A stretch of 64,000 bases of DNA from Elsinoe ampelina. Its lineage: Eukaryota. Location of the stretch: NCBI GenBank assembly GCA_010093995.1, contig ML992512.1:939831-1003830 (forward strand), read 5' to 3'. The notes under the pieces were generated by a model that saw only the letters and a list, made by a program, of their open reading frames with translations, ran no database searches and was not told the DNA's origin. The position numbers were made by a program, and so were the translations under genes. This document shows, piece after piece, positions 1 to 64,000 of the stretch. Every line of letters begins with the position of its first letter. Position 1 is the stretch's first letter.

Positions 1-686
1 GGGAGCCTGTATACACACAGCACCCTAGACGTCCACCAAAACCGTTCCCTGGATCCATTGCTTATAGCAGATACATCCCCGAGATCGGCCAACACTTTTC
101 TCTTGAGGTCATTGACTGGCAAAATCAGGAGCATTTGAGACTGTTCAATGCATGGCAGAACGACCCTCGAGTAGCCAAGGGCTGGAATGAGACGGGCAGC
201 CTGGACCATCATCGGGACTATCTGAGAAGGCTGCACTTCGACCCTCATGTTTTGTGCCTATTTGGAAGATTCGATCAAACTCGCTTCTCCTACTTCGAGC
301 TATACTGGTCTCGCGAAGATCATTACGGCGCCCACTATCGAGCAGGTGATTTCGATCGAGGTCGACACTCTTTAGTTGGCGACGCCTCCTTCCGGGGATC
401 TCACCGTGTCAACGCTTGGTACTCCAGTTGCATACACTTTTGCTTCCTCGACGAACCTCGCACTGCGAACGTGGTAGGAGAGCCGAGAGCGACCGGTGGA
501 ACAATCTTGTCGTACGAGAATGCCCAGGGTCTCACGATTGGACATTACGTTGACCTTGGTCACAAGCGATCTGTGCACTCGATCTGCAGCCGCCAGAAAT
601 GGTTTCAGCTATGTCCTTTATTTTGGGATGGCCGCGTCAAACCGCAGGAATCCGCCGATCGTATGGCGTGGGATGCAAAGTTGTAG
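1..686 (+). CDS. sidF: Hydroxyornithine N-acyltransferase (SidF/IucB-like GNAT), 3' part; 5' end is outside the window
   Basis: Reading frame is open from the window start. [38 protein letters not shown] and DLGHKRS are typical of IucB/SidF acyltransferases. Ends in a PTS1-like AKL and lies next to a siderophore NRPS. Confidence 0.85.
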
Positions 687-1124
687 ACTTACCAAGAACC
701 AAGGTTCTCAATGCATGAATGTCAGGCGGCGTAGATTTGTGTCCCGCCGCCCCACAGCTCGGGTTTTCCCTAGCGAAGCATTAAGCTTTTACCCTACCTT
801 CTGCCTCCTGCCTTTTCTACAACAGTTTCGGAAACGATGCACAAACGACGCCGGAAGATGTGTTCGCCGATGTCGCTTGTGGAGCCTCACATGTCATCCT
901 CGATTTGCTACCGAACAGCAAACGAACAAGGATGGTACGGAGTACCAAGTCTTCAGCATGCGGGTGTGCTGCGCGAGGCTCTTGGGACTCATCCGCTGTT
1001 TCACTGAACTCCACGGTCTGGGATCAAAAGTCCATTGTTCTCGAGTGCCAGTCCATCGTACTCATTCTACTTCCACCAAAATCAGTACTCCCCAGCCTGA
1101 TCTGACTCTGGATTGGGCGACCTG

Positions 1125-4100
1125 ATGCGGATGTCGACAGGCAGCACCATGAATCTGGACGCTGACGGCAGTACGGTGACAAAACATCATGTCTCAGGCT
1201 TCTCTCAAATTGATATACCGGGATCACAATCTCCGCGAGTGCAATTACTGCTTCTTGCATGGCTTTCAACAGTGTTGAGATCGAAGAATACCGACGATGT
1301 TGAAGTTTATTGGACCATTCGGACCACCACATACTCACACCATTACGAGACTACGGAACAAGTCTTGCATGCTGCTACCATCCTTGACTCTCTTGAATCA
1401 CGAGTGGAAGAGGCAGCGAAGTTGATATCTGGTGTAGGTCTGGAGCCAATTCATCCTAGTGAACGACTTGTACGATTGAAGACCTTCCTAAATCCGGGGA
1501 CAGATTCGGATTCCGAAAGGCAGGTAAGTAATCTTCTGCCCAATGCCAGAGGATCCTACTGATTTGAGCCAGCCTGATCTGGAGGTGACGGTTCTGTTCG
1601 AACAGGATGACCTTGACATCGATTGTTGTATAAACAGTCATGACGCACGCAGATGGATATCCACACACTATGTCCACTGCTTCTTGGAAACCCTGGAAAG
1701 CTTCATCAAAGACTCAAGGGTCACATTGGCAGAATGTCTCCGCTGCACAGATCATGACATGACTGCGATTTGGAGCTGGAACAAAGTCTTACCAGATCTT
1801 CGAAAACTCTGCATGCAAGACATCATCGCAGATCAAGCAGCTGACTATCCAAACAAGCCGGCAATAGACTCCTGGGACGGTCGGCTCACTTACGCAGAAG
1901 TCGACCTGTACTCCTCTTATACGGCGACAATGTTAGTAGCGCGAGGCGTGCAACCTCACAGCTTTGTCCCAATCTGCTTCGAGAAGTCCAAATGGGCAAC
2001 AGTAGCTATACTTGCAGTCATGAAAGCCGGTGCGACTTTTGTCATGGTCGACCCATCACTGCCCCTGACCAGACTCCAAAATATAGCCACCCAGGTCAAT
2101 GCAGAGATCGTCATCGCCTCAGTACCGCAGCAGGACTTTGCAAGATCGATATTGCCAGACGGACAAGTGATCACACTTTCCGATGATACCTTCAACAATC
2201 CACTGCTCGCAGTGGAGAAACTCCCTACGGTTGATTCTTCGACGATCATGTATCTGATATTCACATCTGGCAGTACCGGCACGCCAAAAGGCGTGATGAT
2301 CTCGCATGAGACTTATACTAGTAGTGCTTTTCCTCGAGCCAAGGCTGTCGGGTACAATGCATCTTCTAGAGTGCTCGACTTTGCATCTTATGCGTTCGAT
2401 GTCTCAATCGACAGCATGCTCTTGACGCTCGCCAACGGGGGATGCCTCTGCATACCCTCAGATCAAGAACGTATGGACGATATCAATGGAGTCATTCGGC
2501 GAATGCAGGTGAACTACGCAGGGTTGACGCCATCAGTTGCTAGGATCTTGGATCTTGATGTTATTGCTTCCATGCAGGCCCTGGGTCTTGGAGGAGAACC
2601 ATCATCGGTTCAAGAGGTCAATCACTGGGGTCAGTACACGAGAATCGTCATCGGTTATGGACCGTGCGAGTGTACGATCGGATGCACGGTGAACAGCAGT
2701 GCAGCTACTGCAAGAGACTATATCTCCGTCGGTCCTGGTAATGGAGCAGCTATTTGGATAGTTGATCCCGACGATCATGAGGTCCTGGTTCCAGTGGGCG
2801 CAGTGGGTGAAATCTTGGTCGAAGGCCCCATTGTTGGTCAGGGTTATTTGAATGACAAGAACAAGACTTCTTCTGTTTTTATCGACAGTCCATCATGGTT
2901 GATGGCAGGCCACGGAACGGTGGAAGGACGAATCAGCCGGTTGTACAAGACTGGGGATCTCGGCAAATATGACCCAGATGGATCTGGCAGCATTGTATTT
3001 GTGGGACGCAAAGACACTCAAGTCAAACTCCGAGGCCAAAGGGTGGAGCTGGGTGAGATCGAAAGTCAGCTTCGATCTTCATTGGGCTCCGATATGGGCG
3101 TTGTCGTCGACATTATCAGTGGAGTAGGCACTGGAACCTCACAGACTCTGGTGGCATTTGTCACGTCCAAGTCCCGGACTGTCCATAGTCGTGACGAAGT
3201 GTCGCTTTCAGTTCTGGACCACGACACTGAGGAGCGATTGTCCGCAGCTGACAAGTATATCCGCACGGTCCTTCCTCGCTACATGATTCCGGTCGCCTAC
3301 ATTCCAGTAACCCACATTCCCGCTCTGATATCGGGTAAAGTTGATAGGAAGCAACTGAAACAAGTCGGAGCTCTTGTTGATTTGCAGAAACTCGGACAGA
3401 GCAGTAAAGGTCGCGAAGTTGGCCAAGCCGGTGAGCAGGAACTACTCCTCCGCTCGTTTTGGGCCAAGGTGCTCGACTTGGACGAAACCAGCATACAAGG
3501 GGACGCCAATTTCTTTTCGTTAGGGGGTGACTCAGTTACTGCCATGAAGCTTTCGTCGATGTGCCGCGCCGACGGTCTGACACTTTCTGTGTCACAAGTT
3601 GTCACACAACCGTCTTTATCGAACATGGCCAATTGCCTTAGCAGGGCAGCGAGAGATCAGGATACGCCTGTCAAGCCCTTCTCTCTACTATCAAGGCCTC
3701 TCTCCGAAGCTTGCAAGTTGGCAGCGAGGATCTGTAACTGTGACGCCGAAAATATCCACGACATATATCCTTGTACTCCAACACAGGAGTCATTATTTAC
3801 ATTCTCACTCAAATCGGAGATACCATACGTTGCACAACGAATCGCTCGTATACCAGATCACATCGGTACGGACGACTGGAAAGCAGCTTGGGACGCTGTC
3901 GTTCGTGAGGTACCAGTGCTACGCACCAGAGTTGCACAGGTACAAGAGTCAGGCCTACAGCAGATTGTCTTGGGATCGGGTATTCAATGGCATCATGCTA
4001 GTAGTCTGTCCGAGTACCTACAGCAGGACCGGGAAACGCCAATGGATCTCGGGCAGAAACTCGCCAGATTTGCCATCATCGAGGACGCACAGTCTCATGA

Positions 4101-7100
4101 GCGACAGATGGTCTGGACCATCCACCATGTTGTCTATGATGGCTGGTCAGAGCCGCTGATTCTCGGTATGGTGGAATCAGTATTGACCGCAAAGCCTCTG
4201 CAACAACCGACGCAGATGAAGCATTTTGTCAGACATGTCGGCAGCATTAATGATGGTGAGATGCGAGAATTCTGGAGAAATGAACTCGCCGGAGCTATAG
4301 GACCACAATTTCCGCCTCTACCACATCGCGACTATGTCGCTCATCCCTCACAGCGAGTAGAACGAGAGATTTTGATCTCTGACAATCTTGGACCGTATAC
4401 TCTACCGGTGTTGATACGTGGTGCTTGGGCTCTTGTTACTTCACGATTTTCTGGCAATCATGACGTTGTATTCGGCGAGACCCTCGCGGGTCGGGACATC
4501 TCTCTCATGGGAGCAGAGAGCATCATTGGTCCTATGATCGCCACCATACCAATCCGCGTCAAGGTTGACTGGTCAATATCAGTGGAAGACCACTTGAAAC
4601 AAATACAGCGGGATATGGCCAGTCGATCACCATATCAACATATGGGTATGCAGAACATAAGAAAGGTCAGCCCTGATGCTCAGATTGCTTGCGGTACCGG
4701 AACAGGTCTCGTAATCCAGCTGGAACCCAAGACCAACGCAAGTCAGCTCGGATTCGAGAGCAGCGACCCTGTCGTTGAGGCTTTACATTTCAACCCATAT
4801 CCACTCATGTTGGCTTGCGGAATCTGCCAAGGTGGGTTTCGTGTAATTGCCGACTTCGATGACAACCTCGTGAACTTGGATCAGATGGAACGTATGTTGA
4901 GCCAGCTTGAGGTGGCTTGCCACGCCATGATCAGGAATCATCAAATTCGCCTCGGCGAGATTGATTACATGCCGGAGCAGGAACTAGACCGGATCTGGAA
5001 ATGGAATGCCGCACCACCTTTACAATGGTACAGTGACTATGACACATTTGGTGCAGCACCAGAGGTCCTCACTGGCTCATCTTATCCGCAAACAACGGTT
5101 CCCTGGGTTTGCCAACTCGACAGCTCATCACGTCTGGCACTCATTGGCACGGTCGGAGCGCTCTGGTTGGAGGCTGCTCAGCTCCCAGGGCAGTTCGTCG
5201 ACACTCCAGCATGGCTCAAGCATGGCAGTGACACTGTTTCAGGCCGAGACGGTCGAATGTATCCCACGAGCGATATTGTGAGACTGAACGATGATGGCAG
5301 CCTCACTTTCATCCGACGAAGAGAGGAAGTCTTGCAGGCCAATGGCTATAGTATTGATGTTGGTCAGTTGCACGCGTATGCCTTGCGATATCTAGGCTCT
5401 TCGTTCGAAGTGTTGGTCGGTGTTCATTGTGATCGAAGTACGAAGATCGAGACTTTGATAATGCTGGTCGGAGAGCGAAGTCGTCGAAAGCCATCAGGAG
5501 AGACATTTGCCACACCAACACAAATTGACTCGCCGGTCTCGTCACCCCGCCGTGGATCACCACTATCGACAGCGGAGCTCAATTTGGATTTGATCCAGAG
5601 ACTCAGAGATCTCGACCAAGCCATCTTAGACTCATTACCGCCATATATGGTTCCATACACCTACGTACGGGTGGACACACTTCCCTCAGCATCGGAGATG
5701 ACCAGCCAACTCTCTCGAAATGAGCTCATCTCACGGTTCTCGAGTGAAACGATCTCCAAGATCCGTCAGAATCTCACAGCAGAATGGGGAAAACTTGCGG
5801 CCGCTGCGTGTCTAAGTGCGGAACAACGTATACTCAGAACTGCTTGGTCGGTCATTCTGGGGGTTACTGAAGACAGTATCAGCCTGAACGACAATTTCTT
5901 TCGTATGGGAGGAGATTCGGTCCTGGCCATGAAACTAGTGTCCCTACTCCGCTCTCAGGGATATTCCCTTAGTGTTGCAGACATTTTTCAGCATATGAGA
6001 TTGCAAGACGCTGCACGGCAGATCAGATCCACTTCTCCTCCTAAGACGGCCAAGGATGAGTATGTGCCTCTGTCATTGATACCGCCGAAGCTTCGTGATC
6101 ATTTCCAGGACATTTTCAAGCCAAAAATTGACCACGCGCACTGGATCATTCGGGATATCAGCCCAGTCTCCGATTCACAAGCATTGGATATCAGGGCGAC
6201 GGTCGAGAGTCCGTGTACATCGTACCAATATACGATCTTACGCTTCTCTCAGGACATTGACCGAGGCAGGCTCACTGCAGCCCTACAGAAACTGATCCAA
6301 TTGCATGAGATCCTCCGAACTGTCTTTTTCGAGTACGATTCTGTACTCTACCAAGCGGTGCTGGATCATGTTCAAATACCTGTCACGGAGTGTCGAACAC
6401 CAAATCAGGACCGGTGTACCATTTCAGAAATGTGCAGGGAAGACATTGACCTCGGTTTCGAGCTTGGCTCCCCGTTCACCAGATTACGAATCTGCGATTC
6501 TGGTACTGGACCATTCACCCTGATTATCGGTTTATCTCACGCCCAATACGATGGCGTTTCGCTTCCAATGCTTCTCAAAGACCTCGCAGACCTTTACTCA
6601 GGGAGTGAGCCGAGCCAACCTCGATCCTTTGTCCATTACATGGCGCGCATCTTGAGTCCTACTGCACAAGCGGAAGCTATCAGTTACTGGCGATCAGTTC
6701 TCATGGGCTCTCAAGTATCGGTCCTACCAGCTAGCGGTCATGAGCCGTCAGAACGAGCAGTCTTTAAAAGCAGCCCAGTTCGTCTGGGCTGGGAAAACAA
6801 GGACACCACCCAAGCTACTCTCTTATGCTCCGCATGGGCGCTGGTACTATCCCGGCGGATCGCTGCGACAGATATTACATTTTCGTTCATCACTTCAGGC
6901 CGGACCTTGTTGGATACCGGCGAATCTCCGACAGCGGGGCCGTGCTACCAGTTTACTCCCCTTCGGGTCCATCTCGACTCTCACTGGAAGGCCTCCAATC
7001 TTTTACGCACAGTACAAAAGCAGATGATGCAGTCTCAGGCTTATGATTATCTCGGATTTGAGAAGCTCAAGGAGAATTGCACGTCCTGGCCAGATGAGAC

Positions 7101-7350
7101 AAAATTCTTCGATTCCGTCGTGCATTATCAAGACGCTGGGGAAGATTATGACGAGATTGACTTCGCGGGGACTAACTGTCAGGTCGATGCTATCAAGCCT
7201 CATGGGGATTCAGCACGGCCGTGGAAGATTGTGAGCTTCGTCAAGGGTGGAACAACCCACGTCGGCGTAGTTGGCGGCGAGGAGAATGAAGTTCTGGTAG
7301 GAGAGTTGTTGGAAGAAATGGTGCAAGCCATGACAGAGCTGAGTCTATGA
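1125..7350 (+). CDS. NPS6: Extracellular siderophore NRPS (NPS6/SidD type), A-T-C-degenerate A-T-C; exons 1125-1523 and 1573-7350
   Basis: A domain (FTSGSTGTPKG, YGPCE, YKTGDL, QVKLRGQRVELGEIE), T (FFSLGGDSV), C (HHVVYDGWS), partial A, T (FFRMGGDSV), C (SHAQYDGVS). A phase-0 intron GTAAGT...CAG at 1524-1572 joins an upstream exon in frame. Confidence 0.9.
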
Positions 7351-7814
7351 AGCATTGCTGCAGGTCCTTCGAATCGTCATCCATAGCTGCACGGTGCATG
7401 GAAGCTCTTCCCCCCTTTGGCTTCTTCCATGTGATGCGTTTTCTGAGCTGGGCTATTGCTCGACATGTTTCAACATCTTGTCTGATTGTGTGATGAGCTG
7501 ATGGATAAGTAATCTATCATCGACTCAGCAAGGTCACAAGATGTAGCAATAGCGCCAGTCGCAAAAGCGACTGCTGACAGTGCTCTAGCGTATTTTGCCC
7601 CCAAGAGAATCGGTCAGGCCCGAGTACCCACCATGAGTGGAGCACTTGACAATGCGTCCTGGTTGCTGCGCGATACGAGGAGTATCGGCTAGGAAGTTGT
7701 TCCGGACGAGAAACTATGACGTGCAAGGAGATGAGCTACCGGCCCCGGGGGACATGTGATTTCCGCGACTAGGAAACTTTCCGCGGACCCATGCAACAAC
7801 TAACCGAGCCGATG

Positions 7815-7843
7815 ATCTGATTAGATGATGAGGGTCTGATAAG
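7815..7843 (+). promoter_or_regulatory. Paired SreA-like GATA elements upstream of the SidA-like gene
   Basis: ATCTGATTA (7815-7823) and GTCTGATAAG (7834-7843), each one mismatch from the SreA consensus ATCWGATAA. Confidence 0.55.
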
Positions 7844-8288
7844 ATTGAAACTCGGCCCAAAGAGGGGCCTGGCGGGCGCTAACGCGCCTTGTCCGTCATA
7901 CGCGAATTTTCGTCACCTTGGTACGTACCCACCATTATTAGTACATGTACCACGTTTGAGTGGGTTTCTACAAGCTCCGATGAGCACGGTCAAGCATGCC
8001 TTTGGTCGCCTCAAATGTTCCTAGCAAGAATGTTTGGCTAAGGGCAGGCTGACCAAGTAATCTAGGCGCCGCGATCGGCCACCTCCTAGGCCATTCCGTG
8101 GCAACTACCTTTCGATATGGCCCGCCCGCTGGTGCCCACAAGGAATTCTCATAGCAAAGAAGTAAACTGCTCGGTCAATCAAAAGGGCCGCTCCACCGAG
8201 TCCCTCTGCTCCCATCCGCTGCGACAACACGTTCCATTCCTATCCGTCTCACCCGGGTCGACGGGACGCTTACTCCTGATCAACTTCC

Positions 8289-9757
8289 ATGTCGGAGAAC
8301 GAGTCGGCCATGCACGGCCAGGTGTTTGACCTGGTAGTGCTCGGTCTCGACCCCTCTTCGCTCGCCGTGGCGGCCCAATTAGTCGACCAAAGACCTGGAC
8401 TCAGAGTCAAGATACTCAACGAGAACGACAGCTTCGAGTGGCGGCCAGCCAATGCATTATCAGAGAGCAGACTACAAACGACTTTCATGCGAGACTTGAC
8501 TACCACGAGCAATCCCCGCTCCTCGTTCACATTCCTCAACTATCTACATCGAAAGGGTCGACTTGTGAACTTCATCAATGTATCGAAGATCAACCCAATG
8601 GTACTTGAGATGCGAGACTATCTCTCTTGGGTTGTCGAGGAGATTGAGAAGCTGGGATGGATCGAGCACGGCAAGAGGATCCTGCGGGTGGAACCACTCC
8701 ACGCTCCGACCGCACATGGAGTTGAGATGTTTAGCATCAGATATAAAGACATCCATGACGGCAACCAAAGTACGATTCTGACCAAGAAGCTTGTCCTGGT
8801 CAATGGGAAAGCTGCAGAATTACCGGCTCCATTTCGGTCACCCGCATTGAGGCACCTGGTCAGCGATACCAGTAGTCACCGTGGTTTTGACTCTTCTCCA
8901 ATATTCGCAACAGGACACATAGCGATCGTTGGGTGTTCCCAAGAAGCAGCCGAGATATACAAAGAATTGCAGAGCAAACAGACGCACCTTCAGGTCACCT
9001 GGTTCATACAGGAGCAGCATCTCCGACCAAAGGAAGTGACAGCCTTGTAGGTATCATACAAAATTGGACTTGGTATCACCCCTTGGCTCACAAGACCACA
9101 GTACACAACTCTCTATTGACGACCCAAGTCCTGAAATGGCCAATTATCCTCCAGAGCTACGGCAGCAGCTGAGCTATGACACGTCTAGCGCCTCTCGCAT
9201 CTCACCAGCTCTGTTAGATTGGCTCTATGAATCGGAATACTTACGCCCGCTTGAGGATACGTCCTATGCCGATCGTCAACATGGTATCAAAACATCGATC
9301 CAGGTGGTGGGTGCGGAGCTCGACAAGCGTTCGACTGGTGACAAAGTGTGGCTCCTCCTCAAAGATAGCAATGACGGCATAGTGAAGCGATCTGAGGGCA
9401 CATTCGATCACATCATTGCCGTGCCACAAGCACATTCTAACATTACAAGTCAGACTACATCGGGTCTTGTGTATCTGACAGAGAAAGGTAGACTGGACGT
9501 TGATAGGGATTACGGGATCAACTTCGCCCGCAGGTCACTGCAGAAAGATTGCGGCGTGTGGCTGCTTGGGTCGCTGCCTCAGATGGTGAGTAGTACTGCA
9601 TAGAATGCGGCTAAACAGAGCAGAGATTAACGACAAATAGCTTGAAGGGGATGTTTTCCTTCATCTCGCGGAGCAAGGCCAACGAGTGTCCTCTGCTATT
9701 CTCAACAAGATTGGAGCAGAAGAGAATGACGAGATTCCCATCTCATCTGTTCTTTGA
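8289..9757 (+). CDS. L-ornithine N5-monooxygenase (SidA/IucD)-like protein with degenerate FAD/NADPH motifs; exons 8289-9046, 9102-9585, 9641-9757
   Basis: QTTFMRDL..NPRSSFTFLNYLHRKGRLVNF is the SidA hallmark segment. Two canonical GT-AG introns restore one continuous frame. Glycine-rich motifs are altered (GLDPSS, GCSQEA). Confidence 0.8.
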
Positions 9758-9866
9758 GGTCAGGTTCTGAATGTGAAGCTGTCAATAATGAGACGTCAAG
9801 CTAGAGGCTTTCCATGCCACGACATGGACACTTGTCGAGGCTTTTACTAGATAGCAATGATGAACC

Positions 9867-10264
9867 ATCTGATAAGCGATGGAGGCCCAATCTTTCTGCG
9901 GGCACGATTCTGTGTCCAACGTTTCCCGCGGGGATACGAGCATCCGCCTAGATCCGAGCATACCTTATGATCGACGTGCTCTTGACTAATCAGATGGAGA
10001 AGTTTCTAGGGTGTAAGTTAACCCTAAACTTGGTGAGGGTGCTCGCTTCCCTTGTTCCTGGGGGATGCTCGTTTGATGAGTCGTATCCCCGCGGAGAAGG
10101 TTATGCCGAGTCACATTATTTATTGTCCTGCCTCTTTCCGACGATCGATCAAATTCATGGATGTGACTCTCCATTCAGGGCAACGCCACATGGTGGAGCC
10201 TTTTGCACGCTAGCGGGCCCACACAGACTTGGTCGACCGACCACATGTCAAAGTTTTATCAGAT
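9867..10264. promoter_or_regulatory. SreA (iron-repressor GATA factor) sites in the sidI promoter
   Basis: Perfect ATCTGATAA at 9867-9875 (+) and 10256-10264 (-, TTATCAGAT); near-match TAATCAGAT at 9987-9995. Confidence 0.75.
9918..10102. repeat. Imperfect ~185-bp inverted repeat (foldback)
   Basis: CCGCGGGGATACGA (9926-9939) is the reverse complement of 10081-10094; ACGAGCATCC (9936-9945) pairs with 10063-10072; CGAGCA (9955-9960) with TGCTCG (10040-10045); AAGTTT(CT)AGGGT (10000-10012) with ACCCTAAACTT (10021-10031). Confidence 0.7.
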
Positions 10265-10479
10265 CACACCAAGTGGGTCCAAGGCGATCACGTCCGAGTA
10301 ACTTATGACATGGCGTGCAGATATTGCTAAACACGAGGGAAGTGGTGTGAGGGTCAGCACGACTGTGGCCCGATGATCGGCCATGTCAAGAACGAATGGA
10401 CCCATCATCAGCCATGTTGCTGGCTCGGTCCTGCTCCAAGCTCAACGAGCACAGCCAAGTCAACAACACCTTCTTGACA

Positions 10480-12246
10480 ATGGAGACGGTCTCTCTCGAG
10501 ACGTCTGCTGCAAACCAGCTTTCCCTACTCCACGGACCATCTTACCCACCGCTGATTGATCTCACCCTTGGCTCATTCCTGGACCATCAATGCCGGTTCT
10601 ATGGCAATGCCGAGTGTTTGATAGTCCCGTGGACAGACTCGAGATGGACCTATAACGACCTCAAGAGCCACAGCCGTCGACTGGCTCGATATCTGGTGAG
10701 CAAAAACATCAAACGCGGAGACCGAGTTGCGATTCTGGCTGGCAATTGCTCGGAATATGTCTCGGTCTTCTTCGCATGCGTGAGGATAGGAGCAATACTG
10801 GTCATACTGAACAACACTTACACACAGAGTGAAGTCCTGTATGCTTTGCAGTATACTGAGTCCAAGATTCTGTTTGCCACGCGGCAAGTCGGAAAGCTGG
10901 ACCACACTGGAATGCTTCGCAAATTCGCATCTCCTTCGAGCTCTCTGCCCGCACTCGGAAGTGTGATAATCCTACGTGGCGAGATGACAGGCTTGCCGAC
11001 ATACACACAAGCATTGCGTCTTGGATCCGACATGGACGATGGCGTGTTGGAACAGATAGAGACGGACCTGAGCCCTCACGATGTCTGCAATCTCCAATTC
11101 ACCAGTGGAAGCACTGGCGACCCGAAGGCCGCCATGCTCACGCATCACAATCTACTGAATAACGCCCGCTTCATAGGGGACCGGATGGAGCTGACAACCC
11201 GAGACATTCTCTGTTGTCCTCCACCACTGTTCCACTGCTTTGGGCTGGTCCTTGGCTTACTTGCCGTCATGACCCATGGTGCCAAAGTGGTCTATCCATC
11301 CGAAACATTCGACCCCAGCGCTGTCCTCAGGGCCATCTCTGCAGAGAAGTGTACGGCTCTGCACGGTGTTCCTGCCATGTTCGATAGCATACTTGGCCTT
11401 CCCCGACCAGCCAACTTCGATTGTTCTCAGCTTCGCACCGGTATCATAGCCGGGGCCCCAGTCCCTCGGTATCTCATGGAGATGCTTGTGAACGAGCTCG
11501 GCATGTCAGAATTCACCAGCAGTTACGGTCTGCCATGTTCTCTTTCTCTTGCCTTGCTACCATGACTAATCATTCCAGGCCTCACTGAAGCCTCTCCAAC
11601 GTGCTTCAACGCTTTCACCCACGACACCATCGAACGTCGCCTCTCCACTGTCGGCACCCTTCTCCCGCATGCTCATGCCAAGATCATTGACCGCTCCGGC
11701 GCGATTGTGCCCATTGGTACGCGTGGCGAGCTCTGCATAGCGGGCTACCAATTGCAGAAGGGCTATTACAAAAACGCCGTCAAGACGGCAGAGGCAATGG
11801 AGCGCGACGCCGACGGCGTACTTTGGCTCAAAACAGGCGACGAGGCAATGTTCGACCGGGAGGGCTACTGCTCCATCACGGGGCGCTTCAAAGACATCAT
11901 CATCAGGGGTGGGGAGAACATCTACCCACTTGAGATTGAGGAGAGACTTACCGCCCACGAGAATGTGGATAGAGCCGTGGTAGTCGGAGTGAGCCATATG
12001 AAATACGGCGAAGTAGTTGGTGCCTTTCTGCAGGCGACAAAGGGGGGAAGGAAGCCGAGCGATGATGAGCTGAGGGTTTGGGTGAGGGAGAAGCTCGGGT
12101 GGCACAAGGCGCCGCAGTACGTCTTTTGGATGGGCGAGAAGGGCGTCCCCGCGGAGATTCCGGTCACGGGAAGCGGGAAAGTGAAGAAATACGAAATGAG
12201 AAAGCTCGCTGAGGCATTGGTTTCGCCGACCAAGTCGAAGCTTTGA
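10480..12246 (+). CDS. sidI: Mevalonyl-CoA ligase (SidI-like acyl-CoA synthetase); exons 10480-11527 and 11579-12246
   Basis: AMP-binding QFTSGSTGDPK, PPPLFHCFG, YGLTEASP across intron 11528-11578, WLKTGD, RFKDIIIRGGENIYP. C-terminal SKL; siderophore cluster context. Confidence 0.8.
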
Positions 12247-12438
12247 GGGAGTATAACCTTTAGCCATATATCACTTCTTGTCGGAGGATACGCCGAGCAA
12301 TACTCACGAATATGCGTTTTTTGAAATCTGGTATGTCTATAAGGAATATCATCCATCCTTGACGTCGTGCCTTGCTATTCCATCATTGAGTGGGTATCAT
12401 TACAAGCCAATACCGTAACAGTCACGACACACCATTCT

Positions 12439-12446
12439 TGACGTCA
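12439..12446. promoter_or_regulatory. CRE/ATF (AtfA-type bZIP) palindrome upstream of the SDR
   Basis: TGACGTCA at 12439-12446, plus TGACGTC near 12360. Confidence 0.35.
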
Positions 12447-12652
12447 CGGTAATACAGGCCTCCAACTTGAGCCTTTCACTCCCAAGCATTCATTCATTCC
12501 TACAAGAGCAGGGCAGAGTCGTTCAATTTCCTTGCACAACGTGAATACTCACACGCAAAGCAAAGAAGACAGCATCAATTGACCAGTAATTTGTCCTAGC
12601 CACATTCGCCAGCGCTATCGAGCGTCAGTCTTCCATCCGCCGCCCCCTTGTC

Positions 12653-13546
12653 ATGGCTAGTCCTACAACTCTCACTCCCCTCGACCTGGGATTCGGACTC
12701 GAAAACGACCACATCCTGATCACCGGCGGCGCAGGCCTCATTGGTCGCTTCGTCGTCCAAGCCGCCCTCTCCACCGGCGCCCGTGTCTCCTCCCTCGACC
12801 TCTCCTGCGCAGAAACCACATCAACCAAGCCCCAACCAGGGTCCAACTCCTCCTCACTCCTCACCGTCAAAGCCGACATCTCCTCCGTCTCCTCCCTAAC
12901 ATCAGCCTGGTCCACCGCCGTCGCAGCCCACGGGCCCGTCTCGGTCTGCGTGGCTCTCGCCTCCCTCGATCTCTCCGTCGTCCCCCAAACAGCCTCCATC
13001 ATCGACAACGACCCCGAAGTCTGGTCCCGCGTGCTAGACATCAATGTCAAAGGCACAATGCTCACAGCCCAGCTCTGGCTGAGAGGAATCAGGGATCACC
13101 TCGCGTCCTCTCCACAAGCGGCCCGGGATCTCCCCAACCCAGCGCTGATCATCATCGGCAGCGAAGCCGGTCACTTTGGTGTTCGTACTTGTCCTGTCTA
13201 CGCGGCGGCCAAGTCGGCGGTGCAGTATGGTCTGCTGCAGAGTCTGAGGGCGGATGCGCCTAGGATCCATGAGCGGGCGAGGGTGAATGCCATTGCACCT
13301 GGGCCGGTGGACACGGTGCGGTTTCACGATGAGACGGGCGGGGAGGGGACGAGGGAGTGGTGGGCCGAGTGTCAGGCCACGACGGCGTTGGGGAAGCCAG
13401 TACCTGCCGAGGCGGTGGCGAGGATGGTGCTAGTGTTGGCGAGCGAGAGGTGGAGCGGAAGTGTTCATGGGAAGTGTGTCGCTGTTGATGGAGGCAAAGA
13501 CGGGGCGTTGATGTGGGGGCCTGAGGAGAAGATTAGGGGTAGCTGA
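12653..13546 (+). CDS. Short-chain dehydrogenase/reductase
   Basis: TGGAGLIG Rossmann motif, catalytic S...YAAAK, VNAIAPGPVDT, VDGG; intronless 297 aa. Confidence 0.85.
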   Translation: MASPTTLTPLDLGFGLENDHILITGGAGLIGRFVVQAALSTGARVSSLDLSCAETTSTKPQPGSNSSSLLTVKADISSVSSLTSAWSTAVAAHGPVSVCVALASLDLSVVPQTASIIDNDPEVWSRVLDINVKGTMLTAQLWLRGIRDHLASSPQAARDLPNPALIIIGSEAGHFGVRTCPVYAAAKSAVQYGLLQSLRADAPRIHERARVNAIAPGPVDTVRFHDETGGEGTREWWAECQATTALGKPVPAEAVARMVLVLASERWSGSVHGKCVAVDGGKDGALMWGPEEKIRGS

Positions 13547-13594
13547 GCGCAGGCACGTGACTACATATTGTACATTCGCTGTGCTGTCATGATG

Positions 13595-14534
13595 CTATGA
13601 GAACAGGTTTCGTCCATTTGGAGAAGCCCTGCTGCGCTCGTATAACCACTTGCTGTTGAGCGCTACGCTTGCTCTCCCTGTGCCTATGCTTGGCGTGGGA
13701 GTACTCGGCAGACCGCTGCTGTTGCTCCCGCCTGTATCAAAACTCAATCTCCTACCTGCACTTCCTGTCAAGGACTCCCTGAGAAGTGGGCTGCCAGTGT
13801 ATGGACTTCCCGATCCTGCACGACCGCCATAACCCATGCTCCTGTCCATGGATCCACTTCTACCTCTCGCGTTTAGAGGTGATCCCGATGCCGGAGATTT
13901 TGAGGTGCCTCTATCCGATGCTGAAGACTTTGGTGTTGCTGATCTTGAATAGCGTGGTGGTGTCAGAATTTGCGATCCCGGCGTCAAAGGCGCTCCATTC
14001 GGCTTCAACCCAAGCAATTGTCGTTGTGAAGGTGTGAGAGGGATGTCGTTGAAATCGTCCTGTTTGCGAGCGAGTGGTCTGAAGGCGAAGATGAAGTTGA
14101 TGAGGAAGATGACCCGCACGACCAGGATTGCGTACTCGTCGTAGGGACTCAGAAACTTGACCAAGCTCTTTGCAAAGTTGGGGGCACTGCGATGGATCAA
14201 TGACATGCAGATGCTACAGTAACAGAGCCACTCACAAGGCAGATGTGAATTTCGGAGCAGCCAGAGATATGACAAAGAACAATCCATTCTGGATGGCTGA
14301 CCTGACATTCTCGCTGTTGAAGCTGGCTGCATTCTGCCTCCTTGCAATCTCGTCCATCTGTGGATGTCGCCATGTACCTGGCTGTTGCGGGGGTAGTGGC
14401 TTTTGGGAGCGAGGAGTCTGTGGTCCTGGCGAAGGCGGCAATGGCTTGTTTTGCTGGATTGGGTTGAGCTTCTGGTTGACTGTCTTGAGAGCATTGGAGG
14501 CAGAGCCCGTGAGTGCGACTGCAGTTGACGACAT
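13595..14534 (-). CDS. POM34: Nuclear pore membrane protein Pom34-like (NPCC domain); intron 14187-14235
   Basis: GTWRHPQMDEIARRQ, two hydrophobic segments, DIPLTPSQRQLLGL, TPPRYS, NSKWLYE. Confidence 0.7.
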
Positions 14535-14846
14535 GGCTACGAATCCAGGGACAGGCGCGTGATATCTGGCCAATGTAACTGTCAAGTTAGTGAGCTTACC
14601 TTATGGTGCAAAGCACCTCTACTCAGTGAAATAGGACTGAGCTGTCGTGTGAGAACAAAGATGAGGTAGTGAGTGTTTTGATCTGCAAACCAACCTCAAT
14701 TCTGCCGGGCGGTGGCGTCGCATTCGACCAAGGTGGACGTCAGCCTGCCATCTTCCTCTTCCTCTTCTTCACATTCAACACGACAATGCAGATTTGATCT
14801 TTGTCTTCAATCGATCGGCCTGGTTGCCGATCGACACTTGTCCAGG

Positions 14847-15941
14847 ATGAGCACGACGATTCCAAAGCGGCACAAGAACCGCAAGGTGTTGCTGATGGGC
14901 AAATCTGGAGCTGGCAAATCATCCATGAGGTCAATCATCTTCAGCAACTATGTCGCCAAAGACGTTCGCCGACTAGGCGCAACCATCGATGTCGAGCACA
15001 GTAACATCCGCTTCATGGGCAATCTTACCCTCAATCTTTGGGACTGTGGTGGGCAAGACGGCTTCACCGAGAGTTATCTCACAAACCAGCGCTCACACGT
15101 CTTCAGTGCTGTAGCAGTCCTGATCTTCGTCTTCGATGTCGAGTCTCGCGAATTCAATGCAGATCTGGTCAACTTTGCGTCTATCATCACGGCCCTGCGA
15201 GAGTACACGCCAAATGCACGCATCTTCGTTCTCATCCACAAGATGGATCTGATTGCTCCAGATAAGAAGGAAGCTGTCCTTACGCATCGCAGTCAGGAGA
15301 TTAGACGTGTGGGAGTCGAGAACGGTTTCGGAGGCCAGGGAGTCGGATCTGGAAGGGAGATGGAGTTTTGGGGCACCAGCATCTGGGATCAGAGTCTGTT
15401 CAAGGCTTGGACGCAGGTCATCTATCACCTCGTGCCGAACGCCACCAGTATCGAGTCGCTTCTCAACAAAATGGCCGACATTACCAATGCTCATGAATTG
15501 GTTTTGTACGAAAGGACGACTTGTCTGACCATCACGCATGTTTCGAGGAACTACGAGGAAACTGGCAACCCATTCAAGGACCGATTCGAGAAGCTGTCGA
15601 GTATTCTCAAGAGTCATAAACAAAGCATTGCAAAGCATACCGGTCTACCCGCAGGGTCTGCCAACTTCGCCGAACTCCAGATCAAGACCGGTCGTTTTAT
15701 GTTTTTCATCACTCGCCTTACCGAGAACACGAATCTTGCGGTAGTGCTGCCGCCCGGAGAAGCCTACTTCAACTGCGCTCGCGTCAACATCATGCGGTCT
15801 AGGCAGCAATTTGAGGAGCTTGACATCAATGCCAAGTCATCACGAGCAGAGGCGCATCGAACAGCAGAGATGACCAAGCAGATTGACCATTCGCGAGGCA
15901 TTGATGCGAGTATAGCATCGCTTGATAGAGGGTATGGCTGA
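14847..15941 (+). CDS. GTR1: Rag GTPase Gtr1/RagA
   Basis: KVLLMGKSGAGKSSMRSIIF, LGATIDVEH, WDCGGQD, HKMD, TSIWD. Confidence 0.95.
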   Translation: MSTTIPKRHKNRKVLLMGKSGAGKSSMRSIIFSNYVAKDVRRLGATIDVEHSNIRFMGNLTLNLWDCGGQDGFTESYLTNQRSHVFSAVAVLIFVFDVESREFNADLVNFASIITALREYTPNARIFVLIHKMDLIAPDKKEAVLTHRSQEIRRVGVENGFGGQGVGSGREMEFWGTSIWDQSLFKAWTQVIYHLVPNATSIESLLNKMADITNAHELVLYERTTCLTITHVSRNYEETGNPFKDRFEKLSSILKSHKQSIAKHTGLPAGSANFAELQIKTGRFMFFITRLTENTNLAVVLPPGEAYFNCARVNIMRSRQQFEELDINAKSSRAEAHRTAEMTKQIDHSRGIDASIASLDRGYG

Positions 15942-16479
15942 GAGGACAAATTATGCTTTGCTGCATTCGACACAAGCCCCACCAAAGTATCATTTGCTCG
16001 ACCCTTTCCAGTCAGCCATACCGCGGTCATCCGGGGGCAGCAGAAACTCCTCCCACTGCTCGAAGATCTTAGTTTCTTCGTTACACCAGAAACAGGTGGG
16101 ACAGGTGGAAGAAGGATCACCCCATGGAAAGTTGGCATTGCCGAGAGAAAGATCCAAGCCATGGATGATGCAGGACTGGTACGAGTATGCCGGGATGAAC
16201 CCGATGAGGTCGCTATGTACATAATAAGATGCCAACCCGTTCTAGATGCTTTGCGGAATTACAGTTCTTCGCGAAGTAGAAGTGCTCGCGATCATGGAGT
16301 AATAGCATTCTCCCCACTGGTCCGCGTAACACGTGATCCGTTCTGGTCGCTCCGAAATTTTCCCGTCCCGATCTCTCCCAGCATCATGCCGAAACACCTC
16401 TTCGCAACCAAGCAATACCTCTGTTGAACCGCCATTGACCTCTCCACTCCACCCCATTGACCTCGTCACCGGTCTAAAC

Positions 16480-17232
16480 ATGTCCGCCACAGCTGTCTTT
16501 CGCCTCGCGGCCCGATCACGATGCACAGCCCGCGCCGCACGCTTCGCTATCGCGCGCCCGAGCACCACCAGCCAGGTTTTTCAGTCGACGAAGAATGTCA
16601 GGGGATTCGCCGTCTCCGCCAGAATGAGCGCCGATGTGGATGCGCATGATCCGCATCACGAGGAGAGCTTTGAGGAGTTTACAGCAAGGTAAGAATACCT
16701 GGGTTGGTGGTTAGGGGAGAATAGCAGGAATGAGGTCCGAGGAAGCTTTGATCCGGTCAATCGAAATGCAAGAACTGGCAATTGGGAAATCAAGAAGACA
16801 CGGCAGCTGATATGTGTGGTTCCACAGATACGAGAAGGAATTCGACCAAGTCAACGACGTCTTCGAGCTCCAGGTATGCTACCCGAGGTCCGATCTGCTG
16901 GCATGGCAGCAGCTTCATGAGACAGAAGCTAACATGCACCCAGAGAAATCTCAACAACGCTTTTGCCTACGATCTCGTCCCCTCCCCATCTGTCATCACC
17001 GCCGCCCTCCGCGCAGCTCGCAGGGTGAATGATTTCCCCACCGCAGTCCGGATCTTTGAAGGTGAGACATGCGGATCCACAACCTTGATGACCGACGGAC
17101 TAACACCCAACAGGCATCAAGGCCAAAGTCGAGAACAAGAACCAATACGAAGAGTACCTTAAAGAGCTAGAGCCGATAAGGGAAGAGCTAGGCGTCAACC
17201 TCAAGGAGACAATGTACCCGGAGACGTCGTAG
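16480..17232 (+). CDS. COX6: Cytochrome c oxidase subunit VI (COX5A family); exons 16480-16688, 16828-16873, 16944-17061, 17114-17232
   Basis: Mitochondrial presequence, HHEESFEEFTARYEKEF, LNNAFAYDLVPSP, ALRAARRVNDFPTAVRIFEGIKAKVEN; three canonical introns. Confidence 0.93.
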
Positions 17233-17745
17233 AGTGAGCGAAGTGGCCACTCCGCTCAACCTGTTCGTCCTGTCCGCGTATAGGACAAAAAGGAGAGACC
17301 GAAGATCTGTGTGTAATTGTAAATCTTGCAGAAGCCAGGGAGAAAGGGGGGCGGAGAGAGCGAGAGAGAAGAGATGTGGATGGCTGCAATGGCGTAGGTA
17401 CAAATGCTATAGAGAGAAATCGCAATCTTCAGCCCCAGAGAGACACCTGTAACGTGTGATGTTTGACTTTCAATTCTCCATTTCCTTTCTTCTACGGCCG
17501 TCTCATATCAGAAACACCAAATACAAAAAGAAGCAGAGTCAACTCGTTATTCCACTCCCGTCCTTCCAACTTCCCACCTCTACTTTTCATATCATGCACA
17601 GAACATCACCTGAAAAGGATTCTGAGCGGGATCAATCATATTACACTTTCCCCTCGATCAATCGAGAAAATGTTGGCCCAGCCGTTTCCTTGTATGCCAA
17701 AAGCCACGCTTGCTCCTTTGCGCCGATGCACCATGTTTTGCCTCT

Positions 17746-17789
17746 GCCTGTCGAGGTCTATAGCAGCCTGTCGAGGTCTATAGCAGCCT
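17746..17789. repeat. 20-bp tandem duplication downstream of the PP2A B' gene
   Basis: GCCTGTCGAGGTCTATAGCA twice plus GCCT. Confidence 0.9.
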
Positions 17790-17861
17790 CTCGTGGGTGC
17801 CTGGTTTTCGTCATCCCGGGCCCTGCTCTAGATTGCTCCATATGCCGAGCCCGACCGGATC

Positions 17862-20057
17862 CTACCGAACCGCATTCGCCGCTGCAGTTCTTGATGCCTC
17901 GTCGGCGAGCTTGAGATTGCCTAGCCTCGTGGTGCCGAGGGAATCTGCCTCGTCCGCTCGAGTAGGACTGACAACTCGTGGCGGTCCTTGGATACCTTGG
18001 CTGGTGTGAGTGATGGTCTTGGGCAGCGGGTTGCCGTTGGTGTGTGCTTTGGCAAGAGCGGCAAGACGATCCCAGCGAGCTTGTCGGTCCTTCTTGACAG
18101 CATCGGCGTTGTTCTGCTTCTCGGTGTAGTCGTGAGAACAGTCGTCGAAGAGCTGAGGATTGACCTCCATGAACAGCTTCATCGCGTTATACACCATGCC
18201 GTGAATTGTTCTGTAATTAGTTAGTCATGATCAACGCGTCGTCAGATCCGAGATTTATCTTACCGGTTCCAATGCCCCTTGGAGTTCTCATAGAGTGGCG
18301 CAAACATGATGGGCAATATGACTTCGACATTGTCACTGACCAGGTTGCAGAAGTACTCATTGTTCCAGAAGTAGAGAGCTCTCTCGGCCACCTGGAAATG
18401 CGGACTCGACACAGACTTTGCGAGCTGAGTGAAAAGAGCTTCTTGCACCTTTGCAAACTCTGCCGGATCCATGACCTCGAAGATGTCCTCGACCTCGTTA
18501 AGGAACATGACTTCTTTTGTGCTGTTGACTTTCGGCCAATACCGCAAGAGACCAAGGACAACTTCTTCGGTGAGACTGGCGTCCTTCTCCAAGAATTGGA
18601 CGATACAGTATGCGAGCTGTGGGTGATACATGCTGAGACTCTTGACCTTGTGCAGCGGAATGAGCACGCGAGTCAAGAACAGCTTGTGCTCTTCCTTCAG
18701 TGGCAAGGCGAATCCATTGATGATCGATCCGAGTATTTCTAGAAGCTCAGCAATTCCGTTGAAGCGCTCGGTTTCGTAGACGAATTGGAAGAAGACATTG
18801 TTGATGGAGCGGCGGATGAAGGATCTCAGGTTGAGGAACTTCCCATAGATCCTGTGCAGTGTGGTTTTGAGGAAGTCGCGTTCTCTTGGATCTTCCGAGT
18901 CGAATAGCTCAAGTAGCGAGAGGACAAAAGAGTGGTCGATGTACTGTTTGGCGAAGTTGGTGTTGAAGTCCTGGCTCTCGATGAATCGCAGGAAGAACTC
19001 ATAGACGACCTGGATATGTGGCCACGCGACTTCAAGGACCGGCTCATCTTCCTCTGGGTCGAAGGCTTCTCCCTGAGGGTTGACTGGCGGCGGTATTGGG
19101 CGGAACAGATTCTTGCTAAACATCTCCACCACTCTGGGATACATGGGCTCGGTGATGACCTGGCGGTTTTGTGCCACATAGTCCAACAGTTCGTGCAATG
19201 CTAGACGCTTGATCTCCTTGGACTTCATATCGGCGCTAGGATCATTAAAGTCGAAGATGATGTTGCACTGGTCGAGCTTCTGCATGAAGAGTTCCTGTCT
19301 GCGATGGGGAGAAACCTCGTGGAATCCAGGCAACTTTTCGAGCTCGCGTTGCTTCTGGTCGGAGATGTCGAATCTTGACGAGTGCTGGCGTTTTGGAGTT
19401 CTGATACCTTCTGGGACGACATCCTTGGGCGTTGTCTGCAGCCTGTCAAAGAGTAGAGATTTCGTGCCTGCTTTTGGCGGGGCAAGGTCGTGGGGCATAG
19501 TTTCGGCAGCACCTGGAGGTGGTACATGCTTGGAGAAAAGTAAGTATTCGTGCGACCCGCGATCTTGAAGACAACACTTACGGGCGCGCTCGGTGAGATG
19601 ACTACGCTTGGCGGTATTGAGCCACCACTGCCACCAAAACGATTGCCGGGTGTGATGGGAGCCGACGAGCTCAGATTCGCATTGGAACCCGGACCTTGCG
19701 GGATATACTGATGTGGTGGTTGGGCTCTGGACTCGGAATGGCCGTCTCGTGCGGATTCAGAACTCGACGACTTTGTCCGCTCTGATAGATTGTGCTGCGA
19801 CGAAGAAGGGGTGGGTTGAGCGGAATTGGCTGGTGATTGCGCCGAGGCTGGTGACGATGTGCCCGAATCACCCTTGCTCTTCTTTGTGATCTTGTTGCTG
19901 TCTTTCTGACGCGTCAATTGTAGCTGGTGGTTATGTTAGAGCGACTGGCGGAGTCTGAGGGACATAATGCGGGGGGGGATGCTCTGCGCGACGGTCAGCT
20001 GTAGATCGCATAGAGCGATCAGAAGTTACACACCACTCTCTGGCGGAAGCCCTTCAT
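17862..20057 (-). CDS. RTS1: PP2A regulatory subunit B'/B56 (Rts1/ParA), multi-exon
   Basis: Starts [71 protein letters not shown]. Confidence 0.95.
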
Positions 20058-21001
20058 CTTGGCCTCGACACGTTTTGATCTAGGACTTTCTGATTTCTGT
20101 TGACGGCTGGCTGCAGTTGAGCTTGCCAAGTCTGACGGAAACAAGCTCCCTGAGGTCGAATTGAAGTGTGGGTGGGAAGGCGGGTCGTCCTGGAGGTCTT
20201 GCGGCGATGCGTCGTGATGGATTGGAGGTTCGTGAGAAGAGGTCGTCAGGTCGTCAGGTCGATGCTAGGGATCCATGGGCAGAAAGACGGCTAGGTGGAG
20301 GACAGGTTGTTTGCGGTGATGATGGGGTGAGGAGTAGGAGGATCGGGACCAAGGACGTCGATGCTCAGTGCTCCACTTCCACCACGGCGGACGAAGAGAG
20401 AGAAGCACAGGGTTCGGCGACTCTCCAAAGGGTCACGCTAGTCCGGTACGTATCTTGCGAATGCCCAGGGAGCTCCGGTTCGGGTGAGGGTGGATAATGA
20501 CGAGCTTGATCTGGGAGGTTTCTGTCAGAATTACAGCTCAAAATTCGCGAGTGACGTTTCCCGGCAGCGCTTGGAGTTGGCAAGCAGCAGCGAGCAGTGG
20601 AGCGATTGATGGAAAAGAGGTGTGTTTTGGGGAGAGGCGTTCACTCGCTGGACTCGCTGGAGTGATTTGTGTCAATGGATCTGGATTCTGGTCCGACTGG
20701 GGAGGGCCATGGCGCTGATTGGCTGAAGCTGGAGAGATGCAGCGGGTGGTCCCGTGTGCCTTTCTTGCCCAGTTGAGCCTCATTTTACTTTTCCATCACC
20801 TTCGCATTTCTCTTTCGTCAAGAAACCGTTCGACACTTCACCGTTGGTTGGTGTCCCACGTCGCAGAACGGCTCACTATTGTCGTCCATGCTCACAGCAA
20901 TACCGTTGTACGACAGACTGCAACCTGCTTGATTCCAGACGAGGCAATGACACGGTGGCGCACTGACTGGACGACGTAACAGCCTGGAGTCACATAGCCA
21001 G

Positions 21002-23020
21002 ATGGACATCCGCAGTATGGAGGGCGCTATCACAGATCCAGCCGCAGGAATGGATGTGCCTGCTGAGCCGCAAGACCACACCATGGCCAGTCCAAGCCCA
21101 TCCGTCACGTCCGGATCTGATCACTCCGAATCCGCTGGCAGAACCTTGACAGTGCCCCACGATCGCATCGTCGGTATTGAGCACCCGTGCATTATCAGAG
21201 ACATTGACAATGCTGTCAAGGCGCTTGGAGGCGAGCAACACATGAAGAAGGTGTGTGTAAGACAGCGTCAAGTGCACGGCATCATGAACGCAAGCACTGT
21301 TGAGTATGTCAAGGCAGGTATCTGACTATTTTCTTTTCAGATTTTGAATGAGAATGGTTTCGCTGCCACTTCATTACGTCCTGATGATCCCTTTGCGAAG
21401 AAGCTTGTGTCTCAGAAGTCGGATGTAGACCACGTGCTGCTTCGCATCGTCCTTCCAAGGCGGACAGGTCGCAAGCGGAAGCGAGGGACCAACGAGCCCT
21501 ATGAATTCCACGACGAGCTACAACAAAGTAGCGCGCTGAATGGCAAGCCACTTGTACCTGATACTGGCCACGATGGCACCACGAGCGACGACCGCACACT
21601 TCCACTCAAGGCTGATGAACTGCTCGAAAAGCTCTCCGCAGCAGGCAACACCTATACCGTACAACCAGTCGGAACCATTTATGCATCTCATCGCTTCCGG
21701 TCTTTGCCAGACTTCCAGCATATCTCTCAAGACTCTCCTTTGTTCCAGTCCATGGCAGCCTCTCTACTACCGCTCAATCTCGACAGTATCAAGACCTTCC
21801 AACCCGACTTCTCCGTAAACGCCAATTCGGACTACATCTCTGGCCCTCCACGCTTCGCACCTTACAACCAACCACTCAATTATGGCTACGGCCAGAATCG
21901 GGCGACCATCACCACAGTCGACGACACCGGCCGCTTCAGGAGCAGCAACATCAACATCCCCCGCAAACGCCACCAACTCGCCATCCGCGTCGAGGACGCC
22001 GCCCCTTCCTCGCCTCCCTCCGCACTCCCACCACTCACCTCCTGCACCCGATCCCTTCAAAACGCCGTCTCCACCCTCACCACCCTCCTCCGCACCCGCC
22101 AAGTCACCACCCGCCGCGCCGCCCTCAACCTCCTCCCCGACATGACCGAGCAACTCTTCAAAGACGCCACGCAATACGTCGGCTACGCCTTCAAATCCGG
22201 ACCCTGGAAGGACTGCCACGTCCTCTACGGCGTGGACCCCCGCCTCGATCCTTCGTTCCGGGAGAGCCAGATCCTGGTCTTCCAACTCGAGGGAAAAGGC
22301 AAAAGCTCGGCGACGGGGCGGTATAAACGCCCCGAGTTCAGAGGCGGGAGGGACGAAGGGGCGGATCATCACGGCACGAAAGGGAAAAGGGAGGAAGGGA
22401 GGGATCATGTCTTCGATGGACGCTACTTGGGAACCAACAAGACGTTTCAGGTGAGGGATATCGAGGAGCCAATCGTCAGGGCGCTGTTCGACGTGGCGCC
22501 TGTTATGGAGGAATGTGACGAGCATGATGGTTGGTGGGGGAATGGAACCATGTGTTTGGCTAGGTCGATCATGAAGGACATGATTGCTTTGATCCAGAAG
22601 GGCGAGGAGACGGGGAGATGGAAAGAGGCGTACGAGATCGCTGCTGCTAGGATGCCGGCTGTGTTGACCGAGGACAATGTTGACGCGGCAATTCTTGATG
22701 TCAATAAGTTGGAGGACGAGGGCATGACCAGGGAACACGCCAGAAAGTCCGTGGAGCTGGTTCACGCTGCCAGAGCGATCGCGAGGCAGGGCTTCAAGGG
22801 GGTTGGCAAGGGAAGAAGAGGGAGAGGGTCGACTGGGAGATTCACAGTGGGTGATAGGAGGACAAGCACAGCAGCCTCGTCGAGTGTTGGTGATGGAGCT
22901 GCTGACGCCGCTGATATGGACGAAGACGAGGACATGGAAGGTCAGGACGACGATGTTGCAGATGGTGATGATGGAGATGCTCTGGCAGATCTAGAAGCGG
23001 CAGAGTTCATCGAGGAATGA
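21002..23020 (+). CDS. TFC1: TFIIIC subunit Tau95/Tfc1; intron about 21251-21339
   Basis: IEHPCII..AVKALGG, LRPDDPF, FRSLPDFQ, YAFKSGPWKD...GVDPR, acidic tail. Confidence 0.8.
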
Positions 23021-23548
23021 ACCAACCATGAGACCCTTCTGCCATGTCTGCTCACAGACGCGGTATAAATAATTAACAGTATTTCCATTCGCAGTCGATG
23101 CTCTGTGCTATACTACCTGTGCCCGTCGACCAGTCCTTTTCCAGCCTGACGGACCAGCTGTTGAATGTGTATCTATCGACACGCGAGCGCGAAGAGAATT
23201 ACACTGACCCGGCAACCCGAGCAAAAACGCAAGCAGATACCGCCCTGCAAGAGGTGCAAGAGATTGAAAAAGACAGAAGTCCCCCCAACGAATACTAACA
23301 ACACGCAACAAGCTAATGCCCCGCCAAGTGCAATCGACCCATGTATGAACGCTCCCCTTTGGTCTCTTTTTTCTGAACAAATATCGGTCTAGAGGGTGTG
23401 CTGGGAATGAGGAGGAGAGCAATCTGAGAGGTAAATGACTAATAATAGACCGAAGAGGGGGTATGATGCGGTCAAACGTTCAGGTATGTATAGCGGATGC
23501 GCGCAAAAGAATCCAATCAGATCGTTGCATGAAGGACGGGTTCTCCGA

Positions 23549-25195
23549 CTAGAAGACCGTTCCATCCGACAAGATCATGATGGGAGGTTCTTTCGTGTTT
23601 GGCCGCGATACCTCTGCGAGTTCTCGTCCTCCCTGTGTAGTGTCAGCAGCTGCCATTTGTGTTGTGAATGATTATTGCTTACCTTCCATGTACCGGCCTC
23701 GAGCATTTGTGCGAGAGACAGTTGTGCATTTCCGCGAAGTCCAAGCTGGTTGTTGACTTCAATGAGCAGGTCATCGAGGAAAGCGACGGTTAGTGCTCTC
23801 CACTCGACAATGACCGCATCGTCTGCAGCGAAGAGGGGCACGACCTCTACGTTCGGCTGGCCCTCCTTCATGGCATTGTACTGATATTGCTGGAGACCGC
23901 GGACAGCGTCATCCGGCTTGAGGGTGAGAAGGCCAGTATCGACGAGGAGACCACCATTGCGGTACTCTGGTAGACCAGTAAGGAGCTCAACACCAGCAAA
24001 GTGTACATGGAGCAGCTTGGTCATGGGAGTCATGAGCGAGTAGCAGAGCCACTGAGTAAGCTTGTGGAAGGGGATGATCCTGTCGGCGGGGTTGCCAGTG
24101 TCTGGCAACGACTCGCAAGGCCAGGCGTCTCCTAATGATTGACCGTCCAGCTTGGTGCGGGTGGATGGCCAGATTGGTCCAAGACCATCCATTAGCACAT
24201 TCCATAGCGTGGGGACCGGGATGAGAGGAACGCTGGAGGCTTGTGTTGACGGGTGGGAGAGCAGATAGTCTGGTAGTCATGTTAGCGCCAGCACTCTCTA
24301 CGGTTCTAAATATACTCACTAAGCATGCAGCCGGGTCTGGCATCGTCTGTGAACATCTCCGAGTTACCACGGAGGGCATCACCGAGGCGCAACAACAAGT
24401 TTGTCCGTCCCTCGAGGCCATTGAGTGGGTTCTGCTCAGTCACTTGTAGAGCCTTGGCCATGGCAGCCACATTCAGTCTCTTGAGACCTTCGGCATCAAC
24501 CTGGCAGTTGTTGTCGGGGTTGCTGCTGAATAAACCAGCCTTGAACATCTCCAAGCTGGCGACAGCCAAACCCTCGCTACGTCTGTAGAACCTGCCGCTC
24601 TCCTTGCTCTTGTACTGCCACTTAGTTCCAGCACCGGCATCGAGGAGAACAGAGACGAGGAAGAGGTCGATCAGTCTGCGGCAGCGTTCTTGGGTAGTGA
24701 CTGAGCTGGGCCAGGTAGCCATGAGCTGGTCAACACGGGGACGACCGCCAACCTCAAAGTGCTGCCACCTTCCGTGAGGAGGGATCGAGGCATAGTCCGG
24801 AGCATAGTCTCGCTGGATCGCAAGTCAGTCACGGTAGCAATCTAGATGGTGGAGTGTCTCACCTTGATGATGGATACGACATACTGCGCCGTCTCCTCAA
24901 ACTTTGCCATGTCGACATTGAAATGCTTCAATTGGCCCTTCTTGGCCAAGTGCATGACCTCTCTGCTGCGCGAGCGCACTGCATGGATGCTGCGGAGGAA
25001 ACCAGCCGGGTTGATCGAGTAATCTGGCGCACCAGGGAGGGGAATGTTTGGGAGCGAGGCATTGGCCGAGGGGGAGGAATTGACCGTCTTGACATAGATG
25101 GACGCGGCCTTTGAGATACTACCGTGGGTCGAGTTCTTGTCGCTGTCTGCTGTTATGGAACTGTCGTTCCTGCTCTTGTTCTTGAAGAGGCCCAT
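23549..25195 (-). CDS. URC4: Uracil catabolism protein Urc4/Urg3 (DUF1688), multi-exon
   Basis: DLFLVSVLLDAGAG, RSEGLAVASLEMF, PFHKLTQWLCYSL, TGLPEYRNGGL, EWRALTV; ends SDGTVF. Confidence 0.85.
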
Positions 25196-26920
25196 GGCGG
25201 CCGATGTGCCTGTGCTGTCGCAGGCGTGTGCTTTTGCTTGTCTTGTCCTGATAGGCGGAGCGCTCGGCTTTCTCTGTCGCTAATGCGAGGGCTAGACGCA
25301 AGGGTCACTGCAGGTGTGTGGGCGCGGTGAGACTGAGGGAGGGGAGACGTCCAGAAGACGAGGGCGGGAGTGTCGAGGAGAAATGAGCTTGTGCCGTCGA
25401 GGTGCGGCCTGAGTGGAGAGTAGAATAGCGACCTGAAGGGTGTTCCGGCACAGAAGAGTCGAGGGAGGATTGACAAGGATGGAAGGAGCAGAGAAGCTGA
25501 GAAGCTTGCGATTTCACAACGACTGTGCCACTGCGCCGCCAGTATTGGTTTTCTTAGGGTGAAGAAAGACTGGCATCATTGGGAAGACGAAGACGACTAG
25601 AGAACCACTGCTGCCACCCGTCGATTGCCCTGTGCCAACCTTTCCACCTGCTCGCTGGTCATCTATATCTAACGCACAGTAGACTATCAGAGGGGCAGAC
25701 CAATGGCAGGCCCCCATCGCCCGGCAGCAGGAACAGAAACGGAGAGGCCGTTGCAACGACAGTGAGACTTGCTTCCGTTGCATGCTCGACCGGGCAAGAG
25801 GCGCTCGTAACGTCTCGATATGCCAGAAACCGCCGCCCGCCACCGCAATAATCGCAACCTGGTGCGAGGAGCCTGTCGTCCTGCCTTGGGTTGCTCGACC
25901 GTCGCTTACGGTCAAAGGGGCTGGGTCTTGCTCGATATCTGTACAATACATCAGGCAGAATTGGTGGTGAATCTATAGTGCCGGTATGAGGCCCTCGCTG
26001 CGGCTCCTCCGCCTGTCGCCCGTCCCAAGAGACTCAGGACCACCACGGAGGGATCGAGAAGGTGGGACTGGTGAGATGCAAAGAGAACACCCACTACATG
26101 TGTGGTACGGGTCTTTTACTCCGACCGAGTGGGACCGCGGGACTGTTCCTGTCGATCATGGGCACAGTTCTGACTGCGGCACCAACACTACTGCAAGCAT
26201 CGACGACCCTGGATTGCCCTGCTGCCACTGCTGTACGCCTCGTGGCTCGCTACGGGAGGAAAGAAGAAGAAGGCCCGCGGACCAACGTACGCAATCAGCG
26301 AATGGCTTGTCCAGTTTCCTATCCTTCTGTCTCGAGATTCGAGCACTGCGTTGTACGAAGAGTACGTAACTCGCCAGGTGCCGAGCCCGAGCCCGGCTAC
26401 CTTCCATTCTCTTTCCTTGTGGCATCGCCGTTTCTATTCTTCTCCGTTACACCGCTCATGTGTCGGTGATCTGCCTCTAGTAAAACTTTCTCGCTACGTC
26501 CTTCGGTTCCGCGGCATCGTCTGTCTGTCATCTGGGTAAACGATCTTTGTTCTGACTGGCTATTTGCATCTATGAAACTGGTCTTCGTTGTCCAAGCTTG
26601 ACCGAATCTGTCAATGGAAACGTCCGTGGCCGTGCAAGAAGCTGCCGCATTCTGATGATCTGATCCCTCTAAACGAGATCGGCTGCCATTGGCACCTCGA
26701 TCTCTACATTCATCCTCAACGCCTCGTCTTGCCTAGCCGGGTGTACCTTGCATGCACTCCAGGAAAGCTTGGATGCGGTGACCCGCAGCGGTAAAAGCTA
26801 CTTACAGTCAGTCACGGGAAAGAGGATAAACTCTGATGCAGTTACGATTGTCCAGTATCGTTCGAGCATGTCATGTTCACGTTCAATTGCAACTCACTCC
26901 AACCCTGTATCTTTCCGAGG

Positions 26921-27796
26921 TCACGACGTGAGCCAGTCGCGGTCCCTTTTAATCTTCTTGGCCTTCTTCTTGTTGTTGTACTCCTGGATCTGCTCTTTGG
27001 ACAGCTTCTGTCGCTGCCTCTGCGCTTTCAGTGAACGGCCTTCGTGTGCATTCGCGGCTTTGTCAACGTCGAAAAAAGCTTCCATCTGCCTCTTGCTCTT
27101 GTTCTCGTCATTGTGAGCATCTGGTCCTCTGTCTTGGCTCTGGAAAGATCCGGTGAAGCGGTTGAAGGTGGCTGTCTGTTGATACATCTGGCCCAGGTCG
27201 TCGGCCGATGGCCCTGTGCCGTCCGCCACAGCTTCTCCATTTTCCGCGTCGACCGCTGACTGATGAAACCTCGCGTAGTCGGCGTTCGGGTCAAAATCGC
27301 CATGGATCTTCGGATTGTAGCCCATATAGTTTGGGGGTGGTCCAGCCGCTGCAGGCTGACTGGCGCCTGCTGTCCCAGGAGCGGTATCAGTTCCGGGAGC
27401 ACCGATTACTGATGCTGATGTAGTGGCTTCTGGGACTCGTGGGTTCTCCCACTGAGAGACTCCAGTGAACCGGTTGAAATAGTACCAAGCATTCGTGCTA
27501 TAATCCCATCTTGGCTCCCATCCGTCATCTTGTGCATCTCCAGCCGGCGGTTCCTCTTCAGGCAAGGGTGGTGGCTCCTCGTCCGGTAAAGGAGGTGCGT
27601 CGTCTGGCTCCTCACCTTCTTCTGACGGACTTCGCAGTCTCGACTTTGCGTCCAGTGATGTCGTTGATTCGGCTGGCTCTTCTGCTGTTGGATCCATCTT
27701 TGCCTGCTTACGCACCGTCTCCTCAGCGCTTTCTTGCTCGGCTGTGGGGGGTGAGCGAGCGCGTTTAGTCCCTGTGACTGCTGATTCGTCAGCCAT
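26921..27796 (-). CDS. WW-domain protein
   Basis: GWEPRWDYSTNAWYYFNRFTGVSQWENP WW domain, Pro/Glu-rich N-terminus, basic C-terminus. Confidence 0.8.
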   Translation of the reverse strand: MADESAVTGTKRARSPPTAEQESAEETVRKQAKMDPTAEEPAESTTSLDAKSRLRSPSEEGEEPDDAPPLPDEEPPPLPEEEPPAGDAQDDGWEPRWDYSTNAWYYFNRFTGVSQWENPRVPEATTSASVIGAPGTDTAPGTAGASQPAAAGPPPNYMGYNPKIHGDFDPNADYARFHQSAVDAENGEAVADGTGPSADDLGQMYQQTATFNRFTGSFQSQDRGPDAHNDENKSKRQMEAFFDVDKAANAHEGRSLKAQRQRQKLSKEQIQEYNNKKKAKKIKRDRDWLTS

Positions 27797-28236
27797 TTCA
27801 TAAATTAACAATCCGTCAACATGAAATCGAGATTGCGAGCAGCTGAGCAGTCGACATGCAGATGGTGTGCCAAAGGTTGTGTAAAGAGCAAGGTGTCCTG
27901 TGGGTGTGGACGTGGAAAAGTTTCGATGACGGAGGGCTGGCTTTGATGTCGATATGCGCCGGCAAAACATCGGCTGTCTCTTCCCTGTTCATGCATCTCT
28001 CGTTGAAGTGATCACCCGCCCTGATCACATGTACCTTTTTGGACTCGAGCATTTATTTGATAGAGTAGCTTCATATGATCTTATAACACTACGAATTGAC
28101 TATTCAACTTCATCCTTCTCGCTTCTTGTCAGGTCACCTTGTCCACTACACTTGAACACAATCTCTCTGGAGACGCTTGGACTGGCTGAAGGATAATCCA
28201 CTTTAGGACAAACGATCACATGCAGCGACGCACCTC

Positions 28237-28863
28237 ATGTCTGAGGCACGCAGACTTCTGACTAATATTTTACAAAGTGGTAAGAAACCCATCAGAACAT
28301 CAAGTCCAGCTTCGTCTCGGACATCCGGTCGCACTTCACCAATATCGCCACGGATCCCACCCGTGACAGGACCTGTCCTAGTAAAGCCTCATCCCAATCT
28401 GCAGACACCACCCATGGGACGGCATCAACACATCAAGCGACCAGATTCCCTTCCATATCCTTCACCCACTCTCTACAGATTCAACAGCATTGTTGACGCC
28501 ATCGAGTCCGCGGAACTTGAAAGATCGATCAATGCAATCGCCATCATCTGTGCCCGCTCAAAGTATAGCTTGGCAGACGCTCATGCCAGCCACAGACCTC
28601 CACAGGGAGAAATATCTCCTCGCCCTCGCTTAACCAAGAAATTGTCCATCGTTCCCGAGGTCAACTCGAGTAGCGAGGAAAGCGCACCCAATACCGGATG
28701 GAGGGAGCTGGACCAGCAACAGACTACACAGTGGGCGGAGCGTAGTGCTACCGCACGAAAGATGCACCTCAGCGCTCTGTCAAGTTTACGCCGCTTCCAG
28801 ATTGCGCAAGTGCCCATGGTGGGGGTTTCCAAGCCGTCAACAGAGCGCTTACCAGAGCGATGA
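28237..28863 (+). CDS. Hypothetical protein, 5' structure uncertain
   Basis: 208-aa ORF with a protein-like block (INAIAIICARSKYSLADAHASHRPPQGEI). A CTAAT...AAAG acceptor near 28278 suggests an upstream exon. Confidence 0.5.
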   Translation: MSEARRLLTNILQSGKKPIRTSSPASSRTSGRTSPISPRIPPVTGPVLVKPHPNLQTPPMGRHQHIKRPDSLPYPSPTLYRFNSIVDAIESAELERSINAIAIICARSKYSLADAHASHRPPQGEISPRPRLTKKLSIVPEVNSSSEESAPNTGWRELDQQQTTQWAERSATARKMHLSALSSLRRFQIAQVPMVGVSKPSTERLPER

Positions 28864-28873
28864 CCATGGAAAT

Positions 28874-29523
28874 TCATCCATTTAGATTGGTTTCAGCCAT
28901 GTCTTTCGAAGCGCCTTCCATAGCATCATCGACCTGCATTTCTTCCGCCGACGCATCGGCCATAGTTTCGCCGTCGTTCGAGGTCTCGCCTTCACTCTCC
29001 TTCTCGGTACCACCGACTTTCAGCAAGTATGCCACGACATCGTCTTTACCAGCCCTCTCAGCTTCGAAAACGGCGAGGTTGCCAGCAGAGTTTCGGACCC
29101 AGAGATCGGCGCCGGCCTCGATTAAGAGCTTGGTGGTTTCCAAGTGACCATTGAGGGAGGACCAGTGTAGGGAGGTGTTACCAGATAAATTGCGCCTATT
29201 CACAAAGTCTGCCCCGGGTGGAAGATTGAGAGTCTGGAGGATGTGATGGAGCAAGTCTGGAAGTCCATGAGATTATGTCCGCTCGTAATCTTCATGCATG
29301 CCATACCTTTGAGACCATTGGCAGCGGCAAAGTGAATGGCTGTGTTCCCGCTGTGCTCTGCTATGCTTGATTGCAAAATGATCTGCTCCGTTGTAGTATA
29401 CTTTTCGGCCAGTCCTTTCAACAAGCTATTGAGCTCGTCCTTGTCATCGGTGCGGACTGAGTAGAGGAGATCGTCAATATCATCTTCCTCAAGCTTCACA
29501 GGCTCGTCGTTTCGCGCAATCAT
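28874..29523 (-). CDS. YAR1: Ankyrin-repeat protein Yar1-like; one intron near 29257-29305
   Basis: DIDDLLYSVR, SGNTAIHFAAANG, SGNTSLHWSSLNGH, acidic tail. Confidence 0.75.
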
Positions 29524-30247
29524 GGCTGCTGTAACAATGCTGTACTGTAAATAACCGTCTTCAATGTCAATGGAATTTTGTGAGAAATGACGTCCCTGAG
29601 AAATTCCCACACGGCTGCGATTTCCCAGACCGGCTAGACTAGCAAAGCTCCGTCGAGCCGCACCTCAACTTGGGCTTTGCCGAGTCGGGCAATTGATGTG
29701 CGTCTCCTGCATTTTGTTGACAAGCACGCTGCAGCTCTGGAGAGGCTCAAGCTGTTCATGTGCAAGTTGTGCATGGCGGTACAGTCAGCGGCATGGAATA
29801 TATCTTCAGCATCATCGACAGCTTTAATCGCTGCCGTGCGACCTACGGCTGTGATTACGCATCTCCCGTCTCAGCCAGTCAATTAAGCGACATAACACTT
29901 GACATCACGAGCCGGCGGCCCATCAAAATTTGACCTCATTTCCCCGGACACTTTACAGTCTGGGACCAGAGGAAACTTGCACCAAGAACCAACGACCGCG
30001 TCCGGCCCCTTATTATCGACTTCGCAGCTCCTCTTCCACCTTCCTGTCCCCCCTCCACCGCTACCTGCATTTGCAACGGCTGCTCCGGTCCTCTCTCTTC
30101 GATTCTTGTCCTTCCTTTGCACGTCCGGCATTCCCTTTGGACCCGGTAGGCTTCCCGCGAACTTCCGTATCTGGACTGCAATAACGTCCTTCACGCGTTT
30201 TGCAACCCCGACACCTTCAAGTCTTCATCTTCTGGCACCGCAGCACA

Positions 30248-31340
30248 ATGTCGCTACCTTCCTGGATCAAGTACGGCGCGCCTTCGCTCGACCGTCCCTT
30301 CGGCCTCGAGCTATGGCCCATTTTCGAAAGAGCCTTTGTGGCCATCAAGGGCTATAGACCACAAGACTTTCGATTCGTGCCTGGCGGGACGCCCATGTCA
30401 ACCCACTTTGCGACAGCGACCATGCTCATCTCCTACTACATCATCATCTTTGGTGGTCGCGAGGTGATGCGTGACCGTCCTGCCTACAAGCTCAATGGTC
30501 TCTTCAAGATCCACAACTTTTACCTGACAGCCATCTCTGGCATCCTACTTGTTCTGTTCCTAGAGCAATTGATCCCGACCGTCGTAAGAGGAGGTATCTT
30601 CCACGCCATCTGTGACTACGAGGGAGGTTGGACGGACAAGCTTGTCATTCTGTACTATGTAAGCGCCTTGGATAATTTTCTGCATGGTCTGCACTAATAC
30701 AAGCCAGCTGAACTACCTCACAAAGTTCCTCGAACTTATTGACACCTGCTTCCTCTTCTTGAAGAAGAAGCCTCTCACCTTCCTCCACACCTACCACCAC
30801 GGAGCTACTGCTCTCCTTTGCTACACCCAGCTCCTCGGCCACACTGCAGTGTCATGGGTCCCGATCGTCCTCAACCTCATGGTACACGTTGTCATGTACT
30901 GGTACTACTTCCAAGCCGCACGAGGCATCCGCATCTGGTGGAAGAAGTACATCACCGTCATGCAAATCACTCAATTCGTCATCGACCTCGGCTTCGTCTA
31001 CTACGCCTCCTACACATACTTCACCTCTGCCTACTTTACCTGGATGCCCAACCACGGTACTTGCGCCGGAGAAGAGTTCGCTGCCATTTCTGGTATGGTC
31101 ATTCTTTCAAGCTACCTCTTCCTGTTCCTCGGTTTCTACGCTGCCACGTACAAGAAGCCTGTCAGGAAGGGCCGTGGTCGTGCTACCAGCGCGTTGGTCG
31201 AAATGAAGGACGAGAAGGTACCTACCGTCGGCGAAGCAAGACGACGATTCAGCGGTGGTCAGGCATCATACAGCTCTGTCCGAGAAGTTCTCAAGAACGA
31301 CGAGGCCAACGTGAGGGTTACCCGAAGCCGCAAGGCGTAG
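30248..31340 (+). CDS. ELO2: Fatty acid elongase (GNS1/SUR4 family); intron 30659-30707
   Basis: [40 protein letters not shown]. Confidence 0.9.
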
Positions 31341-31814
31341 AGCACCTTGACGTGGCCAGCAAGCAGACAAGACAAGCAGGTGAGGACGCGCGAGGTAGCA
31401 AGGTGGATGACATGAGCGGCGCATATAGCGACCTGGCGGTCATATGGGAACATTGAAATGAAAGGGACATCGTTATCATGGTATATGGTAGATGATATAT
31501 ACGCATGCACAGGCGGCGTAAAAGGGCGGCGAGGCATTGTACCAAAAGTGAAGAGCCATTATGGCATACGACAGGCAGGAATATAGTAGACATTGTAATA
31601 CACCAGTAATAACAATTGCTTACTGTCCCGAAAATACCACAATGCGTTGTATGTTGCCGGCGCAGTTCTGGTGTTGAACCTGCCAAGAACCAGATTACCT
31701 TTCACATGTTCGTGATCATGTATCCGCTCGACCCGTCAACAAACGACATCAAAATGAGTGCAGCGATGAGAAGACTGTGGAACAGAGCTCCTTGAGACAC
31801 GATTGCCTGGCATT

Positions 31815-34545
31815 ATGGACGACCTGTCAAGCATCGATTGGAATACAAAGGGCCAGGCGACGCAGCCGCTCAAGCAAGCAAGCAACAACCCCTTCTCTTC
31901 CAACACTCCTATACTGCGACCGACTTCAAATCAGCCCTCCTTAACACCTCAATCACAAACCAGGCCTGGTAGTACGGTTGCTCGCAATGGCTCTGCTGCG
32001 TCCCCACTCAAATCTGCTTCGCCAGCGAACGATAGCTTCTCGAGTCTTGTCCCGGGTGCAGCCTCCAAGGCGAAGACGATCGTGACCCTTCAGGACAGAC
32101 AACGGCAATTGCAAGAAGAGAGGCAAAGACAGATTCAAGAACAACAGCAGAGACAAGCTCAAGAATCGCAATTATGGGACGGACTTGGAGCTGGAGCACG
32201 TGCTCGGCAAGGACCTGTAAGCAATACGCATAGCAAGAGGCCAGGAGATGGAGAAGATGTCGATGATATTCTGGCCGCCTTCAATTCGTCCGCCAAGGTA
32301 GATAAGAGCAGCCACTTTCCACCGCCAGGCTCGGGCTTTGACAGTGGACGGAGTACACCTGCATTTGCGCCGACCAAGAGCGCTACAAATGGTGCTTTGG
32401 GCAATCAATTCGATGATGACGATGACCCCTTTGGACTGGGCTCCATGTCAGCCCCACAGACGACTCGGCCTACCCCTTCGTACAACGTGGAGGATGACAT
32501 CTTGGGTGACCTGGGTAGGCCCGTTCAACCACGGCCACCCAAGCAGCCTTCCCCTCCTCCAAGAGATCCATCCCCCGAAGTACAGGAAAGGCTTCGACCG
32601 AGAGGCACACCGTTCGATCGTCAGGTGGCAGAGCTGGTGGATATGGGATTCCCAGCAGATCGAGCACAAGTTGCCCTTCAAGAAACCAACGGAAATTTGC
32701 AGACTGCGGTCAGCTGGTTATTGAATCAAGCACATGCCGAAGCACAAGCAAAGGTCAAGAGATCTTCGACAGGAAGGACACAAAGCCCCATGAAGCAGCC
32801 AGAACCACAATCGTCAGGAAATGTGCCAGCCTGGATGCGTGCAGAATCAAGTCGATCCAATTCTCAACAACGACCTGATAGTGCTGCATCTGGGGACAAG
32901 GATGTATCACAATATGCTACAGAAGTAGGTTCGGCCTTTTTCAAATCAGCAAATTCGCTTTGGAAGGCCGGTCGGAAGCAGGTGCAGAAAGCTGTACAAG
33001 ATTTCCAACAGGACGGCGATCCCAATCAGCCCAAATGGATGCGAGATGCCAGTACAGACTCTCGAAGATCAGATGCTCCTTCTCACCCACCTCGAAATCT
33101 GCAGAATGGACCTAGCAAAGCTCCCACAACAGAGCTGACGAATGAGGCCGCATTGTTGGAGTCTGGTGACGGACGACCACAACGGTCTGCAAAAGCCTTT
33201 CCTCGTGTACCTCAAGAACCCCTTGGATCTTCACCGCTCAGAGGACGATCTCCCGCGCAAGTGCTGCCAGAGAGACCTGTCCCTCAGCAACAGCGATTTC
33301 CAACACATCCCACCGCTGCTCCGAGGCAGCCAACCAAGGTCAGCAGGGAGCAAGTTGAAGAGCAGTCCTCGCAAGCATACGTCAGCTCAGCCCGTCGCAG
33401 GAAGCCGGCAGCACCTGCTGCACCTACACGCTCACCTGAGCCAGAAGTGGATCTCTTTAGTCCGGCACCGGTCCGGTCATCTCCAACCCCTACCTCCTCT
33501 CGCCTTCCAGCATCTACGGGGCATCCATCCATTTCGCCGACGCCGCCCAGACCGCAAGCTGTTCCGCGATCTGTACCAGCTGTCTCTCCCTCCGTCATGT
33601 CGACTTCATCCGCCAACCGGTCGAAAGGTACTGAAGCATACAAGCGTGGCGACTACGATGCAGCCCACCAAGCGTACGCCTCTGCCCTGACCAGTGTCCC
33701 TGCATCTCATCCCGTCCGCATCGTCATCCTCTCCAACCGATCTCTTACGGCGATCAAAACTGGCGACCCGAAATCAGCCATCTCCGACGCCGACGAAGCC
33801 CTCGCATTGATCGGGCCAGCCAAGGGGGAGAATGAGTCCATCGACCTCGGTGCAGAAGGTGTCAAAAACATGCGAGACTTCTACGGCAAAGCGCTCTCTC
33901 GAAAAGCCGAAGCTCTTGAAGCATTGGAGCGGTGGGCCGATGCTGCTCTCGTCTGGAAAGATGCTGTTGAATCGGGTGTCGGTGGTGTCGTTGCCGCACG
34001 AGGTCGAGAACGGTGCATAAAGGCTGCCAATCCCACCAAGCCTGCGCCCAAGCCCGCCGCTCGGCCTGTCGCCAAAGCTGCGCCCCGTGCGGCAGCCCGC
34101 GCTGCCCTTGCCGGACCTGGAGCAAGTCAGGAAGCAGTCCAGAAACTCCGAGCACAAAATGCAGCGGCGGAGAAACTGGATGACGAGCGCTTTGCTCTCG
34201 GCGACGCTGTCACAGCCAAGATCGAGGCGTGGAAAGGAGGCAAGGCCGACAATCTACGTGCTCTTCTCGGAAGTCTGGAGAATGTGCTGTGGGAAGAGGC
34301 GGGGTGGAAGAAGGTCGGTATGGCGGAATTGATCCAGACCAATAGGGTCAAGATTGTGTATATGAAGGCTATTGCTAAAGTGCATCCTGATAAGGTGAGC
34401 ATTTTGATCCCTATGGGAAAAGAGACTTTGCTGACATTGTTAGATACCGCAAGACGCTACGACTGAACAGAGGATGATCAGTGGAAGTGTTTTTAGCACA
34501 CTTAATGAGGCTTGGGATAAATTCAAGGCGGAGAACGGGATGTAG
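31815..34545 (+). CDS. SWA2: Auxilin-like UBA/TPR/J-domain clathrin-uncoating cofactor; last intron about 34395-34443
   Basis: UBA (ELVDMGFPAD), TPRs (GTEAYKRGDY..ILSNRS), J domain NLRALLGSL..YMKAIAKVHPDK..LNEAWDKF. Confidence 0.85.
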
Positions 34546-34618
34546 TGCAATTGAGGTGGATCATATACTTGGTCGATGATGTACATGATCTCTGAGAACC
34601 TGTCTTGGTGTGCCGTCA

Positions 34619-36205
34619 TCATGTTTGTTCCTCCTTGATCGCTGTGGCCAGCACATGATCAAGTCCTCCTTGTCCTTCATTCAACGACTGCAGCTCGGCC
34701 TTGACATTCATCATGAGCATGAACTGCAGATCTACCATGTCCTCAACCATGTCTTCGTGATCCACCATTCGTTTGAGCATGTTCTGCGCCTTTCGCCGAT
34801 CCCCCACCGTCATTGGAAGAAGCGTCTGTGATCTAAACGAGCCAGGCAGGTCTGTGACGTGCTTACGTGAGAGACCCAGACGCCGAGCTTGTGGAGTCTG
34901 AATGCCCTGACCTTCGTGTTGGAGCTTCAAAGACCCGTGCTTGTATGTCTGTGCGATGGCAATGCCGTCGGGATCGAAGTCACTCAGGAGGTACACTGGT
35001 GGTGAAGCGAAGTGGTTGGTTGGAGAGGGATGTGCGAGCAGGTGCAGAAGTCGACGGGTGGCCAAGTCCGGATATCCTTTGCCCTATTTACGTCAGTATA
35101 GTCCTTTGGAGAGATGTTGGTCAGCTACCGTCAGAACAATCGCCCTGTCTTTTATGTCATGCCATGTGCTTGTCATGAGTAGGTCTTGAAAGCTCGCCTG
35201 CAAAAGGTCAGCTTACGTAGATGGAAAATGGAGACGAAGTCGTCCTACCTCTTTCTCAACGACCAGAATGATTCTGACTTTCTCCATGCAAACAGCCAAC
35301 AACTCATCCGATGAGCCTATCAATTGAGGTACAGTATCATCGAGCAATTTGTGTACCGTTCCATCCTTGTAGTGAAACTCTGCCGCACCTGCGATGAGAC
35401 CTTTTGCAGCTGCGCACTAGAGATGATTCAGAGCTTACAGCTGTCAGCTTCACATTCCACTTACCACATTCAGATCACTTCTCTTCACTCCGAGTGCCGC
35501 AGCGATCAAGTCAATGTGACGATCAACGGTCGCTTGAGTTCCGAACAGAGCCGGGTCATGGTAGTACACATCGCTGAAGGGTTTGTCAGAAGATACGATC
35601 TCTTCTGCTGGTGAATCGTACCGTTTCGAGACGACCGAGCCAGTGCTTAGAGCTCCCTTCACCTGATCCATGATCTTCAACACCACAGCTGGACGCATCA
35701 GTTGTGTTCAAGTCACGGATCTTGGGTTCGGACAGAATCTCCACGAGTCCTCCACGGAGTTACCAGGAAAAGTAAAAGTCATTTCGACCTCTGCAGAACC
35801 CTGTGGCGATACTGCGGGAGGAAGAGTGAAGCACAGACTGTCGCCTCTTGAAATCTGATCGTTCAATATATCCAGTACCTCATTTATGCTGCGCCGGACA
35901 TGCTCTCGGTTTGTAACAGCAGATGTTTGCAAAAGACGGGTCGTCCCACCTGCTGAGGCTGCCAGACTGGTACTCTCATCTGACGAATCATCGAGAATAC
36001 TTCTTTGACCTACATCAGCATTCTGGATTTCGTCTACTGGCAGGTCGAATAGCAGATCATCTTCTTCGCCACAAGTTGTATCATCGAAGTCGAAAAAATT
36101 TCTGTCATCATCGTCATCGGACAGGAACAAGTCATTGCTCATATCATCTTCGGTCATGCACATGTTGCGTTCAAATTCTGATGGGCTGCTGCCGAAGAGC
36201 GACAT
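34619..36205 (-). CDS. SPO11: Meiotic DSB transesterase Spo11, multi-exon
   Basis: KR/DVYY catalytic Tyr region, FGTQATVD, ILVVEKE, T/GKGYPD, SDFDPDGIAI (Toprim DxD), KAELQ. Start codon uncertain. Confidence 0.9.
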
Positions 36206-36307
36206 TGCGTGTGATGAGAAGGTCAAAAGTTCACCAGCTGGCAGCAGAAAGCAAAAGTCCACGACTGGCGGGGAGTCGGCCCGCTCAGCCGCCACTTTCG
36301 CAGGCAA

Positions 36308-36335
36308 ACGCGCGCGTCCAAATGGTCGGACGCGT
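36308..36335. promoter_or_regulatory. MCB-like (MBF) elements in the SPO11/CAC1 divergent promoter
   Basis: ACGCGCGCGT at 36308-36317 and ACGCGT at 36330-36335. Confidence 0.55.
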
Positions 36336-36483
36336 TTCTTCGACCCTTCCATCTTCAACCAATTCAACGACTCGAGCATCTGGCTACAGCAGCTTCCATT
36401 CACGAGGGACATCACTGAATGGAAGCATAGCTTTGTGGCTGTATCACTCGACGACCACGAAACTTTATGCCCGTTACATCATC

Positions 36484-38463
36484 ATGGACATCGATACTGT
36501 CGTCAACCCATTGAAACGCACCATCGACGACTTTCACGGCAAGTCTCACCAGACCTCGGGTGCCGCTACTTCTGAACACTCAATGCCGACACCTCCCCAT
36601 AGTTCGAGCGAGAGCGGGAACACTCACGATGTATCGCCGTCAAGACTTCAGCGCGACCCATCTCCTGCCCTTTCGACCTCGACCTTGAGCAGTCTTCCAA
36701 CATCCACTGCAGGGAGCAATGCTGCCGCTCAGCCTGTGGCTGGTCTAGACGGGAGCGGTGATCGTCCGGCGAAGAGAAGAAAGCTGACTCCGGCGGAAAA
36801 ATTACAGCAGGCCCAGGAGAAGGCGGAGAGACAGCGTCTGCGCGAAGAGAAGAGGGCACAGAAGGAAGCCGAAGCTGCTGTGAAAGCAGAGGAGCGTCGT
36901 CACAAGAACGAAGAGAAAGAGATGAAGCAGAGAGAAAAGGACTTGATCAAGCAACAGAAAGAAGAGGAGAAGCGGAAGAAGGAGGAAGAGGAGGCCAAGA
37001 AACAGCGAGTACGCCTACCTTGTCCACGCCAAATCGTGCTTGTTGCTGACCGTTTATAGGCTCAGTCACGTCTAGGTAACTTCTTCACGACGACTACGCC
37101 CGCGAAAACAGTCAAGACCGAAGGGATCGTAAGAAGGACAAGCATTGATGGAGGACTTTCTTCAAAAGGTTCCGAGGATAGGAAACCTGCTTTGCCTCCA
37201 CACTCACACAGCGTCACAGAAACATCGAAGAAAGGCCCTCAGACGTACGAGACATACTTTCTCTCCTTTATACCCTCACAGCACTCAACCTTGGCCCAAA
37301 CAAGCCTGCCTGTCCCCGACGCGGAAGAAGCGCAGGTAAGATTCGATTCAGAAATGATTCGAAGCAGAGATGGTCAGATTCCACCAGCCGTCACATCGTT
37401 CTTTGACCGGACTCAGGAGCGCCTGAGGTTACCCGCCAGCGCTTGCAAAATATTCGAGCTGATGGAGGGTACTTCCTCGCGACCAGTTGATCTCACCTGC
37501 GAGCATTCCAATCAGCTCGACCTTTCAACTGCACGAGTAGACGTCAAGCACATTCAGTTCTCTGAAGACGTTCGACCACCGTATTCAGGATCATACACCC
37601 GAATTGCCGACAAGCGTAGGGCTCGCGCTTTCGCTCGTGCTCCTCTCAGACGTGCCAGGCCCGACACGAATTATGACTATGATTCTGAAGCTGAATGGGA
37701 GGAGCCAGAGGAGGGCGACGATCTATTGTCCGATGAGGAGGATGACATGGACAGTGAAGGTGTCCCGGAAGAGATGGATGAGTTTTTGGATGATGGAGAC
37801 GATCCTCAAATTGGGCGAGCCAAGCTCAACAGCTATGGAGAGGTTCTTAACAGTGGTATCTGCTGGGAGGATCGGTCTGCCACGAAGCCCCATGCCGCCG
37901 ACGGTCATTTTGACTTGAGCACCATGTGCCTTGAGTTCATTCTACCGGACGCTTCCATCCGATCCATCGACCCGTTCAGCGACCAGTACTGGGTAGCAAA
38001 AGGTACGACAGCTACGTCTTCAAGATCGGCAACAACAACGGCTACTCCGGATGCACCGAGATTTGACTTGTTTGGCAATCCCGTCCCTTCGACTAGCAAC
38101 ATGAAACCTCCGCGTGCACCGCTTCAACCATTCACCAACGGAAGCAACCATCAAAGTGTAATGACATCGGCATCTGGGACAGGTCCACTCATGAAAGCGG
38201 CCAAGGTACCAGCAGCAAAGCTCAACGGTACCGACTTTGAGCATCTCAAGGAAGCCGTGATTGGCAGTGACATGAGCAAAGGGGACTTGCTAAAAGCTCT
38301 CAAACAAAGGTTAGTTTGGTCCTCGCTATTGATATCAAGCGTGTGTGCTGACCATGACAGATTCCCCAAGTTCACGAATGAGAGTATCAAGGAGACGGTC
38401 ACTGCTGGTTTTGAGAAGGTTGGGCCGAAGGGGCAGAAGAAATGGCAGTTGATGCAGAAGTAG
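36484..38463 (+). CDS. RLF2: Chromatin assembly factor 1 subunit A (Cac1/Rlf2), with introns
   Basis: K/E/R coiled-coil tract, QSRLGNFF PIP-like box, QFSEDVRPPYSG, NYDYDSEAEWEEPEEGDDL. Confidence 0.88.
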
Positions 38464-38609
38464 ACGATGTTAGCGATCAAGGAAGGACGGGCGACGACTC
38501 GCTGAATGCTGTGCATCAGATACATTGTATGATAGTAGTACAGGCCGCAAGCCTCAAGCCGGTCTTGCCCATGACATGATATACATGGTATAGACACAAT
38601 GCATCTATC

Positions 38610-39765
38610 TCATGCATCTCCCGCAGATCTCCCCCTCTCATCCATTTCGTCCTTTCTATACAGGAAGAATTGCGCAAACACCCCCATGTCCAAGAACAGT
38701 GTACCCAGACTGCCCAACAGCCAACTCAAATTAACCAGGATATAGCGTCCATAAATGCTTTTGGCCTCGCCGGGCTGACATCCATGCTTGCCGCCTTTGC
38801 ACGCCGGTTCAAATGCGAAGATGCTAAAAACGTAGGTCAAGTTGCCGATACACGCGAAGAGAAAGAATAGAGCGTTCAAGCCTTCTGTCGATTTTCTCCT
38901 GTAGTTCAAAAGAAGCTGGGGTATGCGACTGCCCAGGTAGAGAAGGGCGCAAAGATAGCCGAAGACTTGACCCCATGTGCTAATGGTCAGGGTATCGTCT
39001 TGTTGTGCTGGATCGTGGTCACCGTCCTGGGAGTTGTTGGATGGGGAGAGGTAGTAGCCTCCTACGCCGGCCACGACGACCACAACGATGGCGGTGAGGT
39101 TGAAGAGGACTTTCTTCCAGAGTGGTCGGGGTAGCGGTCGGGCAGGCTCTGTCTTTGGGGCAGGATGCAGAGGTGTAGCGGGCGAGAAGTGCTCGCCCAA
39201 CGTAGTGAAGCGATCACCGAGGGAGGAGACCGACTGAGAACGGGGATGGTCTGCGTCTTGCGGGCCAGGATGTGACGAGGAGTTGCCATTGAGGAGCGCG
39301 GTCCGTTCGTTGGCATGCCCGTCGCTAGCAGAGCCATTCGAGGCGGGCTTGGGCTTTGGGTCGCGGAGAGTGAAGCCGCGGTAGTAGAAGCACTGAGCAA
39401 GCAGAACGATGTCGGCAAGGGTGTAGTAAATGGCAAGGATGATCTGTACCAGGTCAGATCTAGCGTTCAGCGTGAGAAGTCGTACAACATACCATCGTTG
39501 GCAGGACCTTCTGCAGCACAGCGCCAATAATGTTGGCAAAGTCACCGAGAAGCCATATTATAATGAATTCAATGCTAAGACCTTCTGCACTGCTTCGTCT
39601 GAAATTCTCTATGATTTGAGGAGAGAAGACAACAACCCAACAGGCTGTAAGTGGTTAGAAGCAGACCGATATGGCTGTGTGGAATCATATACCGATTGAT
39701 ATGGAACCACAGATACCAGAAATTGCCTCTACGTCTAGACTGTAACCTTGGGATGGAGGGAACAT
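38610..39765 (-). CDS. PQ-loop vacuolar cationic amino-acid transporter (Ypq/Rtc2 family), multi-exon
   Basis: ISGICGSISI start, YYTLADIVLLAQCFYY, LYLGSRIPQLLLNYRRKSTEGL, WLLGSLGTLFLD. Confidence 0.85.
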
Positions 39766-40131
39766 GATGGCGTATGGGTCAAAGAGTGAGGACCCTCTAC
39801 GCAATGCCGCTGTAGATTTGATCGCTATTTGCCGTGGATCAAGATCATCGGTGTCTCAAGATATAAATGAAAGACGTAGGGAAACGACCCAGAAACACTC
39901 TCAAAGATCGTGAGGAAGTACGTGAAGAGCCCGAGGACTGCAGAAGTCGAATTGGTTACGTAAGTACCGAGATCTCGCGACGCTGCCACCGGCAGATCTT
40001 CGGGCCCTTCGCGGGGCAAAAACTTTGGTGGGGTTTGAGCCGCATTGCGCAGGTCCAAGAGTGGCACCAGAAAAAAAGTGGCTCACACTGCAACGCGTCT
40101 GTTGAAAGAACGATATCGCGAGAGCATGGAC

Positions 40132-40138
40132 TGAGTCA
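40132..40138. promoter_or_regulatory. CpcA/Gcn4 consensus site in the YPQ/ADE6 divergent promoter
   Basis: TGAGTCA about 30 nt upstream of the ADE6 ATG. Confidence 0.45.
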
Positions 40139-40167
40139 AGCGCTTTTACTTGCTTGTGGCCTTCACC

Positions 40168-43100
40168 ATGATGTGTGACAAGACATCGTTCCTCGCCATC
40201 CCAGGCTCGCTCGCCTTTTCCGACTTTCGCCTCGCCCGCTTGGCGAACGCCCTTGGTGCTAGCGATGTCAGAGCTTTATGGGTTCACTACGTAAACCCCC
40301 TTCAACAAATCGGTAGAGGCGAAAGGGACATCCTCGATCAACTCCTGCAATATGGCGAGCGACCTCGACAGGATGACCTCTTGACACAAGTCATACTCGA
40401 TGCTCTCCGCAATCCGCGACCTAACCAGGACTCTCATTTGGGACTATATTATGTAGCCCCTCGACCTGGTACCATCTCGCCATGGAGCTCGAAAGCGACA
40501 AGTATCGCCCAGGTCTGTGGCCTGAACGAGCACGTGAAGCGTATCGAGCGTGGTATGGTCATTGCAGCGACCTTCAAGGAGCCGCCATCGCCAGATACCA
40601 TTCCCAATGCCGATGCTCTACATGATCGGATGACCCAAATCATCAGTCTATCTCCTCCTTCACTGGAGGAAATGTTTGCCGAGAGCGAACCTGGTATAGC
40701 AGAGCAGATCGACTTGGGAGTAGATGGTCAACCTCCTCGACAGGCTCTTCAAGCTGCCAATCGTAGGCTGGGCCTTGCTTTGGATGAATCCGAAATCGAC
40801 TACCTGGTCGATGCCTACACGAATCAGCTGAAAAGGGCGCCAATGGATGTTGAATTATTCATGTTTGCCCAGGTAAATTCCGAGCACTGCCGGCATAAAC
40901 AATTCAATGCGGAGTGGACGATTGATGGCATGCGGAAAAGCCACAGTCTATTTTCGATGATTCGGAATACCCACAAACGCAATCCTCAGAAAGTCGTCAG
41001 CGCATACAGCGATAATGCTGCGGTGATGGAAGGGTTCAACGCATCTCATTGGGCGCCAGATCACTCCACCGGCGAGTGGAAGAACACCAAGGAGATGGTT
41101 CATTATCTCGCAAAGGTCGAGACGCACAATCATCCCACAGCAGTATCGCCTTATCCAGGTGCAGCTACTGGCTCTGGTGGCGAGATCAGGGACGAAGGTG
41201 CTGTTGGACGAGGATCGCGACCGAAGACTGGACTTGCCGGCTTCAATGTCTCTGATCTGATCATACCCGGACATGAGCAGCCATGGGAAATGAACGTTGG
41301 AAAGCCCGCACATATCGCAAGCAGTCTTGACATTATGCTCGAAGCACCGATTGGGGCGGCTGCGTTCAACAACGAGTTTGGACGACCCTGCACGACCGGT
41401 TACTTTAGAACCCTCACGACAAAAGTCCTGGACAAGGATGGTCGTGAAGAAATCAGAGGTTATCACAAGCCTATCATGATCGCAGGAGGTGTCGGTACCG
41501 TACGACCACAGCATGCACTGAAGCCGGATTCACTAGTCAAGTCAGGAGCACATCTCATTGTGCTCGGTGGGCCAGCCATGCTGATAGGCCTTGGAGGAGG
41601 TGCTGCTTCCAGTATACAGTCCGGAGAAGGCAGCGTGGACTTGGATTTTGCAAGCGTACAGAGAGGCAATGCCGAAGTACAACGGCGAGCACAAGAAGTC
41701 ATCAACACATGTGCTTCACTCGGCTCTCAGAATCCCATCCAGCTCATCCACGATGTTGGTGCAGGCGGTCTCTCGAATGCCCTACCGGAGATCGTACACG
41801 ATGCCGGTATGGGGGCCAAATTTGAGCTTCGCGAAGTTGACAATGCCGATCGAAGTCTGAGTCCGCTACAGATCTGGTGCTGCGAGGCACAAGAGCGGTA
41901 TGTCATGGCAGTCGCTCCTGAAGGACTCGAGACATTCACGAAGATTGCGAAACGTGAGAGGTGCGGGTATTCCGTGGTGGGAAAAGCGACCGATGGGGGT
42001 CCTACAAATGACAAACGCCTGATCCTGATGGACCGCGAGTCGACGACCTATCCGAAGCCTATCGACCTACCTATGGCCATCTTGTTTGGTAAACCGCCTC
42101 GAATGACCAGAATTGTGGACAGCAGACTGTTTCGTCTCCCAAAATTCGACAACACACTCAAGACCTACCTTCCTACCTCGGATCAACTACTGCCCGAAGC
42201 TATTGACAGAGTTTTGGCATTACCGTCTGTTGGATCAAAGTCCTTTCTCATCACGATCGGGGACCGCACGGTAGGTGGTCTTACCGTCAGAGATCAAATG
42301 GTCGGACCATGGCAGACACCGGTCGCCGATGTATCTGTGACCGCATCATCACTGCTTGGTGGTGTCAAGACCGGTGAAGCAATGGCTATGGGCGAAAAGC
42401 CAACTCTTGCTCTGATCAGTCCCCGCTCTTCGGCTCGCATGGCTGTTGCGGAATCTTTGATGAATCTGGCAGCTGCAAGCATGCCGGACAGATTGAGTAG
42501 AGTCATCCTCTCAGCCAACTGGATGGCGGCAAGTGGTCATCCCGGCGAAGGAGCTAATCTGTACGAGGCGGTCGAAGCCATCGGTATGGAATTGTGCCCG
42601 GAGCTGGGCATCAGTATTCCTGTCGGCAAAGATTCCATGTCAATGAAGATGAAGTGGAATGACCAGAAGACAGGGGGGAGCAAGGAAGTTACTGGACCGC
42701 TCTCACTCGTCATTACCGCCTTTGGAGCCGTGGATCACATCGACAGGACCTGGACTCCAGCTTTGCGAAGACCAGAAGATGTGGGCGAGAGCACAATCTT
42801 CTTTGTGGATCTAGCTGGTGGCAAGAAAGCTATGGGGGGTTCGGCACTTGCACAGACATTCGGCCAAGTTGGAGACGAAGCACCAGATGTTCGGGATGTC
42901 GAGCTCTTCAAGGACTTCTATGATGCCGTTGAGCAGCTTCACGAAGCCGGAATTGTGCTCGCCTACCACGACCGATCTGATGGTGGTCTCTTTACGACAC
43001 TTGCAGAGATGATGTTTGCTGGACGATGCGGCCTTGACATTATGTTGGACGACATATCCGAGACTGCGCAGCTTACCGACTTGATTCCGGCATTATTCAA

Positions 43101-44283
43101 CGAGGAGCTTGGTGCAGTCTTTCAAGTACGGAAAAAGGACGAGCAGGAGTTCATCGGCTGCTTCGCTAGCTCTGGACCACCGAAAGGTCTGATAAGAAAG
43201 ATTGGACGTGTCCCACCTGCGTCGAAACAGGACCTGACGTTCACGGTCAACCATCGCCAAGTTTACCAAGCGAGCAGGATAGCACTCCAGCAACGATGGG
43301 CATCAACCTCGCACGCCATGCAGCGCATCCGCGACAACCCGGCTTGCGCCGACGCAGAACATGAGAATATTCTGGACAGCAAAGACCCTGGCCTTTCATA
43401 CAAGCTGACATTCAATCCAAGCGACTCGATTCTACCACTCAAAACAAGTTTGACATCGACGGTCTTCAATCGACCACAAGTCGCCATTCTCCGAGAGCAA
43501 GGCGTCAATGGTCAGTCGGAGATGGCGTTCGCATTTGCGGCTGCTGGCTTTGCTCCCATTGATGTCCACATGACTGATATTCTGTCCGGTCGTATTTCTC
43601 TCGCCTCTTTCAAGGGTCTCGCTGCTTGCGGAGGGTTCTCTTACGGAGATGTGCTGGGTGCTGGGCAAGGATGGTCCAAATCTGTTCTTTTGCACCAGGA
43701 CACCCGCGAAGAGTTTAGAAAGTTCTTTGCCCGGCCCGACTCTTTTACGCTAGGTGTCTGCAATGGTTGTCAATTCTTGTCCCGACTGAAAAGCATCATC
43801 CCTGGTGCTGAGCTGTGGCCAACATTCGAGCAGAACGCTAGTGAGCAATACGAAGCCCGTGTTTGCATGGTTCAGGTGCAGGACGACTATGAAGAGCAAA
43901 CAAAGACGCCGAGTGTGTTCTTGCATGGTATGAGCGGATCTTACCTACCTATTGCCACGGCGCACAGCGAAGGCAAAGCGACGTTTACAGACGCTGGACC
44001 CACTGGGCCTCAGCGACTCATCGACGAGGGTCTCGTGAGCCTGCGCTACACCGACAACTATCTCACACCTACGGAAAAATACCCTTTCAATCCCAACGGT
44101 AGTCCCTTGGGTATTGCTGGAGTTCGTACACCGGATGGAAAGGTGCTGGCGCTGATGCCACATCCCGAAAGAACCATTCTCAGCGATGTTGGCAGCTACG
44201 TGCCGAGAGAGTTGGCCGACAAGTGGGGCGAATATGGCCCATGGGTGAGAATGTTCAAGAGTGCGAGGCGATGGGTAGGTTGA
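40168..44283 (+). CDS. ADE6: Phosphoribosylformylglycinamidine synthase (PurL)
   Basis: [58 protein letters not shown]; intronless. Confidence 0.97.
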
Positions 44284-45046
44284 TGGTCGTGACTTTGCAT
44301 AGGAGGCCACGTTCGGAGTCGGTGTAGAATGCCATAAGGTATACCAGACAGCACCCAAACGGGCTGGCATAGAATGTGATTTCGGACACAATACCTCGCA
44401 GGACCTCGTAAGAGGAGACGTGTCCACTCTGATATTTTGACTCAGCACGTCACGAACCGTCGCCGTATTTCTCATGATTTCTACCTCGAAGATGGAACTT
44501 CTACAGTGATCGGGACGGTAGTAAAGAGCTTGGTAAAATCCGGTGATTGGCGTTCTTGAGACGGGCCAATTGTTCATCCGGCGAAATTTCCGACGGAATT
44601 TTAGTCTGTTCCCACGATTTGGCAGCTCCTTCGTTTTTCCAGCGGCCGTATGCCCTTCCTCAACTTCTGCCGGCCCTTTCATTTCTCCGATCACACGCTC
44701 CATGTTTCTATGCAAGCCTGTGACACAACGTCACGACGTTATCCCAAAGCGCTGACTCCAGTGATTACCACTACAACTCCCGGCCGAGTGTTCAAGGAGG
44801 CCCTCTATCTGTTTCGAACGGAGCAATGATTGATCCCATCGAGAACAAGATGACACGACCAGAAGAAAGGTATAATACAGTCGATCATGGCTGGTGAAAA
44901 TGGTTTGTATCCATCAGAATTGAAACAATCTGAAAGAGAACGAAAAGAAGTCTCAAGTGTTTCTCAAAGCACCTTGACAAGTCTACTGTCTCAACCACTC
45001 ATCAACATAGATCCCAGCGCCCCTCAGACACTGCAGCTCTTCCACA

Positions 45047-46738
45047 ATGACATCCACTGAGGCTTCATCAAGGTCTGAACCGATACAATCGGACAGCGAC
45101 TCACCATCTCTCGACAAGCCTGAAGATGAAGCTCCTCCATCTTTCAACCCAGGCACCCGATTCTACCTAGCATGGTCGTCACTCATGATCATCGTCCTCA
45201 TGGCCGCCCTAGACGCAACGTCACTTTCCGTCGCCCTGTCCAAGATCGCCCGAGAGCTTCGCGGCTCTGCCATTGAGGCTTTCTGGGCGGGCACATCTTT
45301 CTTGCTCACCGGTACTGTGTTCCAACCCGTCATCGGGTCACTGAGTGGCATATTCGGCCGCAAGCCTTTACTGCAGGCCTCTCTGGTTTTCTTCCTGGCC
45401 GGCGCCATCGTAGCCGCGCTTGCTGGAAGAGCTACTCATGGCATGGCAGTAATGCTTGTTGGACGCAGTATTCAGGGCATTGGAGGCGGCGGTGTCATTG
45501 TCCTGGCTGAGATCCTGCCTACTGATCTTGTCCCACTCCGTCTTCGCGGGAACTATCTGGCATCGATTGGCGCCATGTGGGCTTTGGGCAGTGTCGGAGG
45601 TCCCCTCATTGGTGGAGCTTTCGCCGCTGGCGACGGCAGCAACTGGCCTTGGATATTTTGGATCAATCTCCCTTTCATAGCAATCGGGGGCGGCCTGATG
45701 ATTGCCTTCTTGCAGCTCAACAACCTTCCTGGATCGCTGGCTGCCAAGCTTCGCCGGGTCGACTACATGGGCATGGTCCTTTTCATTGGCTCTACCACTG
45801 GGTTATTGATCCCTTTGACCTGGGGCGGTGTCATGTACTCGTGGTCGTCCTGGCGCACGCTGGTGCCTCTACTGGTATCTGCTGCTGGTCTGGTAGCCTT
45901 TGTCGTGTGGGAGGAGCGTTTCGCGGTAGAGCCACTTATCCCCTTCCGTATCACCAAGAGCTGGACAGCCGCGGCCACCTATATCACTACCTTCCTCCAC
46001 GGTATGGTCCTCTGGTGTCTTCTCTACTACGGGCCCCTCTACTTTGAAGCAGTCAAGGGCTACAGTCCTCTCATCTCCGGTATTGCCCTCTTCCCATCGA
46101 CCTTCACTGTCGCCCCAGCAAGCGTAGTAGTCGGCATCCTTGTCACCAAGACTGGTAAATACCGATGGTCACTTTACATTGGCTGGACTCTCGCCACGCT
46201 TGGCTTTGGCCTTCAGTACCTCATGACGCACACCATTCCTACTGTCGGATGGGTATTCTTCCTCATCATCACCGGCCTCGGCACGGGTCTGCTCTTCCCC
46301 GGTCTCGCTTTCAGCGTTCAAGCAGGTGCCGCAGAGGAGGATGCTGCCTCGGCCGTCGCTCTCTTCACCTTCATGCGCACTTTCGGTCAAGCAATCGGTG
46401 TCGCGGTGGGTGGTGTCGTCTTCCAGAACGCCATCAGGAAGCAGATTGCTTCTCGACCTCTCATCGCCATGAACGCTGCGCAATGGGCGGCCGACTCCAG
46501 TGCGCTGGTGCAAACAATCCATGGCATGCCTGAGGGACAGATCAAGATGGATCTGATCGAGAGCTATGCCGATGCGCTCAAGGTGGTCTGGGCTGTCTGC
46601 TGCGGCTTTGCTGGTCTGGCTCTTCTGCTTACCTTCTTGATCAAGGAATTCAGCTTGGATCGCCAACTGGGAAGCAAGGAGCAATTTGTGGATAGCAGGA
46701 GAACTAGCTCCGAGGAGGCTGGTGCTGAGAAGGCGTGA
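45047..46738 (+). CDS. MFS efflux transporter, 14-TMS DHA2-like
   Basis: ALDAT, SGIFGRKP, GRSIQGIGGGG, GPLIGGAF, WPWIFWINLP; intronless 563 aa. Confidence 0.9.
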   Translation: MTSTEASSRSEPIQSDSDSPSLDKPEDEAPPSFNPGTRFYLAWSSLMIIVLMAALDATSLSVALSKIARELRGSAIEAFWAGTSFLLTGTVFQPVIGSLSGIFGRKPLLQASLVFFLAGAIVAALAGRATHGMAVMLVGRSIQGIGGGGVIVLAEILPTDLVPLRLRGNYLASIGAMWALGSVGGPLIGGAFAAGDGSNWPWIFWINLPFIAIGGGLMIAFLQLNNLPGSLAAKLRRVDYMGMVLFIGSTTGLLIPLTWGGVMYSWSSWRTLVPLLVSAAGLVAFVVWEERFAVEPLIPFRITKSWTAAATYITTFLHGMVLWCLLYYGPLYFEAVKGYSPLISGIALFPSTFTVAPASVVVGILVTKTGKYRWSLYIGWTLATLGFGLQYLMTHTIPTVGWVFFLIITGLGTGLLFPGLAFSVQAGAAEEDAASAVALFTFMRTFGQAIGVAVGGVVFQNAIRKQIASRPLIAMNAAQWAADSSALVQTIHGMPEGQIKMDLIESYADALKVVWAVCCGFAGLALLLTFLIKEFSLDRQLGSKEQFVDSRRTSSEEAGAEKA

Positions 46739-46950
46739 GAGCAGGATGGGTGTCGAGAAGTCTGTATCATGATACTTTATGATAAACGAAAGAGCGTGGA
46801 GTTTGGCAATGTTTTCGATATAGACAAGGGTCAGGATGATAGATCATAATTAGACGAGTAGCTGTAATCTAATTCCACTTATTTCTAGAAAGATCTTCAT
46901 GTCCTCGTTCAACTGCAATAGTCGATTTGTGTTCACATTACTGGTCATGT

Positions 46951-47781
46951 CTACGTTACTATGAGTTCTGCGGAAGCGTCATCGACTAATTGCAGTCCGT
47001 GACCATGCTCGTTCATCACTCGAACGGCCTCCTGCGTTAGCTGGTAACTCCAGTAATAATTGGAGAAGTCGTTCGCGCTCTTGACGTGGGTCGAACTGGA
47101 ATCGGGTGCCGCTGCTCGCGTGTTTCGCACGACTTGTGCTACCCTCTCCGACCTCAGCTCATTGAAGACCTGAAGTCGAGCATGCACCTCGTCAGACTTG
47201 GCACCTTTCAGGACAACTCGCAGTGCTTCGGCATCCTCCAGTGCTTGACATGCTCCCTGTCCTTGGTCTACAGTCTGTCAGTTCTCGTGATCGTTCGACG
47301 CTGATGACCACGCTCACGTGGTCCCATCGCATGACCTGCGTCACCGATGAGAGCAAAGTTGTCCTTCACCAGGGAGTCGAGTGGATCTCGATCCCTCAGC
47401 TGCCTGCCATCCGCCATTGCGAGAGCCTTGAGGACGCTTGGGTGGAAGTCCTTGAACGTCTCGAGAATCTCCTCGACTGAAGCTTTCTCATCCCACTGCA
47501 TACGTCGTTCGCTACTATCTGGAAAGATACCGACAAAGTACCTTCTCAGCCTCGACGTAACGAGCTTTGTGCTTGTCAAAGCCAGCGCGAGCGAAGCTCG
47601 ACCTGAGTAATCTACTGGCATTGACCGAGAACGTTACGGCAGCGCCGACTTTTTTGTGCACAGTAGATGCTCCAAGAACAACCACATCATGGTCCTCTCT
47701 GAGCAGCAATGCTGTAGCTATGCCTGCAATACCGGCACCGCACACGATCACTCTAAGTCGGGATGTGATAGCTTCTACCAT
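46951..47781 (-). pseudogene. FAD-dependent monooxygenase (salicylate hydroxylase-like) with large internal deletion
   Basis: N-terminal VIVCGAGIAG and C-terminal LIGDAGHAMGP/HQGQGACQALEDA are present, but the central DG-motif region is missing. The N-terminal frame stops at 47515. Confidence 0.75.
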
Positions 47782-48133
47782 GTTTGACAGCAGCCTAGCG
47801 AGAGGCCCTGGGGGAAGAAAAGAATCGCATGTTGCTGGACTATTGAAGTACCGCCCTGTCCGAACGTCGCAGGTAAGAGTGCGGGTAGACTGACAGTTCA
47901 CATCACATGAGTTGCGGAAGTCGTGCATCGGTTGTGCAAGTGTATACTTCTGGTTCTCGAAATGTTATCTGTCCCGTCACTGCGATGCAAATGATTAAAA
48001 TCTCCACTGTATTTTGCTCATCCCTCCGGCGCCAAAGCTGGTATCAAGTGAATGTCGTGGCCCATTTCCCGCGAGCAAAAATTAACGTCATCTCTGGCAT
48101 GAAATTATTTACAATGGTCATAATCGTGCTAAT

Positions 48134-49415
48134 CTAGACATAGATGTAGCACAGAGGTCGTTTGGTCGTCGACATGACGTCTCCGATGGTGACAGTCTTC
48201 GCGAGGACACCGAGATCGATCGCATCGGTCAAGGCCGTGTCGCGGCTGGGAGGACTGTTGAAGAGTGTGAGGGTTCCGGCAAGTGCTCTCTCACGGGTAG
48301 CAAGGTCCTGATTCTGCCAGATCCACCAAAGGCGATCGATTTGACCATGATGGAGGAAGAAGTATGGGTCGCCAGGGGAGGCAAAGAGATCTCCCCCTGG
48401 ATCGCCACCAACAAGGAAGTGACCAGCAGTATGCACACCGATAAATCCGTTGGGGAAGTCACCTTGCATGGTGTTCTGGAAGGACAAGATGTCCTGGTTG
48501 TTATTGATAAGAGTGGTCGAGTTTTGATCGTAGAGGTTCGAGGTCGAAGCCGCCGAGCTGATGTCACGGCGGATGCAGCGAGGATTGTATCCAAGTCCAT
48601 CAGGAGACGGGTTGGCGGGAGCGTATGGAAGGACAGGCGAGAGAGGCCCAAGGTTGACCTGGTAGTCCTTGAACGGACCGGAGGTGATGCAGTCACCACC
48701 GTTTCCAGGTGGAAGAGTCAGGGGAGGCGTAGCTGCGGCAAAGATCACGGCAGGAGGGTGCTCACGGTAAGCACCATCGCCGCTCATTGAGGTGTCGGAG
48801 CCATCGAAGACTGGTGCTGCGCGAGGGTTGGACGCTAGCTTTCCCCAGTTGAGGTATGGTTGATATCCGGTGTAGCCGCACTCATTTCGCAAAGCTTGCT
48901 CGTAGGCCCATGTGAAATATCTGTGCCATGACAAGAAGTTTCCAGTGCCGTGGATGGACAAGGTCTGTTGAATGTGCTTCAACATGTTAGTCTTGATGAT
49001 TTGGGATGAGATACTGAGGTCCACATACAATAGCGACAAAATCATCGTATCGGTTCTTCGCTCCTGGGGCGGCGGAACCGACTTGAGAAGGTTTCGATTG
49101 CAAACACTGGACAGCAGAGATGTAGGCCTTCTTCTCCTTTGCGCTAAGTGTGTTCCTACTGAGGTCAGTATCGTTCACGGAGGCATCATGAGTGAGGGCT
49201 TACCATTCTCTCCGCTGAGCGGCTGTGAGTATGTTGCATGTTCCTGGTGCTCCCGAGGTAAATTGAGAGACAGCAAGCTTGATCAGCCCCAAAGCTGCAA
49301 GCTTGTCTGTACCGGCGGTGCTGTCTGGTGTCCATGCTGGCGCAGGTGCACGCTTGACAGGGCCAGCACTAACGACCGTAGCCGCAGCAGCGGACAGAAG
49401 CCAAAGAAGATGCAT
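48134..49415 (-). CDS. Secreted tyrosinase-like di-copper protein, three exons
   Basis: Signal peptide, RREW, YDDFVAIH, IHGTGNFLSWHR (CuA), VHTAGH and DPYFFLHHGQIDRLW (CuB), terminal CYIY; no C-terminal shielding domain. Confidence 0.9.
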
Positions 49416-50911
49416 AATGTAATGCCCACGTGGATGACTGCCTGAAAGAAGAGTCGAAGATCAGCGATTATCCACTACTGTGCAGTATACACGTGGTGCA
49501 CGTTGGAGTAATGGGCTGCATGAAACCGTCATGGGAACCTGCATATATAGATACAAATAGAGGTCTCATTAGAGCCATTGGATAGCGCAATATGATCAAC
49601 GCGCAGTACCCACCGGAATCCTGACTATGCAGCCACAAGGGTGACAGAACATGTCTAGCTCACCTGTCATGCCAGGAAAACCAAGTGCCGAACGAGTGGG
49701 AGGCGGCGCGGGCTTGCGGGAAATGTCCAGGCTCGTCCCGTTATGGAAAAAGACTTTTGGGGCCCTGCAATTTAAGTTGACCTACGCCCGGGATTGCCCC
49801 ACTGCGGCGTGGTGAAGATGCAGGGCAAGCCCCAGAGGGGGGGCTGACTTTCCAGAAGGCTTCTCTAGACCAAGTTGGGGCGAGACTGGATCTCCTTGAC
49901 GACGAGTCGAAGGATTCATGCAGCTGACGGTGAGCAGCTTCGAAGAGATGTGCTTGAGACACCCAATTCCCGCAGCGTAACAGCTTGGATGAAATGATAG
50001 TCTCAGACGACACAAGCGAGGCGTCCGGAAATGAAGCCTTTAGGGCTCGCTGGGCACCTGATCCACGATAAAGTGAAGATTGATCTCCCTGCCAATGACG
50101 ATCAATGGAGCCACGTGCGAGGGCCTGAGAAACATCACGCCGCACGCGAGGTGCGACGACGGCATAGAATTGCCGTTGGTTTTTGCTTTTGTGTCGACCG
50201 CGATAGGGCACGGCCGGGAACCGGTCACAGGCAGCGTGGCTGTCCGTTGGAGAGAAAAAGAACAGACGCCCCCCTGCATGGACGAAGCTAAGTAGACGAC
50301 ACTATTGCCTTCTAGGCGGGATAGGAAACCGCACGGAAGTCATCGTATCCGAAGTCATGGCTCTCGCACGTAGTCCTGGAGAGGGAAGAGCTACGCAGCT
50401 ATTGGAACAAAAGACGAAGGAGGCAAAGACATAGAGGTTACCGTTGGGTGGCACTCTGTGCTGATCAGAGCCGAAACAGACGTTTGCGCTCTGGTGGCAG
50501 GATTCAAGCTCGGCGCCGCTGATATACCTGGTCCTTTCCATATCCTGGTGTACCCGTCATGCATATCCTCGGTTGTTTAGGCAGATTTGCAGAGGTCCTG
50601 AATATGGACAACGGCTGATCAGCATGTCGCGTTGGTGGACTCGCAATCGACTTGTGTGCCCTGGGTCGGTGAAGACTCCTCTGACAATCTCAGCATCCCT
50701 GCCGCCGGCAAGAGGGGGCCGTGTGATTTCTTCGGCTCGCATCAGGCACTAACTCGGACGGGATCGTGCAAGTGTGCATCCCATGGTGAGCTATTGGAAT
50801 GGTACGGGCTCTTCCTGTAACAGATGTGCAATTATACATGCATACACATAAAGATCCCTGATCGCCGGTCAAGATCTGTCCGCGCACCTTTGCTGCATCG
50901 TTGCGTACATC

Positions 50912-52298
50912 ATGCCGGCACTTTTGCTTGCTCGTGCAGGTGACCTGACACGGCGTGCCAATGTCAAGGGTTCTCCAGCATACCTCGCCGAAAACAACGC
51001 GCCTGCTATCCTTACACTTGTTGGCGTCTTTGGAGGACTGTCTCTCGTGACGGTATGTCTTCGGATCTATGTCCGGCAATTCATGCTGGAAGGCGTGACT
51101 GCCGATGACATTGTTATGTTTGTCGCAATGGTCAGTCATTCATCCTGCATTCCATAGAATGCTTCTGACTCTATCAGCTCATGGGTATCGCCTTGTTCGG
51201 ATGCTTCTGTGGTCAAGCCAATCATGGACTGGGTCGCCATGAAGAGTTCTTGACTTTGGACGATCAACAAGGCTTTCAGCGCATCCAGTTCTGGTCTTCC
51301 TTGCTGGTCACCTCAGCCATCACCTTGGTCAAGGTCTCGATATCGCTGCTTCTCATCAAGCTGGTGAACAATAAGCACCTTATCCGCTTCCTTTACGTCT
51401 TCATCGGTGAGTTCATGTTTGCGACACATGTAAGGTCTTGCGACTGACATTCAAGGTTTGATCTGCGCATACACGATCGCCTCCGATCTCACCATCATCC
51501 TCGCCTGTCGACCAGTGGACGCCGCTTGGGACTTTTCGAAAATGCCGACTGCGAAATGCTTCTCGACCAAGACGTTCAGTGCTCTCGGCATTGCCAATTC
51601 GGTCGTCACTATCTTTACCGATGTCCTGCTTGCGCTCCTTCCGGTGCCCATCGTGTGGAAATTGCAGACCAACTTGCGAACAAAGGTCGCTCTGATTGGT
51701 GTGCTGGCCTTGGGTCTCGTCGCAGTAGCTGCCGGTGCTGTCAAGGTCAACGCTCAACTGACTTTCTTGTCTATCGCGGATCGTTTCTAGTAAGTCGTCC
51801 ACTGTCCTATGGCCGCAACAGCCGTGCTGACAGTCACCCAGCAAGAACGAATTCCCAGTCTGGGCTGCGCTGGAGCTATACATTGCCATCATTGCGGCGA
51901 CACTGCCGACACTGCGTCCTTTGATGGCCGCATTCTTCAATGGTGTACGAAGCACAATTGGTTCGTCGAGCGGACGTACGAAGAAGACAACGCAGCAAAA
52001 TACAGGAGGTCGATCGAGACAGAGAGGATACCATTCTCGAGCAATGTCGACCACTTGCAGCCGCAACGAGATGGTCAGAGATGAGGCAGGTAGCCAGGAA
52101 GGGCTTGTACTCACTCCGGTGAGCGGGAAGCACACTCCTGCTCTCACAAGGTCGACAGGCACTGGTGAGATGGACGAGAAGAGCAAGGATAACAACGTTA
52201 TTGTTCGGACTACGCATATCCATACGACAAAAGGATCGAGCTCCGACAGCTCTCCTAATGCGTCGTCATTCGGGGAGTTTGAATTTCAGAAAAGATGA
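50912..52298 (+). CDS. PTH11-like GPCR-type integral membrane protein (no CFEM), four exons
   Basis: VCLRIYVR, ADD, HGLGRH, VKVSISL, CRPVDAAWD, TDVLLALLPVP.VWKLQ; Ser/Thr-rich cytosolic tail. Confidence 0.85.
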
Positions 52299-52876
52299 TT
52301 GTATCAACGACTGTATTATAGAGCGTCCCAGCCGCAATGACGGGTAGGCGACATTGTAATGATTACTTCTTTCCCACGATCGAGCCCTTCTCTGGCTGCA
52401 CACCCAAGAACGCTTTCCCACGGCGAGCGGGGTACATTAGGCATGGCGCAATCGCTGGCGTGACCTCAGATCCCGTGAAAAACCGTCGTTGTTCTGGAAG
52501 GAAAGCTAATTATGAAGGAAAATTGATGAGAAAGAAGCTCGTTTTCAGCTGCGAGAGCGGCACCAAGACTTTGTTTAGGCTGCCTTGGGAAGGTGACAGG
52601 GTCCGGGATAGAGATCTACTGCTTGGCCTTTACCTTTGCTCCTCTCCGGACTTTCTCTTTGGATGGGACTATGCACAGTACCTTGACAAAATGCTTAGCA
52701 TGCTTGGACCTTTCTATTTTGTCGTGTGCGTTCAGGGCGGACATGAACTAGGTCCATGGCCAAAGATAAGTGGCCGCTGCCAAAAAAGAGTGGCGAGCGG
52801 CAGAGGAATGCTATATTAATCAAGCAGCGCTGGTCGCTGATGTGTGGCTCATCACAGGTATCTCACCAAGGTCATC

Positions 52877-54409
52877 ATGAAGGTCAACTCATTCACTTCG
52901 GTCGCTGCATTGGCATCCACGGCGCAAGCCGTTTTGCCACCTCTTCGTTCAGAGTGGTTCCAGAATACCATCACCACGAATGGGTGAGTTGTCTCTAGCG
53001 GTCACTGATCCAACTTCTCACGCAATCGCAGTCTAATGGAGAATCTGGCCAACCTAGACCGGATTGCGACGGAGAATGGTGGCAATCGAGCCTTTGGACT
53101 ACCCGGCTACGACGCATCTCGCGACTTTGTCTTCGACCGTGTGTCCAAGTCGAAGAGGTTCACAGCTTCGAAACAAGACTTCCCTGCTTTGTACAACAAT
53201 GTCGACTCGATCACATTTCGTGTAGCCAACACCAGCTACTATGTCTTCGGTCCGACGTACTCGCCATCAACTTCTCCAGAGGGACTGACCAGGCAGCTCG
53301 TCCTTGGGCCTTCTGGTGATGCAGGTTGCAGCGTAGAGGGCTACGCAAACATCGACGTCAAGGATAAAATGGTCTTGGTACAGAGAGGGACATGCCCGAC
53401 TGGAGGGACCATCGCCGGAAGGATCAGGCCTGCCGCTGCTGCCGGCGCTGCCATTGTTATCCTATACAACAATGTACCCACCAAGGTCACTGGAGGTACC
53501 CTTTCAGCACCGGACCCAAAAGCTTTTGTTCCCAGTGGCTTCATCAATCAAGATGACGGCGAGGCTCTGCGGACAAGATTACTTGCTGGCGAAGTCATCG
53601 AGCCGTACTTTCAACACACTCAGACAGTCGAGACCAAGATCACTCAGAACGTCTTTGCTGAATCCAACGGCGGTGACCCCAACAATGTCATCATGCTTGG
53701 TGCCCATCTCGACAGTGTGAAGGCTGGTGCTGGTATCAACGATGATGGATCTGGGAGCTCTCTCCTGCTGGAACTCTTTGACGGTCTTCAGCGTTTCAAT
53801 TTCCGTAATAAGATCAGGCTTGCATGGTGGGGAGCTGAAGAAAATGGTCTAGTCGGTTCCCGATACTACACAACGCAGATCAACAACACAGCAGATGCCG
53901 ACAACCTTCTTCTCTACCTGAACTTTGACATGGTCAGCAGAGGCTACTTTGGAGTGTTTGACGGAGATGGAAATACCCACGGCTTGGCTGGTGCTCCCGG
54001 CTCGGATGTTATCGAGAAGCTGTTCGTCGATCACTTGACAAGCAAGGGTATCAATGTCACCGCCGCCATCTTCACCGGTGGTAGCGATTATGCCTCATTC
54101 ATGTCGACCCTTAACAAGCCTGTCGGCGGTCTACACACCGGCACTGGCGTTGCCCAGGACGACTGCTATCACCAACAATGTGATGTTTATGGCAATGCAA
54201 ACCCCAATACACTCACCATCAACGCCAAAGCTGCGGCCCATGTTCTGTCCGTACTGGCCCAGCGAGGTCAAGACATCATCCCTAAGAAGACCGGCAATTT
54301 GACCATGACGGTGGGCAAGCGATCAGTGGAAAGCTTGGATCTCGACGACTTCCCATGGACTGTGCTTGACAGCGAACGCCATCTCGGCACTTGCGGCCAC
54401 GATGTTTAG
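52877..54409 (+). CDS. Secreted M28 aminopeptidase with PA domain (Lap2/Ape3-like); one short intron after about 52983
   Basis: Signal peptide exon, LVQRGTC PA domain, GAHLDSV, NDDGSG, AEE, NFDMV, SDY, CYHQ. Confidence 0.9.
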
Positions 54410-54872
54410 GTGGGCATGTTAGGCATATATGGGTTTCTGTAGAGTAGTAGAGGGGTGTAGAGGCTGTAGCACGTAGTGGACGAAGTGACGAAGTGAACGA
54501 TGATAGCACTGCCAGCATAGGCGAATCAAGGCACTCATGATATGTGTGAGGTCGATCTCCGTGTCAGTCTTGTCGTCGAGTGAAAATACTGAGGACAACA
54601 CGGAGACACCTCCCCGCCCTTGGCACACCGAACCGAGTTTCTCCACGACCTGAAACCCACCTGTTCTCCTTCGTCCTTCACAGCACCAACCACAAACATT
54701 TTCGTCTGTCATGGTCTCTCAAATGATACTCCGAGTGGCGCAAGGGATGCTGGTCGTTGCTACCAGCACGTCTGACCATCTTGGCAGGGCGGAGTACCAG
54801 CGCTGGCAGGTATAAGTAATATCTGCTGCTGTACCATCAGTAAGATGTTCATCTTCCGCAGATCCTCTCACC

Positions 54873-55867
54873 ATGATCTTCTCCCGGCTGACCACACTGA
54901 CCACTCTTGTGGCCTGCTTCGCTGCGGTCACCCAGGCATCACCTGTTTCGTCTCTCGAGAGACGCGCCGACACATCCTGCACAGCTGCTGCCGATGGCTT
55001 TGCTTCACTGAATGGAGGCACCACTGGAGGAGCGGGTGGAATTGTAGTCATTGTCACCACCCAAGCAGATCTCGTCAAGTTCGCCAAGGCATCTGGCAAG
55101 CATGTCATCAAGGTCAAGGGCAGGATCAGCATCACTCCAAAGGGTACCGAGGTCGAAGTGACCAACGACAAGACCATCATCGGCATCGGTGCCTCAGGAG
55201 AGATCTATCAAGGCGGTTTCAAGCTCAATGGTGCCGAGAACGTCATCTTCCGCAACCTCAAGATTGGGAACACGTATGTTGAAGGGGACGAGGAGGGCAA
55301 GACTCAGGACTGGGACGGCATTCAGATGGACACCGCGAGCAATGTCTGGATTGATCACGTCTTGTTCGAGAAGGGCGGCGATGGGCTGATCGATAGTCGG
55401 AAGGACACAAACTTCTTGACCGTTTCCAATTCTGTTCTGCAAAACCACAACAAGGCCTTTGGTATTGGCTGGACCGAGAATGTGATTGCCCAGATCACCA
55501 TCCATCACAACTATTTTTTGAACACCAATCAGCGTAATCCTTCGCGGACAATGTCAAGTACGCTCACCTCTATAACAACTATGTCGTCGGCGCAAAGTCG
55601 TATGGTCATTATGCTCGCGGCAAGACTGATATGCGTATGGAGAACGTCTATTTTGAAAATTCCAAGAACCCCATCACCGCCGACTCCACGGCGAAGCTGG
55701 CGATATCTGGCAATGTCTACAAGAGCACCACCGGGACTACCGCGAAAGACCAGGGCACCGTCTTCAACGCTTCTAGTTTCTACAAGTACACTTTGACTCC
55801 GAGCAACAATGTCCCGAGCGTTGTCAAGGCAGAGTCTGGACCCAAGGCAAGCATTTGCACTTCATAA
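54873..55867 (+). pseudogene. Secreted PL1 pectate lyase with a 1-nt frameshift near 55543 (pseudogene or assembly error)
   Basis: Signal peptide, GTTGG, KTIIG, NVIFRNL, VWIDH, DGLID, ITIHHNYF, RNP. ADNVKYAHLYNNY continues in another frame to the stop at 55867. Confidence 0.8.
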
Positions 55868-56426
55868 GTGGTCTCCATTTTGGAACTTGTCTTGAGCGGA
55901 TGCTTGCTCGAATAAATCATACTTTCATGTACATAGTTTCTCGGCAAATGTCAGTTCCTGACACTTGGGCCCTCTGCCAAACATCCATGTGCGGACTACG
56001 TAGCACTGTCATTGAGCGCCATTGGGCACGTGTAGCCACAGGACCCTTGCTTGCGGAACAGCACGATCTTGCTGTCATACTCCAGGAAGCAGAATTTCGT
56101 TGATGGCGAGTCGTACCATCTTGCTCGGATTGGGCGCTCTGTCAAGGACAATGTCGGATGTTTGAGATCAGACTGGAAGAAGACACTTGCTCTCATTGCA
56201 CACACACCTACCCAAAGGGATTCGACGTGCAGGCGGAACCGAAACCTCAATGCCAGCCGGTGGCTTGATAGAAGCCTGAAGGATGTTTGGTAGACGACAT
56301 CCAAACAGTTTGCAAGAGAAATCAATCGGCACAAAGGTATTGAAATGACTTTCTGGCTGGATATTCAAGGCACTGGCGGGCCCATGACTTCTAACATTCA
56401 AGTGCTCAATAATAGTCAATTCTACA

Positions 56427-57922
56427 CTACTCCTCCATTGGGGAATCTCCTCGTCCTATCCAGGTGTTCTCGTTCAGCAAGCCAGCCAGACCGGCCTGGT
56501 CGCCATGATCAAGGTACCCACATATGCGACCCTCGGGATCTCTCTTACGGCGCAGCTCCATCAGACGGCGCGCTTTCTCGTCCGTCCAGTATCTTGTCTG
56601 TCGGATCTGAAAGTCGGAATCTCCAAGGTATGCGCCATCGCATTTTGGTGCAATCCTTTTCATGACACTTTCCGTCCAGGTTTGACACCGATCGTCGTCC
56701 TTTTCATGCTCCCAGATGGTATAGATGGCGAAGTAGTGGTCCGACTGCATGCTCAGTGCCATATCGGGCATGTCACGACGGCTACACGGGGCCATGCCGT
56801 ACCACAGTGCGAATGCCTTGTCTGTGGGCAATGTTGTGAAGGCAGGCTCGAGGACATCTACCGGATCTTCGTCATTGGCGACATATCCATTGTCGGCACA
56901 GTACCGATGACCTTGTGGGTTGGCGCCAGCTTGGTCTCGATATTCTTTGGCGAGGCTGGTCTCTTGATCGACTGCCTCAACGAGAGGATCTGCTGGTCTC
57001 GAGCTGTTGGCTGGTGTAAGAGCCGCGAGACACTCTTCCTCAGAGTTCTTGAACGTTACGAAGAGCGCCACAATACACTTCTGGTCAATACCAGGCGGCG
57101 TATTGCCCACTGCTACAATCTCCGTGTCTGGATCAAAGTCGGGCGTAATGTCGACTACCCACCGCATGACCTCTCGGTATCTGGAAATGGGGTATACAAA
57201 AGCAGAAGATCTCATGGCTGGCACCTTTGGTCGGACCTCGAGGTGGTAGCGGACGACTATGGCTGGGAAACCTATCCACGTTAGAGACACTTCCACAAGG
57301 ATATGTTTGAGGATATTACCAGGTCCAGCGCCTTTTGCTGCCCAAAGCAAATCGCTGTTGTTCTCGGCATCGACTCGTGTCAATTCACCGTCGGCATTGA
57401 CAACATCGAGCGCTCGGATCTTCTCGCAAGCCCATCCCCAATTCTAAGCCATGTCAGGATCTAATCAACGTTGGCTAGCGACGAACGTACTCTGCAATTC
57501 CAGCCCATGCCTCCTTGCAGGAGGAATCCTCCAAGCCCAACATCTGGACAGTGACCGCCAGCAAACATCAATCCTCGTTGCGACAGGTAGTCGTTCAACA
57601 TACTGCCAGTCGTGCTGGGCGAGACTGTAGCAATACCCTTTTCGGAATCTAGTGATATGTGTTTCATGTTGCCGAGATCGATGAGGACTGCATTATCCCT
57701 TACACTCCATGCAGCCCACGAATGGCCTCCGGAGCGTACAGAGACTCTGTGTCCTTTGGACTTGGCCAGTCGTACTGCTTCGACGACATGATCAGGTGTT
57801 TCCGCTTTGACCACAGCCACGGGATAACGTTTGGGACGTCGGTGATTGAACACTCTCCCTACCCTGGCTTCTTCGTAGACTGCCTCCTCGACTTCTGATC
57901 TCCAAATGATAGGTAAAGACAT
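56427..57922 (-). CDS. FAD-linked oxidoreductase (VAO/BBE, 6-hydroxy-D-nicotine oxidase-like), three exons
   Basis: RSGGHSW (covalent FAD His motif), GHCPDVGLGGFLLQGG, DLLWAAKGAGPG, LRRKRDP; no signal peptide. Confidence 0.88.
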
Positions 57923-58005
57923 TTCGTCGACTGTCTGCCTGGACGACCATCACACTCGTCTGATCTGCTTTTCATATCGTCTTGGAAAAAGGCTCTCTCG
58001 ATTGT

Positions 58006-58075
58006 CAGATCTCCTCCACCCCGGGACTGACTCGCAAGCTCAACGGTTCGTGGGGTCCCCGCAGATCTCCTCCAC
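58006..58075. repeat. 14-bp direct repeat in a divergent promoter
   Basis: CAGATCTCCTCCAC at 58006-58019 and 58062-58075. Confidence 0.85.
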
Positions 58076-58292
58076 TTTGTCTAACTTTCCTGTGAGACAT
58101 CGGTTAGCATCAGCCACAGGCGATTGTCGCGTGACTGAGAAGGCTCGATGTTTGGAGAGCACTCCACATGGCTCTTTCTATATGACCATGCCGCACGCCC
58201 TTTGATCGACCAACATCGAGTCATCCCATTCCACATATCTTCTATCATCTCTAGTCTTCATTGATCAAGATCTTTTTCCTCTCTGCGTCGCC

Positions 58293-60017
58293 ATGACTGG
58301 TGTTACCAAACAGAGAGCCTCAGAAGAGGTGACCCAAGTCAACACGCTTGGTCACCTACGCCTTCGCCATGAGCTTACCAATGAGATCATCCTCATTCCT
58401 ACACCATCCAATGATCCCAATGATCCTCTCAACTGGTAAACAAGCTCTTGTCGATAGTGAAGTCAGCTTACTCTAGCAGGTCGAAGCGGCACCGCGTTTA
58501 CATTGCGTTACTGGTCTCTCTGGCAATGTTTTTCTGCAACTTTCTTGCCGCCGGACCGTCTGTTGCCATCGTCAACATTGTTATCGATTACTTCGGCACG
58601 CCGCCAATGACCCCCGGGTTTCCGGCCGCTATCGCAAAGACCGCGTACCTCTTCACTACTACTGCACTGCTGCAAGGCATGGGGAATCTCATCTGGATGC
58701 CATTCATCATCAAATATGGCCGTCGACCCATGTATATCATATCATTCACCGGTTACGCCGTGTGTGCCCTTTGGTCTGGATTGTCCAAGAGTTACGAGAG
58801 CGAGCTGGCGTCTAGGATCATTTTGGGATTCTTTGCAGGATCAGCTGAATGCATTGCACCTCTCACCATCTCCGACATCTTTTTCTTACATGAGCGTGGA
58901 TTCTACATGGGGTAAGTCTTTACGGTATTACACAACATGCACGGGTGCTTTCATGCAGAGAATGTACAAATCGCTAACACCGAAAAGGATGTACACAGTG
59001 GCACTTTCACTTGGCGTCTCTGGAGGTGTTATCATCTCTGGTTTGATCACAATCAATCTGAGCTGGCGGTACATCTATTACGTGGCCGCGGCTCTCATTG
59101 GTGCTTTGACCATTCTTGTCTTTTTCACCCTTCCAGAGACGGACTTCAAACGCGATCCGACCACGAGGACTATCCGTAACATCGAGTCAAAGGAGGTCGA
59201 AATAACAGAGCATGTAGAGGGACTGCCTGATACCAACCCCAGGCAATCTTTTGTGCAGCGTCTGCGCGTATTCCATGGACCCTTCACCAATGAGTCACTT
59301 TGGCGCATCTTCTACCGACCTATCGTCTTACTGGCGCTCCCACCTGTCCTGTGGGCAACCCTGATTATGTCTGTCACAATTGGATTTTTGGTCGCTATCT
59401 CGTCCAATTTTGCGTCCGCTTTCGCGCAAGTGTATGGGTTTAAGCCGTATCAATCCGGTCTCTGCTTCATCTCAGGATTCATCGGCACTCTGTTCGGTAT
59501 CTTCGGCGGTGGTCAAGTCTCGGACTGGGTGGCCGATTACTTTACTCGCCGCAACGGAGGGATTCGCGAGCCGGAAATGCGTCTGCCAGCCATGACACTG
59601 GGCTTGATCTGCACCCCTGTAGGTCTGGTGCTGTACGGTGTGGGCATTGAGAAACAGCTTCACTGGATTGTCGCAACCCTCGGTCTTGGGTTTCTCAGCT
59701 TTGCTATTGCGCAAACAACGAACGTCTCCCTGGTCTACATTATCGACTCGTACAGACCGATCGCTGGTGAAACTGTCGTTACTCAATTGGCTTTCAAGTC
59801 TGCATTCGGATTCCTTCTTTCCTTCTACACGAACCCCTGGATCGAAAAGGCTGGGTATGCCAATGCCTTTGGTGCCATGGCCGGAATTGCAGGGGGGGTG
59901 ATCTTGCTTTGGGTACCCTTCTATATCTGGGGAAGGCAAATCCGTGTGGCAACACTCAAATGGAGGGTCATGACAAACCTGGCAGGATGGGATGAGGATA
60001 GAGAGGTCGGCGAGTAG
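58293..60017 (+). CDS. MFS transporter (12-TMS, Hol1/DHA1-like), three exons
   Basis: LIPTPSNDPNDPLNWS, KYGRRP, DIFFLHERG, LPET, GIREPEMRL. Confidence 0.9.
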
Positions 60018-60671
60018 GGGAGGCTTGCGGGCCCTTGATATATCATCTAGCCAACGCGACGAACAGGGATACACGGAGTTCAATGGACCAACAGCCCAGT
60101 ACTTGCTACAGATATTGGATTCAGCGCTTTACTTGCTCGTGAAAACCTCTTTCATGTAGATCGTTGGTGATGTATGATAAAGCAAGCAGCCGGACGCTCT
60201 CATCACACCTGAACGAGGGGATCGCGTGAGCGCATGCTCGACGAGGCTTAACGTGAGAGGACCATTGTAACCCTGGGGTGTCGCACGCATCTGCACGAAA
60301 TGTGGTCCCGGTCAATGCCACGCGGTTCTCATGGGAGGCGTTTTTAGACTTCTGCATGCCTTGCGAGCGTTTGTTGAACCATGTTTTGACATCGGGCCCA
60401 CATGTTCACCCCGCGTCCCAAACAATCAATTTCCATCTCCCTCTTCCTCTCCAACGACCACGACTTCGGATTGCATACTCTGTGGGCACCAACAATCCGC
60501 TCTCCACCCACAAGCACACTTCTTGACCTCATCTTCGCGATTCTTGGGGGACCACATGCCCGGGCGGGCTCTCCACCTGTGGAGGTAAGATGGGATTGAA
60601 CATCCGGGTCCGCGAGCAAGGAGAAGAGCAGGAAGAACAAGGACAACTGAGATTGTAGCAAGCTGGAAATC

Positions 60672-61493
60672 ATGGAAGCATTGGATAACGCCGTCGCCAT
60701 CAACAGTCGGGACACCGATCTTCAGGCCGTCAACTTGCAGTCGTTGACAGGCAAAATCGCAGTCATCAGCGGGTCAAGCTCTGGCATTGGCAAAGCGATT
60801 GCCATCGAACTTGCCAGTCGCGGCGCGTCTACAGTCATCAACTATCCGTTCGAAACCCTCAAGGATGAAGCGGCGGCGGTATTACCTCGTCTAGCGGTCC
60901 CTGGGATAGCTGTCTGCGCCGACATATCAACCATTGACGGTCCAAGAATCCTGATCGAGGCGGCCGTGAAAGCGTTTGGGAAAGTCGACATTATCGTCAA
61001 CAACGCAGCGATTGCTGTCAACAAACCTTTCGAAGAACAAACCCTTGCCGACTGGGATCTACTTGTCAACCTCAATGGGCGGGGGACATTCCTGCTCACC
61101 CAACACGCACTTCCTCATATGCCTCGCCCCGGTGGTCGAATAGTCAACATATGCAGCGCTTCGTCTCGTGGGCCGCCGCCATGGCAGACTATCTACGCCG
61201 GGACAAAGGGTATGGTCGACAGCTTCACCAAAGTGTGGGCCAAAGAGCTTGCGGAGAAGTACGGCTGCACAGTCAACAGTGTGAGTCCGGGACCGACCAG
61301 GACAGAGGGGTTTGCAAATGCGGGCGAAGAGGTCATGAAGTTTCTACAACCCACCATTGACGCCACACCGGCAGCGAGACGGATGGGGGAAACTACGGAA
61401 ATAGCGTATGCGGTGGCTATGCTGTGCGAGGAGCGAGCGAGGTGGCTCAATGGACTGCATCTGCATGCTAATGGAGGTCTTCTCATTGATTGA
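60672..61493 (+). CDS. Classical SDR (3-oxoacyl-ACP reductase-like)
   Basis: SGSSSGIG, VNNAA, YAGTK, VNSVSPGPT. Confidence 0.9.
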   Translation: MEALDNAVAINSRDTDLQAVNLQSLTGKIAVISGSSSGIGKAIAIELASRGASTVINYPFETLKDEAAAVLPRLAVPGIAVCADISTIDGPRILIEAAVKAFGKVDIIVNNAAIAVNKPFEEQTLADWDLLVNLNGRGTFLLTQHALPHMPRPGGRIVNICSASSRGPPPWQTIYAGTKGMVDSFTKVWAKELAEKYGCTVNSVSPGPTRTEGFANAGEEVMKFLQPTIDATPAARRMGETTEIAYAVAMLCEERARWLNGLHLHANGGLLID

Positions 61494-61844
61494 TAGACAA
61501 AATAAAGAATCGTATGCCTTGCATCTTGTGTCTTATCGTCACGCTGATGCTGTAGGGAATGTTACCTGAACTGCTGAGGTGGGCCGCGGAGGACCACTAA
61601 GGGCCAGCTGGGCCGATCATACTGTACTGCTGCATTGCTACCAAGATATGTCATTTGCCGGATATGAATGTTCGTGTATCGTCCGATCCACTGTGCCCAA
61701 CAACCCCGACACTCCCACTCGGCTCTGACCCTCTTCCTGTTCCATCTCCACATACTTAGCGACCAGGGCTTGCCACAGATATCGACCGGGTCCCTAACCA
61801 CAACCCAATCTCACCATCGCTCGCGCTTGTTCTTGAGCTTTACC

Positions 61845-62123
61845 ATGTTGCATCTCGTGCTTCTCTCTCTGGCCGTGCTGGCCTTCGCTCTTGCGGTCAG
61901 TTGCATGATGAGCAGAGCAAGTCTTGACTGACCATTCGTAGTATGTGTACCGTATCCTGGCGTCACCACTCCGACGACTGCCCGGCCCCTGGTACTCTCA
62001 CTTCACCCATCTCTGGCTGAAGTGCCATGTCGTCAAAGGCAGACGCCTTCACTATATCCGCGGTCTACACAAGCACTACGGGCCGATTGTCCGTGTCTCG
62101 CCTACCGGGATCGATGTGTCCTC
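61845..62123 (+). pseudogene. Cytochrome P450 5' fragment truncated at a telomeric repeat; intron 61896-61941
   Basis: Membrane anchor, PLRRLPGPW, LHKHYGPIVRVSP; similarity ends at TTAGGG repeats with an in-frame stop at 62142. Confidence 0.85.
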
Positions 62124-62140
62124 AGGGTTAGGGTTAGGGT
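62124..62140 (+). repeat. Interstitial telomeric repeat (relic 1)
   Basis: AGGGTTAGGGTTAGGGT, 17 nt in perfect telomere register. Confidence 0.9.
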
Positions 62141-62169
62141 GAAAAGTACATTCAGTGTGTAGCTACCCT

Positions 62170-63258
62170 GACATACATGTCCAAATCGGTGGCAAACAGC
62201 AATCACGCAACGAAAACAAATCCTATCTAAACCAAATTTTTACTATATTAAATGTACCTCTTTTCTTATAGAACGTAGCAAAAATTATCTAAATCTAATA
62301 TTAATTGACTAAGATATTAGCGTTTCTAGTTAATACTATATCCTACCTAATTCTATACTCTTATATAAACTAGGTTCGTAGATAAGTAGCCTATAAGCTA
62401 GTTCTACGTATAGTAAGATAAGGAATATTAAATTTCCTTAAACGCCGCTACTAATTTATACTTTAATAGTCTCTCTTAGCTAAGAATAAAAAGGTAAAAG
62501 CTATACTTTAAAAGGATATATTTATACTATTTCTTAGTCTCTACTATAGTAAGAGTTAAGTCCGGTGTAGCTCTAGTCTTTTCCCTTACTAGGGAGACTA
62601 CTATAATATTATAGAAAGTTATTCCTATTAGTATATTAACTTTAATATCTATCTAGTAGTTAGAATCTTCTTCTCTTTTTAGTTTAAGTATAGTAGTTAT
62701 TTAGGCAACGAAATTTATTACTTTAGCTAGTACTCTATAGATAAGATTATACTTAACTCTTATCTATTAAGAATAAGTACTATAGATATCTTTATAGCTA
62801 AAAGTATATATTTTACTATAGTACTAGTAAAGCTCTTACTAGCGCTCTACTAGTAAGAGAAGTTAAATCGAGAGTGCTAACGTAATATTCTAATTAGTAA
62901 GGAGTAGGTCTTAGCTTATTCGAAGTATAGAGAGCTAATAGAAGTCTAAATAGATACTATTTTTTTATTTTATAGTCTCTTACTCTTTTAATAGGTTTTA
63001 ATATATCTTTATTAATCTTATGTTATATATAGCTTAGATCTAGGTCTAGTAGTGTTATTTAGCCTATTTAGCGTCTAATAGATCTATCGAGAGGTCTATA
63101 AAGAGGAGAAAGAAGATTCTAAAGGTTAAGATATTCTCTAGTATACCTATATAAATATAAAAGGTTTAAATTGCTTACGGCGCGCTATTAGTCGTTTCGA
63201 CCTTATTCTAGGCTAGAATAGGGCCTACTCTAGCTATAGTATCTGGACACTATATGTC
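62170..63258. mobile_element. RIP-degenerated AT-rich repeat, possibly a TIR element
   Basis: TpA-rich with almost no CpA/TpG and no ORFs. Ends GACATACATGTCCAAAT and ATCTGGACACTATATGTC are imperfect inverted repeats. Confidence 0.6.
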
Positions 63259-63296
63259 TTAGGAGGAAGGGTACATTCCAATGGTTTTACTAGAGC

Positions 63297-63307
63297 AGGG
63301 TTAGGGT
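63297..63307 (+). repeat. Second short telomeric relic
   Basis: AGGGTTAGGGT at the boundary between two compositionally distinct blocks. Confidence 0.55.
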
Positions 63308-64000
63308 ATTTTCCTAGATTCTAATGGGATTCCTAACCTCCATTCTTTAGGACTTCCTAAGATTTTTTCCCTCTGAATTTTTCAGAGATTACTTATATCA
63401 CCTAGGTCCTCCATGATACTCAGTATCATCTAGAATCATCGAGTATTACTCCCAGAATCTGGGTCATGGTATGCTGGGACTGTCCTGAAAATCTTTTGAA
63501 GTTCCTGAGAAAATATGGGGTAGGGGTCTTGGCAGCTTTGCTCCTGACAGTCAGGAACTCCAGAACATCCCCACAAATTCAGAGAGGCCCAGGCAGACCA
63601 GTAGACAGATATAGAATACATATTGAAGCAGAATGAATTTCCTAGCAAACAGGAGGTCCAAGAATCATAGATGACTCCATGGTACTCAGATTGTATGTAT
63701 GGATATCGCTCCTAGAGTTATCAGGGAAATCCTAGAGCCTATGATCCTCGATTGAATAATAGACAACCAGGATCTTCAGTAGAAATACCTACCTCCCCTC
63801 CTGTCTTTGTCTTTTCTAACTACCTCTCAGCATTCCCCCATCATTTTCCGGGGTCCAGGGTTCTCAGGACAGCCAGATTGATATTCAATAGCTTTTCATG
63901 ATACCAGATTCAGATCTGGTAAGTAGATCATATCGGCAGGAGTCAGAATGGAATTCTTGAGGGCTCATGGTTCCGCTGGAGTACAGAGCCATAATCATGA
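63308..64000. other. CpG-depleted degenerate sequence, probably a repeat or TE remnant
   Basis: About 6 CG dinucleotides in about 700 nt (hand count), stops in all frames examined, no recognisable protein. Confidence 0.5.

What the first reader, a model, noticed from the sequence alone, without database searches (positions are those of the whole stretch)
8289..9757. SidA-like probable pseudoenzyme kept intact inside the siderophore cluster
Seen: intact three-exon ORF with SreA-like sites, yet all three cofactor signatures of N-hydroxylating monooxygenases are altered. FAD GxGPA reads GLDPS, NADPH GxGQSA reads GCSQEA, and the C-terminal D..I.ATGY reads DHIIAVPQ. The ornithine-binding Lys of the FIKD motif appears as Arg (FMRD), while PRSSFTFLNYLH.KGRL is well conserved. 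Inference: not a working ornithine hydroxylase but a maintained paralog, possibly a scaffold or regulatory partner of tetrameric SidA, a carrier for labile N5-hydroxyornithine, or an enzyme with new chemistry. This is the best candidate here for an undescribed component.
Basis: partly seen in the sequence, partly recalled or inferred. Interest (0 to 1): 0.75.

Follow-up and report, generated by a model that had tools for sequence, protein, structure and literature searches.

The report
Catalytically dead SidA paralogue with tail
A fungal iron-scavenging gene cluster keeps an expressed second copy of the enzyme SidA that has lost nearly every residue needed for catalysis but retains a conserved end-tag resembling a peroxisome address, so it probably serves as a non-enzymatic helper of the pathway rather than the enzyme it is annotated as.

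Summary
Confirmed. The gene is intact (452 aa), both introns are spliced in contigs of 4 of 4 runs, and a canonical sidA lies beside the sidC-type NRPS on another contig. The protein keeps the SidA fold but only 3 of 8 FAD-site, 2 of 5 NADPH-site and 1 of 5 ornithine-site residues (own SidA: all). It belongs to a clade of Dothideomycete and Chaetothyriomycete paralogues that sit beside sidI (8 of 8 informative loci), are under purifying selection in Cladosporium-like loci (dN/dS 0.05-0.20), and have lost the ornithine and NADPH sites. Most keep the FAD site; Elsinoe has lost that too. Added here: the clade keeps a C-terminal [SA]x[LMF] tripeptide (16 of 18), like the RAML end of single-copy Aspergillus SidA, which this genome's catalytic SidA lacks; exon 3, missed by the public model, encodes it. 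Best reading: a pseudoenzyme partner of the peroxisomal SidI/H/F branch, perhaps co-importing catalytic SidA. Binding and localisation are untested, and SVL misses the PTS1 consensus. Papers name second sidA genes in such clusters as ornithine monooxygenases. This scan noted the family before in two other genomes.

The parts
8289..9046 (+). Exon 1 of the SidA paralogue (FAD-domain start, conserved helical segment, NADPH-motif region)
9047..9101 (+). Intron 1, 55 nt, GT..AG
   Evidence: skipped in contigs of 4 of 4 runs
9102..9585 (+). Exon 2
9586..9640 (+). Intron 2, 55 nt, GT..AG; retained in the public 419-aa model
9641..9757 (+). Exon 3: last helix, acidic linker and C-terminal tail; missing from the public model
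   Evidence: orthologues P0005 and P0006 carry it
8343..8357 (+). Altered FAD motif GLDPS (canonical GFGPA)
8469..8648 (+). Best-conserved segment, residues 61-120 (37-63% identical to canonical SidA per 30-aa block); holds K107 changed to Arg
8931..8948 (+). Altered NADPH motif GCSQEA (canonical GxGQSA; S257 changed to Glu)
9406..9429 (+). Altered D..xxATGY motif, DHIIAVPQ
9746..9754 (+). C-terminal tripeptide SVL, member of the clade-wide [SA]x[LMF] ending; PTS1-like but outside the consensus
7815..7842 (+). Two one-mismatch SreA-like sites 455-474 nt upstream of the ATG
   Evidence: position matches exact sites in 10 of 10 related loci examined
9867..10264 (.). Two exact ATCWGATAA sites (9867 +, 10256 -) upstream of sidI
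3..686 (+). 3' part of sidF-like transacylase, ends AKL
1528..7350 (+). sidD/NPS6-type NRPS (A, two PP-binding and two condensation stretches)
10480..12246 (+). sidI-like acyl-CoA ligase, ends SKL

Best explanation
The gene encodes a maintained, non-catalytic SidA paralogue (pseudoenzyme) that serves the extracellular-siderophore branch. SHOWN: it is spliced, folds like SidA, lacks the ornithine, NADPH and (in Elsinoe) FAD contacts, sits beside sidI across orders, and keeps a C-terminal [SA]x[LMF] tail that this genome's catalytic SidA lacks. INFERRED: after duplication of an ancestral tailed SidA, the copy beside sidC kept catalysis and lost the tail, while the copy in the sidD/F/H/I cluster kept the tail and fold and lost catalysis. 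INFERRED mechanism I think most likely (about 0.3 on its own): the tail is a weak PTS1, and the paralogue joins the SidA tetramer and carries catalytic SidA piggy-back into peroxisomes, so that N5-hydroxyornithine is made next to SidI, SidH and SidF. A peroxisomal scaffold role with SidF or SidI, without SidA binding, covers most of the rest. The confidence given is for 'maintained non-catalytic accessory of this branch'.
For: Canonical sidA exists elsewhere, near an NRPS and an ABC transporter. Residue scores: window FAD 3/8, NADPH 2/5, ornithine 1/5; own SidA 8/8, 5/5, 5/5; 111 of 141 other full-length homologues have all five ornithine residues. K107A abolishes hydroxylation; S257A and R279A/E impair NADPH use (passages of PMC7347517; PMC10696468). 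Clade-wide: K107 in 1 of 39, S257 in 2 of 39 (Glu in 23), G255 in 7 of 39; the replacements vary, which fits loss better than a new active site. Spliced in 4 of 4 runs. Adjacent to sidI in 8 of 8 loci with downstream DNA. dN/dS 0.048-0.200 over 21 pairs, no stops in 7 loci. Tail in 16 of 18 full-length non-redundant members, against 7 of 102 other homologues and 13 of 278 own-genome ORF ends. In sequences seen only after the idea was written down: 3 of 4 proteins and 10 of 10 loci. Some members carry textbook PTS1 (ARL, SRL; 4 of 18 on the strict consensus of PMC3709128). Cluster SidI, SidF and SidH end SKL, AKL and PKL. SidI, SidH and SidF are peroxisomal in A. fumigatus (PMC3709128). Piggy-back import is established (PMC12316961). 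The tail is low-confidence, probably free, in the model of orthologue P0005.
Against: No experiment shows function, localisation or binding. SVL, AML, AVL and ATL fall outside both PTS1 consensus patterns read; only 5 of 18 members fit the broad one. The Elsinoe linker before the tail is acidic, which disfavours PTS1 (recalled). PMC3709128 treats A. fumigatus SidA, which ends like its A. lentulus relative in AML, as lacking a PTS, and argues that N5-hydroxyornithine can cross the peroxisomal membrane freely, so import of SidA may not be needed. V. inaequalis canonical SidA ends KHI, which fits the broad consensus although the species has the paralogue. The tail pattern was defined after seeing the first sequences, and members are related, so counts overstate independence. 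11 of 15 non-Elsinoaceae members scored keep all 8 FAD residues, so flavin binding matters in the family. Which SidA residues form the tetramer interface could not be read in a paper here. Elsinoe branches are long (1.19-1.43 against 0.66-1.10 for six relatives), and dN/dS was not measured in Elsinoe.
Confidence: 0.6

Rival explanations
1. The family is a flavoprotein with changed chemistry (another amine substrate, NADH or a non-nicotinamide reductant), and the Elsinoe protein is a weakened or derived member.
For: The FAD site is kept in most members: G46 39/39, G48 34/39, E83 34/39, W90 35/39, D108 39/39. DesB lacks the K107, N293 and S469 equivalents and hydroxylates diamines (PMC10696468). 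R279E switches SidA to NADH (PMC7347517), and Glu is the commonest residue there (11 of 39). Chaetothyriomycete members keep 4 of 5 NADPH residues.
Against: The second glycine of the dinucleotide motif is Asn, Asp, Ser or Thr in 30 of 39 and S257 is Glu in 23 of 39. No invariant new active-site residue replaces K107 (Q16, R9, S4, N3, D2). The window protein and its E. fawcettii orthologue keep only 3 and 2 of 8 FAD residues. That diamine hydroxylases keep GxGQS is recalled; the attempt to view their sequences failed.
Confidence: 0.16
2. In Elsinoe the gene is a relic under relaxed selection, still transcribed because it sits in the cluster.
For: Orthologues within Elsinoaceae are only 39-46% identical, the branches are long, and the FAD site, kept elsewhere in the clade, is eroded.
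Against: Three Elsinoaceae species keep a full open frame, the last exon and the tail despite that divergence. Residues 61-120 stay 37-63% identical to SidA. Splicing is exact. Relatives show dN/dS at most 0.2.
Confidence: 0.11
3. It is a regulator that dampens SidA by filling tetramer positions, or a carrier that shields N5-hydroxyornithine.
For: The fold is kept; Arg at position 107 could still bind a carboxylate; SidA is a tetramer (PMC7347517).
Against: An SreA-type site upstream in 10 of 10 related loci examined implies induction together with the pathway, an odd pattern for an inhibitor. The other ornithine contacts are lost and Arg107 is in only 9 of 39. Neither role explains the tail.
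Confidence: 0.09
4. It is still an L-ornithine N5-monooxygenase dedicated to the sidD cluster, as annotated.
For: Pfam PF13434 match, SidA fold, database names, and papers calling second cluster genes ornithine monooxygenases (PMC10382037; PMC3895014).
Against: Loss of nearly all experimentally tested catalytic residues, and a complete SidA elsewhere in the genome.
Confidence: 0.04

Closest known systems
Aspergillus fumigatus SidA, L-ornithine N5-monooxygenase (PDB 4B63, 4B69, 6X0K)
   Same: Best sequence hit in the PDB (E 2e-32 for exon 1) and best fold hit (E 1.4e-36, TM 0.70); segment 61-90 is 63% identical to the A. lentulus protein; Eurotiales SidA ends RAML, like many clade members.
   Different: About 25% identity overall; G48, E83, K107, R144, G255, S257, R279, N293, N323, S469 and the TGY motif are all changed; rmsd about 7 A.
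'sidA2' of Cladophialophora carrionii (CLCR_02414) and the SID1 homologue in the Cladosporium fulvum NPS9 cluster
   Same: A second sidA-like gene in the sidD/F/H/I cluster, with the first sidA beside sidC/NPS2 (passages of PMC10382037; PMC3895014): the same two-cluster layout as here.
   Different: The passages read call them ornithine monooxygenases and report no test. I did not fetch those two proteins, so their membership of this clade is inferred from position.
Diamine N-hydroxylases DesB, DfoA and putrescine N-hydroxylase (PDB 6XBB, 5O8P, 7US3)
   Same: Same fold family; DesB lacks the ornithine-anchoring K107, N293 and S469 equivalents.
   Different: They are active NADPH-dependent enzymes solved with NADP; this protein has also lost NADPH- and FAD-site residues and is closer to fungal SidA.
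Piggy-back peroxisomal import pairs (Dci1-Eci1, CCS-SOD1)
   Same: A PTS-bearing partner co-imports a PTS-less protein (PMC12316961 introduction and reference titles); Eci1 and Dci1 being paralogues is recalled.
   Different: A functional analogy only; no import or binding is shown here, and the tail is non-canonical.

Membership tests
PF13434 / N-hydroxylating monooxygenase fold | Profile match and SidA-like three-domain fold | tested here: met
   169.5 bits against cut-off 21.3; model pLDDT 79.1, top Foldseek hits SidA
L-ornithine N5-monooxygenase (SidA/PvdA/KtzI) | FAD site: GxGxxA, E83, W90, D108, R144, ATGY | tested here: not met
   3 of 8 residues kept; 139 of 141 other full-length homologues keep 8 of 8
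L-ornithine N5-monooxygenase (SidA/PvdA/KtzI) | NADPH site: GxGQSA with S257, and R/K279 | tested here: not met
   GCSQEA, S257 to E, R279 to Q; 2 of 5 kept
L-ornithine N5-monooxygenase (SidA/PvdA/KtzI) | Ornithine contacts Q102, K107, N293, N323, S469 | tested here: not met
   1 of 5 kept; the last three sit in less certain alignment
L-ornithine N5-monooxygenase (SidA/PvdA/KtzI) | NADPH- and O2-dependent ornithine hydroxylation | not testable with these tools
   needs an assay
L-ornithine N5-monooxygenase (SidA/PvdA/KtzI) | Tetramer formation, alone or with SidA | not testable with these tools
   needs co-purification or sizing; interface residues not available from papers held
Degenerate cluster-linked SidA paralogue clade ('sidA2' type) | Groups with the paralogues, apart from canonical SidA | tested here: met
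   clade of 52 among 281 proteins, FastTree local support 0.965; long branches may add to the support
Degenerate cluster-linked SidA paralogue clade ('sidA2' type) | Linked to sidI/sidD, with a canonical sidA elsewhere | tested here: met
PTS1 cargo | C-terminal tripeptide fits (S/A/C)(K/H/R)(L/M) or the broader [ACHKNPST][HKNQRS][AFILMV] | tested here: not met
   SVL fits neither; 5 of 18 clade members fit the broad pattern
PTS1 cargo | Conserved small-x-hydrophobic free C-terminus after a variable linker | tested here: met
   16 of 18 against 13 of 278 ORF ends; pLDDT below 50 for the last 10 residues of P0005
PTS1 cargo | Pex5-dependent peroxisomal localisation | not testable with these tools
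   needs GFP fusion
Diamine N-hydroxylases (DesB/DfoA) | Intact FAD and NADPH sites with a changed substrate pocket | tested here: not met
   FAD 3/8 and NADPH 2/5 in the window protein
Pseudogene | Stops, frameshifts, loss of splicing, dN/dS near 1 | tested here: not met
   (dN/dS measured in Cladosporium-like relatives, not in Elsinoe)

The most novel reading that the evidence does not exclude
An ancient fungal pseudoenzyme made by splitting SidA's two jobs: the catalytic copy lost its targeting tail, and the dead, cluster-encoded copy kept it and ferries catalytic SidA into peroxisomes as a hetero-oligomer, steering N5-hydroxyornithine into secreted siderophores under iron starvation. A corollary is that the RAML end of single-copy Aspergillus SidA is an overlooked weak PTS1, so the first committed step of siderophore synthesis is partly peroxisomal.
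Probability: 0.27. Interest if true: 0.82.

Novelty: new variant of a known kind. Interest (0 to 1): 0.6.

Why it matters
SidA is the committed step of fungal hydroxamate siderophore synthesis and a studied antifungal target. Many Dothideomycete and black-yeast genomes carry a second 'ornithine monooxygenase' that, on this evidence, cannot do that reaction, so annotations and assumptions of redundancy are probably wrong. A conserved pseudoenzyme inside a well-studied cluster would be an undescribed pathway component. The tail gives a cheap test of an open point: how the peroxisomal SidF step gets its N5-hydroxyornithine, which PMC3709128 leaves to passive entry. The Elsinoe protein is the useful extreme because it shows the gene persisting after FAD-site loss.

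Tried and rejected
Complex prediction of own SidA with residues 10-414 of the 419-aa model (last exon absent, alignments not used): score 0.05 in two runs, verdict 'no answer'; used neither for nor against. Sequencing runs: no RNA holder is listed on record; contig depths were not used to rank genes. Alternative intron donors and acceptors were listed; the model chosen is the one the contigs show. A GTGAGT donor overlaps the stop codon of own canonical sidA; 14 downstream acceptors were read and none gave a [SA]x[LMFI] end (one weak site gave AMV). A first null for ORF ends (25 of 147) was dropped because it included cluster genes and the paralogue loci themselves; the clean null is 13 of 278. 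SreA counts in the window alone are not above chance. NCBIfam gave only sub-threshold hits. A PDB search meant to display the diamine-hydroxylase motifs showed other chains. Paper searches: SIDA1+SIDA2+siderophore gave 1 paper; pseudoenzyme+siderophore+fungal+monooxygenase+ornithine gave 0; searches listed no title or abstract start describing a degenerate SidA paralogue. The library lacks most subscription papers, including the Aureobasidium HN6.2 and Cochliobolus sidA genetics and the SidA/PvdA structure papers, so absence from print is not established; supplements were not read. Rows left out of the tail count: fragments, P0120 (390 aa), P0074 (399 aa, sister to the clade), P0027 (second model of the P0173 gene) and sequences over 90% identical; 39 AML-ending canonical SidAs were set apart from the 141 others. 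Of 79 metagenome loci only L017-L031 (15) were analysed; L031 looked bacterial (GC 0.72).

Full report
Observation. Contigs of 4 of 4 public runs from 3 studies skip exactly these introns. The runs are not on record as RNA, but exact intron skipping means mRNA (inference). The public protein for this gene, labelled Elsinoe ampelina by its source, is 419 aa because it keeps intron 2 and loses exon 3. The exact SreA-type sites ATCWGATAA (consensus from PMC10382037, passages) lie before sidI and are not above chance in the window. Upstream of this gene are two one-mismatch sites, at the distance where 10 of 10 related loci examined have an exact one (10 of 14 fungal loci examined, starts approximate for four).

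Context. The gene lies between a sidD-type NRPS and a sidI-type ligase. Further upstream are sidF- and sidH-like genes, an MFS and an ABC transporter, an esterase and a GNAT acetyltransferase. The genome has two true PF13434 genes. The other, on contig C2, lies about 7 kb from an NRPS with an ABC transporter between them, the layout that PMC3895014 gives for NPS2/ferricrocin clusters (passages), and it has every catalytic motif.

What is lost. Using A. lentulus SidA, whose numbering matches the A. fumigatus enzyme at the tested sites, the window protein keeps 3 of 8 FAD-site, 2 of 5 NADPH-site and 1 of 5 ornithine-site residues. Own SidA keeps all; among 141 other full-length homologues 139 keep 8 of 8, 119 keep 5 of 5 and 111 keep 5 of 5. 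The residue sets are my choice; K107, S257, R279, N293, N323 and S469 rest on mutagenesis reported in PMC7347517 and PMC10696468 (passages), the FAD contacts on conservation and recall. The model (pLDDT 79.1, pTM 0.70) matches SidA best (TM 0.70, rmsd 7.3 A), so the fold is kept.

The family. Searches gave a clade of 52 of 281 proteins with local support 0.965. Named members come from Elsinoe, Sphaceloma, Neodothiora, Aureobasidium, Zalaria, Lecanosticta, Cladosporium, Venturia, Tothia, Rhizodiscina, Lophium, Glonium, Trichodelitschia, Pseudovirgaria, Microthyrium, Exophiala, Lithohypha, Knufia and Phaeomoniella; Cladosporium, Glonium and Knufia are assigned through cluster mates of tree members. 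No named member is from Eurotiales, Pleosporales or Sordariomycetes, but the searches were capped and many members are unnamed. In 39 non-redundant members (P0074 included) K107 survives in 1, S257 in 2 and G255 in 7, while G46, G48, E83, W90 and D108 survive in 39, 34, 34, 35 and 39. So the family lost the ornithine and NADPH sites and mostly kept the FAD site; the two Elsinoe proteins lost that as well (3 and 2 of 8; S. murrayae 6 of 8). In metagenome contigs the paralogue is next to sidI in 8 of 8 loci with downstream DNA, although gene orientation differs from the window. Seven Cladosporium-like loci, all from one metagenome, give dN/dS 0.048-0.200 (21 pairs) against 0-0.053 for sidI and 0.043-0.068 for sidD (10 pairs each), with no stops. 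Selection is purifying but looser than on the enzymes. These loci are distant relatives (P0289 is 26% identical to the window protein), so this does not measure Elsinoe, whose branches are longer.

The tail. After the last helix comes a variable linker and then a conserved end: SVL here and in E. fawcettii, SMF, SML, AML, AMF, AVL, ATL, AQL, ARL or SRL elsewhere. 16 of 18 full-length non-redundant members fit [SA]x[LMFI], against 7 of 102 other homologues and 13 of 278 own-genome ORF ends. The pattern was set after seeing those sequences; it then held in 3 of 4 new proteins (the fourth is a model lacking the last exon) and 10 of 10 loci (AML 9, AMI 1), which are few independent lineages. Canonical SidA of Aspergillus and Penicillium ends RAML (39 sequences); Histoplasma and Emmonsia end ARL; Bisporella and Diplocarpon end SKL and AKL. 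This genome's SidA ends IFGR, and no splice form from a donor at its stop gives such a tail. SidI, SidF and SidH of this cluster end SKL, AKL and PKL, and their A. fumigatus orthologues are peroxisomal (PMC3709128, passages). Against the PTS1 reading: SVL and AML fit neither consensus read; only 5 of 18 members fit the broad one; PMC3709128 counts SidA among proteins without PTS and expects N5-hydroxyornithine to pass the membrane; V. inaequalis SidA ends KHI despite having the paralogue; and PMC12316961 (abstract) says non-canonical signals give only partial import in a subset of proteins. The tail could be some other binding motif.

Mechanism. The simplest account of a spliced, selected, fold-preserving, cofactor-less copy with iron-type promoter sites and a conserved terminal tag is a non-catalytic partner of the extracellular branch (0.6). 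Within that I favour subfunctionalisation with piggy-back import of catalytic SidA (about 0.3 overall), because the tag and the catalytic residues are divided between the two copies in this genome while single-copy lineages carry both on one protein. That SidA is a tetramer is from PMC7347517; that the conserved 61-120 segment is the contact surface is an untested guess. Rivals: new flavin chemistry in the family (0.16), a relic in Elsinoe (0.11), inhibitor or carrier (0.09), ordinary hydroxylase (0.04).

Known or new. Second sidA-like genes in these clusters are in print as ornithine monooxygenases without a test in the passages read. My searches found no description of the degenerate sites or the tail, but the library lacks most subscription papers and I read no supplements. 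This scan's notes describe the same kind of paralogue in two other genomes (unchecked, seen after I had written my reading, and not used as support); a word search for the peroxisomal idea returned nothing. Papers seen as passages only: PMC7046739, PMC10382037, PMC5561558, PMC8313269, PMC3895014, PMC7347517, PMC10696468, PMC3709128, bioRxiv 2024.08.20.608788, PMC12715866; PMC12316961 as abstract and passages; PMC7359926 returned no passage. Verdict: a real, conserved, mis-annotated pseudoenzyme candidate; a new variant of a known kind; interest 0.6.

Noticed in passing
window 9586-9757: The public model retains intron 2 and so hides the last helix and tail; models in Glonium (P0300) and Phaeomoniella (P0027) also lack the tail, so the feature is easy to miss in databases.
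   Followed up: yes
P0007-P0023, P0190-P0228 (Aspergillus, Penicillium SidA): Canonical Eurotiales SidA ends RAML in 39 sequences after a variable linker; Histoplasma and Emmonsia end ARL, two Leotiomycetes SKL and AKL. Possibly an overlooked weak PTS1 on SidA itself.
   Followed up: partly
L001 2826-2831 (G000 C2 near 64540): A consensus AG/GTGAGT splice donor overlaps the stop codon of canonical sidA; whether it is used is unknown.
   Followed up: partly
window 10480-12246: SidI ends in PTS1 SKL, whereas PMC3709128 reports PTS2 for SidI outside Sordariomycetes, including a Dothideomycete.
   Followed up: no
window 1000-9875: In run X5 one spliced 10.4-kb contig runs from upstream of the window stretch laid through sidD and the paralogue; in X1, X6 and X9 the paralogue has its own contig starting at 7950-8174. 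Overlapping UTRs or read-through; a contig does not show one transcript.
   Followed up: no
window 1521-1569: sidD has a 49-nt intron here, so its coding start lies upstream of the long ORF.
   Followed up: partly
L012 3439-5102: An alpha/beta-hydrolase esterase and an Acetyltransf_3 GNAT gene sit in the cluster, candidates for siderophore esterase and N2-acetyltransferase roles.
   Followed up: no
L025 15437-16870; L028 5922-7298: In two Aureobasidium-like loci an extra adenylation-domain gene, only about 25-28% identical to the SidC and SidD queries, lies between sidI and sidF; no such gene was seen between them in the window.
   Followed up: no
P0204, P0213, P0217, P0221: Several canonical SidAs with short tails end in His (NGH, KKH, ARH, YSH).
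   Followed up: no
window 45011-61493: Two MFS transporters, a tyrosinase, an M28 peptidase, a pectate lyase and a short-chain dehydrogenase lie near the contig end.
   Followed up: no
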